This document shows positions 1 through 64,000 of a DNA stretch of 64,000 bases, piece after piece. The notes under the pieces were generated by a model that worked only from the letters and a program-made list of their open reading frames with translations, was not told where the DNA came from and searched no databases. The stretch is from contig JAWBMD010000003.1 in assembly GCA_039000985.1 (NCBI GenBank), forward strand, positions 5,979-69,978. The letters are read 5' to 3'. This DNA comes from Candidatus Aenigmatarchaeota archaeon (lineage in GTDB: Archaea > Aenigmatarchaeota > Aenigmatarchaeia > CG10238-14 > SpSt-28). Each line of letters opens with the position of its first letter. Position 1 is the first letter of the stretch. The translations under genes were made by a program, and so were the position numbers.

Positions 1-62
1 GCAACACTTATTCTTTTTAAAAGCTCGGGATTTAAAAACTCAAATTCTATTTCTATCTTCAT
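1..62 (-). CDS. rpoA1: DNA-directed RNA polymerase subunit A' (Rpo1N), first ~20 codons only; gene runs off the left edge
   Basis: ATG at 62-60 overlaps the TGA of the upstream rpoB' ORF (ATGA). Reads MKIEIEFEFLNPELLKRISV, like A' N-termini. Fits the archaeal rpoH-rpoB-rpoA order. Confidence 0.6.
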   Translation of the reverse strand, partial: MKIEIEFEFLNPELLKRISV

Positions 63-1870
63 TCTTCAACAATCCTAATTCTTGGATATATATGCATGCT
101 CTTTAATTCATCTAACATTAGCTTAAAAGCGTAACTCGTTTCTACATCATAAATTTTACTATCCCTACAAACCAAACAAACTTTTTTCCCACCCTTTTCT
201 ATTGCAAAAAGCCCACATTCCCCACAAACAGGAACAGTTACCTTATCTGAATCAAACCTTTCTTTTAATGTAACAACTGCACCATGTGCTAATAAAACAT
301 CTTTTTCCATTTCACCTAGTCTCAAACCACCTTCTCTACTTCTTCCTTCAGTTGGTTGTTTTGTTAATAAAGTTACAGGACCTCTTGATCTGGCATGTAT
401 TTTATTAGATACTAAATGATCTAATTTTTGGTAATAACAAGAACCTATAAAGATTTCTGCTTCAAACATTTTTCCAGTTATTCCATCATACATTATTTCA
501 TTACCAGTTCCTTTAAATCCATGTGCTATTAATTCTTTTTCTACTTCTTTTTCACTTATAGACTCAAATGGTAAAACAGTTTTAATTTTACCAGTAATGG
601 CTGCAGCTTTACCAAAAAGCAACTCTAATAGCATACCCACAGTCATTCTAGATGGTAATCCATGTGGATTAAAAACTATATCTGGAACTATACCATCTTT
701 AGTAAATGGCATATCTTCTTGTGGGAGAAGCAGTGCACAAACACCTTTTTGTCCATGTCTATTAGCAAACTTATCACCAATTTCTGGAATTTTCAAATCT
801 CTAACAACAACTTTAACCATTTTTTCTCCATTTATGTTCCTACTAATAAAAACTCTATCAACTATTCCTCTATCTCCACTTCTTAATGTTAATGAAGATT
901 CTCTTATATTTCCAAAAAGCATTTCTTTTCCTCCACCAAGAAATCTTAAAGGTGAAATCTTACCAACTAAAACATCTTCAGATGTAACTATAGCTTCTGG
1001 ATAAATTATTCCATCCTCTTGTAACTTTTTGTAGGCATCTTCTCCTCTATATCCTTTAGCTTCTGGATCCGGAATTCTTATTTCATCTGTTTGACCACCC
1101 ATATATCTTTTTCTCTCAGTCGTATAAGTTCTATACATCATTGACCAAAACATTCCCCTCATTACAGAGCTTAAATTTATAAGTATAGCATCTCCCGTAT
1201 TAAATCCATCAAAAGAAGCAACTGCAACTATAGCATTTGATCCACCAACATTTTCTAATATTTTAGGATATGCTCTTGGTAAATGAGTTTGAACTAGTGG
1301 TACTTGTGAATATAAAAGCAAATTTGATTTTGTATCAGTTCTTATTGGTATACTTCTTAAAAATATGGATATTGCTTGATTGTTCATTTTGGCACCATAG
1401 TTTACTCTATCCCCCCTATCAAATTCTGGAAATGGAACAAGTGAAGCTGAAAAACCAAACATTAAGGATGGATGAATTTCTAAATGTGTATGCTCTTCAG
1501 TTAAGCTTTCCTCATCTATTGCTATATAGCTGTTTTCTTCTTCATCGCAATCTAAAAATTCAATAATTCCATTTTTAACTAAATCAGAAAATTTCATTTC
1601 ACCATTTTTCAACTTTTTTATATGTTCCTCTGTTAATTTAGGTTTACCTTTTTCAACAACTATTAAAGGTCTTCTTACTCTTCCCCCCTCTGTAAAAATA
1701 TGAATAACATTTAAATTCTTATAGTAGGCAATGTTTAAACTATTTGGTAAAGTATTATTTCTTCTTTTTTCTTTTACTTCCTTTACAAATTTTTCTGGAT
1801 TATCTGTAAAACCTAAAAATTTGCCATCCAAAAATATTTCACATTTTTTCATATTCTGGTAAATTTTCAA
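59..1870 (-). CDS. rpoB1: DNA-directed RNA polymerase subunit B' (C-terminal half of split subunit B)
   Basis: 603-aa ORF with RNAP second-largest-subunit motifs (GDKFANRHGQKG, NPHGLPSRMTVG) and a C-terminal Cys cluster CGECG..CLVC. Confidence 0.95.
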   Translation of the reverse strand: MKIYQNMKKCEIFLDGKFLGFTDNPEKFVKEVKEKRRNNTLPNSLNIAYYKNLNVIHIFTEGGRVRRPLIVVEKGKPKLTEEHIKKLKNGEMKFSDLVKNGIIEFLDCDEEENSYIAIDEESLTEEHTHLEIHPSLMFGFSASLVPFPEFDRGDRVNYGAKMNNQAISIFLRSIPIRTDTKSNLLLYSQVPLVQTHLPRAYPKILENVGGSNAIVAVASFDGFNTGDAILINLSSVMRGMFWSMMYRTYTTERKRYMGGQTDEIRIPDPEAKGYRGEDAYKKLQEDGIIYPEAIVTSEDVLVGKISPLRFLGGGKEMLFGNIRESSLTLRSGDRGIVDRVFISRNINGEKMVKVVVRDLKIPEIGDKFANRHGQKGVCALLLPQEDMPFTKDGIVPDIVFNPHGLPSRMTVGMLLELLFGKAAAITGKIKTVLPFESISEKEVEKELIAHGFKGTGNEIMYDGITGKMFEAEIFIGSCYYQKLDHLVSNKIHARSRGPVTLLTKQPTEGRSREGGLRLGEMEKDVLLAHGAVVTLKERFDSDKVTVPVCGECGLFAIEKGGKKVCLVCRDSKIYDVETSYAFKLMLDELKSMHIYPRIRIVEE

Positions 1871-3329
1871 TTATTTTATCTATTTCCTCTTTAGGTAAAT
1901 CAAAAGTTACTTCAGACATAAGTGCTAAATATTTTCTCAAACCTATGTTAGCTCCTTCTGGAGTTTCGACAGCACATATTCTTCCAAAATTTGTAGGATG
2001 TAGTTCTCTAGCTTCGAAGTGCTCTTGTGAAGATGCTAATGGAGACATTATGTTTCTCATATGCGATATAGATTTAAAATAGCTCATTCTATCTAATCTT
2101 TGTGTAACACCACTTCTATTACCAGGCCATGTACCTATTGCCATTGTAGATATCATTTGGTTTGTGAAAACATTCGCTTCAACAACAGTCTTTAATGGTG
2201 GTAATCTTCCCCTTTTTGTAGATTTAACATAATTAAAATTTATTCTAGTTATCAATCCCCATTTCCCAAGCATTATTGTTCTAAATAAAATTTCTAATAA
2301 ATCACCAGCCAATCTTAATCTTTTGTTAGAGTAATGGTCTAAATCATCTTTATCCATTTTTCCCAAATGAAACATTATTAATTTTTCAATAGCTTTACAT
2401 AGAAATATAGCTTTTTCCATTCTAAATGATTTTTCTTGTCCTATATGTGGTAACAAATATTTATCTAGCAATTTTTCTATTTTTTCATGCTTTTCTGGAG
2501 ATTTTGTTATTTTTAAGTGCTTTATTAAATAATTCTTAGCTTCCTTACTATCACTAACTTCACTCTCTACTAAATTTATGTAGAATTGATCTTGAATTTC
2601 TTCATTTAGAGAAATTGTTAAAGCAATATCCTTATCTTCCTCTAATCCAAGTGCTTTTAATAATACTACTACTGGTAATCTAACAACATTTGCAAAAGTT
2701 ATAGTTATTATTCCATCTTTTCTTCTTTCAAGTAAATGTCTTTGAATATAACCATCTTTTTCAGAATGTATTCTAGCTATCTCTTCAACTGTTCCAACAT
2801 TAACTCTATCAACTATTACTTTATTTTCCGAAATTTCCTCTACTATAACCATTAATCTTTCAGTTCCATTTATTATGAAATAGCCACCAGGATCATTCGG
2901 ATCTTCAAAATTTGCTATCAATTCGTTTTCATCCATTTTGGATAAAGGACATAAAACTGATTTAACCATTACAGGTATATCTCCAAAATGAACATATTCT
3001 TTCTCATTTTTTATTTCATTTATCCAAACATCACAACCTATGTAAAGAGGGGAAGCGTAAGTTAAGTTTCTTAATCTACACTCAAATGGAAGAACTTCTC
3101 TTTCAATGCCATCTGATTCAATAACTCTAGGACTTAAAAATTTTACATCACGAAGCTTAATTTTTAAGCTTCCCACTTCAGGCACATCTGGCTTTATAGT
3201 TTCTATTTCATCGACAATTTTTTGTACCTTTCTTGTTACGAAGTTATTGTATGAATCGATTTGATGCTTAACAAATCCTCTTTCCTTTAAAAAGCTATTT
3301 AATATATCAATAAAAGTCTCTCTTATCAC
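1839..3329 (-). CDS. rpoB2: DNA-directed RNA polymerase subunit B'' (N-terminal half of split subunit B)
   Basis: 496-aa ORF with the N-terminal part of the RNAP B family. GTG start overlaps the rpoH stop (GTGA). 32-nt overlap with rpoB1. Confidence 0.93.
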   Translation of the reverse strand: MIRETFIDILNSFLKERGFVKHQIDSYNNFVTRKVQKIVDEIETIKPDVPEVGSLKIKLRDVKFLSPRVIESDGIEREVLPFECRLRNLTYASPLYIGCDVWINEIKNEKEYVHFGDIPVMVKSVLCPLSKMDENELIANFEDPNDPGGYFIINGTERLMVIVEEISENKVIVDRVNVGTVEEIARIHSEKDGYIQRHLLERRKDGIITITFANVVRLPVVVLLKALGLEEDKDIALTISLNEEIQDQFYINLVESEVSDSKEAKNYLIKHLKITKSPEKHEKIEKLLDKYLLPHIGQEKSFRMEKAIFLCKAIEKLIMFHLGKMDKDDLDHYSNKRLRLAGDLLEILFRTIMLGKWGLITRINFNYVKSTKRGRLPPLKTVVEANVFTNQMISTMAIGTWPGNRSGVTQRLDRMSYFKSISHMRNIMSPLASSQEHFEARELHPTNFGRICAVETPEGANIGLRKYLALMSEVTFDLPKEEIDKIIENLPEYEKM

Positions 3330-3568
3330 TTTCCTTTAACCACTACCCTATAATATATTGATTTTATTTTTTTTAAATGAGGATCTTTTCTATAAAATTT
3401 TATTATATCCCCTTCTTTTGCTCCTAGAGCCTTAACTAACGGATCTGTCGAAAAAATCTTTGGATAAAATTTTAGAGATTTTCCATATTTTTTAAAGAGA
3501 GCACTCTTTTCTTCTTCGCTTACTATTTCGCATTCAGGTACCAAAAAATGTTTTCTTATATCTACCAC
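3326..3568 (-). CDS. rpoH: DNA-directed RNA polymerase subunit H (Rpo5)
   Basis: 80 aa. HFLVPECEIVSEEE..DPLVKALGAKEGDIIKF..YYRVV fits the RpoH pattern. First gene of the rpoH-B-A cluster. Confidence 0.88.
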   Translation of the reverse strand: MVDIRKHFLVPECEIVSEEEKSALFKKYGKSLKFYPKIFSTDPLVKALGAKEGDIIKFYRKDPHLKKIKSIYYRVVVKGK

Positions 3569-3605
3569 TATAATAATATTAAAATGTCTAAAGTATTTAT
3601 ATTTT

Positions 3606-4802
3606 ATGGTGCAATCAGAAAGCCTAATACAATCTATTGTTTGGTTAATATTTTGGATATTTATAATTATTAATATTTTATTTCCTGGATTTCAATTAAA
3701 AGTTCAAGTAATGCGTACTTTATCTGAAATTGAACAAACTCATTCATCAATAAGAAGATTGAAAATAGAAGCAGAAAACAAGATAAGAAAAATAGTGTCC
3801 AAAAAAATTAAGATAAAAAAAGAAACATTAGAAAACTTCTTTAAAAATATTATGGAACATCATATAATTCTTCCAGCTTCATTAGATCCTGCCGGAATAG
3901 TAGAAAAAATAGAGCATATATTAAATGTTGAAGAGAAAGAGCTTGAAAGACTTGGTTTAATGTTTTATAAAGATAAAAATGAGATGTATAATTTTCTTAC
4001 ATCAGTTTTAGCTCTGGTTGAAATAAATAAAATAGACAAAATAATAACTCATTATTTAGAGCTTATTAAAAAATCTAAAAACATTTATTTAGCATATCTT
4101 TTATCTACTCAATTACACATGTCTACTTACTTTTTTAATAAAATATCAAAATCACTTTATGCTGCCTCAACAGCGTTTATAGAAAATTTACCAGTTGGTG
4201 ATTCTGTTGGTCCTTTAATTGCTTTACATTTAATTAAAAAAAGTAAAGCCAAATTAGTAAAAGAATTTAAAGAAGAAAATTGTGTTTTGTTAAAAGGAAA
4301 AATAAATGGTAGAGAAGTTTATTTAATAAAAGCTAGTGGGTTTGGTAGTAAAGTTGGTAGAATTGGTAGAGCAATTGAAAGAACAATAAAAGAAAGAAAA
4401 ATTAAAAATTTGATAACAATTGATGCAGCTGTTAAGCTGGAAAGTGAAGAAAGTGGTACCATAGCTGAAGGAGTTGGAGTAGCTATTGGTGGTATTGGAA
4501 TAGATAGCGCTTTTATAGAAAACATAGCAACTAAAAACAAAGTTAACTTATTTTCAACTTTAGTAAAAATGAGTATGGAGGAAGCTCTTAGTCCATTAAA
4601 TAAAAAAATTTGTGATTCAGCAAAAATTGTTGTTGAAAAAATTGAAAACAGAATTAAAGATTTAAAAGGAAATATTTTAATAGCTGGAATTGGAAATACA
4701 TGTGGAATTGGAAATACAATTAATGATTTCGAAAAAAGCGAAGAAAAAGTTAAGAAAGCTTTTCAAGAATATGAGAAACTTCGAAAATCAATTTTTTCTT
4801 AA
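3606..4802 (+). CDS. Membrane-anchored conserved archaeal protein, function unknown (possibly DUF1512-type)
   Basis: 398-aa ORF with an N-terminal TM helix, a coiled-coil-like middle and a Gly-rich C-terminal region (GVGVAIGGIGID). Family assignment is from memory only. Confidence 0.6.
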   Translation: MVQSESLIQSIVWLIFWIFIIINILFPGFQLKVQVMRTLSEIEQTHSSIRRLKIEAENKIRKIVSKKIKIKKETLENFFKNIMEHHIILPASLDPAGIVEKIEHILNVEEKELERLGLMFYKDKNEMYNFLTSVLALVEINKIDKIITHYLELIKKSKNIYLAYLLSTQLHMSTYFFNKISKSLYAASTAFIENLPVGDSVGPLIALHLIKKSKAKLVKEFKEENCVLLKGKINGREVYLIKASGFGSKVGRIGRAIERTIKERKIKNLITIDAAVKLESEESGTIAEGVGVAIGGIGIDSAFIENIATKNKVNLFSTLVKMSMEEALSPLNKKICDSAKIVVEKIENRIKDLKGNILIAGIGNTCGIGNTINDFEKSEEKVKKAFQEYEKLRKSIFS

Positions 4803-5304
4803 CTTCCTCTAAATCTTTATTATTCAAAATTTTAATATCAGCTAAATTAAGACAAGCTTCAGTTCCTTGACCATATTCTGGTTCATTAACTCCTCTATCT
4901 CTTTTATCAGCTTCTATAAATTCTTCTAAAGTTTTTGGGTCATCTTCTCTTGCCCGTTTTTTTATTCTTTCGAATCTTATTTGTAAATCAGCATCAACTC
5001 CTATTAGCAAAAAATTTTTGAAATTCTTTCTTAGATATTCTACTTCTCCAATATTTCTTAAGCCATCGATTATTACATTATCTTTATAAAAAAATGTTAC
5101 TATTCTAACTAAAATATTATTACCAAAATTTTCCCTTAGTTCATTTCCTAAATCTTGTAATTTTTTTCTATCAAAATTTTTATCAGGTAAAAAAATTTTT
5201 ATTATGTCTGAAAGTTTTACTATTGGTAGATTAAAATAGCTACTTAAAAATTTTGCTATCTCATCTTTACCAGAACCTATTGTACCAGTAATACCTATTA
5301 TCAC
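4750..5304 (-). CDS. P-loop nucleotide kinase-like protein (CoaE/dNMP-kinase-like)
   Basis: Walker A GITGTIGSGKD at the N-terminus; 184 aa. 53-nt convergent overlap with 3606..4802. Confidence 0.7.
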   Translation of the reverse strand: MIIGITGTIGSGKDEIAKFLSSYFNLPIVKLSDIIKIFLPDKNFDRKKLQDLGNELRENFGNNILVRIVTFFYKDNVIIDGLRNIGEVEYLRKNFKNFLLIGVDADLQIRFERIKKRAREDDPKTLEEFIEADKRDRGVNEPEYGQGTEACLNLADIKILNNKDLEEVKKKLIFEVSHILEKLS

Positions 5305-5312
5305 AAAAAAAT

Positions 5313-5477
5313 TTAAAGGTCGGCGGCTCTAAGTGTTTTTCTATCGTTTGCTTTTGCTCTACCCACAGCTTCCTTTACAAGAGATTCTACTTTTTTATCT
5401 AATGCATTAAAAAATTCTTCACTTACTCTAAAATCTTTTATTAGTTCTCTAACAGCAGATTTTACTACAAGCGCCAT
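5313..5477 (-). CDS. Small histone-fold-like protein (DUF1931-like), 54 aa; absent from the ORF track (below length cutoff)
   Basis: Hand translation gives [54 protein letters not shown] with ATG and TAA. It fills an otherwise empty 200-nt gap. Pattern resembles DUF1931 proteins (recollection). Confidence 0.55.
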
Positions 5478-5508
5478 AATTTATTTTAAAGCTAGGTATT
5501 TAAATATT

Positions 5509-5697
5509 ATGACAAAAGGTACTCCATCAATGGGAAAAAGAATAGGAACAAAACATATAAGATGTAGAAGATGTGGAAAGCATAGTTACCATGTAAGAAA
5601 AAAGGTATGTTCACATTGTGGATTTGGAGAGGGCAGTAAAATAAGAAAATATAATTGGCATACAAAGCATTGGACTGGAAAATTTAGAACTATATAA
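5509..5697 (+). CDS. rpl37e: 50S ribosomal protein L37e
   Basis: 62 aa. [28 protein letters not shown] zinc-ribbon typical of L37e. Confidence 0.93.
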
Positions 5698-5698
5698 T

Positions 5699-5827
5699 GG
5701 GCCCGTAGCTCAGCATGGTAGAGCGGCTGAGGCTTTTGCCGCCGATGCTTTTAAGCTGCTGGGCTAAAAGCTTTGATATGTGAAAGAAGAAACCAGTAGG
5801 TCGCGGGTTCAAATCCCGCCGGGCCCA
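5699..5827 (+). tRNA. tRNA-Lys(UUU), apparently interrupted by two introns (about 17 nt at 5730-5746 and about 38 nt at 5755-5792 or the equivalent 37/38 position)
   Basis: Acceptor GGGCCCG/CGGGCCC, D arm GCTC-AGCATGGTA-GAGC, T arm GCGGG-TTCAAAT-CCCGC. A 74-nt cloverleaf with anticodon arm GCTGG-CTTTTAA-CCAGT appears only after removing the two blocks. Folded by hand only. Confidence 0.7.
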
Positions 5828-5862
5828 TGCACTTTAAATATTTAAAGCTTTCTTACTCATCC

Positions 5863-5887
5863 TTAACGGAATTTCTAACGACAAATT
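5863..5887. repeat. Left copy of a 25-bp imperfect inverted repeat (TTAACGGAATTTCTAACGACAAATT); partial extra copy TTAACGGAATT at 5896-5906
   Basis: Matches the reverse complement of 11472..11496 at 20 of 25 positions (16 of the first 18). Confidence 0.6.
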
Positions 5888-6070
5888 CTAGGAATTTAAC
5901 GGAATTCCCCACCAACCTACCTTCTCTAAAGCTTAAAGCAGGAGAAGGTTAGCTTCTGGTTTGATGGAAAATTGATAGATTACTTAGTACTAAGAAGAAA
6001 GATTGATTGAACTTTAAATTTAACTTTCAATATGAAAGAAACTTTGCTATATTATTATTAATACTACTAT

Positions 6071-6583
6071 CTACTCCTTTAATACAATTAAATTTGACAT
6101 TCCTCTTCTCCTTCTTTCTATTAAACCCCTAATTTCTAACCTATCAAGAATTCTACTTATTTTGACTTTTGAAAACCCAGTTTTCGAAATAAGATCGCCT
6201 TGAAAAATTGATCCACCAGCTTCTATAACTAATTCGTAAATCTTCCTTTCATCACCTTGTAAAGTTTTAGATATATGCTTAAACTTTGTTAGTTCTCTAT
6301 TTGTTATTTGAACATGCTTTATCATTAACATCAAATATAAACTTACTATAATTAAAATAGACGAAAAAAACAATCCAATTACAGATTCTATGGGTAAAAC
6401 TCCCCTTTTAATCGGGCAAATTTCTGGTTCTAATGGACATTGTTTATGCAACTCTTCTCCATATTTCAGAACAGTTTGTGTCAATGAAAAAATAACAAAG
6501 ATTAAACCTATAGCAATTCCAGCAATTATTATTCCAACAATTTTCAAATTACCATAATTTCTCTGCATAAATTTAGATAGCAT
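6071..6583 (-). CDS. Membrane-bound winged-helix transcriptional regulator (MarR/ArsR-like C-terminus)
   Basis: Two TM helices flank a Cys-containing loop (HKQCPLEPEICP). C-terminal wHTH-like IYELVIEAGGSIFQGDLISKTGFSKVKISRILDRLEIRGLIERR. Confidence 0.65.
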   Translation of the reverse strand: MLSKFMQRNYGNLKIVGIIIAGIAIGLIFVIFSLTQTVLKYGEELHKQCPLEPEICPIKRGVLPIESVIGLFFSSILIIVSLYLMLMIKHVQITNRELTKFKHISKTLQGDERKIYELVIEAGGSIFQGDLISKTGFSKVKISRILDRLEIRGLIERRRRGMSNLIVLKE

Positions 6584-6713
6584 ATTTAGTTATTTCTAAG
6601 TTACAACTTTTATATTTTTTACACCATTCTTCACACTTTTCAGCCCAATGCCTTTCCTTGTATTTTAGTTTACATTCTTCGCAAACATAAAATTCATTTA
6701 TTTTCTTTACCAT
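6573..6713 (-). CDS. Small Cys-rich protein (46 aa), possible TRASH-like metal-binding protein; absent from the ORF track
   Basis: Hand translation gives MVKKINEFYVCEECKLKYKERHWAEKCEEWCKKYKSCNLEITKYAI (CxxC..CxxxC..C). Sits between the hemerythrin-like and regulator genes with short overlaps. Confidence 0.45.
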   Translation of the reverse strand: MVKKINEFYVCEECKLKYKERHWAEKCEEWCKKYKSCNLEITKYAI

Positions 6714-7189
6714 ACTTTCTACCTAATTCTTCATACCTTTCATATACACCTTTTCCAGTTTTTTCTTCAATTTTTTCAAATTCTTCTTTATCTTTTTTGT
6801 TCAAAACAGGATCAACTAGTGGGTATAAGATATTATTCTTTTTATCTATATGTTCTCTAAATAAAACAACAAAATCCTCCGCACTTTCTCTGAATTTTTT
6901 AAACTCTGCTTCTAACATAAATAATTTTCTCAATTAATAACATAACTACTATTTGTCCGCCTTCTTTTGGAATTCCTTCCACTTCAGCTAATGGAAATAA
7001 TGATTTTTCATCTTTCACATGATGACATTTATCTGCAAATTGGCTAAAGAACTCTAAAAGCTTTTTTACATCAGAATGTAGAACTTTATTTGGACTAAGC
7101 TTACTGAAAGATTCTAGGATCTTTAATCCTTCTATGATTACCCCATATTCTTCTTTTAATATCTCTGTCGGGTTTTCTACTTTCTCCAT
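6694..7189 (-). pseudogene. Hemerythrin-like (HHE cation-binding) gene split into two ORFs by a frameshift near 6930-6950
   Basis: ORF 6899..7189 carries the N-terminal half (FADKCHHVKDEKSLFP). ORF 6694..6933 carries the C-terminal half (FREHIDKKNNILYP) in another frame. Stops sit just upstream of the second ORF. Confidence 0.5.
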
Positions 7190-7664
7190 TTTTTATGCTT
7201 TTACTTAACCAATATAAACTTAATAATAAAAGCGACAAACTTAATATTCTTAAAAAAGGAAAATAAGGTGCCAAAAACTCTAGGGTTATATAAGTTCCTA
7301 TCAGTGCTAAAAGAAGAATTGGACAGGAAGGACATATGCTAGTCAAAAATCCTGCTAAGATTCCACCTGAAAGTGTGCAAACTCCTTTAACACTTTTTTT
7401 CGAGTACCAGTAAAGTGCAATAGTAATACCGGATATCAAAGAAAAAACAACCATATAAATAATGTCAAATATTGTAATCGAGACTATTCTTATACTTTCG
7501 ACATTAAATATCGGAATTGTTATCAGACCCATCGAAAAAGAATATAGGAAAAGAATTATAGCAGTGAAAAAAGTTGTTATTAAAATGTATCTTTTTTCAC
7601 TAAATACCGACTTCAATTTTTTCACAAATTTTATTTCTTTCAATATTTCAATTGGATTTTTCAT
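7101..7664 (-). CDS. Polytopic membrane protein with intramembrane CPSCP motif, function unknown
   Basis: 187-aa ORF with about 4-5 hydrophobic segments and the motif ICPSCP. Its 3' end overlaps the hemerythrin-like ORF by 89 nt. Confidence 0.6.
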   Translation of the reverse strand: MKNPIEILKEIKFVKKLKSVFSEKRYILITTFFTAIILFLYSFSMGLITIPIFNVESIRIVSITIFDIIYMVVFSLISGITIALYWYSKKSVKGVCTLSGGILAGFLTSICPSCPILLLALIGTYITLEFLAPYFPFLRILSLSLLLLSLYWLSKSIKNGESRKPDRDIKRRIWGNHRRIKDPRIFQ

Positions 7665-7696
7665 AATTTCTTTTTACGTTATAGAAATAAGTAAGT

Positions 7697-9868
7697 TTAA
7701 ATAGAAGGTTTAAAATTTTTGAGTAACAAGGAATTTCCAACTACTGAAATATCGCTTAACATCATAGCGATAGCAGAAATTGTAGGGGTAACTAAAATCC
7801 CAAAGAAAGGATACAAAAAACCAGCTGCTATAGGAATTGCGGAAACGTTATAAATAAATGCCCAAAAAAGATTTTGTTTAATTTTATTCACAGTCTTTTC
7901 GCTTAACTCTATCGCAGAAACAACATCTCTTAAATCATCTTTTATTAAAACAATATCTCCAGCAGATTTTGCTATGTCAGTACCAGAACCAATTGCTATT
8001 CCTATATCGCTTTGAGTTAAAGCTGGTGCATCGTTAATTCCGTCTCCAACCATTATAACAGTCTTTCCATTCTTCTGTAATCTTTTAATTTCTTTTACCT
8101 TGTCTTGCGGCAACACTTCCGCCAAAACTTTTTCTATTCCGAGCTCCTTAGCTATAGAATTTGCAACTTTTTTGTTGTCTCCAGTTAGCATAATTACTTC
8201 TAATCCACTTTCCTTAAGTTTTTGTATTGCTTCCTTAGAAAATTCTTTCAAAGTATCTGCTACTCCTATTACACCAACAGCTTTTTTGTTTAAAGAAACG
8301 ATTATGGTTGTAATTCCATTTTCTTGTAAAGATGAAATTTCTTCTTCAAATTCTTTTACGTTAATCTTATAATCGTTCATAAGAGTTAAATTTCCAACTA
8401 AAATTTCTCTATTTCTTTGTTTTGCTATAACCCCCTTTCCAGGTATAACTTCAAACCTTTCTGGATTAGAAACTTTAATTTTTTTCTTTTTAACTTCATC
8501 AATGATAGCTCGAGCTATGGGATGCTCAGAGTTTTTTTCTGCAATGGCAGCTAGCTCCAAAGCCTTTTCGTTAATTATTTTAACAACTTCTGGTTTACCT
8601 TTAGTTAAAGTTCCAGTCTTATCAAGAACGATTGTATCAGCTTTATGTATCACTTCTAATTTTCCCGCATCCCTTATTAGAATGCCAAGCTTGGCCCCGT
8701 TTCCCATCCCAACCATCAAGGCTGTGGGAGTTGCCAAGCCTAAAGCACAGGGGCAAGCTATAACTAAGACAGAAACAGCTGCAGTTAATGCAAAAAGAAA
8801 ACTTGAACCTAAGACAAAATACCAAGCTGAAAATGTGATAAAGGAAATTGAAATAACCACGGGAACAAAATAACCGGTAACTTTATCAGCGATTTTTTGA
8901 ATGGATGCTTTGGTAAGTAAAGCCTCATCAACGAGCTTAACTATTTGTGCTAGTAAAGTTTCTTTTCCAACTTTTTCCGCTTTTATTTTTAGTACACCAA
9001 ACTTGTTTATGGTACCAGCAATGACTTTATCCCCAGTTTTTTTATCAACAGGAATGCTTTCTCCAGTAATCATAGACTCATCAACACTAGAATAGCCTTC
9101 AATTACTTTCCCATCAACTGGCACACTTTCTCCAGGTTTTACAATTAAGATATCGCCAACTTTAACCTCTTCCAATGGGATTTTAACTTCTCTACCATTT
9201 TTAATCAAGGTAGCTATTCTTGGCTTGAGTGAAATCAACTTTTTTATTGCTTCCCCTGCTTTCTTTCTTGTTAGGCTTTCTAAGAAATGACCAAAGTAAA
9301 TAGTTGTTAGAACAGTAGTAGAAGCTTCGTAGAACACTTCTCCCTTAAACAAAAAGGTTGCAAACACGGAATAAAAATAAGAAACAGAAGTACTTAGTGC
9401 AACTAAAACATCCATGTTTGCGGTTTTGCCTTTTAAGGAAAACCAAGCACCTTTGTAAAATTTATAGCCAACTAAAACTTGAACAGGAGTAGCTAAAAGA
9501 AATAGAAGTAAGTTTTTTTCAGGCGAATAATAAAAGGTCGTAATAAAAAATACTGGTAATGTAAAAATCAATCCTATGAAGAAAACTATAAGTTGCTTCT
9601 TTATTTCGAATTTTTCTCTTCCTTCCTCCAAAATCTCTTCTTTTTCAGAAACGTATGCTTCATAGCATAGCTTTTTAACTATTTTTTTAATTTTTCCCTC
9701 GTCAATTTCATTAGGGTTGTACAATACAACAGCTTTCTTTGTCGCAAAACTTACAGAAGCCTTAGTTACACCTTTTAGTTTGGATAGTCCTTTCTCTATA
9801 GTAGTCGCACAGCTAGCACAGTGCATTCCTCCTATTTCCAAAACAATCTTTCTTTCATTTCCCTTCAC
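7697..9868 (-). CDS. copA: Copper-translocating P1B-type ATPase
   Basis: 723 aa. N-terminal HMA GMHCASC, transmembrane CPC, DKTGT phosphorylation site, GDGINDAP hinge. Confidence 0.95.
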   Translation of the reverse strand: MKGNERKIVLEIGGMHCASCATTIEKGLSKLKGVTKASVSFATKKAVVLYNPNEIDEGKIKKIVKKLCYEAYVSEKEEILEEGREKFEIKKQLIVFFIGLIFTLPVFFITTFYYSPEKNLLLFLLATPVQVLVGYKFYKGAWFSLKGKTANMDVLVALSTSVSYFYSVFATFLFKGEVFYEASTTVLTTIYFGHFLESLTRKKAGEAIKKLISLKPRIATLIKNGREVKIPLEEVKVGDILIVKPGESVPVDGKVIEGYSSVDESMITGESIPVDKKTGDKVIAGTINKFGVLKIKAEKVGKETLLAQIVKLVDEALLTKASIQKIADKVTGYFVPVVISISFITFSAWYFVLGSSFLFALTAAVSVLVIACPCALGLATPTALMVGMGNGAKLGILIRDAGKLEVIHKADTIVLDKTGTLTKGKPEVVKIINEKALELAAIAEKNSEHPIARAIIDEVKKKKIKVSNPERFEVIPGKGVIAKQRNREILVGNLTLMNDYKINVKEFEEEISSLQENGITTIIVSLNKKAVGVIGVADTLKEFSKEAIQKLKESGLEVIMLTGDNKKVANSIAKELGIEKVLAEVLPQDKVKEIKRLQKNGKTVIMVGDGINDAPALTQSDIGIAIGSGTDIAKSAGDIVLIKDDLRDVVSAIELSEKTVNKIKQNLFWAFIYNVSAIPIAAGFLYPFFGILVTPTISAIAMMLSDISVVGNSLLLKNFKPSI

Positions 9869-10248
9869 TTGAGTTTATTACTATTGCCACATGAACAACT
9901 GCTACCTGAACCTTTACTTTCAGGAGAGTTTTTTTGTTGATTTGTTACCTCATTGGAAGTTTCGTCTGTAATGGCAGCTTTATACGTATTGAACACGTCT
10001 AAGGAAAGTATCTGTTGTTTTGATGTTCTTGTTGGAATATAGCTAACATCAAATAAATTTGGGAACCTAAATTTTACACTAATAACACCATCAATTTTTT
10101 TGAGTTCTTCTGTTATTAATGGGGCATGACCTGGGCATGGGATATTAACCTGTAGTGTTATTGACGATTCAGCTCCAGCAAAAGATCCTGTTATCAACGA
10201 TCCAGAATTTAAGTTTGCTACAATCGGAAATATCAGCATGAATAACAA
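9865..10248 (-). CDS. Secreted or anchored HMA-like ferredoxin-fold protein with CPGH in place of CxxC and a C-terminal SCSCG tail
   Basis: Beta-alpha-beta-beta-alpha layout ITLQVNIPCPGHAPLITEELKKIDGVISVKF...; stop overlaps the copA start. Only a single in-frame TGA separates it from ORF 10270..10566. Confidence 0.5.
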   Translation of the reverse strand: MLFMLIFPIVANLNSGSLITGSFAGAESSITLQVNIPCPGHAPLITEELKKIDGVISVKFRFPNLFDVSYIPTRTSKQQILSLDVFNTYKAAITDETSNEVTNQQKNSPESKGSGSSCSCGNSNKLK

Positions 10249-10269
10249 TAAGTTTGTAAAAACTGTCGT

Positions 10270-10566
10270 TCAATATAATGTTGAAAGATATTTCCATTTC
10301 CTTTTAATACCTTCTAATGAAAAGCTTATTTCCGTTCCATTTGCCATTTTCTGGCAGACATATATGCCTTGCTTTTTAAGGTAAACAAACGCAGAAATTG
10401 TAGCAAAAACCAAAGATAGTGCTATGAGTATGTGAACGAAATAAGGATTTAACAAAAGTGGTCTGAAGAATGCTGTAGCTGCTGTTACACCTAAGATTGT
10501 GAATAGTATGAAAGCTATACATCCTATGTTATGTGTGGTAATATTCTGTATAACAGTCCAGACCAA
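10270..10566 (-). CDS. Small membrane protein (about 3 TM), function unknown
   Basis: 98-aa hydrophobic ORF with a TTG start in the track. The frame stays open upstream through a Lys/Arg-rich stretch. Confidence 0.5.
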   Translation of the reverse strand: MVWTVIQNITTHNIGCIAFILFTILGVTAATAFFRPLLLNPYFVHILIALSLVFATISAFVYLKKQGIYVCQKMANGTEISFSLEGIKRKWKYLSTLY

Positions 10567-10745
10567 ATGCCTTTCTTTTCTTCCTTTCTTGTTTTTACTT
10601 GTTTTTACAACAACTTTTCTTTTGATTGCTGGATTTTTCCATAATAAAATGTAGAAAGAAACAGCTTATAAAAGTAATGATGAAACTAGTTTCACTAGCG
10701 GGTTTCTGAATTACGAATCTCTTAAAAAATCTGTCAAAAATTTTG

Positions 10746-10947
10746 TTTTGTGTGCATTAATGGTAAACTTAATGATCTCTTGAGCAGTTTGGCAATTTAT
10801 CAGCTAGGCAAAAAATCGAGCAAACGGCAAACCGAAAAATGGGTCCTATTCTTGATTAAAGTATTAGATGGGAAAAAAGAGAAAAATTAAACCAGAATAG
10901 TTGACAAATCCTCGGTTTTTATCATTGTTATTTTGTGTGTATTAATG
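10746..10947 (+). repeat. Two copies of the 17-mer TTTTGTGTG(C/T)ATTAATG (10746-10762 and 10931-10947), 185 bp apart in a non-coding stretch
   Basis: 16 of 17 identical on direct reading. No intact ORF in 10570-11000. Confidence 0.6.
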
Positions 10948-10998
10948 AATTTTCAAAAAAGTTTTCAAAGAGGAAAAATGTCAACCACCAAATGTAAA

Positions 10999-11446
10999 TT
11001 AAGCAAGGTATTTTTCAATCTCTAGAGTTCCAACAATTTTGGCAATCTCAATCATAACTTCTTTTCTTAATCCTTTATCAATCTACTTTTGAGCAAGGAT
11101 CTTAAACTCACGATAATAATCTACAACCCACTTCCAAACGCTTGGATGAAATTTCTTTTTAACAAACATTAGTAACCAGCATTCTAGTCAGATAATGTTC
11201 CAAACTTTGCTAAAACATTTCTTACCTGCTTTTGTAAAGTATTAATTCGACTTGAGCTATAACTTGAATTCCAAAGCAACAAAATTCAACTTAGCTTTAT
11301 ACTCGGCAATAGCTTGGTTAGGCCATTCTGGTTCTTCTGGCATTCAACTCATTTTTTCAACCTCAGTATTACCACAAATGTTATATATTTCAGCTTCTTC
11401 GCTAAAAATTGCTTTACAGTTTAGACATTTCTTCATATGCTTAGTT
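10999..11446 (-). pseudogene. Decayed ORF(s): CxxC N-terminus followed by reading frames broken by TGA, TAG and TAA
   Basis: Minus-strand reading: MKKCLNCKAIFSEEAEIYNICGNTEVEKMS-TGA-MPEEPEWPNQAIAEYKAKLNFVALEFKL-TAG; later MFVKKKFHPSVWKWVVDYYREFKILAQK-TAG-IDKGLRKEVMIEIAKIVGTLEIEKYLA. Confidence 0.45.
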
Positions 11447-11471
11447 TTTAATGGCAAATAATTTAAAAATT

Positions 11472-11496
11472 TATTTCCCGTTAGAATTACCGTTAA
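11472..11496. repeat. Right copy of the 25-bp imperfect inverted repeat (reverse complement TTAACGGTAATTCTAACGGGAAATA)
   Basis: 20 of 25 match to 5863..5887 in inverted orientation. Lies about 30-50 nt upstream of the decayed ORF start at 11446. Confidence 0.6.
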
Positions 11497-11510
11497 TAAA
11501 TTAAAGCAAA

Positions 11511-11828
11511 TTAAGGTCTATGCTTTTTTTCGGTTATTTTACTCCATTCATTCCATGTTACAGGAGAACAAGTGAAATTGATTATTTTACCATCAGGACA
11601 AGCCTTCTTAGCTTCATTCAAGCAATTGTTTTTTGTTTCTTCAATTGTATTACCTCCAATAGCTGCATTGTTAACTACATCTCTTGTTGTTTTCCATTTC
11701 TTACCTTCGTATTCCCCACTTTCATAGCAACTTGCTAAGCAAGCGCAAACATACTTAGGAGGATTATAACCTACACATCCAGATAGAAAAATTATTGGTA
11801 TTATCAGTAAAGTTAAAATCTCTTTCAT
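11511..11828 (-). CDS. Cys-rich putative lipoprotein
   Basis: 105 aa. Signal peptide with lipobox-like LSGC; 7 further Cys in the mature part. Confidence 0.6.
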   Translation of the reverse strand: MKEILTLLIIPIIFLSGCVGYNPPKYVCACLASCYESGEYEGKKWKTTRDVVNNAAIGGNTIEETKNNCLNEAKKACPDGKIINFTCSPVTWNEWSKITEKKHRP

Positions 11829-11866
11829 AATTAATTTTTTTTGCTTGTATTTAAATATTATGTTAA

Positions 11867-11959
11867 AACATAATTATTCTAATTATTAGAAAATTGGCTA
11901 TAGATCAAGGTAGATCTGCTTCCGAGTTTTTAGAAGAGTTAATGAGGAAAATAGTTTAA
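11867..11959 (+). pseudogene. Ribbon-helix-helix (CopG-like) antitoxin remnant, C-terminal half only, no start codon
   Basis: Open frame reads NIIILIIRKLAIDQGRSASEFLEELMRKIV-stop. The helix-helix part is typical of RHH antitoxins and the N-terminal strand is missing. Confidence 0.45.
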
Positions 11960-12063
11960 TGATAATTTTAACGTAAGGAAAATCTTATGAATAACCTCTT
12001 ACAAAATACTTAACATAAGTTTTGAAATTCGTTCTGGAGAAGGTAAGGTAGCAGGAGGTTCAA

Positions 12064-12265
12064 GATGTTTTACTTGAATGTATTGAAGCATGTATCGATA
12101 TATCAAATCATATAAGGAGACCAACTAGTTGTAGTGATTAAAAATCTTTCTAAACGTTTACAAGAAATAGCAAAATTTAGAAATGTGGTTGTTCAATATG
12201 TCTTGGTAAATAAAGTTAAGCTCTTTAAAATAGTTAAGGAAAGTACAAAAGATATAAAATATTAA
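12064..12265 (+). pseudogene. HepT/DUF86 (HEPN) toxin remnant, frameshifted, HEPN His lost
   Basis: Frame 1 reads DVLLECIEACIDISNHIRRPTSCSD-stop. Another frame reads LSKRLQEIAKFRNVVVQYVLVNKVKLFKIVKESTKDIKY-stop. The Rx4H motif reads RNVVVQ. Confidence 0.5.
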
Positions 12266-12327
12266 AGCTTTTTTGTTTGAATTATACTAATATTTGAGCA
12301 AGCAAGTAAGAAGCTTTAGATAAAATT

Positions 12328-14349
12328 TTAGAGTGTCTTTTCAATAGCTTCCTTTATAATTTCATAAGCTTTTTTAGCTTCTTCTACGGCAACTTCACTT
12401 TCAAGTGTTGATACATCTCCCAATGGTTTTCCTTCTGCAACAGCTCTTAACAATCTACGCATTATTTTTCCACTTCTAGTTTTTGGTAATACATTAACAA
12501 AAGTTATTATTGCATCACTTGCAACTATAGGACCAATTGTTGTTCTAAGATGTTTTTTTAGTTCTTCTCTAAGATTTTCACTAGCTGAATAACCTTCTTT
12601 TAATGTAACATAAATTAATGGAATTTCTCCTTTTATTGGGTCGTTTTTACCAACGCAAGCAGATTCAGCAACAGCAGGATGTTTATTCATAGCCGATTCT
12701 ACTTCTGCTGTTCCTATTCTATGTCCAGCAACTTTAAGAACATCATCTGCTCTACCAATAACCCAAATCCAGTTATCATTATCAATAGTTGCAAAATCAC
12801 CAGTATAAAACCACCAACCTTTATGTTTATATTTTTCAAAGTATGTACTCAAAAATCTGTTTGGATCTTTCCATAATGTCATGAGTATTCCTGGCCATGG
12901 AGATGTAATAATAAGATATCCTTTTTGTCCAGTCATTACAGGATTTCCTTCTTCATCAACAACACTAAAAGTTATACCAGGAAAAATTGGACCATTTGTA
13001 CCTGGCTTGAGAGGTAGAATTTTACCTCTACCTGGGCAGTGACCAGTTAATATACCACCAGTTTCTGTCATCCACCATGTGCTAGAGCTACATGTCTTTT
13101 CTCTTCCAAAAACTTTGAAATACCATTTCCAAGCTTCTGGATTTATAGGTTCTCCAACACTATGAGCTATTCTAAGTGTAGATGTATCATGTTTTAAATA
13201 TATTTCCTCAGGAAATCTCATTAACATTCTTATAGCAGTTGGGGCTGTGTAAAATATTGTTACTCCATATCTTTCTATAATTGCAGCCCATCTATCAATG
13301 CTTGGATAATCTGGAGCACCTTCATAAATTATTATAGTAGCTCCATGCATGAGTGGACCATAAACTATGTGACTATGTCCTGTAATCCATCCTATATCTG
13401 CTGTGGACCAGTAAATATCTGAATCATTTATATCAAAAATCATTTTAGTTGTTGCAAAAAGATAAACAGCATAACCTCCAACACTATGTTGAGTTCCTTT
13501 TGGTTTTCCAGTTGTTCCAGAAGTATAAAGAATAAAGCTATAATCATCGCTTCCCATTGGTTCACATGGTACAAAAGTATTCATTGGAATATTTGCAATT
13601 AATTCATGATACCATAAATCTCTTTCTTTATTCCAAGGAACTTCTATTCCAAGTCTTTTAATAACTATAACCTTTTCAATTTTATGTCCTTGAGCTTCAC
13701 ATATTTTTACTGCTTCATCAACAGTTGCTTTTAAATTAATTTGCTTTCCTCTTCTCCACATTCCATCAGTTGCTACTATTATTTTTGCTCCCGCATCAAT
13801 TATTCTCGTAGCAAGAGCTTCTGCACTAAAGCCACTAAAAACAATACTATGTGCAACACCAATCCTTTGAACAGCAAGCATGAACAAGATTAATTCTGGA
13901 ATCATTGGAAGATAAAATGTTATGATTTCTCCCTTTTTAATACCAAATTTTTCTTTAAGAGTAAAAGCAATTCTATTTGTTTCCCTCCAAATGTCATAAT
14001 ATGTTAACTTTCTAACTTCTTTTGGTTCTCCTTTTTCATCAACAGGTTCTCCTTCCCATATTATTGCAACTTTGTTCTTTCTACCCTTTTCTATTTGCCA
14101 ATCTGTACAAAGATAAGCTAGATTTGTTTCACCACCAACAAACCATCTAAAAAAAGGTGGATTCGTATCATCTAAAACCTTATTCCACTTTTTAAACCAA
14201 TGAATTTGATTTGCCCAATATTCCCACCATTTTTCCATAGATTCTTTATCTTTTATAGTTGAGAAATAAAATTTTTTCCATTCATCTAAGCTTTCAATTT
14301 TATTTTCCCAACCTTTTGGAATCATATATGTTTTGAATTCATCTATCAT
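12328..14349 (-). CDS. acs: Acetyl-CoA synthetase (AMP-forming)
   Basis: 673 aa. AMP-binding motif YTSGTTGKPKG and C-terminal TRSGKIMRR typical of Acs. Confidence 0.93.
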   Translation of the reverse strand: MIDEFKTYMIPKGWENKIESLDEWKKFYFSTIKDKESMEKWWEYWANQIHWFKKWNKVLDDTNPPFFRWFVGGETNLAYLCTDWQIEKGRKNKVAIIWEGEPVDEKGEPKEVRKLTYYDIWRETNRIAFTLKEKFGIKKGEIITFYLPMIPELILFMLAVQRIGVAHSIVFSGFSAEALATRIIDAGAKIIVATDGMWRRGKQINLKATVDEAVKICEAQGHKIEKVIVIKRLGIEVPWNKERDLWYHELIANIPMNTFVPCEPMGSDDYSFILYTSGTTGKPKGTQHSVGGYAVYLFATTKMIFDINDSDIYWSTADIGWITGHSHIVYGPLMHGATIIIYEGAPDYPSIDRWAAIIERYGVTIFYTAPTAIRMLMRFPEEIYLKHDTSTLRIAHSVGEPINPEAWKWYFKVFGREKTCSSSTWWMTETGGILTGHCPGRGKILPLKPGTNGPIFPGITFSVVDEEGNPVMTGQKGYLIITSPWPGILMTLWKDPNRFLSTYFEKYKHKGWWFYTGDFATIDNDNWIWVIGRADDVLKVAGHRIGTAEVESAMNKHPAVAESACVGKNDPIKGEIPLIYVTLKEGYSASENLREELKKHLRTTIGPIVASDAIITFVNVLPKTRSGKIMRRLLRAVAEGKPLGDVSTLESEVAVEEAKKAYEIIKEAIEKTL

Positions 14350-14385
14350 CTGAATTAATATATTGTTTTGCTTAATTTATTTCAT

Positions 14386-15060
14386 ATGAAAAATATAATT
14401 GAGCTTGAAAATGTTACTAAAATATATCAACTTGGATTAACACAAGTTGTTGCACTCAATAAAATAAATTTAAAAATAAAAAGGAATGAGCTTGTTTCAA
14501 TAATGGGTCCTTCTGGCTCTGGTAAGTCAACTCTTTTACATTTAATTGGTGCTTTAGATAAACCAACTTATGGTAAAGTGTATATAGATGGAATAGATTT
14601 ATCTAATCTAACAGATGATGAAATGTCAAAAATAAGATTAGAAAAAATTGGCTTCGTTTTTCAATTTTTTAATCTTTACCCAACACTTACAGCATTAGAA
14701 AATATAGAGTTACCAATGATTATAGGGGAAAGAAATAAAAAAGAAAGAAGAAAAAGAGCTATTGAGTTACTTGAATCTGTTGGATTAAAAAATAAAGCGA
14801 ATCATTATCCATCTCAATTATCCGGTGGTGAAAGACAAAGAGTTGCAATAGCTAGAGCTTTAGCAAATGATCCACCTATAATTCTTGCGGATGAACCAAC
14901 AGGAAACTTAGATTCTAAAAGTGGTGAAGAAATAATAAAACTGTTAAGTAATTTACATGAAAACAATGAAAAAACAATTGTTTTAGTTACACATAACAAA
15001 AATATTGCTAAATATTCAGAACGTATAATTTATTTAAAAGATGGTAAAATAGAGGTATGA
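14386..15060 (+). CDS. ABC transporter ATP-binding protein (MacB/LolD-type)
   Basis: Walker [10 protein letters not shown], signature LSGGERQR, Walker B ILADEPT. ATG at 14386 preferred over the TTG at 14368. Confidence 0.92.
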
Positions 15061-16220
15061 AAAAATTATATTTGTTGTTTATATTGTTAGTAATTTCACA
15101 ATCAATAGCTATTATTTCAGCAAGCAAATCTTTTGAAATTATATCAAAAGTAAATCCATCAATAATTTTTCCTGGTAATGAAGGTTATATCGAGTTTACA
15201 TTATTAAATACAGGTACAGAATCTATAAATAATATTGAAATAAAATCTTGGAAAGTAGATCCAGCTATATCTATTAAAACTCCTATTATGAAAGACCTAG
15301 GAAGCTTAGAAGCTGGAAGAAGTAAATCTTTTTTGGTTAAATTTTCAGTTTCACCAACCGCATCTTCTGGCTTTTATACTTCATCATTTACAATAGATGC
15401 TTGCTACGAAAATTTATGTAAATCATATGTAGTACATGTATTAATAACAGTTCAATCACCCTCAACCATAGAAATATTATCAGTAGAGCCAAATTCAATA
15501 AAAATTGGTGAGGAAGCAACATTTAATATTTCCATAATTAATGTTGCGGATAGTTCTCTAAACAATTTGCTTGTATCATGGCAATCTTTGAATAACCTAA
15601 TAGTACCAATAGGTTCTGATAATAATGTATTTATACAAAAAATTGAGCCATATGAAACTAAAAAACTTTCATGGAAAATTATGGCACATTCTACAGCTGC
15701 TCCAGGAATTGTTCCAATAACAATAAAAATAACTTATGTTGATCAAATAGGAAATCAAAAAGAAATTGTTAGCAATTCAGGAATAATTATTGAAGGTAGC
15801 ACAGATTTTGATATTAATATTGAAAGCATAACAGAAAATTCTGTAACACTAACTTTATCAAACATAGGACCAAATCATGCATACTCTGTAATACTTACTA
15901 TTGATAATATAACAAAAGTTATTGGTAACATTAATTCTGGAGATTATACAGCAATTGATTTAAAACCAAGAGAAATAGGTAAAAGTGCTTTAATTAAAAT
16001 TTCCTATACAGATGCTCTTGGAGTAAGAAGAACAATAGAAAAACCAATAACATTAAAACTGCCAATTGAAAAAACTATTATTGAAAAATATCCTTCACAA
16101 AAATTTAGAGAAAGAGGAAGTAATGTAACAATGAATTATATTTTAATTGGAATTCTCGGAATTGTTATATTGGTGCTAATTTTCAAGTTTGTTGTTTTTA
16201 GAAAAAAATCATCTAGATGA
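15057..16220 (+). CDS. Secreted beta-rich (CARDB/COG1361 S-layer-like) protein with C-terminal TM anchor
   Basis: Signal peptide, repeated beta-strand modules, C-terminal TM plus a basic tail. ATGA overlaps with both flanking ABC genes. Confidence 0.65.
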   Translation: MKKLYLLFILLVISQSIAIISASKSFEIISKVNPSIIFPGNEGYIEFTLLNTGTESINNIEIKSWKVDPAISIKTPIMKDLGSLEAGRSKSFLVKFSVSPTASSGFYTSSFTIDACYENLCKSYVVHVLITVQSPSTIEILSVEPNSIKIGEEATFNISIINVADSSLNNLLVSWQSLNNLIVPIGSDNNVFIQKIEPYETKKLSWKIMAHSTAAPGIVPITIKITYVDQIGNQKEIVSNSGIIIEGSTDFDINIESITENSVTLTLSNIGPNHAYSVILTIDNITKVIGNINSGDYTAIDLKPREIGKSALIKISYTDALGVRRTIEKPITLKLPIEKTIIEKYPSQKFRERGSNVTMNYILIGILGIVILVLIFKFVVFRKKSSR

Positions 16221-17467
16221 AATTTATCGATATATTAAAACTTTCAATAAACAATCTTTCACAAAGAGAGTTGAGAAGTTGGTTAACAATACTTGGAATA
16301 ATTATTGGTACGGCTTCGATAGTTGGAATACTTTCTGTTGGAGAAGGGATGAAAGAATCTATTTCAAGTCAACTAGCATCTTTTGGAGGAGATATGTTAT
16401 TAATAACGCCTGGCCATACAAGAGCTACAAGAGAGTTCGATGAAATAAGGGCTGTTATGCAAGCTAGATTTGCTATACCAACAAGCATTTTAGATGAAAA
16501 GGATGTTAGAACAATAAAAAGTGTAGAGGGAGTTAAATTTGTAACACCAACAATATCTGGAAGAGCAGAAATAAAATATAAAAATGAAAAAATAACACTA
16601 CCAATTCAAGGAATAGAGACTTTATACTTTAGTGAATTTACAAAAGTTGATTTAGAGAATGGAAGATTTTTTCATAATTCAGAAAAAGATGTTGTCGTTA
16701 TAGGAAGTAATGTACCAAGTATGTTTAAAAATTCACTTAAATTAAACTTAAAAATAGAAATTAATGGAAGAATATTTAAAGTTATTGGGATTTTGGAAAA
16801 AGCAGGGGAAGTCGGTGCATTTGTTGGGATAGATAGAACAATATACATGCCAATTTCTTCTGCAAGGGATGTTTTAAATATTAGTTCTACTAGATATTCA
16901 GCAATTTTTGCAAAAGTAGAAAATTTAGAAATACTTGATGAAACAAGCAATAATATTGAAACAGCTTTAATGAAATCAAGAAAAGTTACAGAAAATACAA
17001 AAGATTTTACAATAACATCTATAAAAACAATTCAAGAAAGAGTTTTAAATATTGTTGGAAGTATGAATTTTTTTCTTGGAGGAATTGCTGCAATATCATT
17101 ATTAGTTGGAGCAGTTGGTATAGCTAATACAATGTTTACTTCTGTTCTCGAAAGAACAAGACTAATAGGAACTTTAAAAGCATTAGGTACGAAAAATAGT
17201 GAAATAATGAAAATATTTTTAGTAGAATCTGCATTGCTTGGCTTTATAGGCGGTTTAATTGGTATATTTTGTGGATTTATAGTATCTGGTTTAATTTCTG
17301 AAATGGGAATTAGAATGGGTGGATTTGTAACTAGTGTAGTATCGATTAATGCAAACTTATTTATATTTGCAATTGTATTTTCAACATCTATAGGAATTAT
17401 TTCAGGAATCCTCCCAGCAAAAAGGGCTGCTAACCTTCAACCAATAGAGGCATTAAGGTATGAATAA
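16217..17467 (+). CDS. ABC transporter permease (FtsX/MacB-type)
   Basis: 416 aa. N-terminal TM, large extracytoplasmic domain, C-terminal FtsX-like 3-TM bundle. Confidence 0.88.
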   Translation: MKFIDILKLSINNLSQRELRSWLTILGIIIGTASIVGILSVGEGMKESISSQLASFGGDMLLITPGHTRATREFDEIRAVMQARFAIPTSILDEKDVRTIKSVEGVKFVTPTISGRAEIKYKNEKITLPIQGIETLYFSEFTKVDLENGRFFHNSEKDVVVIGSNVPSMFKNSLKLNLKIEINGRIFKVIGILEKAGEVGAFVGIDRTIYMPISSARDVLNISSTRYSAIFAKVENLEILDETSNNIETALMKSRKVTENTKDFTITSIKTIQERVLNIVGSMNFFLGGIAAISLLVGAVGIANTMFTSVLERTRLIGTLKALGTKNSEIMKIFLVESALLGFIGGLIGIFCGFIVSGLISEMGIRMGGFVTSVVSINANLFIFAIVFSTSIGIISGILPAKRAANLQPIEALRYE

Positions 17468-18424
17468 TACATCATCAATTCTCCATTTTGGAACTATTTT
17501 ATCTTTTATTTTTGGAACCGAGTTATTTTTATAATGCTGTAAGCCGCAATAAGCTATCATTACACCGTTATCTGAAGCATATTCTTCTTCAACAACTTTA
17601 AAGCTTGCTCCCCTTTCACTGCACATTATATTAAACATTTCTTGTAATCTTTTATTAGATGCTACCCCACCAACTAGTAAAACTTCATTTTTATTCATAT
17701 GTGCTAAAGCTCTTTCAGTTACTTCAACTATCATTGCGAAGCATGTTTCTTGCAAAGAAAAAGCTATATCTTCAAACTTATAACCTTCCTTAATTAATTT
17801 TATGGCATGCGTTGCAATTCCAGAAAAAGAAAAATCAATTCCCTTTACCAAATAAGGCAAACTTATGTATTTTCCACTTTTTGCTAATTTTTCTATTTCC
17901 CTACCACCAGGCATTGGTAGTTTCATTTCCCTAGCAACAACATCCAAGCAATTACCAATTGGTATGTCTAATGTTTCTCCAAGAATTCTATATCTCCCTT
18001 CTATAAAAGCAATTATTTGACTATTTCCACCAGATAAATAAACAAAAATGGGATCATCGCTTTTTGTTGTTAGCTTACCAATTTCTAAATGAGCTATACC
18101 GTGATTTACAGGAACCAATAACTTTTTATATTTTTTTGCTAGTTGAATTGCAAAATTTGCAGTAATAATTAATGGTAAAGGTAATCCAGGACCAGCTGAA
18201 TAAGAAATTATATCAATATCTTTTAAACTCAAGTTAGATTTTTCTAAAGCTCTTTTAAGAATATCTTTTTTTACTTTTTCATGATGTTTACCTGCTTCTC
18301 GTGGAATAATACCACTTCCTATTTTTGGTACATATACATCTTTTTCATTTGCCAATATTTTCTCATCTTCAACAATACCAATCCCAAATGTATGTGCAGT
18401 ACCTTCTATACCCAAAGAAATCAT
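17453..18424 (-). CDS. kae1: tRNA N6-adenosine threonylcarbamoyltransferase Kae1 (standalone, no Bud32 fusion)
   Basis: 323 aa. GIEGTAHTFGIGIV N-terminus, metal-site NHGIAHLE, ASKHA-fold pattern. Confidence 0.9.
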   Translation of the reverse strand: MISLGIEGTAHTFGIGIVEDEKILANEKDVYVPKIGSGIIPREAGKHHEKVKKDILKRALEKSNLSLKDIDIISYSAGPGLPLPLIITANFAIQLAKKYKKLLVPVNHGIAHLEIGKLTTKSDDPIFVYLSGGNSQIIAFIEGRYRILGETLDIPIGNCLDVVAREMKLPMPGGREIEKLAKSGKYISLPYLVKGIDFSFSGIATHAIKLIKEGYKFEDIAFSLQETCFAMIVEVTERALAHMNKNEVLLVGGVASNKRLQEMFNIMCSERGASFKVVEEEYASDNGVMIAYCGLQHYKNNSVPKIKDKIVPKWRIDDVLFIP

Positions 18425-18801
18425 TCCATGTATAATGTATAATTTTCAAAACGTATAAGATAGCTGAAATTCAATCTATTGAAAGATGAGGTATAATTTA
18501 TGTTAGATTCTATATTTCTCACAACTAAGTTATTATTTTGTTGGTTAACTTTTATCTCAAAATTTTGCTTAGTTAAATTTTTAAAACTTATAATACTCTC
18601 AAAATAACAATCTTTGCAATTAGTTATAAGGTTAATCGCATATGATTCAATAATTTTTGAAATATAGGAAGAATATTTTGTTGAAATATCTTTTTTTAGC
18701 TTAAAAAAACTAAGATCGAACATATTAGCAATTAAAACAAATAAAATAAATCCTAGAGTGGAATAAATTACAAATTGTATTATTAAAACTTGAGATTTCA
18801 T
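18421..18801 (-). CDS. Small protein with N-terminal hydrophobic anchor (pilin-like N-terminus), function unknown
   Basis: 126 aa, MKSQVLIIQFVIYSTLGFILFVLI... Overlaps neighbours by 1-4 nt. Confidence 0.5.
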   Translation of the reverse strand: MKSQVLIIQFVIYSTLGFILFVLIANMFDLSFFKLKKDISTKYSSYISKIIESYAINLITNCKDCYFESIISFKNLTKQNFEIKVNQQNNNLVVRNIESNINYTSSFNRLNFSYLIRFENYTLYME

Positions 18802-19397
18802 TAAGTGAAATAAAGTGTTATTATGTTATTTTTATCTATTTTAGAAAATACTATTCGAATATTTTTCAAATCTGTAGATTGAATTGGTGATTCGATTTTA
18901 TATTGAAAAGTTTCTGAATCAGATGTTAAGTTTCTAAAACTTATTCTATAAGATATTTTAAATACCATACCTTCTCTATCAGCTCTAGCACAAATACAAA
19001 ATGGTTTATCCAAACCAAAAATACCTGGATTTCTTTCACATTTACCAGTATTATTATTGCAGGAATCGTAAATAGATAGCCAACCATAACCTATTGCTAT
19101 ATTACTACTTTTACTAATTGATTCAAAAGTCAAATAATTTTCACTTTTATTAACTTTCCATACACCATCTACTGGAGAAGAAAATAATTGCTCGGAAGCT
19201 CCTTTTATAGCATTCTCTATTTTTGATGATAATGAGTTGAAATTATAAATATCAAACATATCTTTCATTCTTTCTACTTTTATAGAACCTTGTCTTTTTT
19301 CTATTAGTGGCATACCCCAAAAATAAGCAGTAGAAACTAAAGTTATTGTTAGCATCGCTATAGTAACTAATGCTACTATTTCAGATTGTGTTTTCAT
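18801..19397 (-). CDS. Protein with class-III-signal-like N-terminus (MKTQSEIVALV...), putative pilin-like/surface protein
   Basis: 198 aa. Short charged N-terminus, then a hydrophobic helix and a Cys-containing beta-rich domain. Confidence 0.5.
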   Translation of the reverse strand: MKTQSEIVALVTIAMLTITLVSTAYFWGMPLIEKRQGSIKVERMKDMFDIYNFNSLSSKIENAIKGASEQLFSSPVDGVWKVNKSENYLTFESISKSSNIAIGYGWLSIYDSCNNNTGKCERNPGIFGLDKPFCICARADREGMVFKISYRISFRNLTSDSETFQYKIESPIQSTDLKNIRIVFSKIDKNNIITLYFT

Positions 19398-19858
19398 TTT
19401 GTTAATTCTGGTTTTTTCAATGGTGGTAATGTTGGTCTTCTAGTTCTTTTTTCAATTTCTTCTAATGTAGCAACTATTCTTTCATTCAATTCCAAAATTC
19501 TTTTGTTATTTTCTATCAATTGAGTTATTAATTCACTTTCAATACCTTTCGTTTCCTCTTTTTTTGGAGCTTCCTTTTCTTCTTCACTACTACCTAGTTT
19601 TATATATGTTAGCAATTCGTTCAAATTTGAAATCAAAGTATCTAACTTTCCAGGGATTTTAGAAAGCTCTATTGTTAATGCATCATTGGCTCTAACTATT
19701 TGATGTACAACCTCTTGATTCATTTTTACTATACCCACAATATCCTTCAAAAACTCCTTTATATCTAGCAATTGCTTAGCAGATTCTATTTCTTCAATTT
19801 TTTTCTCTAACTTTCTAAGTGGAGAAACAGGAATAAGCTCGAATTCTTCTTCTGGCAT
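19394..19858 (-). CDS. Coiled-coil protein, function unknown
   Basis: 154 aa, heptad-like Glu/Lys/Leu-rich sequence. ATGA overlap with the downstream pilin-like gene. Confidence 0.55.
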   Translation of the reverse strand: MPEEEFELIPVSPLRKLEKKIEEIESAKQLLDIKEFLKDIVGIVKMNQEVVHQIVRANDALTIELSKIPGKLDTLISNLNELLTYIKLGSSEEEKEAPKKEETKGIESELITQLIENNKRILELNERIVATLEEIEKRTRRPTLPPLKKPELTK

Positions 19859-19898
19859 ATATAAAATTTGCTTTTATTAATTAAATTTAATTAGTTAA

Positions 19899-20579
19899 GT
19901 GATAGTAAAACCCTCTAGATTAAAAAAGATAGGAAGATATATTTTTGCTATTCTACTAATAATTTTTGGTATTGCTCATTATTTCAATGTTTTTAGCTAT
20001 TTTCAACGTATACCCCTTTCAAATTATCTTAACTTATTTTTTGTAGCTTTTGGTATATTAATAATTTTACATACAGAGCTAAGTAGGTTATTAATTAAAT
20101 ACATAATAAGTGAAAGCGAAATAAGTGAAATGAAAGGAATTATAAGAAGAAAAAAGATAAAAGTTTTACCAAATAAGGTATCATCTATCAAAATAAAACA
20201 AAACATATTTGAAAGGGGTATTGGTATAGGGGATATTGAGGTTTATGTTGAGGAAGACGTACCAGATATAGTAATGAGTGGTATAAGAAATGTTAAAGAA
20301 GTTTATTCTTATATAGAGAGTTTAGTTGGTAAAGGAGTTGTAGAATATAAAAGTAAAAAAGTTTTGCCAAGCACAGAAATTCTAAAAATATTAGAAAATA
20401 AATTTAAAGAAAGCAAAATAATTGCATACAAATTTTTTGAAAAAGAAAAAGTATGGAAAGCTTTAATTTATTATAAACAAAGTTATTTTTTAATCGAATT
20501 AAGCGAAGAAGGAGAAATAATTTCTGAAGTAAGATTAAATAGCGAAGAAGCAAATAAAGTTAAAGAAAAATTTTTATAA
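19899..20579 (+). CDS. Membrane protein with bacterial-type PH domain (DUF304/YdbT-like)
   Basis: Two N-terminal TM helices followed by GIIRRKKIKVLPNKVSSIKIKQNIFERGIGIGDIEV, typical of bPH_2 domains. GTG start. Confidence 0.6.
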   Translation: MIVKPSRLKKIGRYIFAILLIIFGIAHYFNVFSYFQRIPLSNYLNLFFVAFGILIILHTELSRLLIKYIISESEISEMKGIIRRKKIKVLPNKVSSIKIKQNIFERGIGIGDIEVYVEEDVPDIVMSGIRNVKEVYSYIESLVGKGVVEYKSKKVLPSTEILKILENKFKESKIIAYKFFEKEKVWKALIYYKQSYFLIELSEEGEIISEVRLNSEEANKVKEKFL

Positions 20580-21545
20580 AAGTTCATCTAACGAATTTAA
20601 AACTTTTATACCATTTTCTTCTAAAATTTTTTTGGCAATAATCTCGTTTGTACCAACTATTCTTATAAAAAAGGGAATATCAATTTTTTCTTCAACTATT
20701 GCTTTAGCTATTTCATCACATCTAGTAATCCCACCAAAAATATTAAAAATTACTTTTTTTGGTTTTCTAATTTTTATTATTTTTAAAGCTGCTTTCATTT
20801 TTTCCACGGATGCACCACCTCCAATATCCATGAAAAAAGCTGGATTATCAATCAAATCCATAGTTGCCATTGTTAAACCAGCTCCAACACCAAGTATCCC
20901 AACTTCTCCATTTAAATCTACAAAATGAATATCATTTTCAAAAGCAATTTTTTCTATTTCACTTTTTATTTCTTTAATTCTATACTTTAAAATATCTTCA
21001 TGTTTATATAAAGAGTTATCATCTATTATAATTTTTGCATCCAAAGCAATAAATCCATTTTTAGTTAAAGCTAATGGATTTATTTCAACAAGTTCAGCAT
21101 CATAATCAACAGCTATTTTCAAAAGCTTTTCTGCAATAATTTTTATTTCGAGATTTTCTATTTTATTCAAATCTATTTCATTTGCTTCACTAATATCTAT
21201 TCCTCCCTTATCAGAAAATAATAGTTTTAGCTTTCTTTCATACGTATCTAAAAAAGCAGATAAATAAAGCTCTTTTATTACATCAATTTTTTCCTCTATT
21301 AAAACTTCTTCAACATTTTTATCGAAAATTTCTTTTAGATTTTTAATTAAATCTTCCTTGCTCGAAAAAATTATTAAATTATTTTTTCTTCTATTACCTA
21401 TTAATACCTGAGCTTTTAAAACAACTTCTTCAAAATCCATTCTTAGCGAGTAAAAGCTATCGGTTCTTCTAACCAAATAAGATTTTGGAACTTTTATTCC
21501 ATACTTTTTAAATATTTCTTTTCCAATATATTCTTTAATCCTCAT
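20574..21545 (-). CDS. Succinyl-CoA synthetase beta-subunit-like ATP-grasp protein (short form)
   Basis: N-terminus MRIKEYIGKEIFKKYGIKVP, GVGAGLTMATMDLI and GGITRCDEIAKAI match SucC patterns. 323 aa. No alpha-subunit gene nearby. Confidence 0.7.
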   Translation of the reverse strand: MRIKEYIGKEIFKKYGIKVPKSYLVRRTDSFYSLRMDFEEVVLKAQVLIGNRRKNNLIIFSSKEDLIKNLKEIFDKNVEEVLIEEKIDVIKELYLSAFLDTYERKLKLLFSDKGGIDISEANEIDLNKIENLEIKIIAEKLLKIAVDYDAELVEINPLALTKNGFIALDAKIIIDDNSLYKHEDILKYRIKEIKSEIEKIAFENDIHFVDLNGEVGILGVGAGLTMATMDLIDNPAFFMDIGGGASVEKMKAALKIIKIRKPKKVIFNIFGGITRCDEIAKAIVEEKIDIPFFIRIVGTNEIIAKKILEENGIKVLNSLDELL

Positions 21546-22302
21546 TTGTTAAGCTAAAAAATTTAATTGCATTTTCTGTAGTTTTTAAATCAACTTCTTC
21601 AAATGAAACTTTTTTAATTTCAGCTATTTTCTGGCAAACAATTTTAACGTTTAAAGGTGAATTTCTAGCTTTAGGATTTTCTGGATTGTTCCAAGGAGAA
21701 TCTGTTTCTGTCATCAAATATTCTAAATCAAAAAGCTTAACAATTTCTTTATGTTTATTGCTTTTAACAATTATTGGTCCAATTGTTATTTTAAAATTAT
21801 TTTCATTAATACGTTTAAATAAATGCAATGCTCCAAATAAATGTAGTAAAACATTTTTGGCATCTTCTTGTTCCAAAATTTTTATTGCATCTTCATATGC
21901 ATCCCTACAATGAATAACCAAAGGTTTTTTGATTTCATTAGCAAATTCAATCATTCTTTCAAAAAGCTCTTTTTGTTTATTTCTCCAGTAATCTTCTTTA
22001 ATCCAAAAATAATCTAAACCAACTTCGCCAATAGCTTTTACATAATCAATATTTTCCTTAACTAGAGAAAAAAACATTTCTATATCTTTTTCCGAAATTT
22101 CTTTTATATATTCTGGATGTAACCCAAAACATGCAAAAACAAAATTATTATATTTTTTAACAATATTCAAAGTTTTTTGAAAATCATTTAAATGACAACA
22201 ACTTGTAACTATTGCTTTTAACCCTTTTTTACAATTTCCTATAACCAAATCTCTATCATCATCAAAATCTTTTTGCTCAATATGACAATGAGCATCTATC
22301 AT
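21535..22302 (-). CDS. tatD: TatD-family metal-dependent hydrolase/DNase
   Basis: 255 aa. DAHCHIE N-terminal His cluster and TatD-like conserved His/Glu/Asp spacing. Confidence 0.85.
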   Translation of the reverse strand: MIDAHCHIEQKDFDDDRDLVIGNCKKGLKAIVTSCCHLNDFQKTLNIVKKYNNFVFACFGLHPEYIKEISEKDIEMFFSLVKENIDYVKAIGEVGLDYFWIKEDYWRNKQKELFERMIEFANEIKKPLVIHCRDAYEDAIKILEQEDAKNVLLHLFGALHLFKRINENNFKITIGPIIVKSNKHKEIVKLFDLEYLMTETDSPWNNPENPKARNSPLNVKIVCQKIAEIKKVSFEEVDLKTTENAIKFFSLTNED

Positions 22303-22332
22303 ATTTAAATTCGAGATAAAGTTTATATATTT

Positions 22333-23109
22333 ATGAAAAAAAGAAGTTTAGAAATATTGGCAATTATACTTTCAATAGCTTTAATTATAAACATAATGCT
22401 AATAATATGGTTTGAAGTAAGCTCATTAACAGAAGAAAAAGAAGAGCTAGCGAAAGCAAAAGAAACCTTATATCCAATTTATATTGGCAATGTTACAAAT
22501 TATCCAATTGTAGAAATATATGCTCCAGCTGTAGATAATAATGGAAATGGTGTAATTACAAAATTTAGAGTTCAAGCAATTCCTGGAACTGGAAGAGTTT
22601 TGGTAAATATAAATAATTTGGTTTATTGGGTAGATACTCAAAGCTCTATTCAAACAGCAAGAAAGGTTGCAGAAAAATTTACCAAGATTAATTTATCGAA
22701 CATTGATGTAATATATGACATAGATGCTAGTAATACAAGTATTGTTGGAGGGCCATCTGGAGGAGCAGCACTAACTTTAGCAACAATAGCTGCTATAAAA
22801 AATGTTTCTTTGAGAAAAGATATAACTATAACAGGAACTATAAATGAAGATGGAATCATAGGTCAGGTAGGTGGTATAAAAGAAAAAACGGAAGCAGCAA
22901 AAAAATTTGGGTTAAAAGCGATTTTAGTTCCTTTTGGTGAATCCGAAAGTGTTAATTATATACCGGTTAAAAAATGTGAAGAAATAGGTTTTGTTAAATT
23001 TTGTATAATAGAATATAAAGCAGAAAGGCAAAAAATTAAAGAAAAAGATATTGATGTAATTGAAGTTAGCAATATAGAGGAAGCTTGGAAATATTTTTCA
23101 ACTTATTGA
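22333..23109 (+). CDS. Membrane-anchored Lon-like (S16) protease domain protein
   Basis: N-terminal TM. GGPSGGAALTLA (catalytic Ser context) and GGIKEKTEAAKK (Lys) resemble the Lon proteolytic domain. Confidence 0.7.
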   Translation: MKKRSLEILAIILSIALIINIMLIIWFEVSSLTEEKEELAKAKETLYPIYIGNVTNYPIVEIYAPAVDNNGNGVITKFRVQAIPGTGRVLVNINNLVYWVDTQSSIQTARKVAEKFTKINLSNIDVIYDIDASNTSIVGGPSGGAALTLATIAAIKNVSLRKDITITGTINEDGIIGQVGGIKEKTEAAKKFGLKAILVPFGESESVNYIPVKKCEEIGFVKFCIIEYKAERQKIKEKDIDVIEVSNIEEAWKYFSTY

Positions 23110-24648
23110 ATCAATTAATTTTTTTATAATCTTTTCCTTTCCAACTTCTTTTATATAATTAATAAGTCTTGGTCCCCCATCTTTGCTTAATAAAATTCTA
23201 TAAACAATTTTAAAAAATTCCTTTATATTTCCACTTCTTTTTGCTATTTCAAAAATTTTTTTTTCTAAGTTATTTTCAGTTTGAATGGCATTTATAAGCT
23301 CTTTAATAAATTGCTTATATTCTTCTGGCACAACAAACTTTTCTTTTTTCAAGTAAAAGTTGTTCATCCAATTTTTTATTAATGTAATTATTTTGTTTAA
23401 TCTTACTTCATCAAATTCATAATTTAATTCTTTCAATTTTTTAACCAAAAGTTCTTCTCCAAAGTTTTCTATTATTTCAACTATTTTGAAAAAATTAACA
23501 TTAAATGTTTTTCTATTTTCAACATTTACAACAGCAAGCATATAAGCATTTTTCAAATTATTATCCTTTCTTTTATTTCCTGCGCTTTCTAAACCAAAAT
23601 AAACTCTCTCTGCAAAATTAAATTCATCGAAAATTCTTGGCACTAAGGAAGAGAATCTTATATCTTTAGCTATTGTTAATCTACCTTGGGCCATCCAATA
23701 TCTTAAATGTTCTGGTAACATGAAATTTAAAACATCATCAAGAGTAATTACATTTCCTCTGCTTTTACTCATTTTAGCACCATTAACTAAAAAATGTTCA
23801 TAAATAACAGGAAACGGTACTTCCCAATTAAACAATTTAACTATTTCTTTTCCACTATCCCAGCTACCACCAGCTGCAGCATGCTCTTTACCAAAAGGTT
23901 CACAAGTAACTTTTAAAAATGACCATCTGGCTGGCCATTCTACTCTCCATGTTAATTTAGCATTTCCATTTAAAACGGAAATTTCTCCTTCATATCCGCA
24001 ACCTTCCACTTCATATTTTTTATGCAAAAATTTTTTAGCTTTTTCACAAACAAATCTTGCTTTTAAGCTTTTTTCATCGTAGCTTAAAATTTTTGTATTA
24101 GATATTTTTTTGCATTTTGGGCAAATTATATCTATTGGATACCAATCTTCTTCGAGCTTAGTTGTTCTATATTTGTTTAAAATTTCTATTATTTCCATTC
24201 TTTTTTCTAAAGCAATTTTGATTGTTTCATTGTACATACCATTTTTATACATCTCAATCCCAAAAAAAGCTTCTGGCTTAACAAAAAATTTTTCCAATTG
24301 CTTTAGAAATATATCTTCAAAATGTCTTGTAAAACTTTCATGACATCCATATATATCTGGAATATAACATACAGGAATCCCCAAATATTCTTTCAATTCT
24401 AAAGGAAAACCAGCTGGTATACTTCTTAGTGGATCCATATCATCAGCTATCCAAACAAGCTTTGCATCATAGCCAATATTTTTTAAAGCAATTTCTATGA
24501 AATTACCTCTTATAACATCGTTAGCATTTCCTATATGAGGTTCTCCAGATATAGATGTTCCAGTGGCTATTACATGAGTTTTTATATTTGGAAACTTTTT
24601 AACTATTTCCTTAGCTATTTTAAATGGCCAAAATGTATATTCCTCCAT
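23098..24648 (-). CDS. lysK: Lysyl-tRNA synthetase, class I
   Basis: HIGN (EPHIGNAND) and KMSKS (AKMSKSRG) motifs. Start set at MEEYTFWP (24648); the ORF is open to 24681. Confidence 0.9.
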   Translation of the reverse strand: MEEYTFWPFKIAKEIVKKFPNIKTHVIATGTSISGEPHIGNANDVIRGNFIEIALKNIGYDAKLVWIADDMDPLRSIPAGFPLELKEYLGIPVCYIPDIYGCHESFTRHFEDIFLKQLEKFFVKPEAFFGIEMYKNGMYNETIKIALEKRMEIIEILNKYRTTKLEEDWYPIDIICPKCKKISNTKILSYDEKSLKARFVCEKAKKFLHKKYEVEGCGYEGEISVLNGNAKLTWRVEWPARWSFLKVTCEPFGKEHAAAGGSWDSGKEIVKLFNWEVPFPVIYEHFLVNGAKMSKSRGNVITLDDVLNFMLPEHLRYWMAQGRLTIAKDIRFSSLVPRIFDEFNFAERVYFGLESAGNKRKDNNLKNAYMLAVVNVENRKTFNVNFFKIVEIIENFGEELLVKKLKELNYEFDEVRLNKIITLIKNWMNNFYLKKEKFVVPEEYKQFIKELINAIQTENNLEKKIFEIAKRSGNIKEFFKIVYRILLSKDGGPRLINYIKEVGKEKIIKKLIDSIS

Positions 24649-25271
24649 AAATAATATTTGCAACCCTTCTTTAACGAACATTTATAGCAAAGAGGATTTT
24701 TTGGTTTGCAAATTGTTTGGCCAAAAGCTACAAGAATTTTATTAAAATCTTTTTTCAAATTTTCAGGAACTATTTTCTCTAGCTCCTTTTCACTTTCTTT
24801 AATGCTTTTAGTGTTTATAATTCCAATTCTATTAGAAATTCTGTGAACATGAGTATCAACCGCTACAACATTTGAATCATATAATTCATTTAAAATAACT
24901 TTTCCAACTTTTCTACCAATACCATATAATTTAACTATTTCCTCTAATCTGTTTGGTAATTTTTTTAGTTTAATTATTTGTTTTGCTAACTTTTTTAAAA
25001 TCATAGCTTTTCTCTTGTAAAAGCCGATTGGATATAAAATAGATTCCAAATCTTTTCTTTTCATTTTAACTATATCTTTAAAGTCCTTAGCTTTTTTAAA
25101 CAAAGTTTTGCTAACTTTAATTAAAGTCTCATCTTTAGCTCTTGGGCTTAAAACAGCAAAAGTAATAATTCTAAAAGGATTTTTATCAACTATTTGCATT
25201 TTTCTAAAAACTGGAGCATTTTTTACTTCTTTTATATTATTAATAGATTTCAGTATTTCTTCTATTTGCAT
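24615..25271 (-). CDS. nth: Endonuclease III (HhH-GPD DNA glycosylase)
   Basis: LYGIGRKVG hairpin, VDTHVHRISNRIG, C-terminal 4-Cys cluster CKPKNPLCYKCSLKKGC. Confidence 0.88.
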   Translation of the reverse strand: MQIEEILKSINNIKEVKNAPVFRKMQIVDKNPFRIITFAVLSPRAKDETLIKVSKTLFKKAKDFKDIVKMKRKDLESILYPIGFYKRKAMILKKLAKQIIKLKKLPNRLEEIVKLYGIGRKVGKVILNELYDSNVVAVDTHVHRISNRIGIINTKSIKESEKELEKIVPENLKKDFNKILVAFGQTICKPKNPLCYKCSLKKGCKYYLWRNIHFGHLK

Positions 25272-26131
25272 TTAAATTTGCTTGGATGCGCAAAAACGAT
25301 TATATCTTTAACTTCTTTTAATTCATTTTTAATTTCTTTTTTAACTTTTTCACAAATCTCACTAGCTTTACTCAAAGAAATTTCTTTTTTAAATACCAAA
25401 TGCAAATCTAAACTAATATGATTACCTATTTTTTCAGCTCTTGCTTTATGAATGTTTTTAATTTCTTTAAATCTTAAACAAACTTCATTAACTTTCTGAA
25501 AAAATTCTTTTCCAGGAGATTTCCCTATTATTGTATCTATAGAATCATAAATAACTTCAAAGATATTTTTTAACAAGAGAATAATTACAAAAAATGACAT
25601 TAGTGGATCTATTATTGGTGGTAAGCCAAAATAATATATCGAAATAGAACTAGATATAACAGCAATTGTTAAAAGCATATCCACTTTTGTATGATAAGAG
25701 TCTGCTATTAAAGGTAGTGAAAATTCTTTTTTACCAATACTATATTCAATTTTATAAGTAAAATAATTTAATGGTAATACTAAAAGAAGAGCTAATAGAA
25801 GCAATGGTTTCAGATCTATTATTTCTGGTTTAAATAGTTTATCAAAAGACTCTCTTAAAACAAAAGCTATAAATATTAATAAAAGTATTGAGGAAGCTAC
25901 ACTCGCTAATGGTTCAATTCTTTTATGACCATACAAATGTTTTTTATCTGGTTTTTTTGAAGAAAATTTAAGTGAAAAATAAGCTGTTAAGCTGGAGAGT
26001 GAATCAAAAAGAGAGTGAAAACTTTCCGAAACTATAGCCAAACTTGATGAAAATATTCCTACAAAAATTTTTAAAAGAAATGCAATGCCATTTAAAAATA
26101 ATGTTAATAAAGCTACTTCATATGTTCTCAT
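25262..26131 (-). CDS. Cation diffusion facilitator family transporter
   Basis: 289 aa, 6 TM. HSLFDSLS and ADSYHTKVD metal-site motifs, C-terminal cytoplasmic domain. Confidence 0.88.
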   Translation of the reverse strand: MRTYEVALLTLFLNGIAFLLKIFVGIFSSSLAIVSESFHSLFDSLSSLTAYFSLKFSSKKPDKKHLYGHKRIEPLASVASSILLLIFIAFVLRESFDKLFKPEIIDLKPLLLLALLLVLPLNYFTYKIEYSIGKKEFSLPLIADSYHTKVDMLLTIAVISSSISIYYFGLPPIIDPLMSFFVIILLLKNIFEVIYDSIDTIIGKSPGKEFFQKVNEVCLRFKEIKNIHKARAEKIGNHISLDLHLVFKKEISLSKASEICEKVKKEIKNELKEVKDIIVFAHPSKFKCK

Positions 26132-26137
26132 AATTTA

Positions 26138-26212
26138 TAGCGAGGCCTGGATTTGAACCAGGGACCTCCGGGTTATGAGCCCGGCGACCACTCCAGGCTG
26201 GTCCACCTCGCT
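26138..26212 (-). tRNA. Initiator tRNA-Met(CAU)
   Basis: AGCGAGG/CCTCGCT acceptor with A1:U72. Anticodon arm CCGGG-CTCATAA-CCCGG (three G:C pairs next to the loop). T arm CCTGG-TTCAAAT-CCAGG. 75 nt. Confidence 0.88.
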
Positions 26213-26248
26213 TTATATAATAATAGATGAACTAAAAAATTTATTTAT

Positions 26249-26653
26249 ATGTATGGGGAATTATTGATTATATTAGCACAATTTATATGGGCAGTTGTTT
26301 TAATTTTACAAAAGAAAATAATAGGAATTATTGATCCTTTATTAGTAATTTTCGTATCAGCATTAATAAGTACATTAGTTTTAATACCTCTTATTTTATC
26401 TAAAAATTTATCAATACCAAAAACAAGTCTTATTTATTTAATCATTGCTGGAATACTTTGGATACCAATAGGTCAAATGGTTTTTCTTAATGGTGTTAAA
26501 TTAGTAGAGGTGTCTAAAGTATCTTTTCTTGCTTTAACTTATCCTTTATTTGTTACTATTCTTTCAATTATTTTTCTTGGAGAAAAAATAACGTTAAACT
26601 TTTTAGTTGCTTCTATATTAATTACTCTTGGAGTGATAGTACTAATAATTTAG
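26249..26653 (+). CDS. EamA-like (DMT superfamily) half-size transporter
   Basis: 134 aa, 4-5 TM, EamA-type hydrophobic pattern. Confidence 0.7.
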   Translation: MYGELLIILAQFIWAVVLILQKKIIGIIDPLLVIFVSALISTLVLIPLILSKNLSIPKTSLIYLIIAGILWIPIGQMVFLNGVKLVEVSKVSFLALTYPLFVTILSIIFLGEKITLNFLVASILITLGVIVLII

Positions 26654-26808
26654 ATAAACTTTCTGCAGATTTTTTACTTAAAAAAGTAATTTTTTCATAA
26701 AATTGAAGGTTATTAAAAGCAAAATTTATAATAATAAGGAAATATCTTTCGTTTTTTATTTTTAACACATAATAATATAGTTGTTTTTTTCTTAATTTTA
26801 TTTATAAT

Positions 26809-26883
26809 GCGCCAATGGTCTAGCCTGGTCTAAGACGCGAGCTTGCCAAGCTCGAAACTCGGGTTCAAATCCCGATTGGCGCA
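26809..26883 (+). tRNA. tRNA-Gly(GCC)
   Basis: GCGCCAA/TTGGCGC acceptor, anticodon arm CGAGC-TTGCCAA-GCTCG, T arm TCGGG-TTCAAAT-CCCGA. 75 nt, no intron. Confidence 0.9.
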
Positions 26884-26890
26884 ATAATTT

Positions 26891-26964
26891 TGGGAAGGTT
26901 GGGATTCGAACCCAAACCACTGGCACCCGAAGCCAGCATCCTAACCAAATTAGACTACCTTCCC
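26891..26964 (-). tRNA. tRNA-Pro(CGG)
   Basis: GGGAAGG/CCTTCCC acceptor, anticodon arm CTGGC-TTCGGGT-GCCAG, T arm TTGGG-TTCGAAT-CCCAA. 74 nt. Confidence 0.9.
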
Positions 26965-27020
26965 ATTTACCACCTCTGATAGAAAGATTTTTCTCATTTA
27001 ATCAATCTGCCCGTCTATCT

Positions 27021-27644
27021 TCATTGGCTTTGGCTAACTATATTTTCAATTTCTTTTTTAAATTCATCATAAGGTAAAAAACCACTAATTTCTTTTCCAT
27101 TAATAAAAAAAGTTGGTGTTCCTTTAATACCTTTAGATTTACCAAAATTTATGCTATTTCTTATTTCACTATCATAATTGTTTGAGTTCAAGCAATTTTC
27201 AAACAAATCAATATTTAGACTTAACATTTTCGCATAACTTTCAAAAATGCTTTTTGGTATAGACGATGTTGCCCATTCATTTTGCCTTTCAAATAATAAG
27301 TCATGCATCTCCAAATACTTACCTTGTTCTCCAGCACATTTAGCTGCTTTATGAGCAATAAATGCATTATTATGGAAAGGTAATGGAAAATCTAAGAAAT
27401 ACCATTTAACTAATCCTTTATCTATAAAGTTCTTTTTTATTAATGGAAAAACTTGTGTAGCAAATTTGGCACAAAATGGACATTGATAATCAGAAAATTC
27501 AAAAATCTCTATTTTAGCATTTTCATTGCCAAATATTTGATTTGGATTAAAGCTAAACTCTTTTTGTTCTTTAGGTAAAAAATAGATAAATAAGAAGCAT
27601 GCAATTATTGCAGCAAAAGTGGCTAATATTAAATATTTTTTCAT
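27021..27644 (-). CDS. DsbA-like thiol:disulfide oxidoreductase, membrane-anchored
   Basis: N-terminal TM and a thioredoxin fold with the CPFC active site. 207 aa. Confidence 0.85.
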   Translation of the reverse strand: MKKYLILATFAAIIACFLFIYFLPKEQKEFSFNPNQIFGNENAKIEIFEFSDYQCPFCAKFATQVFPLIKKNFIDKGLVKWYFLDFPLPFHNNAFIAHKAAKCAGEQGKYLEMHDLLFERQNEWATSSIPKSIFESYAKMLSLNIDLFENCLNSNNYDSEIRNSINFGKSKGIKGTPTFFINGKEISGFLPYDEFKKEIENIVSQSQ

Positions 27645-27655
27645 ATATACTATGT

Positions 27656-27925
27656 ATGGAAATAAAAATAAATAAAAGGGGAGATGGATATGAAATAGAA
27701 TTTTTAGAAATTTCTAAAACAATAATGCGTTTAATAAGCTCAGAACTAAAAAATCTAAAGGAGGTTGAGGAAGCTGTAGTGCTTAAAGTACATCCACTTT
27801 ATGATAATCCCAAAGTATGGATAAAACTAAAAGAAGGTAAACCAAAAGAAGCCTTGAAAAATGCTATTGATAATTTAATTGAAAAGTTAGAGCAAGTAAA
27901 AAATTTTCTTATAGAGAGTAAATAG
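27656..27925 (+). CDS. rpoL: DNA-directed RNA polymerase subunit L (Rpo11)
   Basis: 89 aa from the ATG at 27656. MEIKINKRGDGYEIEFLE...VHPLYDNPKVWIKLKEGKPKEALKNAIDNL follows the RpoL pattern. The track start at 27599 lies inside the DsbA gene. Confidence 0.75.
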   Translation: MEIKINKRGDGYEIEFLEISKTIMRLISSELKNLKEVEEAVVLKVHPLYDNPKVWIKLKEGKPKEALKNAIDNLIEKLEQVKNFLIESK

Positions 27926-29633
27926 GTTTTAAACCAATTATAGAAAATAAACTTTCATAAACTTTTTTTAAAGAAGCTAAAAGGTTTAACCTAAAATTTC
28001 TTACATCTTCTTCGGCATTCAAAACTGGGCATTCCTCATAAAACTTGTTGAAAATTGTAGAAATTTTATAAAGATATTCACAAAGCAAATTCAATCTTAA
28101 AGTGTTTTTCAACGATGATAAAAACAATGGATAATTAAGTATTAAAAATAAAAGCTTTTTTTCCAACTTGTTTATTTCTTTTATTTGATAATCTTTTTTA
28201 AAGCTTTTTACCTTTTTTAATATTTTTGACAATCTAACATATGAATATAAATTGTAAATTGCTGTATTGCCAATTAGTTTTAATGAATTATCAAAATCAA
28301 AAACAATCATTTTTTCTGGAGATACTTTGAGAAATTCATACTTTATTACATTAACAGCTAATTTTTCAATTTTTTTCTCACTTAGTTTTGGATTAATGCT
28401 TTTAATTTTTTGTTTTAGCTTTTCCAGAATTTCATCAACATTTATAAATATTCCTTTTCTTCCGCTCAAATGCAAAATATCTTCACTTGCTTCTAAATTT
28501 AATTGCTTTGCAGTATTTCCACTAATAGCAACAACTTCATAAGAATAATGAATATATTTTTTTCCAGAAATTTTTTCTGCAATGTATTTAACTAAGTTTT
28601 GCTCATCTTTTTGTCTAACATCTACAACATTAATTGATATATCAAAACCTTTCAAATTTTTTTCATTCCCATTTATTGAAGTAATAAAAGAGGAATTAAA
28701 TTTCTCAAATTTAAAATTCTTTTTTATACAACCAAGTTTCCATAAGGCAAATGCTATATCTTTACCAGCATATAAAGTAGTTCCATCTTTTCTTGTTATT
28801 GGAATTTCCTTATTATTAAAAATAACATAAATGCAATCTTTAATAGATAATAAATTATTTGCTTTTAATATTTTTAGTGATTCTTCAAATATTTTTGAAG
28901 TTAATATATCCCTTTCCCTTATTAAAAAATCAAAGCTTATATTAAATTTTTTTAATGTATTTAGTTGTTCTTTTAAAATTTTTTGAATTATTTTTTCGCT
29001 AAATTCATAATATTTTTCTAAGTTTTTAATAATTTCAGTTAGTTTTTCGCTAAGTAAACTATCTTCTTCTATTTTTTTGTGAACAATTGGATATATTTCA
29101 GAACAATACAAATCAAACTTTTTATCTGTATTTAAATTAAAACCTAAATCTTTAAAAGCTAAAATTATTTCTGCAACTTGTTGGCCGGTATCATCTATAT
29201 AGTTAAAAACTTTAACATATTTAAAAAAATTTTTTAGTAATCTATAGAGACAATCACCAATTATGCTATTTCTTAAGTGACCTATATGTAAAGCTTTATT
29301 TGGATTAACACTAGTATGTTCTATAATAACTCTTTTATTTTCTTTTTCAAAAAAAATTTCTTGTTCTAATATATCTTTATAAAAATTTTTAAAATTCAAA
29401 AACAAATTAACATAACCATTTTTTGCTTCTATTTTCTCAAAATAGCTCAAATTTTTTAATTTTTCAGCAATTTCATTTGCAACAACATTTAAATCTCTAT
29501 TTTCTTCTTTACTAATTTTAAATGCTAAAGTTAAGCAATAATCCCAATCATTATCTTCACTTTCTTTAAAAAATGGTTTTATATTTGTGTTTAATGTTTT
29601 TTCTATTTCTTCAATTATTTTAAATATTTTCAC
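27909..29633 (-). CDS. argS: Arginyl-tRNA synthetase
   Basis: 574 aa. Class I HIGH motif (NKALHIGHLRNS) and ArgRS-type domain order. Confidence 0.88.
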   Translation of the reverse strand: MKIFKIIEEIEKTLNTNIKPFFKESEDNDWDYCLTLAFKISKEENRDLNVVANEIAEKLKNLSYFEKIEAKNGYVNLFLNFKNFYKDILEQEIFFEKENKRVIIEHTSVNPNKALHIGHLRNSIIGDCLYRLLKNFFKYVKVFNYIDDTGQQVAEIILAFKDLGFNLNTDKKFDLYCSEIYPIVHKKIEEDSLLSEKLTEIIKNLEKYYEFSEKIIQKILKEQLNTLKKFNISFDFLIRERDILTSKIFEESLKILKANNLLSIKDCIYVIFNNKEIPITRKDGTTLYAGKDIAFALWKLGCIKKNFKFEKFNSSFITSINGNEKNLKGFDISINVVDVRQKDEQNLVKYIAEKISGKKYIHYSYEVVAISGNTAKQLNLEASEDILHLSGRKGIFINVDEILEKLKQKIKSINPKLSEKKIEKLAVNVIKYEFLKVSPEKMIVFDFDNSLKLIGNTAIYNLYSYVRLSKILKKVKSFKKDYQIKEINKLEKKLLFLILNYPLFLSSLKNTLRLNLLCEYLYKISTIFNKFYEECPVLNAEEDVRNFRLNLLASLKKVYESLFSIIGLKPIYSL

Positions 29634-30349
29634 TTAACTTTAATTAATAAATCTAAATTTTTGAGTGTAGCTTCGTAATCATCAGGGACACCTATATCTG
29701 TCCAGAAATCGTTGTAAATATAAGCTGATAATTCTCCTTCTTCACATAAAATTGGAAAAACTTCTTTTTCTAAAGAAACTTTAGAATTAGGTCTCATATA
29801 TTCAAAAATTTCATCATTGAAAACATATAATCCTGCATTTATATAACCGCTCATTTCTTTTTGTGGCTTTTCTAGAAATCTTGTTATTATATTATCAATA
29901 TTAAAATCAATTATGCCAAATCTTTTCGAGTTTTCTATATATTTAACAACTATTGTTCCTATAGTTCCTTTTGATTTATGGAAATTAAGTAAATCAAGCA
30001 AATTTAAAGAATAAGAAAAAATAACATCACCATTCATAGCAAAAAAAGTTTTACCCAGTTTATCTCTTGCATTTAATATTGCTCCAGCTGTATCTAAAGC
30101 TGTTTTTTCTATTGAATACTCTATATTAACACCAAAATTACCCCCATCACCAAAATACTTAACTATTGCATCACCCAAATAACCAATAGCTAGAACAATA
30201 TCATCAAAACCTTTATTTTTAAAAAACTCTATTGTATGTTGTAAAATTGGTTTTCTACCTAGTGGCAATAATGGCTTTGGGATTATATAGGTTAGAGGTC
30301 TCATTCTTGTACCTTCCCCACCGCATAGAATTAAAACCTTTACTTTCAT
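29630..30349 (-). CDS. Sugar-1-phosphate nucleotidyltransferase
   Basis: LCGGEGTRMRPLT signature. 239 aa. Confidence 0.85.
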   Translation of the reverse strand: MKVKVLILCGGEGTRMRPLTYIIPKPLLPLGRKPILQHTIEFFKNKGFDDIVLAIGYLGDAIVKYFGDGGNFGVNIEYSIEKTALDTAGAILNARDKLGKTFFAMNGDVIFSYSLNLLDLLNFHKSKGTIGTIVVKYIENSKRFGIIDFNIDNIITRFLEKPQKEMSGYINAGLYVFNDEIFEYMRPNSKVSLEKEVFPILCEEGELSAYIYNDFWTDIGVPDDYEATLKNLDLLIKVK

Positions 30350-30393
30350 AAATTTATTAGATGAATGAAAAAATATAAATTATTTTAGGAGTT

Positions 30394-30491
30394 GCCGGTG
30401 TAGTTGAGCGGTTAAAACGCCACGCTCATATTGAATGAGCTTCGATAAATGAGATACGTGGAGGTCGAGGGTTCGAATCCCTCCACCGGCA
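30394..30491 (+). tRNA. Elongator tRNA-Met(CAU) (Ile2-CAU not excluded) with a 25-nt intron at 37/38 (30431-30455)
   Basis: GCCGGTG/CACCGGC acceptor. Anticodon arm CCACG-CTCATA[intron]A-CGTGG. Intron ATGAG pairs with exon CTCAT (BHB-like). T arm GAGGG-TTCGAAT-CCCTC. Confidence 0.85.
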
Positions 30492-30493
30492 AA

Positions 30494-30594
30494 GCCCCAG
30501 TAGCTCAGTTTGGATAGAGCGGCGCCCTTCTAATTTAGAAGGTTTGAAAAAAGATGAAAGGCGTAGGTCGCGGGTTCAAATCCCGCCTGGGGCA
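30494..30594 (+). tRNA. tRNA-Arg(UCU) with a 26-nt intron at 37/38 (30533-30558)
   Basis: GCCCCAG/CTGGGGC acceptor. Anticodon arm GCGCC-CTTCTA[intron]A-GGCGT. Intron TAGAAGG pairs with CCTTCTA. T arm GCGGG-TTCAAAT-CCCGC. Confidence 0.88.
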
Positions 30595-30647
30595 ATAATT
30601 TACTAAAAAAAGAAAATTGAAGTTCTAGAGGTTATGATTATTAAGGT

Positions 30648-30980
30648 TTAGGACGGTTCAATTCCTCGTAACGAACAAGCATCCTGAAAACTACTCTCAC
30701 TGCAACTAATTTTAAAATTACCACTGTCTGGATCTTTATTTGCGCTAATTCCAAATCCATTAAGAATATTTTCCGAACAGTGAAGTCCAGAAATTGTTAC
30801 TTCTTTATTCCAACCACTTAGCTTACACTGACCACATGCAGTTGTTACAGCTGCATTACACATCTCTAAATTAGGTCCTGCCTTAACAAATACAGAATAT
30901 AGAAGATAGCCTACTATGGCAAGCACTATTATTCCTAATATTAATAAAATTATTTTTTGAACTGCTACACCTTTGGACAT
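30648..30980 (-). CDS. Small anchored Cys-rich protein with pilin-like N-terminus
   Basis: 110 aa. MSKGVAVQKIILLILGIIVLAIVG anchor resembles the N-terminus of ORF 56687..57574. 8 Cys in the ectodomain. Confidence 0.6.
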   Translation of the reverse strand: MSKGVAVQKIILLILGIIVLAIVGYLLYSVFVKAGPNLEMCNAAVTTACGQCKLSGWNKEVTISGLHCSENILNGFGISANKDPDSGNFKISCSESSFQDACSLRGIEPS

Positions 30981-31017
30981 AAATTAATATAAAAAACTAT
31001 TATTTAAATATCAAAAA

Positions 31018-33669
31018 ATGAAAAAAATAACCTATATAGAAAAAGAGTATGAAAAAGAAGAAATATTAAAAAAATTAGAAAAACCAGTAGCTATTTGGTT
31101 CGAAAGCAATTTCAAAGGATTTACACCACCTCAAAAAAAGTCAATAATACCGATATTAAACAATAAAAATGTTTTAATAACTTCACCAACTGGTTCTGGA
31201 AAAACATTAGCTTGCTTTCTAGCAATAATAAATAAATTAATAAGGCTTTCACATGAAAACAAGCTAGAGGATTTAGTTTATTGCATATATATAAGCCCAT
31301 TAAGAGCTTTGGATAGGGATATTTATTGGAATTTAATAGACCCGCTTGAAAAAATAGAGGAAATTGCAAAAAAAATTAACTATAATCTAAATAAAAAAAT
31401 AAGAGTAGCTTTGAGAACTGGAGATATAAAACCACATGAAAAACAAAAACAATTAAAGGAACCACCCCATATTTTAATAACAACTCCAGAAAGCATTGCA
31501 ATAATTTTGAATACTATAAAATTTAAAGAAAAGTTGAGGGGCGTTAATTATGTTATTGTTGACGAAATTCATGAACTAGCTAATTCAAAAAGAGGAGTTC
31601 ATTTATCTTTAAGCTTGGAAAGATTGGAAAATTTTTGTGGAAGGAAAATTGTTAGAATTGGAGCAGGAGCAACATTAGAACCTTTAGAGCTTGCTGCAAA
31701 ATTTTTAGTTGGAACAAAAAGAAGTTGTTATATTGTTGATGCAAGATTTCTCAAAAAAACAAATATAAATGTAACAATTCCATCAACAAAGCTATTATAT
31801 GAAAACGCTGAAAGCATAAATAAAAAAATGTATGAGATTTTGGATAGGCTTATTGCAAATAGCAAAACAACGTTAGTTTTCACAAACACAAGAAGTGGTG
31901 CAGAAAGAGTTCATTGGCATTTGAAGCAAATGTTTCCATCAAGATATTTAGATGAATATACTGGGGTGCATCATTCAAGCATAAGTAGAGATATTAGATT
32001 TGAAGTAGAGGAAAAATTAAAAAAAGGTGAACTTAAATGTGTTATTACCTCAACCTCCTTAGAGCTTGGGATAGATATAGGTTATATAGATCTTGTGGTT
32101 CAAATTGGTTCTCCAAAAAGTGTTTCTAGATTAATACAAAGAATTGGAAGAGCAGGTCATGCTTTGTATGAAATTTCTAATGGAACAATTATTTGTTTGG
32201 ATAGGGATGATTTAGTTGAATGCTTAGTAATGGTTAAAAAAAGCTATGAATATTGGCTTGATAAATTTCACATACCAAGAAATTGTTTAGATATTCTTTC
32301 TCAGCATATAGTCGGAATGGCAATTGAGAAAAAATGGAAAATAAAAGAAGCTTTTAATTTAGTAAAAAATGCTTATCCATTTTCAACATTAAAATATAAG
32401 GATTTCATTTCTGTTTTAAGATATTTAGCTGGCTATTATCATACTTTAACAGATTACAATATTTATGGAAAAATTTGGTTAGATGAAAATGAAGGAACTT
32501 TTGGAAGAAGAGGAAAATACACAAGAGTTATTTATGTGCTAAACATAGGCACTATTCCAGATGAAGTAAAAATAAAAGTAAGAACAGTAGATGGAAAATT
32601 TGTTGGTTTTATTGAAGAAGGATTCTTAGAAAGACTTATGCCAAAAGATATTTTTGTTCTTGGTGGTAAAACTTATGAGTTCGTTAAGTCAAAAAAGAAT
32701 GTTGCATATGTTTTACCAGCAAAAGAAAAAAAGCCAACAATACCAAGCTGGTTTAGCGAGCAATTACCACTTAATTTCGATTTAGCTATTCAAATAGGAA
32801 AATTTAGAGAAAAAGTTTTTGAAATGATTGATAAGAAATTTTCTAAAGATAAAATAATTGAATTTTTGGAAAATGAGTATTTTGCAAGCAAGGATGTTGC
32901 AAATGAAATTTGTGATTACTTCATTATTCAATACAACTTTTTGAAATTTTTAAATGTTAATGAATTTCATTCAGATAAAAACGTTATTGTTGAAAATATT
33001 ATAAATAAAGAAGAGGAAACACAAAACATAGTTTTTCATACTTTATATGGAAGAAGAGTTAATGATGCTTTAAGTAGGGCTTATGCTTATGCATTGTCCA
33101 AAAAAATTGGTAAAAGTGTTAAGGTTTCTATAAATGATAATGGATTTATTTTATCATTTGATTTAGAAAAAGAAAGAAGGGGAATTTTTGGAAAAGAATA
33201 TAAAATTATTGATAGTAAAGAAGTTGCTTATCTTGTAAATGAAAATAATTTGGAAGAGCTTTTGGTAAAAAGCTTAATAAATACAGAACTAATAAAAAGA
33301 AAATTCAGGCATTGTGCAACAAGAAGCTTTATGATATTAAAAAACTATAAAGGGCATGAAATTAGTGTTGAAAAGCAACAAATAAATGCAGAAAGATTAA
33401 TAAGAGCGATAAAAGATATAAAAGATTTTCCAACATTAAAAGAAACTTATAGAGAAATTTTAGAAGATTTCATGGATATTGAAAAGGCAAAGGAAGTTCT
33501 TAGATTTTGTAAATTCATTTTTGCTTCGCTAGCTGATATTCCATCACCATTTGCACACAATTTATTTGTTTTATCTGAAAGTGATGTTGTTTTAATGGAA
33601 GATAGAAGAAAACTTTTATTAGATTTGCATAAAAAGATTTTAGAAAGAATAGAAGGAATTAAAACTTAA
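31018..33669 (+). CDS. lhr: Lhr-type ATP-dependent SF2 helicase
   Basis: 883 aa. Motif I TSPTGSGKT, motif II DEIHEL, motif VI QRIGRAGH, long Lhr-type C-terminal region. Confidence 0.88.
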   Translation: MKKITYIEKEYEKEEILKKLEKPVAIWFESNFKGFTPPQKKSIIPILNNKNVLITSPTGSGKTLACFLAIINKLIRLSHENKLEDLVYCIYISPLRALDRDIYWNLIDPLEKIEEIAKKINYNLNKKIRVALRTGDIKPHEKQKQLKEPPHILITTPESIAIILNTIKFKEKLRGVNYVIVDEIHELANSKRGVHLSLSLERLENFCGRKIVRIGAGATLEPLELAAKFLVGTKRSCYIVDARFLKKTNINVTIPSTKLLYENAESINKKMYEILDRLIANSKTTLVFTNTRSGAERVHWHLKQMFPSRYLDEYTGVHHSSISRDIRFEVEEKLKKGELKCVITSTSLELGIDIGYIDLVVQIGSPKSVSRLIQRIGRAGHALYEISNGTIICLDRDDLVECLVMVKKSYEYWLDKFHIPRNCLDILSQHIVGMAIEKKWKIKEAFNLVKNAYPFSTLKYKDFISVLRYLAGYYHTLTDYNIYGKIWLDENEGTFGRRGKYTRVIYVLNIGTIPDEVKIKVRTVDGKFVGFIEEGFLERLMPKDIFVLGGKTYEFVKSKKNVAYVLPAKEKKPTIPSWFSEQLPLNFDLAIQIGKFREKVFEMIDKKFSKDKIIEFLENEYFASKDVANEICDYFIIQYNFLKFLNVNEFHSDKNVIVENIINKEEETQNIVFHTLYGRRVNDALSRAYAYALSKKIGKSVKVSINDNGFILSFDLEKERRGIFGKEYKIIDSKEVAYLVNENNLEELLVKSLINTELIKRKFRHCATRSFMILKNYKGHEISVEKQQINAERLIRAIKDIKDFPTLKETYREILEDFMDIEKAKEVLRFCKFIFASLADIPSPFAHNLFVLSESDVVLMEDRRKLLLDLHKKILERIEGIKT

Positions 33670-33686
33670 TTTTCATAAAATAAATT

Positions 33687-34184
33687 ATGGCAGAATGTTT
33701 ATTTTGTAAAATAGTGAATAATGAGGTTAAATCATTTAAATTTTATGAAGATGAAAATTGCGTAGCAATTTTAGATATAATGCCAAGAAGCAGGGGAATG
33801 ACATTAGTTATACCAAAGCAGCATTTAAATGATATAAATGAAAATGAAGAATTATCAAAAAAACTTTTTGAATCTTCTTTGAAAGTAATTTCAATTATAA
33901 AAAAAAGTTTAAACCCAATTGAAATAGTTGTTTCAACTTATCCATCCCAAATAAAACATTTTCATTTAAGAATATATCCATTTTATGAAAACGAAATTCC
34001 ATTAATTGAGAATCAACCAAAAAAAGTTGAAGAAAGCGAGTTAGAAGAAGTTTTAAGTTTGTTAAAAAGCAACGTAATTCAAGAAGAAGAAAAGAAAGAG
34101 GAGGAGCCAAAGAAAGTTGAAGAAGTGAAAGAAAGAAGCGAAGAAGAAGTTTATTGGATAAAAAGAAGTATTTCTATTGATTAA
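33687..34184 (+). CDS. HIT-family protein with Glu/Lys-rich tail
   Basis: N-terminal CLFCKIV and a HIT-like motif HFHLRIYP (third His is Arg). 165 aa. Confidence 0.75.
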   Translation: MAECLFCKIVNNEVKSFKFYEDENCVAILDIMPRSRGMTLVIPKQHLNDINENEELSKKLFESSLKVISIIKKSLNPIEIVVSTYPSQIKHFHLRIYPFYENEIPLIENQPKKVEESELEEVLSLLKSNVIQEEEKKEEEPKKVEEVKERSEEEVYWIKRSISID

Positions 34185-35323
34185 AAAAGTTTTAATGGAA
34201 AACCAAATTTACTTGTTAAGTATAAATTATATAAAAGAATGAAAAAAAGTAATAAAGAAATGTAGTTTGAAATTCTTTTAGCTTTTTTACTACCAAAATA
34301 TTTTTTCAATATTTCTTCAAAGATTAATCCACCATCCAACGGCTTTATTGGTAATGAATTTGCTATTGAAATACCAAGCGTTGCAGTTGCTAAAAATATT
34401 AAATATTTACTTTCCCAACCTAATGGAAATGTAAAACCAAAAAAATTATATTCAAATTTTTGAGTTATATTTATTACTCCTAAAAATCCTCTATCTTTTA
34501 AATCTTTGTGCTCAGCAAGCTTAACAATAAATTTTCCTTTTGTTGTTTCTATTTCAAGTGTTTGATTTGGTTTTGTTTTATTTAAAAATTTTATTAGAGA
34601 AATTAAATCTTTCACTTCTGTATTATTAATTTTTAATATGCTTCCAGCTAATTTTGATTCATAAGCTGGAGAATTTTCTATGACATCATAATCTATTCCA
34701 GCAGCAACTATAAATCTACTCAAAATAAACAATATTAAAAGAATTATTAAAAAAGTGAGAAAATTTGAAAATGAACCAGCAGAAAGTATAAATAATTTTT
34801 CTTTTGTTTCTATTCTTTTGAATTTTTTATTATCTGGATCTACAAAAGCACCTATTGGTAGCAAAAAAAGAAAAATTAAACCATAGGATTTTACTTTCAC
34901 TTTAGAATACAAAGAGTAAATAGCATGAGAAAATTCATGTGGAATTAATAATATTGGTAATATTGTTAGCCATGCAAATATTGGGACTGAAATAACCGGA
35001 CCTGGAATTTGATAACCACCAGCAGTTGGAAGAACTATTGCAAAACAAGCTTGTGAATGAATAGCACAATTAACTATATAATAAGTTCCAAAAATACTTA
35101 AAGCAAAAGTTAAACATAAAGAAGCAAAACCTAAAGCACTTAAAATTTTTCTATTTTTATTAACAAACTCTTTGACTTTTTTGCCAAATCCTTTATACCT
35201 TAAAATAACTATTCCGTACTTAAACTCAACTCTATTTTTTCTTTTTTCTAAAAGAATAAATAAAAAAACTAAGGAAAAAAAAGCTATTAAGCTAATAATT
35301 TCTATCTCAATCCAAGTAATCAT
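34181..35323 (-). CDS. Site-2 protease (M50) with PDZ-like insert
   Basis: HEFSH zinc motif, multiple TM helices, PLDGG motif near the C-terminus. Confidence 0.85.
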   Translation of the reverse strand: MITWIEIEIISLIAFFSLVFLFILLEKRKNRVEFKYGIVILRYKGFGKKVKEFVNKNRKILSALGFASLCLTFALSIFGTYYIVNCAIHSQACFAIVLPTAGGYQIPGPVISVPIFAWLTILPILLIPHEFSHAIYSLYSKVKVKSYGLIFLFLLPIGAFVDPDNKKFKRIETKEKLFILSAGSFSNFLTFLIILLILFILSRFIVAAGIDYDVIENSPAYESKLAGSILKINNTEVKDLISLIKFLNKTKPNQTLEIETTKGKFIVKLAEHKDLKDRGFLGVINITQKFEYNFFGFTFPLGWESKYLIFLATATLGISIANSLPIKPLDGGLIFEEILKKYFGSKKAKRISNYISLLLFFILLYNLYLTSKFGFPLKLF

Positions 35324-36410
35324 TATTTTTTATTTTTTCTGGCAAATATTTTTCGCTTATGAAGGTTATTCCTTTAGAAGCTAATGCTTCTAATTCCGCT
35401 TTTGCACCAAATTTTTTCATTAAGTCAAACTGCTTTTGCCATTTTTTGTTTTCTTTAAACCATTCATAATTCCTAACTTGCTCCAATCTTTTTTCATCAA
35501 CATCTTTAAATTTAATCAAATGCTTTTTTAATCCATAATTTTCTATATCTTCGCCAGTTAAACCTAAAAATTTTGCTGAAGGGACAGCCAATCTATCACT
35601 AATATGAGCAAGAGCAATTGAGCCAAATTTTATAACAGAATAAATATAAATTCCCCACGGATCAAAATCTGTTAAAACATAAATTGGTAAATCATGCTCA
35701 TAATGAAGTCTTTGTAACAATCTTCTTATTCCTCTAGTAGCTTGTCCTTGAGATGCAACTATTATACAATTAAGCTTTTCCCAAACTTTATCTTCATGTA
35801 ATCTTTCCCATACAGCTGATTTTTCAACATAAATAACAAACTTTGCTTTTACTTTTACAAACTCTATATCCTCAACATTACTAGGAACACTCCAGCCACC
35901 AGAACCCAATTTAGACCAATCTATTAAATCACCCCTATCTCTTATAACAACTTCTCCAGCAACAGCTCCAAGCTTGTTAGCATTTATATGCAATTGCTCT
36001 CTTAAAGCACCTGTGATGAGCTCTAAATCTTCTATAGCTTTATTAGACTCCTCTTGCTCATCTACAGTATTTATTCTCGTTCCTTCAATCGTTCTTTTCA
36101 AAACATAAAAAGCTTCTCTTAAACTAATATGTTTATTACTTTCTATTAAATTTTTTGAAAGAGAAGTTACACCAATTGTTTGAACAAATTTTCTTATTTG
36201 AGCTAAATGAAGGAAATATCTTTTAGAAATTGCACTCCCCAATATTAACTTTCTTTGTTTTGGATCAAATTTTATATTTCTTAAAGCTCTTATTGGAACT
36301 TCTAAATAGGGATTTTGACCTTTATCCAAATCGCTCCAAACTTTATTACCTATTGAAAACAAGCTTTTTTTAACCTCTTCCTTTGTTTTTGGTTTAATGT
36401 ATATCTCCAT
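35307..36410 (-). CDS. top6A: DNA topoisomerase VI subunit A
   Basis: 367 aa. Spo11/Top6A pattern, Toprim LTDFDPWG. Confidence 0.92.
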   Translation of the reverse strand: MEIYIKPKTKEEVKKSLFSIGNKVWSDLDKGQNPYLEVPIRALRNIKFDPKQRKLILGSAISKRYFLHLAQIRKFVQTIGVTSLSKNLIESNKHISLREAFYVLKRTIEGTRINTVDEQEESNKAIEDLELITGALREQLHINANKLGAVAGEVVIRDRGDLIDWSKLGSGGWSVPSNVEDIEFVKVKAKFVIYVEKSAVWERLHEDKVWEKLNCIIVASQGQATRGIRRLLQRLHYEHDLPIYVLTDFDPWGIYIYSVIKFGSIALAHISDRLAVPSAKFLGLTGEDIENYGLKKHLIKFKDVDEKRLEQVRNYEWFKENKKWQKQFDLMKKFGAKAELEALASKGITFISEKYLPEKIKNNDYLD

Positions 36411-38017
36411 TATACTTTTATTTCTTCAACAATTTCTTTTGTTTCTTCTTTCTTTTCCTCAACTTCTTTATATTTTCCTTCCTCAATTAATTTAATAACT
36501 TTTTCGAAAATTATTTTTTCATCTTTGTTAACTATATTGGATAAATATTCGGAAAAAACTTTTGAATAAGCTTCAAAGATACCTCTTCTTTGTCTAGCTT
36601 CTTGTAATCTTATTTTTTTGCTTAAATATAAGCCAAGCTTTCTACCAGCTTCTTGCAATGCAAGCTTTATTTCTTTTAATATTTCTGGATATTCAGCAAT
36701 TGCTTGTTTACCTTCGCTTTTATAAGGTATCCAAACAGAGATTAAATCAACAAATATAACCATTGGAGCTACGGGAAATCCTTTTTGCTGGCTTATTTTG
36801 TAATTTCTCCAATCTATTTCCTCAACAGCCCTTGTAATAACACAGTCATGTTGATTATAAAGTAAAGGAGTATGATTAGCAAATCTTATTAAAATAGAAG
36901 GATTTTCGTTACCAATAGTATTTATTAAATTACCACCATAAGCTATTGCTGCTTGTACCTGAAAAGGATTTCCTCTATAAACTGATGGTTTTCTAGTTAC
37001 TGCCACAACAAACTCTGCATTAAATTCTTTTTTCAAGCTTTGTTCAATAAATTCATTTTTTAATGGAGAAAGACAATCTGTTGGTGGTGCTTTTAGTTTT
37101 AAAGATTGCAATGCTCTATATAATTTTTCTATTTCTTTTTCACTTAATTCCTCACATTTTTTATCAATAGAAATTCTAGCTAATTTACAAGCTTTAATGG
37201 CATTATTCTTACCAACTCTTGAAAATTCTTTTGTTAAAAAAGATAAAACAGTTTTTCCAGTTGATAATTGAAGCATTCTTTTAAATCTTCCCAACTCTAC
37301 TCCATAAGGATGGGGCTTTATTTCCTTAGGTAATGGTGGTAATTCATTTGTTAATCTTTCAAGCTTTATTACATTGTTGTTCGGATCTTCATAAATTATT
37401 TCAATAAATGGATTTGCAAGCCAAATATATCTTAAATAAGTTGGTATTGATTGACCTTTTTCTATATATCTCCCTTCAACAGTTAAATCCATTATTAATC
37501 CATGTTTATTACCATCAATGTTTTTAAAATTTGTTGAAATAACTTTTGGTTCATTTTTCAAAACATCTATAGTCATTTCTATATCATATCTTTTTCCTTT
37601 ATAAAATGTTGATATAATAGCTGGCTTACCTGTTGTTAATTGAGCATATAAAATAGCTCCCTTAGCTCCTATGCCCTGGGTACCAACACTTTGTCTTAAT
37701 CTATAAAATTTGCTACCAACTAAAAATTTTCCAAATGCAAATGGTATTTTATCTGGCGGTAGACCAGGACCATTATCTTCAACCCTAATCCTAAAGACAT
37801 TTTCCGAATCCGATTTCACAGAAACTTTTATAGTTGGTAATATGCCAGCTTCCAATGCAGCATCTATTGAATTATCAACCATTTCCTTTACAACAGTTAG
37901 CAAGCTTTTAGTTGGATTTTCATAACCAAGCAAATGTCTATTTTTTTCAAAAAATTCAGATATACTTATTTCTCTTATTTTTTCACCCATTAAATCAACA
38001 ATACCATCTTGAGCCAT
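36410..38017 (-). CDS. top6B: DNA topoisomerase VI subunit B
   Basis: GHKL ATPase motifs EMVDNSIDA, EDNGPG, GTQGIGAKG. 535 aa. Stop abuts the top6A start. Confidence 0.92.
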   Translation of the reverse strand: MAQDGIVDLMGEKIREISISEFFEKNRHLLGYENPTKSLLTVVKEMVDNSIDAALEAGILPTIKVSVKSDSENVFRIRVEDNGPGLPPDKIPFAFGKFLVGSKFYRLRQSVGTQGIGAKGAILYAQLTTGKPAIISTFYKGKRYDIEMTIDVLKNEPKVISTNFKNIDGNKHGLIMDLTVEGRYIEKGQSIPTYLRYIWLANPFIEIIYEDPNNNVIKLERLTNELPPLPKEIKPHPYGVELGRFKRMLQLSTGKTVLSFLTKEFSRVGKNNAIKACKLARISIDKKCEELSEKEIEKLYRALQSLKLKAPPTDCLSPLKNEFIEQSLKKEFNAEFVVAVTRKPSVYRGNPFQVQAAIAYGGNLINTIGNENPSILIRFANHTPLLYNQHDCVITRAVEEIDWRNYKISQQKGFPVAPMVIFVDLISVWIPYKSEGKQAIAEYPEILKEIKLALQEAGRKLGLYLSKKIRLQEARQRRGIFEAYSKVFSEYLSNIVNKDEKIIFEKVIKLIEEGKYKEVEEKKEETKEIVEEIKV

Positions 38018-38082
38018 AATATATTAAATTAGCTGCAAAATATATTTTACGAATATTTATTTTTGTTGATAGAATTAAATTT

Positions 38083-38754
38083 ATGAGTATAGCTAACTGG
38101 ATAGGTATTTTAATAATGATAATAGTTGTACTATATTTCTTAAAAACTGAAACAGGAAGCTATTATTTAGATTTGGTAAAAACAGCTTTAGGTTCTTTAG
38201 TGCCAAAGATTTTTAAATCAGAAGCAGCTGGCAATACAACAGTAGAAGTTTTTATGGAATCAAAAAATTCATTACAAAGCTTTAACATAGAAGTTAAAGA
38301 AACTGAACTTAGAATAACTACAGAAGCTGAAAATATGAAAAACTTAAATATAAAAATAGCTGAGATAAAAAAATTAAAAAACGGAACAATAGAGATAAAT
38401 ATGAGTATTAAAAAAGGTTTTCTTTTGTGGAAGGATGATGGAAGCTTGAAGTTTATTGGAAGTATTTATAAAATGAGCTTAGATGATTTATCATTTCCTT
38501 CAGATATTGGTTTCGAAGTTAATATAGAAGCATATCCGAAAAAGTTTAGTATAGATGAAATTAAAGCAAAGGAATTAGTTTTTCTCAACTCGTTTGGTAA
38601 TCTTAGTACAGAAAAAGGGATATTAAAATTAAAAGGTGATGAACTAAGATTGAAATCATTTAGTGGTTCATTATCGTTAAACAATTTCATTAAAATAAAA
38701 GGAGTTGTTTCTAAAATGCTAATAAATAATAAGCCTGCAGATATATTATCATGA
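38083..38754 (+). CDS. Membrane-anchored protein, function unknown
   Basis: 223 aa, N-terminal TM. ATGA overlap with the downstream SepF-like gene. Confidence 0.55.
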   Translation: MSIANWIGILIMIIVVLYFLKTETGSYYLDLVKTALGSLVPKIFKSEAAGNTTVEVFMESKNSLQSFNIEVKETELRITTEAENMKNLNIKIAEIKKLKNGTIEINMSIKKGFLLWKDDGSLKFIGSIYKMSLDDLSFPSDIGFEVNIEAYPKKFSIDEIKAKELVFLNSFGNLSTEKGILKLKGDELRLKSFSGSLSLNNFIKIKGVVSKMLINNKPADILS

Positions 38755-39095
38755 AGAAAATAATTGAAACAATGAAAAATCTGTTCGAAAAAATATTTTA
38801 TGTTAGAGAAGAGAAGCTAGAACTAACAGAAATAAAAGATACTTTTCAAAAATATCCATTGAAAGTAGAAAAGCTTTTGAACTATCAAGATGTAGAAAGA
38901 ATAGCAAGAATTGTTAGAGATGGTAATTTAACTTTAGTAAGTGTAAAAGATTTGCAAAAGAAAGATTTGAGTGAGTTTCAGAATTCTTTAATAAAGCTGA
39001 AAAAAATAGCAAACCAATTCAAATGGGATATGGTTGGAATAGAGGATGGTTATTTAATAATATCTCCTGGATTTGCGGTAATAGAAAGAAAATAA
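38751..39095 (+). CDS. sepF: SepF-like cell-division protein
   Basis: 114 aa. YQDVERIARIVRDGNLTLVSVKDL...GIEDGYLIISPGFAVI follows the SepF/DUF552 core pattern. Confidence 0.6.
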   Translation: MKKIIETMKNLFEKIFYVREEKLELTEIKDTFQKYPLKVEKLLNYQDVERIARIVRDGNLTLVSVKDLQKKDLSEFQNSLIKLKKIANQFKWDMVGIEDGYLIISPGFAVIERK

Positions 39096-39098
39096 ACT

Positions 39099-39764
39099 TT
39101 ATTTTTTATAAATTTTTATTTCATCAAAAAAATCATTTTGAATACAATCTATTAATCCTTTCTTATCTAAATGTAAAACTGGAACAAAATAACTTACTAT
39201 ATTTTCAACATTCCATTCATCAACTATTTCATCAAACAAAATAAATCCTTTATCTTTGCACAAATTAACTATTTTTTCATAAACATCATTCATTCTTTTT
39301 TCAAAATCCTTAGCTTGACCAATTCTTATTTCTATTTGTCTTCTTCTTTCCCAAATTCTTCTTTCCTTTTTCTCTTTTAGTTCAATAACTTTTTTTAAAG
39401 CAATTATTAAATCATTCAAAGTTATAGGACCTTTTGGAATTCTTCTAATAGGGCTTTCAACATAAACTTCAATTTTTTCTACTGTTTCAACTTTTTCCTC
39501 TTTTGTTACTTCCTCCTCTTCCTTCTTTCTATCCAAATATTCCACTTTTATTCTAAGCAAAATAGAAGCAACAAAAATAACTTTAGCCGGTATTCTGAAA
39601 TCCAACTCAACTACTTTATTCAAAAAATTTATAAAACCATTACAAAGTTTAACTAAATCTATATTCCATGGGTCTAAATTTTCTAAGCTAACAACATAAT
39701 AAATAATTTCTTCCCAGCTTTCTTTTTTTATTATTTCACTTATTATGTTTTCTTCCAATATCAT
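39099..39764 (-). CDS. scpA: Segregation and condensation protein A (kleisin)
   Basis: 221 aa, ScpA-like N- and C-terminal regions. ATGA overlap with the smc stop. Confidence 0.8.
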   Translation of the reverse strand: MILEENIISEIIKKESWEEIIYYVVSLENLDPWNIDLVKLCNGFINFLNKVVELDFRIPAKVIFVASILLRIKVEYLDRKKEEEEVTKEEKVETVEKIEVYVESPIRRIPKGPITLNDLIIALKKVIELKEKKERRIWERRRQIEIRIGQAKDFEKRMNDVYEKIVNLCKDKGFILFDEIVDEWNVENIVSYFVPVLHLDKKGLIDCIQNDFFDEIKIYKK

Positions 39765-42700
39765 TTTGGTAATTCCAAGCTTACTATTTTTGATTCCCCA
39801 TCTTCCATGCTTACTCCATATATATAATCAGCAAACTTAAGAGCTTCTTCGTTATGCGAAATAACTATGAATTGAGAATCTTTTGAAAATTCTTTAATGA
39901 CTTTCCAAATTAGTGTTGTGTTTTCTTTATCTAATGCTGCATCTATTTCATCAAACAAATAAAATAATGATGGTTTATATCTTTGAATAGCTAAAATAAA
40001 AGCTAAAGCTGTTACAGTTTTTTCTCCACCAGATAAAGAATCTATGTTAACAAGCTTTTTACCTGGAAAACTTGCTCTTATTAGTAAGCCGCTATCAATA
40101 TTATCCTTTTCCTCAAGCTCAAGAGAAGCCTCCCCACCATTAATCCTTTTAAATATTTCATTAAAATTGTTACTTATTGCATTTAATGTTGAAATAAAAA
40201 CTTCTTTTCTCCTTTTCTCTATTTCATCAATCATTTTTAAAACAGCATCCCTTTCTTCACTAATTTTTTTAAATTTCAAAAAAATTTCTTCATATTCAGC
40301 TTTAAATTTCTCTAGCTCTTCTTCTGCTCTAAAATTAATGGTACCCAAGCTTTCTATCTTATTTGAAACTACTTTTATTTCATTTTCTATTTCGTTCAAA
40401 CTTTTATTTACAAAAACAACATCTTTATATTGTTGCAACTCCATTCTAACATTTTCAAAATCACTTTCTACTTTACCTTTATGAAAATTCAACTTGTTTA
40501 TTTCATTTTGTAATTTGATTTTTTCTTCAATTAATTTCCTTCTTTTTTCTTTTAATGTTTCTAAAAGGATTGCAGAATTTTTTCTTAAGCTTTCTAAATT
40601 TTCCAAATCTTTACTTTCTTCTTTTGCTATTTCAAATTTAGATAATTCTTTTAAAATTTTTTCTCTTTCTTCTTTTAGTTTATTTAATTCCTCAATAGCT
40701 ATTTTTCTTTTTTCAATAAGCTCATCTATATTAAACTCTTTTTTCCACGATTTTTTAACTAAATAACCACCAGTTAAAGCACCACTTCTCTCTATTAAAT
40801 CACCATCTAATGTAACCATTCTAACTTCTCCAATTCCTATTTTTTCAACCGTATCTAAATCCTTAACAATTATTGTATTTCCAAATACAAATTCTATAGC
40901 ATTTCTAAATTTTTCATCAAATTTTAACAAATTGCTAGCAATACCGATATAACCATCTATGTTTTTAAATTTACTATCATCAATAACTTTACCCTTTATT
41001 TTATCTAATGGTAAAAATGTAGCTCTACCAATTTTATTATCTCTTAAATATTCTATACACAATCTAGCAATTTTAAAATCTTCAACAACTAAATCGTAAT
41101 AATGATTTGCGGCAGCTATCTCTATTGCATATTCTAATTCTCTAGGAAATTTAATTAAAGAAGATATAGTACCAAAAACTCCTCTCAAATTTAATTTTAA
41201 TACTGCTTTTACAGGAGAAGGAATTTCTTCTATTTGCTTAGCTTCAGCCCTCGCTATGCTTTCATTAATGTTTTCTATTTCTCTTTCTTTAATTGTTATT
41301 TTGCTTTCTATTATACTTAAAGAATTTTGTAGTTTAATATATTCTTTTTCTTTTTCTAAGTTTTTGTAAGCGTTATAAATTTTTTCACCAATATCTTTAA
41401 GCACATTTTCATTTTTCTCTATTTCTTGTTCTATTTTTTCACTTTCTTCTTCAATTTTCTTTTTCCTTTCTTCTAAAATATTCAAATTTTTTTCAATACT
41501 TTCTAAATTTTTTAATAAATATTCTTCTTTTTTCTTCCAATACGATGCTTTTAAAGTAATTAGAGTTTTTTGGAGAGATTTGTAAGTATCAGCTATTTCT
41601 TTCTCTCTTTTCAATTTTTCTAAAATTTGATTTTTTTGATTAACAACAATTTCAACCTCTTTTAATTTTTGATTAACAAATTCCAAATCTTTTAGAGCTT
41701 TCTCCTTTTTTTCATTATACTCGCTTATTCCACAAATTTCATCTATTATTGCTTTTCTCTCTAAAGGATTCATTTCTATTATGTTTGCAACATCTCCTTG
41801 CAAAACTATATTATGTCCATCTGGATAAATTCTTACTGAAGATAAAACTTGTAAGATTTTTTCTCTTGTTGTAGTAATACCATTAAGTTTATAAACAGTA
41901 AATCCCTTTCTATTTACTTTTCTTGTAATTGTTATTTCTTGAGAATCTTCACCAAATATTTTATTTGAGTTATCGAAAGCTATAGAAACAGAAGCAATTT
42001 CTGCAGGTTTTTTATTTGGTGAGCCATGAAAAATTAATTCAGATAATCTATCTGCACGCAAACTTTTTGCACTAGTTCTTCCTAGAACAAAGCAAATAGC
42101 ATCTATTATATTGCTATTATGAACAATAATGTTATTAGCAATAAAATTGTGAAAATCTTTTATGCACAAATCATAAACCCATTTCTTTTTGTTTTCTTGT
42201 TTAATTTCAACGATTTCATCCCAAAATATATCAGATTTAATAAGCAAGTTAGCTAAATTTTCATCAATATCTTCTAAATTTAAATTTATATCATTACAAT
42301 CTCTCAAAACAGCTATTTTTTCTCCAATCCTTAAATATTTTGATGGAATAGAAACTATTGAATTATTTCTTAAAACAAAAAATGGATGAGAATAAGTTAC
42401 GGTCAATTCTTTACCACTAGCTGTTATTATTTTCAATAATTTGCAATCTATTCTTTTTATAAATGCATCTATTTTTCTTTCCTCAACTTTCAAAGTAAAT
42501 GGATTTATAGAAAGAACTTTATAATTGTTTGGATTATCTATACAGAAAACCCCATCAGATAGTTTTTTTATTTCTGAGCAGTTTTTTAAAGATTCATCAA
42601 CAATTTCTTCAATAGTTTTATATTCCCAATTAGATAAAGCTACTAATGTATTACCATCAACACATTTACCACTTCCATTTGGTCCTGTTATAATAGTTAT

Positions 42701-42772
42701 ACCTTTTTTAAATGGAATAGATATTCTTTTATTAAAGCTTTTAAATCCTTGCAATGTTAACTTTGTTATCAT
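39761..42772 (-). CDS. smc: SMC chromosome-segregation ATPase, intein-containing precursor (about 820 aa after splicing)
   Basis: Walker A GPNGSGK|...|SNIIDAICFVLG interrupted by an intein. Long coiled coils, hinge region, signature LSGGEKT, Walker B LFDEIDAALD. Confidence 0.93.
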   Translation of the reverse strand: MITKLTLQGFKSFNKRISIPFKKGITIITGPNGSGKCVDGNTLVALSNWEYKTIEEIVDESLKNCSEIKKLSDGVFCIDNPNNYKVLSINPFTLKVEERKIDAFIKRIDCKLLKIITASGKELTVTYSHPFFVLRNNSIVSIPSKYLRIGEKIAVLRDCNDINLNLEDIDENLANLLIKSDIFWDEIVEIKQENKKKWVYDLCIKDFHNFIANNIIVHNSNIIDAICFVLGRTSAKSLRADRLSELIFHGSPNKKPAEIASVSIAFDNSNKIFGEDSQEITITRKVNRKGFTVYKLNGITTTREKILQVLSSVRIYPDGHNIVLQGDVANIIEMNPLERKAIIDEICGISEYNEKKEKALKDLEFVNQKLKEVEIVVNQKNQILEKLKREKEIADTYKSLQKTLITLKASYWKKKEEYLLKNLESIEKNLNILEERKKKIEEESEKIEQEIEKNENVLKDIGEKIYNAYKNLEKEKEYIKLQNSLSIIESKITIKEREIENINESIARAEAKQIEEIPSPVKAVLKLNLRGVFGTISSLIKFPRELEYAIEIAAANHYYDLVVEDFKIARLCIEYLRDNKIGRATFLPLDKIKGKVIDDSKFKNIDGYIGIASNLLKFDEKFRNAIEFVFGNTIIVKDLDTVEKIGIGEVRMVTLDGDLIERSGALTGGYLVKKSWKKEFNIDELIEKRKIAIEELNKLKEEREKILKELSKFEIAKEESKDLENLESLRKNSAILLETLKEKRRKLIEEKIKLQNEINKLNFHKGKVESDFENVRMELQQYKDVVFVNKSLNEIENEIKVVSNKIESLGTINFRAEEELEKFKAEYEEIFLKFKKISEERDAVLKMIDEIEKRRKEVFISTLNAISNNFNEIFKRINGGEASLELEEKDNIDSGLLIRASFPGKKLVNIDSLSGGEKTVTALAFILAIQRYKPSLFYLFDEIDAALDKENTTLIWKVIKEFSKDSQFIVISHNEEALKFADYIYGVSMEDGESKIVSLELPK
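42116..42664 (-). mobile_element. Mini-intein (183 aa) inserted in the SMC Walker A loop
   Basis: Starts with Cys (CVDGNTLV) right after GSGK. Block B TYSH; ends IVHN followed by Ser (+1). No endonuclease-sized insert or LAGLIDADG motif seen. Confidence 0.85.
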
Positions 42773-43269
42773 GAAATTTTTAAAGCACTTTTTATTTCAT
42801 TAATTATGCTTTCTCCCAATTTTTTACAATCTTCAAAAAAATTTTTTCTAACATTGGAATAAAAATTGTTGTGATAAAATTTAAGTAATGTTTTATAAAA
42901 AATAGTTTTTTCTATTGGTGTATCTAGGTAATACTCTGTAACAAGTTTAACTATTATGGAAATAGATAAATTACCTGGCTTATCAGAAGCTTTTGGTTGA
43001 TCTCCATTAAATATTAATTCTACAAAAGTAAATGTTCTTTCATCATGTTTTTTTAATATATATAACCTAATAAAAAATCCAAATTTCTCGTCGCTAGTTG
43101 CATCCCATCGAAAATCTCTTTCAAATATTTCATCATCAGAAATACCCAATTTAACTTTCAATAATTCCAAAACTTTTTTATATGCTTCAAATGGATCAGG
43201 TCCTTTATATTCTATTTTTAATTTTGCTGTTGGTTCCATACAATCATCCTCAAACCTTATTACAGCCAT
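42769..43269 (-). CDS. Uncharacterised protein, paralog of 43270..43752; translationally coupled to smc
   Basis: 166 aa. Shares the pattern Y.GP.P......L......D..I.ER..RWD....EKF....F......T..FVE....G...P......G..SI with its neighbour. TGA overlaps the smc ATG (ATGA). Confidence 0.7.
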   Translation of the reverse strand: MAVIRFEDDCMEPTAKLKIEYKGPDPFEAYKKVLELLKVKLGISDDEIFERDFRWDATSDEKFGFFIRLYILKKHDERTFTFVELIFNGDQPKASDKPGNLSISIIVKLVTEYYLDTPIEKTIFYKTLLKFYHNNFYSNVRKNFFEDCKKLGESIINEIKSALKIS

Positions 43270-43752
43270 TTAAACTCTTATATTTAAAAAGTTTTTTATG
43301 TTATTCTCCAATAAGCTAATAATTTGTTTGCATTCATCCTTATATTTATTAATCTCTGCCTCCAAATGCCTTCTATAGACAAATCCAAATAACCCAGCTA
43401 TAAAAGAAGTTTCCATAGTCGTATTTTTTATTCTAGGGTCTATTAAGATAGATACTTTACCTTCTCTTTCAAATTCTTTGCTAGGTTTTGTTGAACCATC
43501 TATTTTTATTTCAACAAAAATGTATGTTGTTTCAGTTAAATATTTTGTAACAAAAAATGTAGAAGAAAATTTTTCTTCCATTGTGCTTCTATCCCATCTC
43601 AATTCTCTTTCCTCAATATTTTTATCTTCAACACCAAATACTCTTTTTAACATGTTTTTCATTTCAAAGTAAATATTTTCTGGTTTTGGTCCAACGTAAT
43701 TTATAACTAATGGTAATGTTAAACATGGTTCATCTATTATAATCTTAGCCAT
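43270..43752 (-). CDS. Uncharacterised protein, paralog of 42769..43269
   Basis: 160 aa. TAA is immediately followed by the ATG of the paralog. Confidence 0.7.
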   Translation of the reverse strand: MAKIIIDEPCLTLPLVINYVGPKPENIYFEMKNMLKRVFGVEDKNIEERELRWDRSTMEEKFSSTFFVTKYLTETTYIFVEIKIDGSTKPSKEFEREGKVSILIDPRIKNTTMETSFIAGLFGFVYRRHLEAEINKYKDECKQIISLLENNIKNFLNIRV

Positions 43753-43851
43753 AATTATTTTTTCTAAACTTGCAAATTTATTTTACTTCTTTTCACAAAA
43801 CTTCCAATTAAGAAAAAGTTAGGAGAAATAATTTTACAAAAATTTTTGATG

Positions 43852-43867
43852 CCTAGATTGAGAATTT
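43852..43867 (-). promoter_or_regulatory. 3' strand of the pre-16S processing stem (CCTAGATTGAGAATTT on the + strand)
   Basis: Perfect 16-nt complement of 46636..46651. The two segments bracket the 16S gene, as in archaeal pre-rRNA processing helices. Confidence 0.75.
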
Positions 43868-43893
43868 TATGGTGATCCAGCCGCACGTTCCCG

Positions 43894-43980
43894 TTGCCTG
43901 ATATGTGGAAATCTCGTTTCACCATAAATTCTTCATCGCTCAGAATCAACCCAAGCTTTCATTATTTTTTCCACATATCT
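43894..43980 (-). other. 87-nt insertion in the 5' strand of 16S helix 45 (putative intron)
   Basis: Splits CCGTA|CGGGAACGTGCGG. The ends form a 12-bp stem, GATATGTGGAAA/TTTCCACATATC. Confidence 0.65.
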
Positions 43981-44396
43981 TACGGCTACCTTGTGACGAC
44001 TTACCCCCCCTCGCAGAGGTTCTACTCGACTATTTCTTCAATAGCCTTGTAGAACCTCTACTCGGTTGGGTTGACGGGCAGTGTGAGCAAAGGACAGGGA
44101 CGTATTCAGCGAACGTTAGTGACGTCCGCTTACTAGGGATTCCAGCTTCACGAGGGCGAGTTACAACCCTCGATCTGAACTGAGCACGCTTTTTAGGGAT
44201 TTGCTCTCCCTTTCGGGTTCGCATCCCATTGTAGCGTGCATTGTGTCGCGCGTGTAGCCCAGCGCAATAGGGGCATACGGACTTCGACCAGCTAGAGAGC
44301 ATTTATTAAACTTTTCATGTCTTCAAAAATTTTATCAAAAGCTTGAAGTTCTTCGCGATTAAAACTATCTAATTTTCTCTTAGTTTCTATTAGTCC

Positions 44397-44726
44397 TCAA
44401 ACTTTAATCATTGGAAAATTGAATTTAATTTTGAATCCTTGAAAAGCCAATTTTTGAATTTGTTCTTTTATTTCTCTTTTTGAGAAGGAATTTATTTCTT
44501 TGCATTCTATCACTATGTTACTGTCAGGTAAGAAAAAGTCAACTATAAGATTTTCTTTGAGTGGAAAGTTAACATGGAACCCAATATTCTTCTCCGATAG
44601 CGCTTTCTCCAGTAATCTCTCTTGTGGTGCACGTCTCTTTTTGAGACTTTCTATAGCTCCTTTTCTTCTTGCTTTTTGTGCTGCATAACTTTTTCCATGT
44701 ACTTTAAACCATTCGATAGCTTCCAT
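44397..44726 (-). CDS. PD-(D/E)XK (Vsr/DUF559-like) nuclease encoded in the 16S intron; candidate homing endonuclease
   Basis: 109 aa. ERLLEKALSEKNIGFHVNFPLKENLIVDFFLPDSNIVIECKE gives D...ExK spacing as in DUF559/Vsr-fold nucleases. The TGA stop is followed by 34 more in-frame codons. Confidence 0.6.
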   Translation of the reverse strand: MEAIEWFKVHGKSYAAQKARRKGAIESLKKRRAPQERLLEKALSEKNIGFHVNFPLKENLIVDFFLPDSNIVIECKEINSFSKREIKEQIQKLAFQGFKIKFNFPMIKV

Positions 44727-44766
44727 CTGAGATTTCTAAATCTATTTATTACTTCAGATAAAATTA

Positions 44767-44949
44767 CTACCCGCATTCTACTCTGAATTTTATTAACCAA
44801 TTTTCTGCAGTTTTAAATTGCATTGTTTTTATTTTACCTAACTCGTACTTGTTGATATTTTTGGAAGGACTTCCTACGAATTTCTCAAACTCATTTTGTG
44901 ATAATCCTAATGCTAACCTTAATATCAATAGTTTTTGAGGGTTTAACAT
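44767..44949 (-). CDS. XRE-type helix-turn-helix protein encoded in the 16S intron
   Basis: 60 aa. LILRLALGLSQNEFEKFVGSPSKNINKYELGK fits the Cro/C1 HTH pattern. Lies upstream of the nuclease ORF on the rRNA sense strand. Confidence 0.55.
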   Translation of the reverse strand: MLNPQKLLILRLALGLSQNEFEKFVGSPSKNINKYELGKIKTMQFKTAENWLIKFRVECG

Positions 44950-45200
44950 TAGAATTTCTGGAGAAATCTCCGTAAAGTTTTTGTTTCTATCTTTACTTCT
45001 TTAAAGAGTTTTCTTATTTTATCCTCTGGAATTATAGTTTTTGGTATATATATTATACTGATGTACGACCATTTAAATCTTACTGACCAACTCTCTAGCT
45101 GTCTACCGTCGCCCACACCTTCCTCCCACTTATCGCGGGCAGTCTCCCATGAGTGCCTCCTTTCTTTCGAAAGGAGTAGCAACATGGGATGTGGGTCTCG

Positions 45201-45231
45201 CTTCAACCCTGACCAGAAATACTCTGGTCAA
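45201..45231 (-). other. About 31-nt hairpin insertion in the 16S 1100 region
   Basis: Splits the conserved AACGA|GCGAGACCC block. Forms TGACCAGA..TCTGGTCA. Confidence 0.45.
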
Positions 45232-45239
45232 GTTCGTTA

Positions 45240-45271
45240 GTCTCATCAAGCTATTTTTGCTCGATGATTTA
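45240..45271 (-). other. About 32-nt hairpin insertion in the 16S 1090 region
   Basis: Lies between GTCAAGTCGG and CTAACGA. Forms TCATCGAGC..GCTTGATGA. Confidence 0.45.
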
Positions 45272-45566
45272 ACCGACTTGACGGCACGCCTCACGGTACG
45301 AGCTGACGGTGGCCATGCACCACCGCTCGGCTTGTCTGGTAAGCCCTTCAGACTGACCATCATCCTGCCGTCTGCGCTGGTAAGATTTCCGGTGTCGAAT
45401 CCAATTGAACCGCACGACCCACCCCTTGTGTGTCCTCCCGCCAATTCCCTTAAGTTTCATCCTTTCGGACGTACTCCCCAGGCGGCCCACTTAACACCTT
45501 CGCTCCGGCACAGGGTACTCCCAAGGAGTACCCCACACCAAGTGGGCATCGTTTACGCCCAGGACT

Positions 45567-45646
45567 TTCCCGCGCAGATGGGGAGCAGTTCATTTCTCAA
45601 AGGATTAGATATTCTTCATATAATCAGAAGATACTCCCAACCACGC
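45567..45646 (-). other. 80-nt insertion in the 16S 785-805 region (putative intron)
   Basis: Splits GGATTAGATACCCCGGT|AGTCCTGGGCGTAAACGATG. Confidence 0.65.
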
Positions 45647-45727
45647 ACCGGGGTATCTAATCCCGATCGCTCCCCTGGGTTTCGTCCCTCACCGTCCGGA
45701 CTGTTCCAGGCAGCCGCCTTCGCCACT

Positions 45728-45924
45728 CACCCAACAGAGGTCGGCTTAAAAAAGACTGTTAGGAGTTTCTCTATAAAAAATAAAAACGTTGTTTTCTTTT
45801 TTCCAAGTAAATTATTTGGCAACTCCTCTAAAAATTGTATTTTTTTTATTGTTAGAATTTCAATAAGTCTTTTAGTCAAAGCTCGAAGCGACTATAATTA
45901 TTGACCGCCAACACTCTGCTGACT
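45728..45924 (-). other. About 197-nt AT-rich insertion in the 16S ~720 region (putative intron)
   Basis: Splits GGACCACCAGT|GGCGAAGGCGGCTGCC. The junction is ambiguous by 3 nt (ACT repeat). No intact ORF. Confidence 0.65.
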
Positions 45925-46238
45925 GGTGGTCCCCATAGGATTAACGGATTTAACCCCTACCCTATGGGTACCGCTGCCCTCTCCCAGCCGCTAGACTAGC
46001 AGTATCTCCCCCAAGCTCACCAGTTTACTGGTGAATTTCAAGGGAGACTTACTAGTCCGGCTACGAACGCTTTAGGCCCAATATTCGTGCTCACCACTTG
46101 GGGCGCGGGTCTTACCGTGGCAGCTGGCACCCGTCTTGCCCACCCCTTATTCGCCCAACCGTTAACATTGGGCAAAAGCTCCTTACCAAAAGGTAAGAAG
46201 CACTCCGGCTACCCTCATCGGGCGTTAACCCATTGTGA

Positions 46239-46273
<35 letters not shown>

Positions 46274-46477
46274 CTCATGTCTCAGAGTCCATCTGGGGGC
46301 TCCCACTTCCATGGCCCCTACCCGTTATAGCCTTGTGGAGCTATTACCTCCACAACAAGCTGATAGGGGATAGTCTCATCCTCGAGCGGCTTCGAACGCC
46401 CCTTTGATATGGAGACATTCCAGTACTCCATATCTATGGGGTATTAGCCCCAGTTTCCCGGGATTATCCCCTTCGAG

Positions 46478-46512
46478 CCAAAAGTGATAGAAATCACTTA
46501 TGGTCTCTCGAG
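46478..46512 (-). other. About 35-nt hairpin insertion near 16S position ~135 (mini-intron or expansion)
   Basis: Lies between duplicated TCGAG pentamers. Forms the hairpin ACCATAAGTGAT..ATCACTTTTGG. Confidence 0.45.
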
Positions 46513-46635
46513 GGTAGATTAACTACCCATTACGCAGCAGTACGCCGAGGGCTTGCCCCTCACGGCTTGCATGGCTTAGTCGTAGCCGGATAGCAGTGAG
46601 CTCTGGTGGGATCAACCAGCATCGAGAATGGCGGG

Positions 46636-46651
46636 AAATTCTCAATCTAGG
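46636..46651 (-). promoter_or_regulatory. 5' strand of the pre-16S processing stem (AAATTCTCAATCTAGG on the + strand)
   Basis: Perfect complement of 43852..43867. Confidence 0.75.
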
Positions 46652-46801
46652 TTTCATCAATTATAATCAACCCGTGTTCTTCTCGAACACGGAATCTAAG
46701 TGACCAAGGCGAAATTTACTTTTCATAAACATCTCTCAACGATTCTTCCAAGTTAGACACTCCTTGGTCAATAATATATATGGAAATTGGAATTTAAATA
46801 T

Positions 46802-47269
46802 CTATAAATTTATTTTACCTCCCCTTATATCTCTTATAATTTCTTTGGGATATTTTCCTTCAACTCTTATACCATTTAAAGATTGAGCAGTACCAAGTAT
46901 AGAAATTACAGATTTTTCTAATGGTAAATCTGGAAATTTTGCTTTTGCAATTTTTTTAATTTGCTCTAATGTTAAATTTGCTAAAACTTTGTTTTTGTCA
47001 TCTACTTTAGCTACTTCTATTTTAGCTTCTTTTTTTATTAAACTTGATGCTGGTGGAATGCCCACTTCTATTCTATATTCTTTCGTTTTCTTATCAACAA
47101 TTATTTTAACTGGAACTTGCATACCTTCATAATCTTTTGTTATCTCATTAATTTTTTGAAAGATTTCTCCAATATTAAGCTTTAACGCTGAAAACTTTGG
47201 AGCTGTTGTTGGACCTGGAGATGCTTTTCCACCTTCTACCAAAATATTTATCTCTTCCTTTTCCTCCAT
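46802..47269 (-). CDS. rpl11: 50S ribosomal protein L11
   Basis: 155 aa. VEGGKASPGPTTAPKFSALKLNIGEI typical of L11. Confidence 0.92.
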   Translation of the reverse strand: MEEKEEINILVEGGKASPGPTTAPKFSALKLNIGEIFQKINEITKDYEGMQVPVKIIVDKKTKEYRIEVGIPPASSLIKKEAKIEVAKVDDKNKVLANLTLEQIKKIAKAKFPDLPLEKSVISILGTAQSLNGIRVEGKYPKEIIRDIRGGKINL

Positions 47270-50200
47270 AAAATTAAAATTGAAATTATTAATATTTGAG
47301 CTATTCCAAAAATTCCATAATCTGAAAGAGAAACTTGAACATATTTTATTTTTACTCTTTCAAAAGCATAAACATTATTATTAGTTTTAAAAAGTGCTTT
47401 TACTTCTATTTCTGCGTCCGCAGAAAATGGTATGAATAATTGAGAAGTTATTTCATCAAATTCATTTGGTTTTAATTCTTTGCTAAAATTTTTTGATAAC
47501 ATTAACTCAACATTGCCACTAACTTTCTTCCAACTTATATTTAAACTATCTAAAACAATTCCTTTGTTTATAACTTTTATCGGAAGCAAAATTTTTCCAA
47601 TTGTTGATATAATGTCTTTTTGAACTATTAAATCTAAATCAAAAGGTCTGAATTTATATTCTGTTATATTATTTATTCTGCTATCCAAACCATCTTCTAC
47701 TCTGCAAACTATTTTGTTATAAATACTAATACACTTATTTCCAGAACATTCAACATCCAAGATAAAATAGGGATCGTAAATAGTACAAACACTACCTACT
47801 TTAGATGTACATGTTTGAGCAAGTGAGCAATCTTCATATTTAGGATTGCAATTAAGCCAGCATTGGAGTGTTGAATTCGAATAAAAATATTCGCCATTTA
47901 TATAATCAAAGTATTTTATATCGGCATTTATAAATAGTTGGTTATCTTTCACATATAAACTAAAATCTTTAAATATTATGAGAGGTAGATAAACAACTAC
48001 ACTATAACTTGCTAATGGCTCAAAACCTTTACTATCTACACCAATATATCCTATTCTACAAGGATTACCCTCAATACTATTAGGACAAATATAATCTGGA
48101 GAATCACAAACAGCATTTATGTAATCTACATAAACATTATATTCTCCAATTTCATTAAAAGTATAGCTATTTGTAACTTGTTGACCACCAGATCTCCAAT
48201 TCAAATCACAAGCCCATAAAAAGCCCGATGTTCTACTTTCATTTATTAAATACTCTCTATCTCGAGAATAAATATAAGAAGGAGGAGGACAACCAGCATA
48301 ATTGTTATGTAATAATCCAACTGGAATTTTTCCTTTATATATCCAAACTAATGTTCCAGGGTAAACTTGTGCAGTTACTCCATTATTACATTCTTCTGTA
48401 ACTGTTGATGAAATCTTAAAACTTATACTTTCTCCCAATCTACAATAATATTTTCCATTTAAATATAAACAGTTGTTTAAAAATTCCAATGTTGGTTGTT
48501 CTCTTATGTGTCCACCATGAGAACATGTAGCACTTGTGTCACATCGATTTAGTATAGAAAATGGTTTAACTAACTGAGAAAAATTTATTCCTTTTAAAGT
48601 ATAGTTAACAATCAAATTATAACTACCTTGCTGAACATTTCCACCAACATAAGCTTCGCAACAATGCCTATCAAAACACAACCATCCCTCTGTACCATAG
48701 TATAAATTACAGTTTTCATTTAGTATATAGGTCGAACTGTCATTCAAAAATATAGTTCCGTTTATAGATTTTTTGTCATCTTCATTTAAGCATTCTGAAA
48801 AATTGGCATATATTGGTATGGAGGAATATGGACAAGATGAGCTAAAATCTCCATAAATAACAAACTCTTTTACAGGTTTAAAAGGACAACCAGTATTTGG
48901 ATCTATTAAATTATTATAAACATTGCATAACCACGAGTTTGGTGTAGAGCATTTATCAATATTATTTGGAACACCATCCATATCAGAATCAAATAAACTA
49001 TAAGAAAAATATGGTGTAGAGTTCCATTCTTCTATCAAATTTTTTGCATACCATTTATAAGTGAATGAGGTGACACCAAATCCTCGTTCAACAGATTTCC
49101 AATATATTCCATATGTATTATTACCATCTATTGTATAATTTGACAAAATTCCTGTTATGTTTGTCTCTAAAATAACAGAACTAGCATTAATAAAACCAGT
49201 ACCGTTAATAGAATCATTCCAGAAAATAGTAAAATTATATCTATTCCATCCTATTCTTTTTATTTCAGCATCATCCCAAATAGGGATAGAAAAAGAAAAA
49301 GATATTAAAAATAAAATCAATAATAAAGGTAATGCTGGTTTCGAGATTTTCTTCATATATAATATTATTCCAAAAACAAAAGTTAAAATAATTATAACAA
49401 TGAGAAGTATTGTTGAAAATGTATTTAAATCTATTAAATTTTTTGAAAATTCAAATGTTTTAGCAAAGCCAGAAGAAAGATCTTTTAAAACGACAAATAT
49501 TCTAAAGCTTTTTGTTGGAATTTTCAACAAATATTCTTTTGAAATAAATTCTTGTCTACTAAAAATTAAGTTATTATTGTTATCTTTAACATCTAAATAA
49601 ATTGGTCTTTTTAGATAAGAACTTGTTTGAATTTTCAAAACAACCTCTTCTTTATTCCAATCGACTAGTTGAATTAAGTAATCGTTTTCATACTGTGAAA
49701 AATCATAAAATAAACAATAATTTTCATACCCAATATCTGCACAAACGTAAAACTTGTTAATATTTTTATCTATTTTATCTTTAATTTCAATTATATTATA
49801 AAGAATGTTATCATTAGAGCTTAGCTTTTCTATAACTTTTTTCCATTCTTTAATTATATTTCTTTTTTCATCTAGCAATGAAATTTTTACATTTATATTA
49901 GTTATTACAGGTTTCGTGTAGTGATCTGGAGAGGTACCAATTTTAACAAATATTGAAAACTCATCATTCTTAACTAATGGTAATTTATCTATTAAAATTT
50001 TTCTTATTTTGGCTGTTTCTCCAAGAACAACAACTCTACTTCTATAAATAGAATAAATATTTCCAGCTTCATCAAAAACTCTTAATAAAATAGAATATGC
50101 ATCTGGCTTTTTAGGAGCTCTAAAATTAAAATCTATAAAATTTGCTCCAGTTTTTAATTTAAATGGAATTTTGGTAGAGAATTCAGAAGTACCGGTTAAT

Positions 50201-50835
50201 AAACAATTAACATCATCCCATTTACAAATTAAAACGTCAAGATAACCATTAAAGTCATTATTTGATTCAAAATAAATCTTTGCATTTATAATAGAATCAG
50301 GTTGAGCAGGAAATCCTATTGGCCCTTTGTAATTATTAAAACTAGTTTTCGTTCTTAGTATTTTTACTTTGGTTTTTTGAAATTCATTTTCAACAAAAAA
50401 ACTTTTATATTTACCTGGGGAAAATATGTAATGAATACCTAAAGATGGAGCTATCGGGTCTGAAATATAAACATCAACTCTATAGTTACCTTTAGCTAAA
50501 ATTATATATTTTTCTATCTTTTTAACTATTTTCCCATATGGAAGCAAAACTATATCATCAACAACAAATTCATCTATTATATTATCACAATCAGATAATT
50601 GAGAAGGATATGTTGGCTCACCACAACCCTCTACTATATCTATAACAATTCTTTGATTTGTTAAAACAAAATTTTCTAGGTTTCTCAATTCTAAGTCAAA
50701 AGATAATTTATTTTCAAAATAAACTAAACCAGTTATAGATACATCAACGCTATTAAACAAAGAAGCTACATCAGCAAATGAAAATGGGAATATTAAAAAT
50801 AATGAAATTAATATTTTTCTTACTTTCATTATCAT
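47248..50835 (-). CDS. Very large Cys-rich surface protein (1195 aa) with signal peptide, internal TM pair and C-terminal TM anchor
   Basis: N-terminal signal, mid-protein TILLIVIIILTFVFGIILY-MKKISKP-ALPLLLILFLISFSFS, many N-x-S/T sequons and Cys. Ends ILILWRKRKR. Confidence 0.7.
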   Translation of the reverse strand: MIMKVRKILISLFLIFPFSFADVASLFNSVDVSITGLVYFENKLSFDLELRNLENFVLTNQRIVIDIVEGCGEPTYPSQLSDCDNIIDEFVVDDIVLLPYGKIVKKIEKYIILAKGNYRVDVYISDPIAPSLGIHYIFSPGKYKSFFVENEFQKTKVKILRTKTSFNNYKGPIGFPAQPDSIINAKIYFESNNDFNGYLDVLICKWDDVNCLLTGTSEFSTKIPFKLKTGANFIDFNFRAPKKPDAYSILLRVFDEAGNIYSIYRSRVVVLGETAKIRKILIDKLPLVKNDEFSIFVKIGTSPDHYTKPVITNINVKISLLDEKRNIIKEWKKVIEKLSSNDNILYNIIEIKDKIDKNINKFYVCADIGYENYCLFYDFSQYENDYLIQLVDWNKEEVVLKIQTSSYLKRPIYLDVKDNNNNLIFSRQEFISKEYLLKIPTKSFRIFVVLKDLSSGFAKTFEFSKNLIDLNTFSTILLIVIIILTFVFGIILYMKKISKPALPLLLILFLISFSFSIPIWDDAEIKRIGWNRYNFTIFWNDSINGTGFINASSVILETNITGILSNYTIDGNNTYGIYWKSVERGFGVTSFTYKWYAKNLIEEWNSTPYFSYSLFDSDMDGVPNNIDKCSTPNSWLCNVYNNLIDPNTGCPFKPVKEFVIYGDFSSSCPYSSIPIYANFSECLNEDDKKSINGTIFLNDSSTYILNENCNLYYGTEGWLCFDRHCCEAYVGGNVQQGSYNLIVNYTLKGINFSQLVKPFSILNRCDTSATCSHGGHIREQPTLEFLNNCLYLNGKYYCRLGESISFKISSTVTEECNNGVTAQVYPGTLVWIYKGKIPVGLLHNNYAGCPPPSYIYSRDREYLINESRTSGFLWACDLNWRSGGQQVTNSYTFNEIGEYNVYVDYINAVCDSPDYICPNSIEGNPCRIGYIGVDSKGFEPLASYSVVVYLPLIIFKDFSLYVKDNQLFINADIKYFDYINGEYFYSNSTLQCWLNCNPKYEDCSLAQTCTSKVGSVCTIYDPYFILDVECSGNKCISIYNKIVCRVEDGLDSRINNITEYKFRPFDLDLIVQKDIISTIGKILLPIKVINKGIVLDSLNISWKKVSGNVELMLSKNFSKELKPNEFDEITSQLFIPFSADAEIEVKALFKTNNNVYAFERVKIKYVQVSLSDYGIFGIAQILIISILILWRKRKR

Positions 50836-50916
50836 AAATAAATTATAAACCTATAGAAATAAATTAAGATAGCTCCCAAATTATTAATACTTTAAATAAA
50901 TAATTTATAAAACTTT

Positions 50917-51498
50917 ATGGAAAGAAAAGAATTAATTGATCTAACATTAGCAATATTATTAGCTACTTTTATTTTTTCATTTCCTAATCTAAGAATAGAG
51001 AATTTTTTCAATTATTTAATAATAGTTTTAATATCTTTTTTGCCACATGAGCTAGCTCATCGTTATTTAGCTAGAAAATTTGGTTATATAGCTTTTTTCC
51101 AAATTTGGCCACAGGGTATACTTATTGCACTTTTAACTTTAATAGCTAGTTATGGTTTAATAAAATTCATAGCTTTAGGGGCTGTTATGATATATCCAAT
51201 ATCTTTTAGAGGTGGATTTTTAATTGAAAAAAGAATATCAATAAAGGAAAATGCACTAATTTCATTAGCAGGTCCTTTAGTTAATATAATTATTTGTATT
51301 TTATCGCTACTAATATATCTAGCAACAAAAATTAATCTTCTTTTATACATAGCTCAAGTAAATGCTTGGATAAGTGTTTTTAATCTTCTTCCTATTTTTC
51401 CATTAGATGGGAGCAAAATATTTGTTTATAGTTATAAAAAATGGATTTTAATATTTTTCTTTTCTTTTATGTTGCTTGTTTTAACCTATATAGGATAA
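50917..51498 (+). CDS. M50-family (site-2 protease-like) membrane metalloprotease, short form
   Basis: HELAH zinc motif and NLLPIFPLDGSKI. 193 aa. Confidence 0.8.
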   Translation: MERKELIDLTLAILLATFIFSFPNLRIENFFNYLIIVLISFLPHELAHRYLARKFGYIAFFQIWPQGILIALLTLIASYGLIKFIALGAVMIYPISFRGGFLIEKRISIKENALISLAGPLVNIIICILSLLIYLATKINLLLYIAQVNAWISVFNLLPIFPLDGSKIFVYSYKKWILIFFFSFMLLVLTYIG

Positions 51499-52209
51499 AG
51501 TTTCCCTTTCCTCTTTTTTCTCTGTAGTAAAGCTTTTAATAAGTTTTCTATATTCTTTTCTTTGATTTTCAACTATTTTATCCAAATCTGACAAATCTAT
51601 TTCTATATTAAGAAATTTTGATAGAACTTCTAGTAATTTTCTACATCCGCCATAATCGTTTTCAAAAAATTTATATGTATCAACCAATATAAGAGATGAC
51701 TTATAGCCATTTTTAACCGAAAAAGCGTAATTCAAACCATTGCAACCTATAATTGTTGAAAATTGTCTGTCATTTTTCAAATTAAGTTCTTTTAAACTTT
51801 TTTCAATTTCTGATGAATTTGTATAAAAGTAAACTTCTGGATTTTCATTTAAAAAATCAATTATCATTGCTCCAAGAGAAATGAAATACTTTACTTTGAA
51901 TTTTTTTGTGAAATTTATTAATTCTTTTGAAAGTTTGTATTGAAAAAAAGATAAACTAGGTTGAAATTCTGAATATACAACAAAAATATTATTTTTGTTA
52001 AAAATTTTTACACATGGAAAATCAACTTCTTTACCTTCTATTATTGAAAATGGTGGAAAATCAAAACTATATATTTTGGCGACTAATTCACCTTTTATTT
52101 TATCTGCAAGAATTTTAGATGCTAAAAGACCAACATTTCCTGTTCCGGCAAATCCACTAACAAATATAGATTCATCTTTTATTTCTGGTATTTTTATGAT
52201 TTCTATCAT
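51481..52209 (-). CDS. PAC2-family proteasome assembly chaperone-like protein
   Basis: 242 aa. SGFAGTGNVGLLASKIL N-terminal pattern. Ends LSYIG. Confidence 0.7.
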   Translation of the reverse strand: MIEIIKIPEIKDESIFVSGFAGTGNVGLLASKILADKIKGELVAKIYSFDFPPFSIIEGKEVDFPCVKIFNKNNIFVVYSEFQPSLSFFQYKLSKELINFTKKFKVKYFISLGAMIIDFLNENPEVYFYTNSSEIEKSLKELNLKNDRQFSTIIGCNGLNYAFSVKNGYKSSLILVDTYKFFENDYGGCRKLLEVLSKFLNIEIDLSDLDKIVENQRKEYRKLIKSFTTEKKEERETLSYIG

Positions 52210-52220
52210 TTTTTAAAAGT

Positions 52221-52338
52221 GCTAGGGACTTCATGGATTTCCCGAGCAAAGATGCTCAGTACTCTCCATATCTCCGAGGAGCTTAACTTCTGTGTTCGGG
52301 ATGGGAACAGGTGTTTCCTCCCCGATTTGGTCCCCAGC
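52221..52338 (-). rRNA. rrf: 5S rRNA
   Basis: Minus strand reads GCTGGGGAC...CCCATCCCGAACACAGAAGTTAAGC...GGAGAGTACTGAGC...GTCCCTAGC. The terminal 9-bp helix I closes. GC-rich island in AT-rich DNA. Confidence 0.88.
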
Positions 52339-52367
52339 ATAATATTATTACATTTAAAATTATTTAT

Positions 52368-54143
52368 ATGAAATTATTAGTTATTATTACTATATTTTTA
52401 CTTTCAATAACTATTTCATTTTCAACTACACCAAAATCTATTACAAGCTTAATAGCCGAGCTAACAATATCTGGCGAAATAGAAATAATTGGTAATATAA
52501 AGGAAATTTCAACTAAAGTATACATACCACAAGAAGGAATTAAAAATATCAGTGTTTATCCAAATAGCTGGAAATTTACTAAAGATGATTTGAATAACAC
52601 AATGATTGAAATAAGTTGGAAAAATCCTTCTAATACTGAAAAATATGAAATAAAAATAGTAATAGAGAATAAAGCAAAATTTTTTGAGAATTTAACAAAA
52701 GAAGAATGGTTTATAGATTTAGCAAAGAAAGAAACAAATTTAACAATTGCAAACGATGAAATAAGAAAGTTAGCTTATGGTAATGAAACTATATTGGAAA
52801 AAGCTATAAGATTGACAAAATGGATAGATGAAAACATAGAATATGATTGGGATGCTTTAGAAAAAAGTATTCTCACACAAAGATCTGCTATAGAAGTTTT
52901 AAAAGAAAGAAAAGGTGTATCTGGAGAAATGTCGAATTTTTTAGTAGCTGCTATGAGAACTCAAAATATACCAGCTAGAGTTGTATTTAGTTATACTTTA
53001 GAAGAAATTGAAGATACAATAGAGCAAAAGGTGGCTCATGGTTGGGCTGAAGTTTATATCGATGGAAAATGGGTACCATTTGATATAACTTTTTTGGAAT
53101 CTGGTTATTTAGACGCTTCTCATATAAAATTTGCTAATTTGTTGGAAAACAATGCTTATGAAAGAACTTCATATCTTGGAATTGGAGATGTTATTGTAAA
53201 AAGAAATCCTTTAAAAATTAAAGTAATAAACTATAGTGTAGCTAATTTTAGTTTAGTTTTAGATGTAAAGGAAGAAACAAAAGGTAATGAAGCCATTTTA
53301 GCTAAGGCTAAAACTTTTGGTCCTTGTAGGTTAGAAAAGTTAGAGCTTATTTCTTGCATCGATTCAAACAAAAAACCTTTATTAAAAATTTTAGATAATG
53401 TAAGGAAATTTTGGTTTTGTAATGAGAAAGAAATAAACTTTTTAATTTTAATTCCACGTATAAAAGAAAATGAAATAATAAAATGTCCAATAACTTTAAT
53501 TAACGAATATGGGTCAATAATTGAAAAGCATATAATAATTGATGGAAATTTTCCAAAGCTGGAGGAGGAGATAATAGAAGGACCAAGTCAAGCCTCAATA
53601 CTTGAAAAAATAAAATTAAAAACAAAATCAAGCGGAATATGGTTTTCACCAAATTTCACTTTAAGCAAATATGGTAATGAAATAGAATTACAATTAAATA
53701 AGCCTGGAAAATATAAGCTTTATTTTTATTCAAATGGAAAATTTGGTGAAAAGGAAATAGAAATTTTAGATGTAAAAGAGTTTGAGTTTGTTAATATTGA
53801 ATTACCAAAAAAAGTTGAATTTAAAAAGGCATTTAGCATTAATGTAACTATAAAAAATCTTTTGAACAAAACAAATAATGCAAAAATGAAAATTGAATTC
53901 CAAAACAAAGAAAAAATTTTTTACATAACATTTAATCCGTTAGAAGAAAAATTATTAGCATTAAATTTAACAGCTGAAAAAGATGAAATTAGCAAAATAG
54001 TTTTATCGGTAGAGGGGAAAACATTAAATACTTATATAACTTTTGTTGAAGTTAGCAAGCAAATTAACATAATAGATATTTTGATTAAAATTCTTGAAAA
54101 GTTATTTTCTATTTTTATTATTCTACTTGGAGTAACAATATAA
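52368..54143 (+). CDS. Secreted/anchored transglutaminase-like domain protein
   Basis: Start set at MKLLVIITIF (52368) because the track start lies inside the 5S gene. Core GVSGEMSNFLVAAMRTQNIPARVV...HGWAEVYIDGKWVPFDITF. C-terminal TM. Confidence 0.8.
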   Translation: MKLLVIITIFLLSITISFSTTPKSITSLIAELTISGEIEIIGNIKEISTKVYIPQEGIKNISVYPNSWKFTKDDLNNTMIEISWKNPSNTEKYEIKIVIENKAKFFENLTKEEWFIDLAKKETNLTIANDEIRKLAYGNETILEKAIRLTKWIDENIEYDWDALEKSILTQRSAIEVLKERKGVSGEMSNFLVAAMRTQNIPARVVFSYTLEEIEDTIEQKVAHGWAEVYIDGKWVPFDITFLESGYLDASHIKFANLLENNAYERTSYLGIGDVIVKRNPLKIKVINYSVANFSLVLDVKEETKGNEAILAKAKTFGPCRLEKLELISCIDSNKKPLLKILDNVRKFWFCNEKEINFLILIPRIKENEIIKCPITLINEYGSIIEKHIIIDGNFPKLEEEIIEGPSQASILEKIKLKTKSSGIWFSPNFTLSKYGNEIELQLNKPGKYKLYFYSNGKFGEKEIEILDVKEFEFVNIELPKKVEFKKAFSINVTIKNLLNKTNNAKMKIEFQNKEKIFYITFNPLEEKLLALNLTAEKDEISKIVLSVEGKTLNTYITFVEVSKQINIIDILIKILEKLFSIFIILLGVTI

Positions 54144-54709
54144 TCAACTTTTGTATCAAATTCGTTATGTGGAACTTTATCAACAATTTGCAATTCGTGA
54201 ACAGTTGTTGCTACTGTAATCTTACCAAATTTTTTTAAAAACATTTTTATTTCTTTATCACCATAGCCACCACCTTTACCTAATCTCCAACCTTCTTTAT
54301 CAACTGCAACACAACCAGTAACTATTAAATCTGGTTTTATTAGTTCAGTTAATCTTTTTCCATACTTAAAAGCACCAGAAATTTTAGAAGCTTTTTCTTC
54401 AATACCTTTAACATGATTTGGATTAATTAGTAAAAAACCTTGCTTCAATTTTGGACTAGCCATTATCAAAATTTTTCCCTCCTTTAAAGCTAATTCTCTA
54501 ACTTTTTGTTGAGCAAAATCTGGATTTGCAAATATTGTTTTAGCATTTTTCCATTCAGGTAAGCTTGTTAATAATTCCGCTGCTTTATCAGAACCTTCAA
54601 AATTAGGAATTCTATTTTTTAATGGTAAGGGAAATCTTGATAATCCTTTTTCTTCTAATAGCTTCCAAATTTTTTCTCTTAACTTTCTTTTTTCATTTTG
54701 AATATTCAT
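54032..54709 (-). CDS. 5-formyltetrahydrofolate cyclo-ligase family protein
   Basis: 225 aa. KRKLREKIW N-terminus, GKGGGYGDKE and VDYIVTP motifs. The roughly 35-aa hydrophobic tail overlaps the convergent gene. Confidence 0.8.
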   Translation of the reverse strand: MNIQNEKRKLREKIWKLLEEKGLSRFPLPLKNRIPNFEGSDKAAELLTSLPEWKNAKTIFANPDFAQQKVRELALKEGKILIMASPKLKQGFLLINPNHVKGIEEKASKISGAFKYGKRLTELIKPDLIVTGCVAVDKEGWRLGKGGGYGDKEIKMFLKKFGKITVATTVHELQIVDKVPHNEFDTKVDYIVTPSRIIKIENNFSRILIKISIMLICLLTSTKVI

Positions 54710-55108
54710 TTAATCAATTAACTCTTTTCTCTGTAAAAATTCAATTGTTTTAATTCCAGCTGGAGTTAATAGGAATTTATGAATATTTTTATAAGAAACT
54801 CATGCTTTATCAATTATTTCACTACTTAATTTAACTTTATCTAGTAAAGTTATTCTATATAAAACCATTTGAATATTCTCCAATTTATCCAAGCTTTTAT
54901 CAAAAGTTTTTGCTTTTATAATTCCAAGTCTTTCTTTTATTTTTATTCTACTTGATAGCTCTTCCATTATTTCTCTCCTTAAAGCTTCTTCCAATGTTTC
55001 ACCTTTTTCTATTTTTCCTCCTGGCAAAATAAAAAAATAAAAATTTTTCTTTCTTAGATACAAAACTTTTCTATTTTTAATTACAATGCCAGCAACTTTT
55101 TTAATCAT
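54710..55108 (-). pseudogene. Nudix hydrolase interrupted by one in-frame TGA (54800-54802)
   Basis: Nudix box GGKIEKGETLEEALRREIMEELS. The ORF stops at EIIDKA-TGA, then 29 further in-frame codons (VSYKNIHKFLLTPAGIKTIEFLQRKELID) run to a TAA abutting the next gene start. Confidence 0.6.
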
Positions 55109-55125
55109 AAATTAATAATATATTT

Positions 55126-55710
55126 ATGAAAGTTTTTGAAACAGATTTGAGCAAAACAAAATTTTACCATTATTATCCTTGCTTACCATGTGTTGTTGTA
55201 GTAAAGCATGGAGAAAAATTAAATGGAATGAGTGTAGCATGGAATACTGGCTTATCTTTTGAACCGCCATTATTTGGAGTTTCTATTTCTCCAAAAAGAT
55301 TTACATATTCTTTAATAAAAGAAGCTAAAGAATTTACTGCAAATTTTTTATCATTCAAAGATATAAAAATAATAGCTGGTTTTGGTAGAATAAGTGGAAG
55401 AAATATTGATAAGTTCAAAACTTTTAAAGCTGAAATAGAAAATTCAAAATTCATTTCAACACCAATACTAAAAAATGCTTATGCATCTTATGAATGTAAA
55501 GTTATTGATATTATAAAAACTGGCGATCACGATTTATTTGTTGGAAAAATTTTGGGAATACATTATGATGAAGAACTTTTTGAAAAAGAAACAAAAATTC
55601 CAAACATGGAAAAAATTCAGTTGGCACTATATCTGGGCGCTGATTTTTATATTAGTCCAACAAATTTCAAAAAAATAAAAATAGGAGAAAAAGAAGTTTT
55701 AGAGCTTTAA
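55126..55710 (+). CDS. Flavin reductase-like (FMN-binding split-barrel) protein
   Basis: 194 aa. Pattern PCVVVVKHGEKLNGMSVAWNTGLSFEPPLFGVSI typical of the flavin reductase domain. Confidence 0.8.
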   Translation: MKVFETDLSKTKFYHYYPCLPCVVVVKHGEKLNGMSVAWNTGLSFEPPLFGVSISPKRFTYSLIKEAKEFTANFLSFKDIKIIAGFGRISGRNIDKFKTFKAEIENSKFISTPILKNAYASYECKVIDIIKTGDHDLFVGKILGIHYDEELFEKETKIPNMEKIQLALYLGADFYISPTNFKKIKIGEKEVLEL

Positions 55711-55722
55711 AAATTTAAAAAA

Positions 55723-56328
55723 TCAAACACTAACTTTATATACAGATGGCAAAACTTCAATTATTTTCTTCTCATCCAAAAGCTCAGAAATTACTTTATC
55801 AATAAAAGAGAGTGGTATTTGAAATGAATCTATTATTTTTCCTATTTCTACACCATTCCCATCATCCATTTCTCTTATAAATTTAAATATTAGCTGTTTA
55901 TAATCCGTTAAATCTTTTTTTGTTGAAAAATTTTTTAAAAACTCTATAGCTTCTTGTTTTCTTCTAGCTTCTGTTTTTATATCAACAACACCAACAGCTT
56001 CTCCAGCAATATAAATCTCTCCATTATACTCTCTAACTTTTCCAATAACAGTAACAATACTACCAATTTCTAAATCTTTAATTAATTTAACGTTTTTATC
56101 AAAAAATTTTACTCTTATTGATTCTGTCATATCATTAACAATTAAAAATCCATAGCTTTCATCTTCAGCAATATATTTATCCAACATCGTTCCAACTATG
56201 TTTACTCTAGATACTTTAATTTCTTGTGGAGTTATTACATATGCAGCTTTTTTATTTTCTCTATCTGCTTCTTTAAAAATTCCAGAAATTAAATCAACAA
56301 CTCTAACTTTTTTAGCAACTTCTCTCAC
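55723..56328 (-). CDS. OB-fold nucleic-acid-binding protein with C-terminal winged-helix (RPA32/Rpa2-like)
   Basis: 201 aa. VNIVGTMLDKYI...VTVIGKVREYNGEIYIAGE OB pattern, then a wHTH-like tail. Confidence 0.5.
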   Translation of the reverse strand: MREVAKKVRVVDLISGIFKEADRENKKAAYVITPQEIKVSRVNIVGTMLDKYIAEDESYGFLIVNDMTESIRVKFFDKNVKLIKDLEIGSIVTVIGKVREYNGEIYIAGEAVGVVDIKTEARRKQEAIEFLKNFSTKKDLTDYKQLIFKFIREMDDGNGVEIGKIIDSFQIPLSFIDKVISELLDEKKIIEVLPSVYKVSV

Positions 56329-56357
56329 TATTAAATTTTAAAAATTTAAATTATTTT

Positions 56358-56537
56358 ATGGGTGTTAGTACTCCAATGCTTATATTGATGTCATTAATAA
56401 TTGGAATAATAATTCTTGTTTTAGCTGTTTTGTTTATGTACCAAACATCTGGTAGCTTAAAAAAAGCATTTGAAGAAATGATAGAAGGTGTTAAAAGTTT
56501 CATTAGAAGTTTGTTCAGGTTAATATTTCCATTTTAA
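56358..56537 (+). CDS. Tiny membrane protein (59 aa), first gene of a six-gene operon; absent from the ORF track
   Basis: Hand translation gives MGVSTPMLILMSLIIGIIILVLAVLFMYQTSGSLKKAFEEMIEGVKSFIRSLFRLIFPF. The TAA is directly followed by the next ATG. Confidence 0.55.
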   Translation: MGVSTPMLILMSLIIGIIILVLAVLFMYQTSGSLKKAFEEMIEGVKSFIRSLFRLIFPF

Positions 56538-56687
56538 ATGGTAGCAATAAAAACAATAATAGAATTTATTATAATAATTCTCGCTATTTTTATAGTTGTT
56601 TTTTTAATCATTACTAATTGGAATACATTAGCTGATAGAATAATGAGCTGGATAGAGGTATTGGGTGGATTACTTAGAATAAGTTAA
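56538..56687 (+). CDS. Tiny membrane protein (49 aa), MVAIK-type N-terminus; absent from the ORF track
   Basis: MVAIKTIIEFIIIILAIFIVVFLIITNWNTLADRIMSWIEVLGGLLRIS. TAATG overlap with the next gene. N-terminus paralogous to 57574..57759. Confidence 0.55.
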   Translation: MVAIKTIIEFIIIILAIFIVVFLIITNWNTLADRIMSWIEVLGGLLRIS

Positions 56688-57574
56688 TGGGCGGTATCAG
56701 TATTAGAAAAATCGTAGCTTTGATTATTGGTATTTTAGTACTAGTAATTGGTTTTTTTATTTCATCTTTAATAATAAAGGGAGCTAGGATTTGTGATCCA
56801 GAAAATCCAGATATTCTTAAATGTCCTATGTTTTTTAATCCTTTTTATATAGAACCAAACTATTGTAATCATGTATTTGGTAGTGAGGATGGTGATATAA
56901 CCCATATAAAACCACCGGTAGAATTTTGCAACATGTGCTGCGCGCTTTGGGATTCTGACTGTTTAAATAAAAAAGATTGCATAGGATGCGTATTTGTAAG
57001 ATGCGATCCAACTATTCTATTTGAAGTACTTAATAAAATATTATCTTCTATTGGTAGTGATTTTGTGCAGTTAAAAGATAAATCTTTTTTTCTTCACTGG
57101 AATGCTAGTGATATGGCCCAATCTTCTATTAGAATAAAGAATCATGCTTATTTATTTGAATCAGTTGGAGATATAGCTAGTGCTTTTGAGTGTTGCGCCG
57201 AAGATAATTGTAACTCCGATAATAAGGATGGAGTTAGAGTAAAAAAGGGAATTCTAGATATTAATAATGTAGATCTTTCATGTGTTCCGTTTTTATTTTT
57301 TTGTCTTTCTCAAGAAGGGGGAAAAAAAACAATAGTGGAAGAAATAACAAGATTGTATTGTGGAATCTCATATAAAAAATGTTTAATGTGTAATAAAGAT
57401 TTTGAAAAAAAGGAAAATACAGCATGGTATGTCTGTACTATTTTCGATTATCCAAAGATTTTAAATAATGGGTTAGAAAGTGGTATAATTAGTGTTAAAC
57501 CAAATACTAAAATAACTATTGATGGGGAAGAATGGTTTTGTAATAAAAATTTTGAATGGGAAAAAATTAAATAA
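56687..57574 (+). CDS. Anchored Cys-rich protein (295 aa)
   Basis: MGGISIRKIVALIIGILVLVIGFF anchor. More than 25 Cys, including CC and CxxC pairs. Confidence 0.7.
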   Translation: MGGISIRKIVALIIGILVLVIGFFISSLIIKGARICDPENPDILKCPMFFNPFYIEPNYCNHVFGSEDGDITHIKPPVEFCNMCCALWDSDCLNKKDCIGCVFVRCDPTILFEVLNKILSSIGSDFVQLKDKSFFLHWNASDMAQSSIRIKNHAYLFESVGDIASAFECCAEDNCNSDNKDGVRVKKGILDINNVDLSCVPFLFFCLSQEGGKKTIVEEITRLYCGISYKKCLMCNKDFEKKENTAWYVCTIFDYPKILNNGLESGIISVKPNTKITIDGEEWFCNKNFEWEKIK

Positions 57575-57759
57575 TGGTAGCTATAAAATCTTTGAGAGAA
57601 ATAGTATTAATGTTAATACTTTTAATTTTCATAATTATAATAGTGTCTTCTATTGTTTTCTATTTAATGAAGCCAAGTAACGATGGAAAAAGTTTTATGG
57701 AAAAGGCAATAGAAAATGTAACAAAAATTGTGAAAGATTTCTTTACTATAAAAAAATAA
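57574..57759 (+). CDS. Tiny membrane protein (61 aa), MVAIK-type N-terminus
   Basis: MVAIKSLREIVLMLILLIFIIIIVSS... Overlapping stop/start on both sides. Confidence 0.6.
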   Translation: MVAIKSLREIVLMLILLIFIIIIVSSIVFYLMKPSNDGKSFMEKAIENVTKIVKDFFTIKK

Positions 57760-58286
57760 TGACACATATTTCTGTTGATTGGACAATTTATATAGCCATA
57801 ATAGCTATGTCAATTATGGTTATAGTACTTTTAGTATTTATTTTGTCAAGATACATCTCTATGGAGCCGTGTATTCAAAAACAAAAAGAAATTATAAATG
57901 AAATATTTAGAATTTACTATGAAGAGATTGTAATTAAAAAGAACAGTGAGGTAATAAAAAGTTTTAAATTAGAACCATTTTGCACTAAATGGATTTTTTC
58001 TCCCTGTAAAGAAAAAGGTGTTTGTACAAAATTCAAAAGTGAAGAAATTTATTGTATAAAGTATTTTCAAATTGGAGATCCAAGAAGATCATTTTTAATA
58101 AAAGTGTGTGAAAAAGATGAAGTATGTAATGCTTTAAATAAAATTTATTTTAATACAAAAGGAATAATAAATACAAGTAAAACTAATGAAATTACCATTA
58201 AAATAATACCTAGTTCAATAGAAAGTATGCAAAGTGGCGATAATATAGATAATAATGAAGATTTAATCGAAACTGGTTGTATATGA
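57759..58286 (+). CDS. Anchored Cys-containing protein (175 aa)
   Basis: N-terminal TM and 9 Cys in the ectodomain. Overlaps the next ORF by 10 nt. Confidence 0.65.
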   Translation: MTHISVDWTIYIAIIAMSIMVIVLLVFILSRYISMEPCIQKQKEIINEIFRIYYEEIVIKKNSEVIKSFKLEPFCTKWIFSPCKEKGVCTKFKSEEIYCIKYFQIGDPRRSFLIKVCEKDEVCNALNKIYFNTKGIINTSKTNEITIKIIPSSIESMQSGDNIDNNEDLIETGCI

Positions 58287-58756
58287 AGAAATTGTTTTTT
58301 TGGTTTTTGCTAGTCGCTTTTATTATAGTTATTTCTATAATGTTTTTCTTTGGTATAGTTGATATTTTCAATAGGCTTTTTACTTGTGGATTTTTATCGA
58401 GCGAAGTTGATGATACTAACATGGATGCTAAATTAAAAGATTCTGTAAAAAGAACAATAAATGTTCCAGCTTGTTTTGATTGGATGCAAGGTCCATGTAG
58501 CATTAAAAATGATTTACCTGATTGGGCAATATTAGAAAATGCAGAAAAGGGTAAAACTTATTCAATTTGTGGTAAAATTAGAGATAAAAACATAATAAGA
58601 TGCTATGATTTTGAAGATGTTTATTGGGATACAAATGGTACTTTATTATCAGGAACTTATACTGTTATTGCTGGTAGATATAAAGTTGTTTTTGATAATG
58701 TTTGTGATTCGGGAAATCAACTAAGTAGTGAAATTTGCTCTAATATAGCATGTTAA
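58277..58756 (+). CDS. Anchored Cys-rich protein (159 aa)
   Basis: N-terminal TM, 8 ectodomain Cys, ends ...CSNIAC. Confidence 0.65.
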   Translation: MYMKKLFFWFLLVAFIIVISIMFFFGIVDIFNRLFTCGFLSSEVDDTNMDAKLKDSVKRTINVPACFDWMQGPCSIKNDLPDWAILENAEKGKTYSICGKIRDKNIIRCYDFEDVYWDTNGTLLSGTYTVIAGRYKVVFDNVCDSGNQLSSEICSNIAC

Positions 58757-58785
58757 CATTTATTTTAAAATAAAAAATATTTTTT

Positions 58786-59562
58786 ATGGATACAACAAAA
58801 ATAATAGAATACTCAAGACCAAAACTAAAAAAACCAATATTAATACAAGGTTTAGTTGGAATAGGTAATGTTGGAAGAATTACAGTTGGATTTTTAATAG
58901 ATGAACTAAAAGCAAAAAAATTTGCTGAACTAATATCAAATCATTTCATGCATTTTGTTTTAGTAGATGAAAATTCAGTAGTAAAACCATTAAATAATGA
59001 ATTTTATTGGACAAGAGTTAAAAATAAAGATTTTATTTTATTAACAGGAGATGCTCAGAGTAGCACAACAGAAGGTCATTATGAAATAGCTGAAGAAATA
59101 GTTAGGTTTGCAAAAAAATATGATGTTTCAGAAATAATAACAATAGGTGGGTTAAGTGTTGGTGAAGTTGAAGAACCAAAAGTTATTGGTGCTTCCAATG
59201 ATTTAGAAATGATTAAAAAATATTCTAAATTTGGAGTTGAATTTTCTTATTCCGAAATAGGAACAATTGTTGGAGCTAGTGGTTTGGTTGTAAGTATTGC
59301 AAAATATTATAATATAAAAGCAGTTTGTTTGCTCGGCCAAACAATTGGTTATCCAATAATTCCAGATCCAAAAAGCTCAAAAGCCGTTTTAGAAGTTTTA
59401 GCAAAAGCATTTAATTTGTCATTAGATTTAACAAAACTAAACAAAAAAATAGATGAAATGGAGAGATTTATGAAAAGAATGGAAGAAATACAGAAAAAAG
59501 CTATTGCACAAATGTTTAGACCAGCTACAGAAGAAAAAGAAAAATTAAGATATATTGGATAA
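58786..59562 (+). CDS. PAC2-family proteasome assembly chaperone-like protein (second paralog)
   Basis: 258 aa. QGLVGIGNVGRITVGFLIDEL N-terminal pattern. Ends LRYIG, like 51481..52209. Confidence 0.7.
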   Translation: MDTTKIIEYSRPKLKKPILIQGLVGIGNVGRITVGFLIDELKAKKFAELISNHFMHFVLVDENSVVKPLNNEFYWTRVKNKDFILLTGDAQSSTTEGHYEIAEEIVRFAKKYDVSEIITIGGLSVGEVEEPKVIGASNDLEMIKKYSKFGVEFSYSEIGTIVGASGLVVSIAKYYNIKAVCLLGQTIGYPIIPDPKSSKAVLEVLAKAFNLSLDLTKLNKKIDEMERFMKRMEEIQKKAIAQMFRPATEEKEKLRYIG

Positions 59563-60312
59563 TAATTTTCTTATTTCTTCTGCTTTTTTCATAGCTATAG
59601 TAAAAACTTTTTTTATTTCCTCAAATGAAAAATAACCGCTACCAATTTTTTGAATGGAATTTATTTTCCCATCATCTCTAATGCAAACAGATAAACAGCA
59701 CTCAACTAAATCTAATTCCTTAGAAGTCGGGTCTAAAAATAAAATATCTCCAACTTTAAAAACACTTATATTTATTGGTGTATAATTTCTCAATGGTAAT
59801 TTACCAATTTTTTCTTCTCTAATTATTTTTTCGTCATATTTTACAAGTGATGTATTTTTCAAAGCTAACAAAGAAGCTAAAAAAGAAGCATCTATTAAAT
59901 TTCCATCATCGTTCAATACATGAATATCAACATAAATGATCCAAACTTTTTCATTTTCTTTTATACAAAGCTTTTCGAAATCTATTAGCTTGCTTTCTCT
60001 TAATCCTCTATCAACCACTCTAGCTAATTCTATGGCATCTTCACTAGGAGGACCTGGCTCGAAATGGGGAGAAGCTATCGGAGAAAATTCTGCATTTACA
60101 ATTAAAATTCCTTCATTTGGTGAATCTGGAAATGGCTCTCCAACATCTAGTTTAACACCAGCTAATATGCTAGTATTTCCAATATTTAAGAGAGCAGAAC
60201 CCTCTGCTTTTTTTATCAAACCAACTTTAAAACTTATTTCCCTATATTCATCAAGCTTTCTATTATCTTCTCTTTTACCATTTTTTAATAATTCAAGCAA
60301 GTACTCTTTCAT
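59545..60312 (-). CDS. rrp42: Exosome complex component Rrp42
   Basis: 255 aa, RNase PH-like non-catalytic pattern (REDNRKLDEYREI...AEGSALL). Last gene of rrp4-rrp41-rrp42. Confidence 0.88.
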   Translation of the reverse strand: MKEYLLELLKNGKREDNRKLDEYREISFKVGLIKKAEGSALLNIGNTSILAGVKLDVGEPFPDSPNEGILIVNAEFSPIASPHFEPGPPSEDAIELARVVDRGLRESKLIDFEKLCIKENEKVWIIYVDIHVLNDDGNLIDASFLASLLALKNTSLVKYDEKIIREEKIGKLPLRNYTPINISVFKVGDILFLDPTSKELDLVECCLSVCIRDDGKINSIQKIGSGYFSFEEIKKVFTIAMKKAEEIRKLLSNIS

Positions 60313-61006
60313 AATATTCTTTCAAAACTTTTTTTTGCATATCATAAATTATTTTGCATTTTTTTCTTAGTTCTGCAATTAAAGTTTCTATTTCTTCATA
60401 TGTTAAATCTCCATCTTGCTGTAATAAAGTAATTTTGTCTTTGGAAACCATCATAGCAAAAGATAAATCAGCTTCACCAAAATTATCTTCCTTACCGTTT
60501 AAATCTATAACTAAATGTCCATTTACTTTACCAGCGGAACAAGCAGTTACCAAATCTCTCATTGGTATACCAGCCATTGCTAAAGCTAAGCTTGCTGCAT
60601 TTATCGAAGCTATTCTTGTTGAGCCATCTGCTTGTATTATTTCAACAAAAACATCTATTCTAGTTTTTGGAAAATCTTCTAAAAATATAGCAGGATAAAG
60701 AGCAGTTCCAAGTATTTTTGATAACTCAATACTTCTTCTATCTAAGCCAGGAGATTTTCTCTCGTCAACAGAAAAAGGAGCCATATTATATCTACATCTC
60801 AAAACAGCTTTTTCCTCTTGTAAATATTTTGGCAATAATAATTTTGGACCATAAACACTTGCAATAGCTATTGTATTACCAAGCCTTACCATAGCTGAGC
60901 CATCAGCATTTTTTACAACATTAACTTTCATTTCTATTTCTCTTAAATCAAAAAAATCTCTTCCATCAATTCTTTTACCATTCTTAATTAATTCAACTTC
61001 TTTCAT
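60293..61006 (-). CDS. rrp41: Exosome complex exonuclease Rrp41
   Basis: 237 aa. RIDGRDFFDLREI, NADGSAMV, QADGSTR RNase PH motifs. Confidence 0.9.
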   Translation of the reverse strand: MKEVELIKNGKRIDGRDFFDLREIEMKVNVVKNADGSAMVRLGNTIAIASVYGPKLLLPKYLQEEKAVLRCRYNMAPFSVDERKSPGLDRRSIELSKILGTALYPAIFLEDFPKTRIDVFVEIIQADGSTRIASINAASLALAMAGIPMRDLVTACSAGKVNGHLVIDLNGKEDNFGEADLSFAMMVSKDKITLLQQDGDLTYEEIETLIAELRKKCKIIYDMQKKVLKEYYERVLA

Positions 61007-61662
61007 TGCTTTAAAAACTCTCTAATTTTATCTGTTAAACCATATATATGTGATTCTCTATCTATCATTAAAATTGCCTCAATTGTTTTATCAACTTTTC
61101 CACCACTAACAAAAATATAACCATTTTGGCCAACAATTATTTCACTTTTAGTTTCTTTTTTAAGAAGCTCTATCATACTTCCACCTTTACCTATAACCCT
61201 AGCTACTTTTGAAGGAGTTATCGAAACAATTATACCATTTTTTAATACTTTACATTCCTCATCTTTCATTGAAATATTTATTGTTTTATCCTCACTAACT
61301 TTAATAACTTTTGTAAAAAGTATATCATTAACATTATAAAATCTTCTCAAGTCAGTCCTAAAAATATCTATATAGCTAGTAACACCTTCAACTAAAGGTA
61401 AAAAAGCTAAGTAAGGGGAATTTATATCGACTATCCAGCCAGAAGTTTCAACCTCTTTAACAATACCAATTACTTTATCCCCAACTTTTGGAATGTAAGC
61501 ATATTTTAAAGGAATTACATTAATTTCTTCATTTGTAATTTTTGGAATACCTATAACTTTTGAAAAAACTTTTCCATTCTCTTCATAAACTGTATCTGAA
61601 ATTTTTCTTCCATCTCTTTCGCAAATATAATCACCAACCAATACTATTTCTCTAATTTTCAT
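61003..61662 (-). CDS. rrp4: Exosome RNA-binding subunit Rrp4 (S1 + KH)
   Basis: 219 aa. S1-like VGDKVIGIVKEVETSGWIVDI and KH-like VARVIGKGGSMIELL. Confidence 0.88.
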   Translation of the reverse strand: MKIREIVLVGDYICERDGRKISDTVYEENGKVFSKVIGIPKITNEEINVIPLKYAYIPKVGDKVIGIVKEVETSGWIVDINSPYLAFLPLVEGVTSYIDIFRTDLRRFYNVNDILFTKVIKVSEDKTINISMKDEECKVLKNGIIVSITPSKVARVIGKGGSMIELLKKETKSEIIVGQNGYIFVSGGKVDKTIEAILMIDRESHIYGLTDKIREFLKQ

Positions 61663-62360
61663 ATTTCTGTTCTACCAATTACTTTAGATTGAAAATCCCC
61701 TTTAGTTACGGAAGCTATTCTTGAAAGCAGCTCACTTTGTAATCCAGCTAATATTTCAACATTTAAAAGTAAAGAGCCGTCATTTAACCATTCCTCTTTT
61801 TTTATTTCACAAATATTTTTAATATTTGAATAAACATTTGAAAATTGTGGTGGGATTTTTAACTCAATTAAAACTTTCCCAGAAGATAAAGGCAAAGTAG
61901 TTTTTATTTCTTTAATAACTTTATTAACTTGCAATTCAGCATCTAAAAATGGATCAATATTAACACCAGCTTGCTCCATAGCATTCAATATTCTACTTGG
62001 AGGATGAGGTAAGTTATTTTGTGGATTAATACATCTTTTTGAAATTATTTCAGCTATTTGTTTTTTTCTTTCCTCGATCATTTTTCTTTTTTGCTCCGTG
62101 GTTATTTGTATTTCTCCTTTTTTCAATATCTCTTCAGCAACTTTAAAAATATCAGTAGTTCCAAAAACTTGCTGTAGCTCTTCTCTACTAACAACTTCCG
62201 CTTTTCTAACATCTCTATAAATAGCCGGATAAGCTAAAGCAGTTCTAAAATCTATTTGTTTACCTCTTCTAAAATTTAATGCAGCATCCGGGTCTATTAA
62301 TATTTCAAATTTTTTTTCTCTAAAGTAATATCTTACAACAATTGACTTTTCTAATGACAT
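61659..62360 (-). CDS. sdo1: SBDS-family ribosome maturation protein
   Basis: 233 aa. N-terminal FYSH-domain pattern (VVRYYFREKKFEILIDPDAAL). Conserved position in the exosome superoperon. Confidence 0.88.
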   Translation of the reverse strand: MSLEKSIVVRYYFREKKFEILIDPDAALNFRRGKQIDFRTALAYPAIYRDVRKAEVVSREELQQVFGTTDIFKVAEEILKKGEIQITTEQKRKMIEERKKQIAEIISKRCINPQNNLPHPPSRILNAMEQAGVNIDPFLDAELQVNKVIKEIKTTLPLSSGKVLIELKIPPQFSNVYSNIKNICEIKKEEWLNDGSLLLNVEILAGLQSELLSRIASVTKGDFQSKVIGRTEI

Positions 62361-63071
62361 TTATTTAATTTCTTCTTCTTCCAAAAGTCTAATTTTTTCA
62401 CCAACCTTTACTAATAGCAAATCTACTCCTTTAAATTCTTTTTCTGATTTTTCTAAAGCTTCTAATGCTAATTTAATGGCTTCTTTTTCTTTCAAATCTT
62501 CTTTCCATTGTTGTTGTAAAATTTTTATTGCTGATTGTGCCCCTCTTCCTAAAGCATGAGCTTTCCATTCAAAAATCATTCCTGCTGTATCAACTTCAAC
62601 TAAATGAACTCCAGTTGAGTCATAACCACCTATTAAGATACCAACACCAAAAGGTCTTAGTCCAGCAATTAATGTTGAATATTGAATTCTGTCAGCTATA
62701 TTCTTTGAAATACTTAATATACCTTCTGGTTCATCATAAGTAATTCTATGTACTTGAGCTCTTATTCTTGCAAAATCTATTAGTACTCTTGCATCAGATA
62801 GAAAACCAGATGCTCCAGCACCACAATGATCATCTATTTGAAAAAGCTTTTCTACACTAGAAACCATTAACTTGTTAGCAAACATAATTTTGCTAGCTGC
62901 AATAACTACACCATCACTAAAAGTTATCCCTACAACAGTTGCCCCTCTTTTTACTGTTTCTCTGGCATATTCAACTTGTAATAATCTACCATCTGGGGTA
63001 AACATAGCTATTGTTCTATCATAACCCATATATTCCGGTACTCCTACTTCGACCATAAATATTAAATTCAA
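62361..63071 (-). CDS. psmA: Proteasome subunit alpha
   Basis: YDRTIAMFTPDGRLLQVEYA signature. The true start may be an internal Met (63056 or 63029). Confidence 0.92.
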   Translation of the reverse strand: MNLIFMVEVGVPEYMGYDRTIAMFTPDGRLLQVEYARETVKRGATVVGITFSDGVVIAASKIMFANKLMVSSVEKLFQIDDHCGAGASGFLSDARVLIDFARIRAQVHRITYDEPEGILSISKNIADRIQYSTLIAGLRPFGVGILIGGYDSTGVHLVEVDTAGMIFEWKAHALGRGAQSAIKILQQQWKEDLKEKEAIKLALEALEKSEKEFKGVDLLLVKVGEKIRLLEEEEIK

Positions 63072-63099
63072 ATTTAAATTTTAAATATTACATACTTTT

Positions 63100-63717
63100 A
63101 TGTTAGATAAAGAAAACATTAAGAAAACAGGAACAACAACAGTTGGAATAATTTGTAAGGATGGAGTTGTTTTGGGATCTGAAAAAAAATCTGTAATGGG
63201 ATATTTAATAGCTAGCAAAGAAGCAAAAAAAATATTTCCAGTAGCTGATAGAATAGCAGTAACAGTTGCTGGTGTATGGGGGGATGGAATAGCTTTGGTT
63301 AGATATCTAAAAGCAGAGATAAAATTGTATGAAATTGAAAATAAAACAAAAATAAGTGTTAAAGCGGCAGCAAACTTGTTATCAAACATACTTTATTCCG
63401 GTAGATGGACATTTTTACCATATATGGTAGAACTAATAATAGCTGGATATGATGATAAACCAAAAATATTTACAATAGATGCAATAGGTGGATTAGAAGA
63501 AGAGACAAAATTCTTTTCAACAGGAAGCGGAAGTCCAATGGCATTAGGTGTTCTAGAAGATTCTTATAATGAAAATATAACAACTGAAAAAGCTAAAGAA
63601 ATAACATTGAGAGCTATTAAATCAGCTATAGAAAGAGATATTGGTTCTGGAGGGAAAGCAATAGATTTATGTATAATAACTAAAGATAAATTATATATAG
63701 AAACAATTAACTTTTAA
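63100..63717 (+). CDS. psmB: Proteasome subunit beta
   Basis: Propeptide MLDKENIKKTG followed by TTTVGI (Thr1 nucleophile). 205 aa. Confidence 0.92.
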   Translation: MLDKENIKKTGTTTVGIICKDGVVLGSEKKSVMGYLIASKEAKKIFPVADRIAVTVAGVWGDGIALVRYLKAEIKLYEIENKTKISVKAAANLLSNILYSGRWTFLPYMVELIIAGYDDKPKIFTIDAIGGLEEETKFFSTGSGSPMALGVLEDSYNENITTEKAKEITLRAIKSAIERDIGSGGKAIDLCIITKDKLYIETINF

Positions 63718-63729
63718 TTTTTTGCTTTT

Positions 63730-64000
63730 ATGAAAATAATTGAAGAAGTAAAAAACGCATTAGGAGAAAGTAATATAGATAGAATAGAATTAGAAGGTAG
63801 TGAGATAATAGTCTATGTAAAAAATAAAGAAATTTTTCTTAATCAAGAAAATTTTGTTAAAGATATAGTTAATAAAATAAAAAGAAGAATTGAAATAAGA
63901 GTTATTAGAGATTTGCTTATTGAAGAAGAAAAAGCTAAAAATAAAATTTTAGAGTTAGTTCCACAAGAGGCTAATGTTAGAGAGATTTATTTTGATAAAG
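63730..64000 (+). CDS. aCPSF1/FttA-like beta-CASP ribonuclease, N-terminal KH region only (runs off the right edge)
   Basis: MKIIEEVKNALGESNIDRIELEGSEIIVYVKN... resembles the N-terminal KH domains of archaeal CPSF1. Partial. Confidence 0.6.
   Translation, partial: MKIIEEVKNALGESNIDRIELEGSEIIVYVKNKEIFLNQENFVKDIVNKIKRRIEIRVIRDLLIEEEKAKNKILELVPQEANVREIYFDK

Follow-up and report, generated by a model that had tools for sequence, protein, structure and literature searches.

The 16S rRNA gene of Candidatus Aenigmatarchaeota archaeon, encoded in the 64,000-nt stretch of DNA analyzed here (the window), is interrupted by an 820-nt insert that is a real bulge-helix-bulge (BHB) intron in the rRNA gene of a DPANN archaeon. 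In our judgment this intron likely holds the decayed copy of a single gene for an HTH and PD-(D/E)XK-like protein, the intact relatives of which would act as site-specific homing endonucleases. Evenly balanced, to our mind, is the broader proposal that these proteins of about 255 aa form an undescribed homing-endonuclease family, the first non-LAGLIDADG one associated with archaeal BHB introns, confined to one site in helix 34 (~1197) in DPANN and other archaea, with a gene perhaps transcribed into a leaderless mRNA from a promoter inside the intron, an operator-like motif copying the target and allowing I-TevI-style autorepression, and with the window caught at a late stage of decay.

In the Rfam scan, the archaeal SSU rRNA model RF01959 matched the minus strand at 43961..46622 with 1020 bits, and the alignment contained an 847-nt unaligned block opposite 17 model positions. 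The match ended before the true 3' end of the 16S rRNA (..GCGGCUGGAUCACC, near 43871) because a further insert of ~87 nt within the gene (43894..43980) shortened the alignment. Read on the sense strand as exon/intron/exon, the sequence across the large insert is ...GGGCGACGGUAG / ACAGCUAGAGAG...CUCUCUAGCUGGUCGAA / GUCCGUAUGCCCC. With the insert left out, the spliced GACGGUAG-GUCCGUAUGCCCC agreed with the RF01959 archaeal consensus, which means that continuous conserved rRNA is interrupted and that the intron runs from 45102 down to 44283; the ~820-nt insertion recognized in an earlier note on this DNA was therefore placed exactly. The insertion point lies in the 3' strand of helix 34, after about E. 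coli 16S position 1197, a presumed numbering that takes C1192 and m2G1207 as landmarks. The presumed intron-less target contains ...GGGCGACGGTAGGTCAGTATGCC..., with the insertion site at ...GGAAGGAGCGGGCGACGGTAG^GTCAGTATGCCCCGAAT.... The same site was occupied in all 18 loci examined, window included, in hosts belonging to Micrarchaeota, Parvarchaeota, Aenigmatarchaeota, a MAG labelled Hadarchaeota, and others. Two contigs with the intron were filed in bacterial MAGs.

Table 1. Features of the 16S rRNA gene, its intron, and the remnants of the intron gene (slashes mark splice sites)
Feature	Coordinates	Strand	Evidence and remarks
16S rRNA gene, Candidatus Aenigmatarchaeota archaeon	43871..46622	minus	Rfam RF01959; at least 5 insertions; organism name taken from the NCBI names of identical TopoVI-B and L11 proteins
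BHB intron, 820 nt	44283..45102	minus	Rfam alignment and spliced-consensus match; same junctions in 16 loci
Central BHB helix, exon strand CGGU	45105..45108	minus	Pairs with 44285..44288 (GUCG)
Central BHB helix, intron strand GUCG	44285..44288	minus	Covariation, 16 loci
5' bulge AG/A, 5' splice site between 45103 and 45102	45102..45104	minus	Cut inferred from L010 circular junction
3' bulge AA/G, 3' splice site between 44283 and 44282	44282..44284	minus	Junction alignment and L010
h' helix, 5' strand CAGCUAGAGAG	45091..45101	minus	11 bp with 44289..44299
h' helix, 3' strand CUCUCUAGCUG	44289..44299	minus	Overlaps original stop codon TAG 44292..44294
Leader motif GGTCAGTAA (45080..45088), then TATA-like box ATTTAAAT (45071..45078)	45071..45088	minus	Conserved in leaders
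Degraded second leader motif GTACATCAGTATA	45054..45066	minus	9/13 match to spliced exon junction
Pseudogene piece 1, residues 1-22 (IPKTIIPEDKIRKLFKEVKIET)	44982..45047	minus	tblastn with P0003, P0022, P0024; frame 2, nt 56-121
Pseudogene piece 2, residues ~19-82, XRE-type HTH	44767..44994	minus	tblastn frame 1, nt 109-300, 59-62% identity
Pseudogene piece 3, linker residues ~83-113 (..VILSEVINRFRNLRWKLSNG)	44708..44803	minus	Weak tblastn match, frame 3, E=0.002
Pseudogene piece 4, residues ~106-252, PD-(D/E)XK-like	44295..44735	minus	tblastn frame 2, nt 368-808, 50-55% identity

Intact relatives and their nuclease-like domain

One ORF of 245-263 aa was found in 14 of the 15 other loci checked, the ORF of the remaining locus (L014) reading on into exon 2, and an arrangement split into two ORFs occurred in none of the 15. 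The relatives were recovered by a loci search with the narrower alignment A3, the broad alignment A2 having too few conserved stretches; word-index protein searches with each window ORF matched only the ORFs themselves, and no relatives were found in viral contigs. Both the ~255-aa family and its single 16S site are conserved, and dN/dS values of 0.13 and 0.09 in two pairs of intact copies (about 0.1) indicate that the intact gene is under purifying selection. The comparison of exon with intron identity was uninformative on horizontal transfer because global nucleotide identities saturate near 0.7-0.75.

The protein begins with a helical region that includes an XRE-type HTH, continues through a linker in which an ESxGWF motif is invariant, and ends in a nuclease-like C-terminal domain. 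The HTH_3 model (PF01381) was matched by 12 of 24 family members at E<=1 (best E=1.8e-05), with intact homologue P0004 of Micrarchaeota RBG_16_49_10 scoring 24.6 bits, above the gathering cut-off of 23, and the 60-aa ORF of the window 21.2 bits (E=3e-4), just under it, in keeping with the XRE-type HTH that had been ascribed to this ORF. The C-terminal motif is E...D...ExK; E144 and D171 are invariant in the alignments of both subfamilies, and the main subgroup has an almost invariant IECK (ExK).

The AlphaFold model of P0004 (mean pLDDT 84.9, pTM 0.50, the C-terminal 115 residues >90) contained the elements H142-153, E159-163, E169-174 (D171), E179-186 (E182 and K184), H191-211, and E216-223, an alpha-beta-beta-beta-alpha-beta core with D on strand 2 and ExK on strand 3, as in the PD-(D/E)XK fold. 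The single-sequence model of the 109-aa window ORF had a pLDDT of 46. In the Foldseek search against PDB, ranks 1 to 16 were all PD-(D/E)XK nucleases, including Can2, BstEII, Ecl18kI, Mus81, Card1, and Cdn1, and the small subunit of R.BspD6I and Hjc followed at lower ranks. The best match in BFVD was a 256-aa phage HTH_XRE protein, and the top 50 comprised many DNA mismatch (Vsr) endonucleases, DUF559 proteins, and restriction enzymes. The best E-values were only 3e-3 (PDB) and 1e-4 (BFVD) because the whole two-domain model with its pTM of 0.50 served as the query.

Sequence models pointed in the same direction below their thresholds. DUF559 (PF04480) was matched by 6 of the 24 members at E<=1 (best E=0.002), with P0004 at 17.6 bits (E=0.0035) below the cut-off of 20.6, DpnII-MboI models of Pfam were matched sub-threshold by 3 of the 24, and P0025 matched a PHROG annotated as homing endonuclease at 3e-4. 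None of the 24 members passed a curated Pfam nuclease model, NCBIfam and PADLOC returned nothing beyond the HTH, and neither the ORF by itself nor the family profile matched a nuclease among PDB chain sequences. The Foldseek results were dominated by PD-(D/E)XK, Vsr, and DUF559 proteins; the PD-(D/E)XK-type core that the earlier note had seen in the 109-aa ORF (VD...IECK) agrees with the sub-threshold DpnII-MboI and DUF559 matches, the AlphaFold core, and the top Foldseek matches. Its statement that no frame encodes a LAGLIDADG protein was also correct, with no Pfam match to LAGLIDADG_1/2/3 in the intron ORFs on both strands, in the reconstructed protein, or in the 24 family members. An EDxHD motif was not recognized either, as alignments A1, A2, and A3 contained no invariant or nearly invariant His in the nuclease domain.

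Upstream of the gene, the arrangement of GGTCAGTAA followed by a TATA-like box is kept in the leaders of 15 related introns, and in L013 the box begins 27 nt upstream of the ATG by hand count. Intact introns carry a second leader motif, (T)AGGTCAGTAT, between the TATA-like box and the ATG; in 10 of 16 loci, 10-12 of its 13 positions agree with the spliced 16S junction of the same locus. The leader may serve as an intron-internal promoter for a leaderless mRNA, and we hypothesize from the motif similarity that the second motif could mediate autoregulation.

The leader also bears on what the intact protein does. Its two GGTCAGTA-type motifs around the TATA-like box have an operator-like layout, HTH_3 is the only model passed, and several members are annotated by JGI as 'transcriptional regulator with XRE-family HTH domain'. 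In addition, a sizeable P0018-like subfamily at the same 16S site keeps intact ORFs with Q-C-R(K) in place of E-C-K, where either canonical catalysis might be dispensable or the active site might be a variant one. These features would suit an intron-borne XRE-type DNA/RNA-binding regulator with a degenerate nuclease-like domain, for instance an autoregulator or a factor in rRNA or intron expression, instead of a DNA endonuclease, the window copy still being a pseudogene. We consider such a regulator improbable, if the most serious competitor. The invariance of E144 and D171 in both subfamilies and the near invariance of ExK in the main one argue against it, I-TevI combines autoregulation with endonuclease activity (PMC3943268), and strict confinement to one conserved rRNA site in very divergent hosts together with degenerate copies (window and sister strain L029), the pattern of a homing gene, suits a homing endonuclease better. 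Nuclease activity and homing are probable functions of the ~255-aa family.

Decay of the gene in the window

Two ATG-started ORFs are present on the rRNA-sense strand of the window intron, one of 60 aa (44767..44949) and one of 109 aa (44397..44726), as the earlier note had reported. Its proposal that they form a split HTH and nuclease pair of a new arrangement is not borne out, as an exhaustive HMMER search identified both as fragments of one ~255-aa gene. In phmmer the 109-aa ORF aligned to residues ~110-217 of proteins of 250-260 aa, and in tblastn residues 1-252 of the homologues were covered by four frame-shifted pieces with an in-frame TGA (Table 1). The homologues of the ~255-aa gene span nt 56-808 of the intron, so there is no room for another gene.

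In the window, the gene has lost its start codon, with ATA at 45045..45047 where the homologues have ATG, and it contains three frameshifts and a TGA that replaces a Trp codon in frame. The 60-aa ORF is included in piece 2, the conserved ESNGWF motif is regained only by joining piece 3 to piece 4, and piece 4 includes the 109-aa ORF, the Trp-replacing TGA (44397..44399), and the in-frame tail GLIETKRKLDSFNREELQAFDKIFEDMKSLINAL. Reading of TGA as Trp was rejected, as TGA is a genuine stop that terminates 19 of 50 long ORFs of the genome, operon-internal ones included. Sequencing error was rejected as the origin of the frameshifts as well: three independent assemblies (L001, L002, and L003) contain the intron without a single base difference, which excludes an error of one assembly as the source of the frame breaks, and the sister strain L029 (99.3% identical) has the three downstream lesions in common with the window, plus extra indels.

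A functional split homing enzyme, in which the 60-aa HTH protein and the 109-aa nuclease cooperate, is highly unlikely given this record. In its favor, the two sense-strand ORFs are open and ATG-started, the 109-aa ORF retains the catalytic-type residues QE, VD, and IECK, and in L029 two indels reunite the N-terminal region and the HTH in one 111-aa ATG-started frame, a possible hint that the HTH part is still in use. However, the 109-aa ORF stops at the TGA within the fourth core beta-strand and therefore lacks ~35 C-terminal residues of the high-confidence domain, a frameshift splits the linker with the invariant ESxGWF, all three substitutions between L029 and the window inside the 109-aa ORF are non-synonymous, and the other loci, L014 apart, have the one long ORF described above.

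The ~255-aa gene of the window is a pseudogene, and the 60-aa and 109-aa ORFs are most likely non-functional remnants. Of the outcome that the earlier note had named as fatal to its claim, ORFs that are non-conserved, frame-broken debris, the debris was found in the window itself, whereas the gene is intact and conserved in related genomes. The window copy represents an ordinary end stage, a pseudogene within a still-spliceable intron.

The bulge-helix-bulge motif and splicing

At the intron junctions, the splice sites lie in two bulges of 3 nt each, placed on opposite strands on either side of a central helix of 4 bp. Covariation was analyzed in those 16 loci for which the main analysis had mapped both junctions. 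The central helix was 100% paired across them, with G-C, A-U, and G-U types at one pair, and the h' helix showed compensatory changes at 11 of 11 pairs, with 90.9% of cells paired. The latter helix corresponds to the 11-nt complementary segments noticed earlier next to both junctions, CAGCUAGAGAG (45101..45091) pairing with CUCUCUAGCUG (44299..44289). For the BHB motif, 87.5% of cells were paired, compared to 68% in shuffles and 21-46% in slid controls. The outer exon-exon helix h has only ~2 bp, with 58% of cells paired, and its weakness combined with a strong h' characterizes the predicted structure as a relaxed HBh'-type motif. Such motifs are cleaved by broad-specificity splicing endonucleases (PMC5829648). 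The MFE fold of the window junctions keeps the h' helix and pairs the outer segments differently (GAC/GUC and ACGG/CCGU), an arrangement that was dropped because other loci do not conserve it.

The permuted contig L010 (JGI sample 3300016702) carries the 3' end of the homologous L009 intron joined to its own 5' end. This circular junction (..GGCCGAA/ACAGCUG..) coincides exactly with the predicted cut sites and thereby fixes those of the L009 intron. For the window, splicing is predicted to yield the exon junction GACGGUAG-GUCCGUAUG and a circle closed at GGUCGAA-ACAGCUAG. The intron, its boundaries, and the covariation of the BHB motif are directly observed, and the window motif together with the L010 junction of the related intron suggests that splicing takes place in the window organism, where the intron RNA retains an intact splicing motif and should still be spliceable. 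No Rfam family, group I and group II ribozymes included, matched 44250..45140 at E<=1, and no such ribozyme reached the gathering threshold anywhere in the window.

That the insert is not a spliced intron at all and is instead a retained expansion or intervening sequence, a segment excised without ligation, or a group I or II intron is the least credible explanation. In its favor, splicing of this insert is a prediction from DNA sequence, many kinds of insertion occur in DPANN and CPR rRNA genes (PMC11270868, PMC6125680), and the outer helix is weak. Against it, the insertion breaks a functionally critical strand of helix 34, covariation is strong in the central helix and in h', each side of the motif has its 3-nt bulge, the related intron is circularized at precisely the positions predicted to be cut, and Rfam intron families had no match even at E<=1.

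Proposed homing cycle and comparison with known systems

Under the preferred reading of a BHB intron with a decayed homing-endonuclease gene, the intron formerly carried one gene for a ~255-aa protein. Its HTH region would recognize the 16S site that lacks the intron, its nuclease domain would cut there, and repair of the cut 16S allele would copy the intron in. The window gene has since decayed, losing its ATG and acquiring the frameshifts and the premature TGA. At the RNA level, the host tRNA-splicing endonuclease would cut within both bulges (AG/A and AA/G), and a ligase would join the 16S exons and circularize the excised intron.

The intact gene probably specifies an undescribed type of archaeal homing endonuclease. 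If so, a second, unrelated nuclease family uses the same kind of host-spliced intron at a single helix site of the 16S decoding region, and BHB introns were colonized independently by different selfish nucleases, as group I introns were. It would also add a small, modular nuclease scaffold, probably with a long target, for study and account for a recurrent ~0.8-kb insert in DPANN genomes that makes it harder to recover 16S genes, to bind primers, and to bin the genomes.

The homing-endonuclease genes described so far in archaeal rRNA introns encode LAGLIDADG enzymes (PMC4496867, PMC6125680, PMC3943268), among them I-DmoI, I-PorI, and I-PogI of BHB introns, the 16S loci of which range over 374-1391 (PMC4496867). 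With these the S1197 intron shares the protein-spliced BHB type of ~0.8 kb, a conserved rRNA site, an ORF that nearly fills the intron, intact and remnant copies across lineages, and, judging by L010, a probably circular excised form. In contrast to them, its protein combines an HTH with a PD-(D/E)XK-like domain and has no LAGLIDADG domain, PMC4496867 does not list position ~1197 among the loci of Thermoproteales and their relatives, and its hosts are mainly DPANN, not Crenarchaeota.

Closer in domain composition is the EDxHD/Vsr-like I-Bth0305I (PMC3239194, PMC2677866), which likewise has an N-terminal HTH-type region and a C-terminal Vsr-related domain of the PD-(D/E)XK superfamily and is encoded within an intron of ~800 nt; BFVD returned many phage 'DNA mismatch endonuclease' and DUF559 proteins for the S1197-intron family. 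Unlike I-Bth0305I, this family has no EDxHD and no conserved His, with the motif E...D...ExK, its HTH is XRE-type and not NUMOD, and it resides in an archaeal rRNA BHB intron, whereas I-Bth0305I belongs to a group I intron or intein setting in phage or bacterial protein genes. I-Ssp6803I from the cyanobacterial tRNA-fMet group I intron (PMC3943268) is similar in being an intron-encoded protein with a PD-(D/E)XK motif and a stable-RNA gene as target, but it is compact and multimerizing, has no separate HTH, and belongs to a bacterial self-splicing group I intron; the S1197-intron family gave no sequence match to it among PDB chains, and I-Ssp6803I was absent from the top 50 Foldseek PDB matches. 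The autorepressor I-TevI (PMC3943268, ref. 75 therein) also joins a modular nuclease to an HTH-containing DNA-binding region and has a homing-site-like sequence at the intron promoter of its own gene, the counterpart of which here would be (T)AGGTCAGTAT, judged by motif similarity; it differs in its GIY-YIG nuclease, opposite domain order, and location in a phage group I intron.

Splice-site architecture of the 16S rRNA intron

The Rfam match to the archaeal SSU rRNA model extended over 2,662 nt, compared with 1,478 model positions, and an 847-nt block between model positions ~1106 and ~1124 was left without alignment. The junctions on the rRNA strand read ...GGGCGACGGUAG / ACAGCUAGAGAGUUGGUCAGUAAG ... 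AAUGCUCUCUAGCUGGUCGAA / GUCCGUAUGCCCC, and removal of 45102..44283 gives GACGGUAG-GUCCGUAUGCCCC, in agreement with the archaeal consensus ACGgcAGGuCAGcaugCCCC; the 820-nt boundaries proposed in the earlier note proved exact. By numbering through C1192 and m2G1207, the insertion follows what we take to be E. coli position 1197 (helix 34, 3' strand). The ~1197 site is absent from the 16S intron loci listed for Thermoproteales and relatives, namely, 374, 548, 722, 781, 803, 901, 908, 919, 978, 1093, 1205, 1213, and 1391 (PMC4496867).

The intron is of the bulge-helix-bulge (BHB) type with conserved, covarying splice-site architecture, and Rfam at E ≤ 1 found no group I, group II, or any other family in it. 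For 16 loci, both junctions were assembled into mini-constructs, and pairs were counted under a BHB model. The central 4-bp helix, with exon strand CGGU or CGAU and intron strand GUCG, GCCG, ACCG, or AUCG, was paired in 100% of cells, one pair occurring as G-C, A-U, and G-U, and is flanked by two 3-nt bulges on opposite strands (AG^A and AA^G in the window, ^ marking the splice site). The 11-nt complementary segments already seen next to the junctions correspond to the intron-intron helix h', which was 90.9% paired with compensatory changes at all 11 pairs. The entire model was 87.5% paired, versus 68% in column shuffles and 21 to 46% with slid partners. The outer exon-exon helix h has only ~2 bp, and the motif is therefore of the relaxed type. 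Folded on their own, the window junctions gave an MFE structure that kept h' and chose another outer pairing, not conserved elsewhere. A 948-nt JGI contig (L010, 3300016702) joins the final 45 nt of the intron of a related locus (L009, region 3277..4116) directly to nt 1 of the L009 intron, which is present whole and followed by exon 2. Such a junction would be expected if both bulges were cut behind their second nucleotide and the intron were circularised, and the permuted contig looks like a read-through of the circular excised intron.

Other insertions and neighboring genes were also observed in the window (see the table). Three further 16S insertions are A+T-rich relative to the exons. The insert near the 16S 3' end is bounded by an 11-bp inverted repeat (AUAUGUGGAAA/UUUCCACAUAU); because of it the Rfam match stops at 43961, while the true 3' end (GCGGCUGGAUCACC) lies near 43871. 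The three tRNA genes called by Rfam are far longer than mature tRNA and therefore probably contain introns; the longest was missed by ARAGORN. The SMC-family ORF, with a precomputed Pfam Intein_splicing match between two SMC_N matches, may contain an intein or intein remnant. A stretch of ~5.6 kb containing protein genes separates the 5S rRNA gene from the 16S gene, and no 23S gene was found within the window; the rRNA genes are therefore unlinked here.

Features of the 16S rRNA region, intron, and neighboring genes (window positions unless intron nt is given)
Feature	Position	Strand	Length	Remark
16S rRNA gene	43871..46622	-
Rfam SSU rRNA match	43961..46622	-	2,662 nt
16S insertion	~45717..45921	-	~197 nt	model position ~664
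16S insertion	~45574..45654	-	~80 nt	after GGAUUAGAUA, ~E. coli 790-800
16S insertion	~45211..45277	-	~66 nt	at GUCAA/GGGUUGA, ~E. coli 1090
16S intron	44283..45102	-	820 nt
Second leader motif	45054..45066			degraded, 9/13 to junction
60-aa ORF	44767..44949	sense	60 aa
109-aa ORF	44397..44726	sense	109 aa
Piece 1	intron nt 56-121			homologue residues 1-22, frame 2; ATA replaces ATG of others
Piece 2	intron nt 109-300			homologue residues 19-82, frame 1; HTH
Piece 3	intron nt ~300-395			homologue residues ~83-113, frame 3; weak match
Piece 4	intron nt 368-808			homologue residues 106-252, frame 2; in-frame TGA for Trp codon
16S insert	43894..43980	-	~87 nt	near 16S 3' end, helix 45, after ~E. 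coli 1513
SMC-family ORF	39761..42772	-	1,003 aa
tRNA gene	5699..5827		129 nt
tRNA gene	30394..30491		98 nt
tRNA gene	30494..30594		101 nt
5S rRNA gene	52220..52338

Remnants of one gene in the window copy

Both ORFs described in the earlier note are present on the sense strand. The 60-aa ORF matched HTH_3 (E = 3e-4) and the 109-aa ORF weakly matched the DpnII-MboI restriction-enzyme model (E = 0.004), both under the Pfam cut-off. Each matched itself alone in a word-indexed search of 5.8 billion proteins. An exhaustive HMMER search aligned the 109-aa ORF end to end with residues ~110-217 of ~20 proteins at 32 to 53% identity, most of them 250 to 260 aa long. These homologues begin with MPxT and have an HTH at ~40-85. 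An invariant ESxGWF follows at about residue 110, and after it come QE...VD...IECK...LAYQGYK and a tail at the C terminus.

In tblastn with three homologues, the window intron covered residues 1-252 in four pieces. Past the in-frame TGA, the frame continues as GLIETKRKLDSFNREELQAFDKIFEDMKSLINAL to a TAG within the 3' junction helix. In the host genome (28.5% G+C), TGA does serve as a stop codon, terminating 19 of 50 long ORFs. The TopoVI-B and L11 proteins of this host are identical to NCBI entries under the name Candidatus Aenigmatarchaeota archaeon. The intron sequence is identical across three independent assemblies, and the sister strain L029 (99.3% identity over 3 kb) has the post-HTH frameshift, the frameshift within ESNGWF, and the TGA in common with the window, together with an additional 1-nt deletion and 4-nt insertion in the N-terminal part. 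All three L029 substitutions within the 109-aa ORF are non-synonymous, and the 109-aa piece ends partway through the domain's fourth core strand. From the coverage across frames, the true-stop TGA, the identical assemblies, and the common lesions, it follows that the window copy is decayed and that the two ORFs are leftovers of one frame-broken gene, not the split HTH and nuclease pair, or any two-protein system, as which they had been read.

Intact homologues and leader motifs at the same 16S site

A conserved single-ORF HTH and nuclease-like protein is tied to a single rRNA site across highly divergent archaea. The profile search gave 25 clusters of homologues, and further loci came from GTDB genome and JGI metagenome scans; the viral contigs searched yielded no relatives. 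Wherever the flanking DNA sufficed, the member mapped within an archaeal 16S gene in sense orientation, with the intron at the same position in 18/18 loci examined and junctions of the form ACG(G/A)(U/C)A(G/C)^A(C/U)... and ...(G/A)(C/U)CG(A/U)(A/U)^GUC(N)G(U/C)AU. Named hosts are two Micrarchaeota, Parvarchaeota, a MAG labelled Hadarchaeota, and the Aenigmatarchaeota of the window. Two intron-bearing contigs, JBDRYJ010000146.1 and CAYOOO010000039.1, belong to MAGs named candidate division WOR-3 bacterium and uncultured Gammaproteobacteria bacterium and are probably mis-binned short rRNA contigs. In Micrarchaeota RBG_16_49_10 (MFRS01000021.1, L005), a LAGLIDADG_3 ORF (6221..6856) lies just downstream of the 16S gene bearing the intact HTH-nuclease intron, so both kinds of intron-type nuclease gene occur in one rRNA region.

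The ORF is intact (245 to 263 aa) in 14 of 15 other loci checked and extends ~22 codons into exon 2 in the remaining one (L014). It spans the intron from nt ~45-78 to the intron end; its stop is either a TGA located 5 nt ahead of the 3' splice site or lies 15 nt within exon 2. The dN/dS values of 0.13 (L007/L022) and 0.09 (L013/L019) indicate purifying selection on the intact genes. Six loci (L007, L009, L016, L022, L027, and L014) have no intron-internal stop; five of these end 15 to 16 nt into exon 2, four with ...EVSM(L/P) before the stop, and in all six the excised linear intron as such cannot yield the full-length protein. A ~260-aa subfamily (L036 and L037; P0018, P0021, P0029-P0034, and P0036-P0041) has Q-C-R(K) instead of the catalytic-type E-C-K motif; its ORFs are intact and lie at this 16S site too, the hosts being G+C-richer archaea with linked 16S and 23S genes.

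Leaders of intact introns contain, in order, GGTC(A/C)GTAA, a TTTAAAT/TTTATAT box, and (T)AGGTC(A/C)GTAT, with the ATG 5 to 15 nt on. In L013 the box starts, by hand count, 27 nt upstream of the ATG, a spacing suggestive of archaeal promoter geometry for leaderless mRNA. As read by eye, h' is lengthened by pairing of the first leader copy with the end of the coding region (3' side). When each locus was searched on the sense strand for its own spliced 13-mer junction, the sequence of the intron-less target, the best match fell at intron nt 32-46 in 11/16 loci, with 10 to 12 of 13 identities in ten of them (L005, L012, L013, L016, L017, L019, L020, L024, L025, and L028), and in five loci the observed match was reached by 0/200 shuffles. 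Lying between the TATA-like box and the ORF start, (T)AGGTC(A/C)GTAT may be an operator or RNA mimic. Autorepression of I-TevI (PMC3943268) is a precedent, the likeness being that the gene's putative promoter carries a sequence resembling the target site, and similar autorepression is hypothesized here.

Predicted fold, putative homing cycle, and known systems

The AlphaFold model of P0004, the intact RBG_16_49_10 homologue, was built from a 24-sequence alignment (mean pLDDT, 84.9). Its last 115 residues (pLDDT > 90) form a helix (142-153), a strand, strands 169-174 and 179-186, a helix (191-211), and a strand (216-223), with invariant E144 in the first helix, invariant D171 on strand 2, and E182-x-K184 on strand 3; this predicted layout is that of PD-(D/E)XK. 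The Foldseek query was the complete two-domain model (pTM, 0.50); E-values were modest, with consistent content. PDB ranks 1 to 16 were all PD-(D/E)XK nucleases (Can2, BstEII, Ecl18kI, Mus81, Card1, and Cdn1), with R.BspD6I small subunit, Hjc, and AF1548 lower and a best E-value of 3e-3. In BFVD, a phage "HTH_XRE domain containing protein" of 256 aa ranked first (E = 1e-4); below it came many entries named "DNA mismatch endonuclease", "DUF559", "endonuclease-like", or "restriction enzyme" (probabilities, 0.97 to 1.00). Sub-threshold Pfam matches were to DUF559 in 6/24 members and DpnII-MboI in 3/24, and one member matched a PHROG "homing endonuclease" family at 3e-4. The predicted core and the Foldseek matches support the suggested nuclease fold; no curated nuclease model was passed, and NCBIfam and PADLOC added nothing.

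In the proposed mechanism, the host splicing endonuclease and ligase would remove the intron, and intron-less 16S DNA would be recognised via the HTH region and cut by the PD-(D/E)XK domain, after which repair would copy the intron into the cut site. Gene decay would follow once the intron is fixed, like the gain-degeneration-loss cycle of homing genes mentioned among the works cited in PMC11270868.

Surveys of archaeal rRNA introns report LAGLIDADG only (PMC4496867, PMC6125680), and CPR rRNA insertions carry LAGLIDADG or GIY-YIG (PMC11270868); an HTH-PD-(D/E)XK protein in archaeal rRNA introns was not found described in the searchable literature. The element is a putative intron-borne homing-type nuclease gene, a known kind, with the window instance as its pseudogenised form. 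It resembles I-Bth0305I (PMC3239194) in domain order, with the HTH-type binding region at the N terminus and the predicted Vsr-related nuclease at the C terminus, and differs in that the EDxHD motif is missing in the intron family.

Follow-up and report, generated by a model that had tools for sequence, protein, structure and literature searches.

The six-gene locus and its conservation

The window, that is, the whole stretch of 64,000 nucleotides analyzed here, belongs to a thermophilic-type archaeon of the Aenigmatarchaeota, and the DPANN placement expected of a probable episymbiont lineage is confirmed. It carries six plus-strand ORFs, A to F, which, as read from the sequence, are all present, co-directional and abutting or overlapping (Table 1). 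Their junctions comprise one TAAATG (no gap), three TAATG (1-nt overlap) and one ATGA (4-nt overlap), so that the six packed ORFs of the original prediction were recovered with their coordinates. The predicted lengths of 59, 49, 295, 61 and 175 aa hold for A to E. For F, predicted at 159 aa from TTG 58277, the start is most likely the ATG at 58283, giving 157 aa as in public gene calls. Conversely, the public NCBI calls shorten E to 141 aa, and the 34 N-terminal residues missing there are conserved in four genomes. The region between A and the divergent RPA-like gene is presumed to act as the promoter region for near-leaderless transcripts, and this divergent gene order is kept in two related genomes (L001 and L010).

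Table 1. Features of the six-gene locus and of the putative partner genes elsewhere in the window (arrow, would-be cleavage site)
Feature	Coordinates	Strand	Description
RPA-like OB-fold gene	55723-56328	-	upstream neighbor of A
Divergent intergenic region	56329..56357	.	29 nt, AT-rich, between RPA-like gene and A; read from sequence
A, 59 aa	56358..56537	+	MG↓VSTP start, TM helix, strongly amphipathic C-terminal helix
B, 49 aa	56538..56687	+	MVAIK..E9 start, TM helix, T-N-W, amphipathic tail
C, 295 aa	56687..57574	+	MGG↓ISIRK start, TM helix, 20-Cys ectodomain with module at ~150-295
D, 61 aa	57574..57759	+	MVAIK..E9 start, TM helix, amphipathic tail
E, 175 aa	57759..58286	+	N-terminal anchor, then ectodomain with 8 conserved Cys
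F, 157 aa	58283..58756	+	MKK plus TM anchor, 8-invariant-Cys ectodomain, beta-rich C-terminus (GTYTV motif)
110-aa Cys-rich protein	30648..30980	-	MSKG↓VAVQKIILLILGIIVLA, canonical class III-type start; homolog of L015 gene 7
DsbA-like thiol-disulfide oxidoreductase	27021..27644	-	membrane-anchored (CPFC); Pfam Thioredoxin_4 4.3e-32, DSBA 2.8e-16

The base composition of the locus is that of its surroundings, and it is flanked by housekeeping genes in conserved synteny. As a unit, the whole six-gene set is conserved in four Aenigmatarchaeota lineages (the window, L001, L010 and L011), in line with the operon conservation that had been proposed as a check. The cassette behaves as a module, since the six genes are conserved together while the downstream neighborhood differs in L010. 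A synteny walk from PAC2 did not find it at the PAC2-linked position in two other Aenigmatarchaeota; therefore, the locus is not universally placed. Purifying selection is indicated for A, B, C, E and F, whose dN/dS lies at 0.11-0.27. The value of 0.82 for D derives from very few changes, and D is uninterrupted, at 57-61 aa, in four genomes. Approximately 30% of the ORF calls in this AT-rich window have a hydrophobic segment at the N-terminus, which makes a run of six N-anchored ORFs (~0.06 expected by chance) only mildly unlikely. The decisive evidence that these are real genes is the conservation of the full set together with dN/dS, not the run of six anchors, and spurious ORFs in AT-rich DNA are ruled out on the same grounds.

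Scans of A-F against Pfam, NCBIfam, PHROGs and PADLOC returned nothing beyond TM-driven noise, in agreement with the original statement that none of the six belongs to a recognizable family. Word-indexed searches with C, E and F found near relatives only.

N-terminal signals and the encoded proteins

A hydrophobic stretch of 21-23 residues, starting at residue 4-10, is present in all six proteins. The long N-terminal helix described originally thus stands, but its leader of two to four residues does not, as 3-9 residues precede the uncharged core. B, C and D carry K/R/E ahead of this core. The FlaFind pattern (a short, usually charged leader, K/R/D/E at -2, G/A (S) at -1, then a hydrophobic domain) was tested with a regular expression, and none of A-F passes this strict motif. 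The class III signal prediction suggested as a check was, in this sense, negative. Processing in general needs G/A/S at -1 (PMC4371748), and under this looser rule A (MG↓), B (MVA↓), C (MGG↓) and D (MVA↓, MIG↓) could qualify. The G or A at residue 2-3 of these four proteins is conserved across genomes. Neither E (M-T/S-H) nor F (MKK), which lack G/A/S at the would-be -1, would qualify, and a B homolog in a distant cluster, L015, has Glu there. The leaders of A and of the window C are uncharged, of two or three residues, and would be unusually short if used. The orthologs of C start with MKG↓I (L001), MKSG↓V (L010) and MGG↓I (window). Their Gly falls on the -1 Gly of relatives with MSKG↓ or ARG↓, and the downstream G-I-[IL]-V core is in register. 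For D and E, the positive-inside rule gives an ambiguous or contrary result. No match to the Class_IIIsignal, archaeal Pilin_N or archaellin N-terminal-like models was obtained for the proteins at Pfam E values up to 10 or NCBIfam E values up to 0.1.

The prepilin peptidase and pilus ATPase that the original prediction proposed to look for were not found in the 64 kb window. Neither there nor in the other Aenigmatarchaeota loci examined is there an ATPase, platform or A24-type prepilin peptidase gene. In this same set, tblastn with the ATPase and the 648-aa protein of a distant locus (L020, described below) gave no matches, and no multi-TM ORF with a GxGD motif was detected.

The three small proteins appear to consist of little more than a helix. 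A is 90% identical in L001 and 73% identical in L010, with dN/dS of 0.22, and its tail reaches an amphipathic moment attained by 0 of 2000 shuffles (61 of 2000 for B and 2 of 2000 for D). B, with dN/dS of 0.11, has a 49-aa homolog in L015 (profile E = 1.3e-10). Directly upstream of that homolog, the position of A is mirrored by a 67-aa MAKG↓AISIPP protein, whose sequence similarity to A is not significant. The MVAIK start noted as common to the 49- and 61-aa proteins is indeed shared by B and D, together with an invariant Glu 9. D aligns with B over the first 15 residues (hhalign probability 75%) and with A over the tail (47%), so that D is likely a paralog of B at its N-terminus and of A at its tail.

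The three larger proteins are Cys-rich, as predicted, with 20, 8 and 8 Cys in C, E and F, respectively. These residues account for 6.8% of C, 4.6% of E and 5.1% of F, compared with 1.1% in the rest of the window. In C, 16 of the 20 Cys columns are invariant in three genomes. Behind its N-terminal anchor lies a module, N-H-x-Y-[IL]-[WF] .. E-C-C .. C-N-S-D .. G .. W-C .. C-L-L-C .. T-x-W-Y-[VI]-C, with eight Cys that never vary among 12 proteins representing at least three lineages; the module also occurs in proteins of 423-562 aa. A C profile search retrieved only six proteins at E <= 1e-3 among 1.84 billion representatives. Judged by these alignments, the C-module proteins are a new, unannotated Cys-rich family with a putative new extracellular domain family. 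AlphaFold2 models of C gave a mean pLDDT of 35.5 with a two-sequence alignment and 45.1 with a seven-sequence alignment, the N-terminal helix alone being confident. A sequence-profile search of the PDB with the C family returned only noise (E ~0.2).

In E, eight of nine Cys columns are invariant. E matches a group formed by L015 g9, L017 g2 and L016 g2 (hhalign probability 81%, E = 1.2e-5), whose members start with MKG↓ or MKA↓. F has a 59% identical homolog, P0004, in L010, with eight invariant Cys; its similarity to distant cluster proteins is weak and not significant, and in profile-profile comparisons with the distant cluster groups A, D and F gave no significant match. Zn-binding cytoplasmic domains were considered for the Cys-rich proteins and rejected, as E and F have no CxxC pairs, Cys occur in conserved, even numbers, and the window encodes a DsbA-like enzyme.

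Relatives in type IV filament loci and possible partner genes

Distant relatives were sought in a metagenome scan with four larger C relatives as the query. A C profile built from Aenigmatarchaeota orthologs alone matches 525-527-aa proteins (MKG↓ISVVV) of three loci, L019, L020 and L021, at E = 1e-17. In these loci a TadA/FlaI-type ATPase is followed by a 648-aa polytopic membrane protein and then by a run of eight proteins, all of which start with the class III pattern [KR][GA]↓hydrophobic. The C-module protein is the seventh of eight in L019 and L021 and the sixth of seven called in L020. The ATPase, which is interrupted by an intein, matches Pfam T2SSE at 2e-7 and the NCBIfam TadA and FlaI models at 3e-28 and 6.5e-24, respectively. 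Homologs inside such ATPase- and platform-type loci were found for C only.

The remaining links pass through L015, an expanded 13-gene cluster with homologs of B (see above), of C (6e-12), of the 110-aa protein (1.7e-8) and, weakly, of E. Strict class III motifs are present in this cluster (MAKG↓AISI, SARG↓LAAS, SAKG↓VLAS). B, the E-like protein and the 110-aa protein are tied to filament loci via L015 only, and the L015 contig has no ATPase. Several C-family members (in L015, L016 and L017) are without any K-G motif, so anchored accessory proteins, and not pilins, may be the carriers of the C module.

The 110-aa protein is encoded elsewhere in the window. It aligns with L015 gene 7 (..SSARG↓LAAS..), the -1 Gly and an LGIIVLA core being in register. 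In comparisons with its N-terminal domain, the C orthologs score 63-67 and A, B, D, E and F score 27-45; seven N-anchored window proteins from outside the cluster reach 20-36. It is a probable pilin-like partner of the cassette. The DsbA-like oxidoreductase that had been predicted is borne out by its Pfam matches (Table 1), and it is a plausible helper for disulfides in C, E, F and the 110-aa protein.

Interpretation and comparison with known systems

We propose that the locus most likely encodes a set of pilus-associated, pilin-like surface proteins in which the signals have eroded. Real evidence for the pilin link comes from genomic context and from homology, which ties B, C and the 110-aa protein, and more weakly E, to members of clusters rich in class III proteins. 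The original reading of the six genes as a minor and major pilin set survives in part: relatives of C occur among class III proteins downstream of an ATPase and in L015, but the strict motif is absent from all six proteins and no Pfam pilin model matches. That the cassette encodes type IV filament (pilin-like, class III signal-type) surface proteins apart from their assembly machinery is a reading whose chances we consider evenly balanced. According to this reading, A-F would insert N-in via the N-terminal hydrophobic domain. A, B and D would be helix-only subunits, with a TM helix running into an amphipathic helix, and C, E and F would bear disulfide-stabilized extracellular heads oxidized by the DsbA-like enzyme. 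A-F and the MSKG↓ protein would be processed by a prepilin peptidase, and assembled by a TadA/FlaI-type ATPase and a platform protein, all encoded elsewhere. The product might be a short adhesive filament or pseudopilus; C would serve as an adhesin, at the tip or as a minor pilin, plausibly in attachment to surfaces or hosts. A role in host contact may be envisaged.

It is possible, though we think it unlikely, that the set derives from pilins and no longer forms filaments. The motifs would have eroded, leaving uncleaved signal-anchored proteins; a disulfide-rich surface complex (an adhesin or host-contact patch) would be built from C, E and F, with A, B and D as small bitopic partners, and neither peptidase nor ATPase would be needed. 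Consistent with this, the strict motif is missing throughout, K-G is replaced by G-G, T-H, S-H and K-K in proteins with distant MKG↓ or MKA↓ relatives, the way charges are distributed in D and partly in E disfavors the N-in orientation, and machinery genes are not nearby. Additionally, small and large genes alternate and are translationally coupled, which suggests fixed stoichiometric partners. However, A, B, C and D keep their G or A at residue 2-3 across genomes, and the hydrophobic domain of C is in register with that of the MSKG↓ protein. Moreover, this canonical homolog of the same cluster family is retained in the same genome, which argues that a peptidase is still in use.

A doubtful, somewhat broader proposal is that these are pilin descendants outside the canonical rules. 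Either they would have the shortest known class III leaders (two or three residues, some uncharged, with a relaxed peptidase), or processing would have been lost, giving a membrane-anchored, disulfide-rich, non-filamentous host-contact complex of three helix-only and three head-bearing subunits. If processing has indeed been lost, a DPANN episymbiont would here have put pilin building blocks to a new use.

We consider improbable a lineage-specific envelope complex unrelated to type IV filaments (for example in S-layer anchoring, envelope biogenesis or as an uptake accessory), with the C module as a mobile extracellular domain. Such a complex would fit the lack of family-level matches for A-F, the restriction of detectable distant relatives to B, C and, weakly, E, the plain N-terminal anchors of many C-family proteins and the high background of N-anchored ORFs in the window. 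Yet three to four independent families (B, C, E-like and 110-aa) recur in L015 with strict class III proteins, and one shuffled domain hardly explains their co-occurrence. The module protein of L019-L021 itself starts with MKG↓ and lies inside a pilin run. Finally, viral or mobile-element cargo (holin-like or viral membrane proteins) or spurious ORFs would account for the different downstream neighborhood in L010 and for some marginal TM-driven matches: D hits a holin Pfam model at E = 0.013 and an unknown PHROG at 0.0016, and A hits a tape-measure PHROG at 0.0085. This origin is effectively refuted, however, by the absence of relatives in 2.9 million viral contigs (two different queries), native composition, housekeeping flanks in conserved synteny, no integrase or repeats seen nearby, and ORFs intact across four lineages under the selection described above.

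DPANN archaea depend on physical host contact. DPANN genomes with type IV pilus (T4P) machinery yet no annotated pilins have been reported (PMC9563170), and this combination is frequent, which raises the question of what builds DPANN filaments and contact structures. The cassette, its 110-aa partner and the wider C-module family are therefore candidates for the "missing pilins" or adhesins of Aenigmatarchaeota and related lineages. Erosion of the signal makes FlaFind-type rules and Pfam miss the cassette proteins.

Helix-only bacterial pilins (Flp/Tad pilins and Geobacter PilA-N) are of ~50-60 aa, with a hydrophobic N-terminal helix running into an amphipathic segment. A, B and D resemble them in size and architecture, and B and D share a conserved Glu near the N-terminus. 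Unlike Flp, however, they are archaeal, have no G↓xxxxE[YF] motif and are not known to be similar in sequence, and in B and D the Glu is at precursor position 9.

The Haloferax volcanii adhesion pilins PilA1-6 (PMC4371748) are likewise encoded apart from pilB/pilC, and a conserved hydrophobic domain is common to pilins using the same machinery, comparable to that of C and the 110-aa MSKG↓ protein. In contrast to the cassette proteins, PilA1-6 are members of an established pilin family with D/R-A↓VS sites, and they lack both the Cys richness and the helix-only partners. The Epd pili, or TFF 'System 1', of Methanococcus, which have been reported in some DPANN as well (PMC3875500, PMC4371748, bioRxiv 10.64898/2026.04.22.720090), combine a very small major pilin with several minor pilins, some away from the ATPase, and a high pilin diversity, and the cassette is similar in these features. 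Conversely, Epd substrates have longer charged leaders ending in K-G↓Q, Glu at +5 and a Class III signal Pfam match, none of which is seen in A-F, and the ATPase-linked relatives of C are accompanied by one 648-aa polytopic gene instead of two recognizable platform genes.

The T4P systems of thermophilic archaea (Thermoproteales clades 4B/4D/4E) include multiple Cys-rich minor pilins or adhesins (Makarova, Koonin and Albers 2016, PMC4858521). Some archaeal T4P pilin loci lie apart from the ATPase/TadC locus, and large signal-peptide proteins of the Thermoproteales have been proposed as minor pilins or adhesins (PMC4858521). Cys-rich minor pilins and split pilin loci are thus already known (PMC4858521); the cassette, the 110-aa gene and the C-module family were all unannotated before. 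The cassette differs from the Thermoproteales systems in being from DPANN, in its eroded class III motifs, and in its three helix-only members of 49-61 aa, and no relationship in sequence to a described arCOG or Pfam family could be demonstrated for it. What it shares with them is the run of small and large N-anchored proteins, nearly all with conserved, presumably disulfide-forming Cys.

Layout and conservation of the cassette

The window, with a GC content of about 27%, is archaeal: it encodes a 16S rRNA of archaeal type together with exosome, proteasome and RNA polymerase components, and its lineage is Candidatus Aenigmatarchaeota (DPANN). The six genes A–F (the cassette) are bounded by a divergent RPA-like OB-fold gene and a PAC2 gene, with junctions of TAAATG, TAATG (three times) and ATGA; neighboring genes either abut or overlap by up to 4 nt. 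A single hydrophobic segment of 21–23 residues, starting at residue 4–10, is present in all six proteins. In A, B and D, the transmembrane segment is followed by a C-terminal helix whose amphipathicity lies far above that of shuffled sequences, the observed moment being reached by 0, 61 and 2 of 2000 shuffles, respectively. C, E and F contain 20, 8 and 8 Cys (4.6–6.8%, versus 1.1% in the window's other ORFs).

Coordinates of the features discussed
Feature	Sequence	Coordinates	Strand	Length
Gene A	window	56358–56537	+	59 aa
Gene B	window	56538–56687	+	49 aa
Gene C	window	56687–57574	+	295 aa
Gene D	window	57574–57759	+	61 aa
Gene E	window	57759–58286	+	175 aa
Gene F	window	58283–58756	+	157 aa
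RPA-like OB-fold gene	window	55723–56328	−	
PAC2 gene beside cassette	window	58786–59562	+	
PAC2 paralog	window	51481–52209	−	
DsbA-like oxidoreductase	window	27021–27644		
P110	window	30648–30980	−	110 aa
Three-gene set adjoining Kae1	window	18421–19858	−	154, 198, 126 aa
Cys-rich protein	window	11511–11828	−	105 aa
Large Cys-containing protein	window	47248–50835	−	1195 aa
SMC-like ATPase	window	39761–42772	−	1003 aa
16S rRNA match	window	43961–46622	−	2,662 nt
tRNA matches	window	5699–5827, 30394–30491, 30494–30594		98–129 nt
Gene E, public call	L002	11175–11600		141 aa
Gene E, public call	L003	7890–8315		141 aa
Class I LysRS	L015	9300–10682		
Class I LysRS	L017	6151–7731		
ATPase with intein	L019	8–3604		
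ATPase with intein	L020	40–3828		
ATPase with intein	L021	4–3699		

The six-gene operon of the original prediction is borne out: the six cassette genes are real. Six N-anchored ORFs in a row are expected about 0.06 times by chance in a hydrophobic-biased proteome, which is only mildly improbable; it is conservation, not this run, that carries the argument. A close relative (L001), whose flanking genes are 95–96% identical to those of the window, has all six genes at 75–92% amino-acid identity. Between these two sequences, dN/dS is 0.11–0.27 for A, B, C, E and F, and 0.82 for D, a value based on very few substitutions. The evolutionary rate of the cassette is several-fold that of the flanking housekeeping genes, as is common among surface proteins. 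The Aenigmatarchaeota MAG SKYB42 (L010) also retains the set (59, 49, 281, 59, 181 and 154 aa; 43–73% identity) and the RPA-like gene upstream of it, with different genes downstream. A more divergent locus, L011, reads C-D-E-F-PAC2 on a contig that ends at the 5′ side. In two other Aenigmatarchaeota genomes, the cassette is absent beside PAC2; one of them, SKYB42, carries it elsewhere. Invariant Cys columns number 16 of 20 for C, 8 of 9 for E and 8 of 8 for F; such near-invariance and even counts fit disulfides. In public NCBI-derived calls, gene E starts at an internal ATG and loses its membrane anchor; the 175-aa form is kept in four genomes.

Several other features of the window were recorded. 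The PAC2 gene beside the cassette has a paralog within 8 kb, likewise resembling proteasome assembly chaperones, and both end in L(S/R)YIG. The 16S rRNA match is about 1.2 kb longer than its 1,478-nt model, the excess being inserted sequence (introns or expansion segments), and the lengths of the tRNA matches indicate that introns are probably present. On visual inspection, the Walker A motif of the SMC-like ATPase is immediately followed by an insertion that looks like an intein (GPNGSGK|CVDGNTLV ... IVHN|SNIIDAICF, the bars here bounding the insertion).

Distant relatives of the cassette proteins

Searches of A–F against Pfam, NCBIfam, PHROGs and PADLOC gave nothing except marginal matches driven by the transmembrane segments; word-indexed searches of 5.8 billion proteins returned near relatives only, and a PDB profile search gave no match. 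AlphaFold2 models of C (mean pLDDT 35.5 and 45.1) were confident at the N-terminal helix only and thus unusable. When C was run as an exhaustive profile search against 1.84 billion representative proteins, only six reached E <= 1e-3: the L001 and L011 orthologs and four larger proteins of 423–551 aa. The region in common, the C-terminal two thirds of the C ectodomain, forms a module with eight invariant Cys (N-H-x-Y-[IL]-[WF] .. E-C-C .. C-N-S-D .. G .. W-C .. C-L-L-C .. T-x-W-Y-[VI]-C). The contigs of the larger relatives, together with a metagenome scan, provided eleven further loci.

Three of these distant loci (L019–L021; GC 37–38%) are type IV filament loci by gene composition. Their genes are co-directional: an ATPase, a polytopic membrane protein and then eight class III-like proteins. 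The T2SSE-family ATPase (about 1200–1260 aa; Pfam T2SSE 2e-7, Intein_splicing 2e-26) is split by a LAGLIDADG intein, and its exteins match the NCBIfam TadA family (3e-28) and FlaI (6.5e-24). The intein, of roughly 520 aa, carries the LAGLIDADG endonuclease domain. The second gene encodes a 648-aa protein that contains about nine hydrophobic segments, matches no family and takes the usual place of TadC/FlaJ-type platform genes. All eight following proteins have a [KR][GA] start and then a hydrophobic domain (in order MKG|IAVE, MSKG|IHVS, MKA|FATD, MKG|LTIA, RSKG|ITLT, MKKG|SLLL, MKG|ISVV and GSKG|LDAP, where the bar is the putative class III cleavage site). The seventh (525–527 aa) contains the C module, and a profile of the four Aenigmatarchaeota C orthologs alone detects this protein at E = 1e-17.

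A second group, L015 (GC 57%) and its relatives L017, L016 and L013, has up to 13 N-anchored, mostly Cys-rich proteins in a run, followed by class I LysRS. L015 encodes a 49-aa homolog of B (E = 1.3e-10), a C-module protein (E = 6e-12) and an E-related group (hhalign probability 81%, E = 1.2e-5) with MKG| or MKA| starts. Class III starts of the strict kind also occur there (MAKG|AISI, SARG|LAAS and SAKG|VLAS). The first belongs to a 67-aa protein (MAKG|AISIPP) directly upstream of the B homolog, the slot of A (MG|VSTP) in the window; A may be its equivalent by position and architecture, with no significant sequence similarity between the two. In L015, L016 and L017, the anchors of the C-module proteins are plain and lack K-G, so the module may sit on anchored accessory proteins besides pilin-like ones. 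The LysRS directly after the cluster in L015 and L017 is 54–55% identical to the window LysRS and 73–76% between the two loci, at a lineage GC of 57% versus 29%.

Signal motifs and P110

The original prediction read the cassette as a pilin set with short pilin-like leaders. The homologs of B, C and, weakly, E in class III-rich clusters and the C module in ATPase-linked loci favor the pilin set. The leaders depart from the strict motif: a FlaFind-type regular expression for class III signals matched 0/6 cassette proteins. A and the window C lack a charged −2 residue, and E (MTH/MSH) and F (MKK) lack a small residue at the equivalent −1 position, where their L011 orthologs start MGA and MG. The L015 homolog of B has Glu in place of Ala, and the flanking charges of D and E are ambiguous. 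Gly, Ala or Ser at −1 is a general need for processing, while a charged −2 residue is critical for some peptidases only (PMC4371748). No ATPase, platform or A24-type peptidase gene was found in the 64-kb window or the other Aenigmatarchaeota loci examined.

Examination of other small Cys-rich anchored ORFs revealed P110, which has 6 Cys and opens with the canonical class III-type sequence MSKG|VAVQKIILLILGIIVLAIVGY. P110 is homologous to the product of L015 gene 7 (..SSARG|LAASTVVFMVLGIIVLA..; E = 1.7e-8), and the two align at the −1 Gly, at the LGIIVLA core and at the next Cys. For the N-terminal domain of P110, comparison with C orthologs gives scores of 63–67; the other cassette proteins (A, B, D, E and F) give 27–45, and seven N-anchored proteins of the window that lie outside the cluster give 20–36. 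Gly at +12 from the putative cleavage site occurs in P110, C (window and L010) and the L015 protein. The genome thus encodes one or more proteins of the cluster family with a textbook class III-type start, and C has the hydrophobic-domain register of P110. This argues indirectly for prepilin peptidase activity in the organism and for C as a possible substrate or co-assembling partner. P110 (MSKG|VAVQKIILLILGIIVLA) stands isolated between tRNA genes and a helicase gene.

The three-gene set adjoining Kae1, without Pfam matches, encodes a coiled-coil-like protein and proteins starting MKT|QSEIVALV and MKS|QVLIIQFV; it may be a second pilin-like set, its K-[ST]|Q starts resembling those of EppA-type pilin substrates, whose sites have Gln at +1. 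The 1195-aa protein (2.8% Cys; N-terminal signal-like, internal and C-terminal hydrophobic segments; no Pfam family) is probably a large surface protein. The 105-aa protein (6.7% Cys) has a lipobox-like start (..IIFLSGC).

Interpretation and comparison with known systems

We give about an even chance that the cassette encodes subunits of a type IV filament, or surface proteins associated with a pilus, apart from their machinery; their function, cleavage and assembly are what we infer. In this reading, the helix-only proteins A, B and D would act as subunits, C, E and F would be disulfide-stabilized head-bearing minor subunits or adhesins, and P110 would be an additional subunit. The predicted DsbA-like oxidoreductase is indeed present and is membrane-anchored. 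The main rival, possible though clearly less probable, is that A–F have ceased to be processed, that their signals eroded for this reason, and that they make up a surface complex anchored in the membrane; the regular-expression result speaks for it, and P110 speaks against it by pointing to a peptidase in use. A non-pilus envelope complex, having only a mobile domain in common with pilus loci, is improbable, since L015 again brings together three or four independent families. A viral, mobile-element or artefact origin is effectively excluded by dN/dS, native composition and empty viral-contig scans.

In line with the filament reading, archaeal T4P systems are known to have pilin loci set apart from others and minor pilins rich in Cys (PMC4858521, PMC4371748), and DPANN genomes with machinery but without recognizable pilins are a reported gap (PMC9563170). 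The cassette is a useful lead toward the missing pilins and adhesins of DPANN archaea, and in principle no surprise. The kind of system, a type IV filament pilin set, is already known; new are the unannotated protein families, the eroded ultra-short N-termini, the DPANN setting and the trio of 49–61-aa helix-only proteins interleaved with Cys-rich ones.
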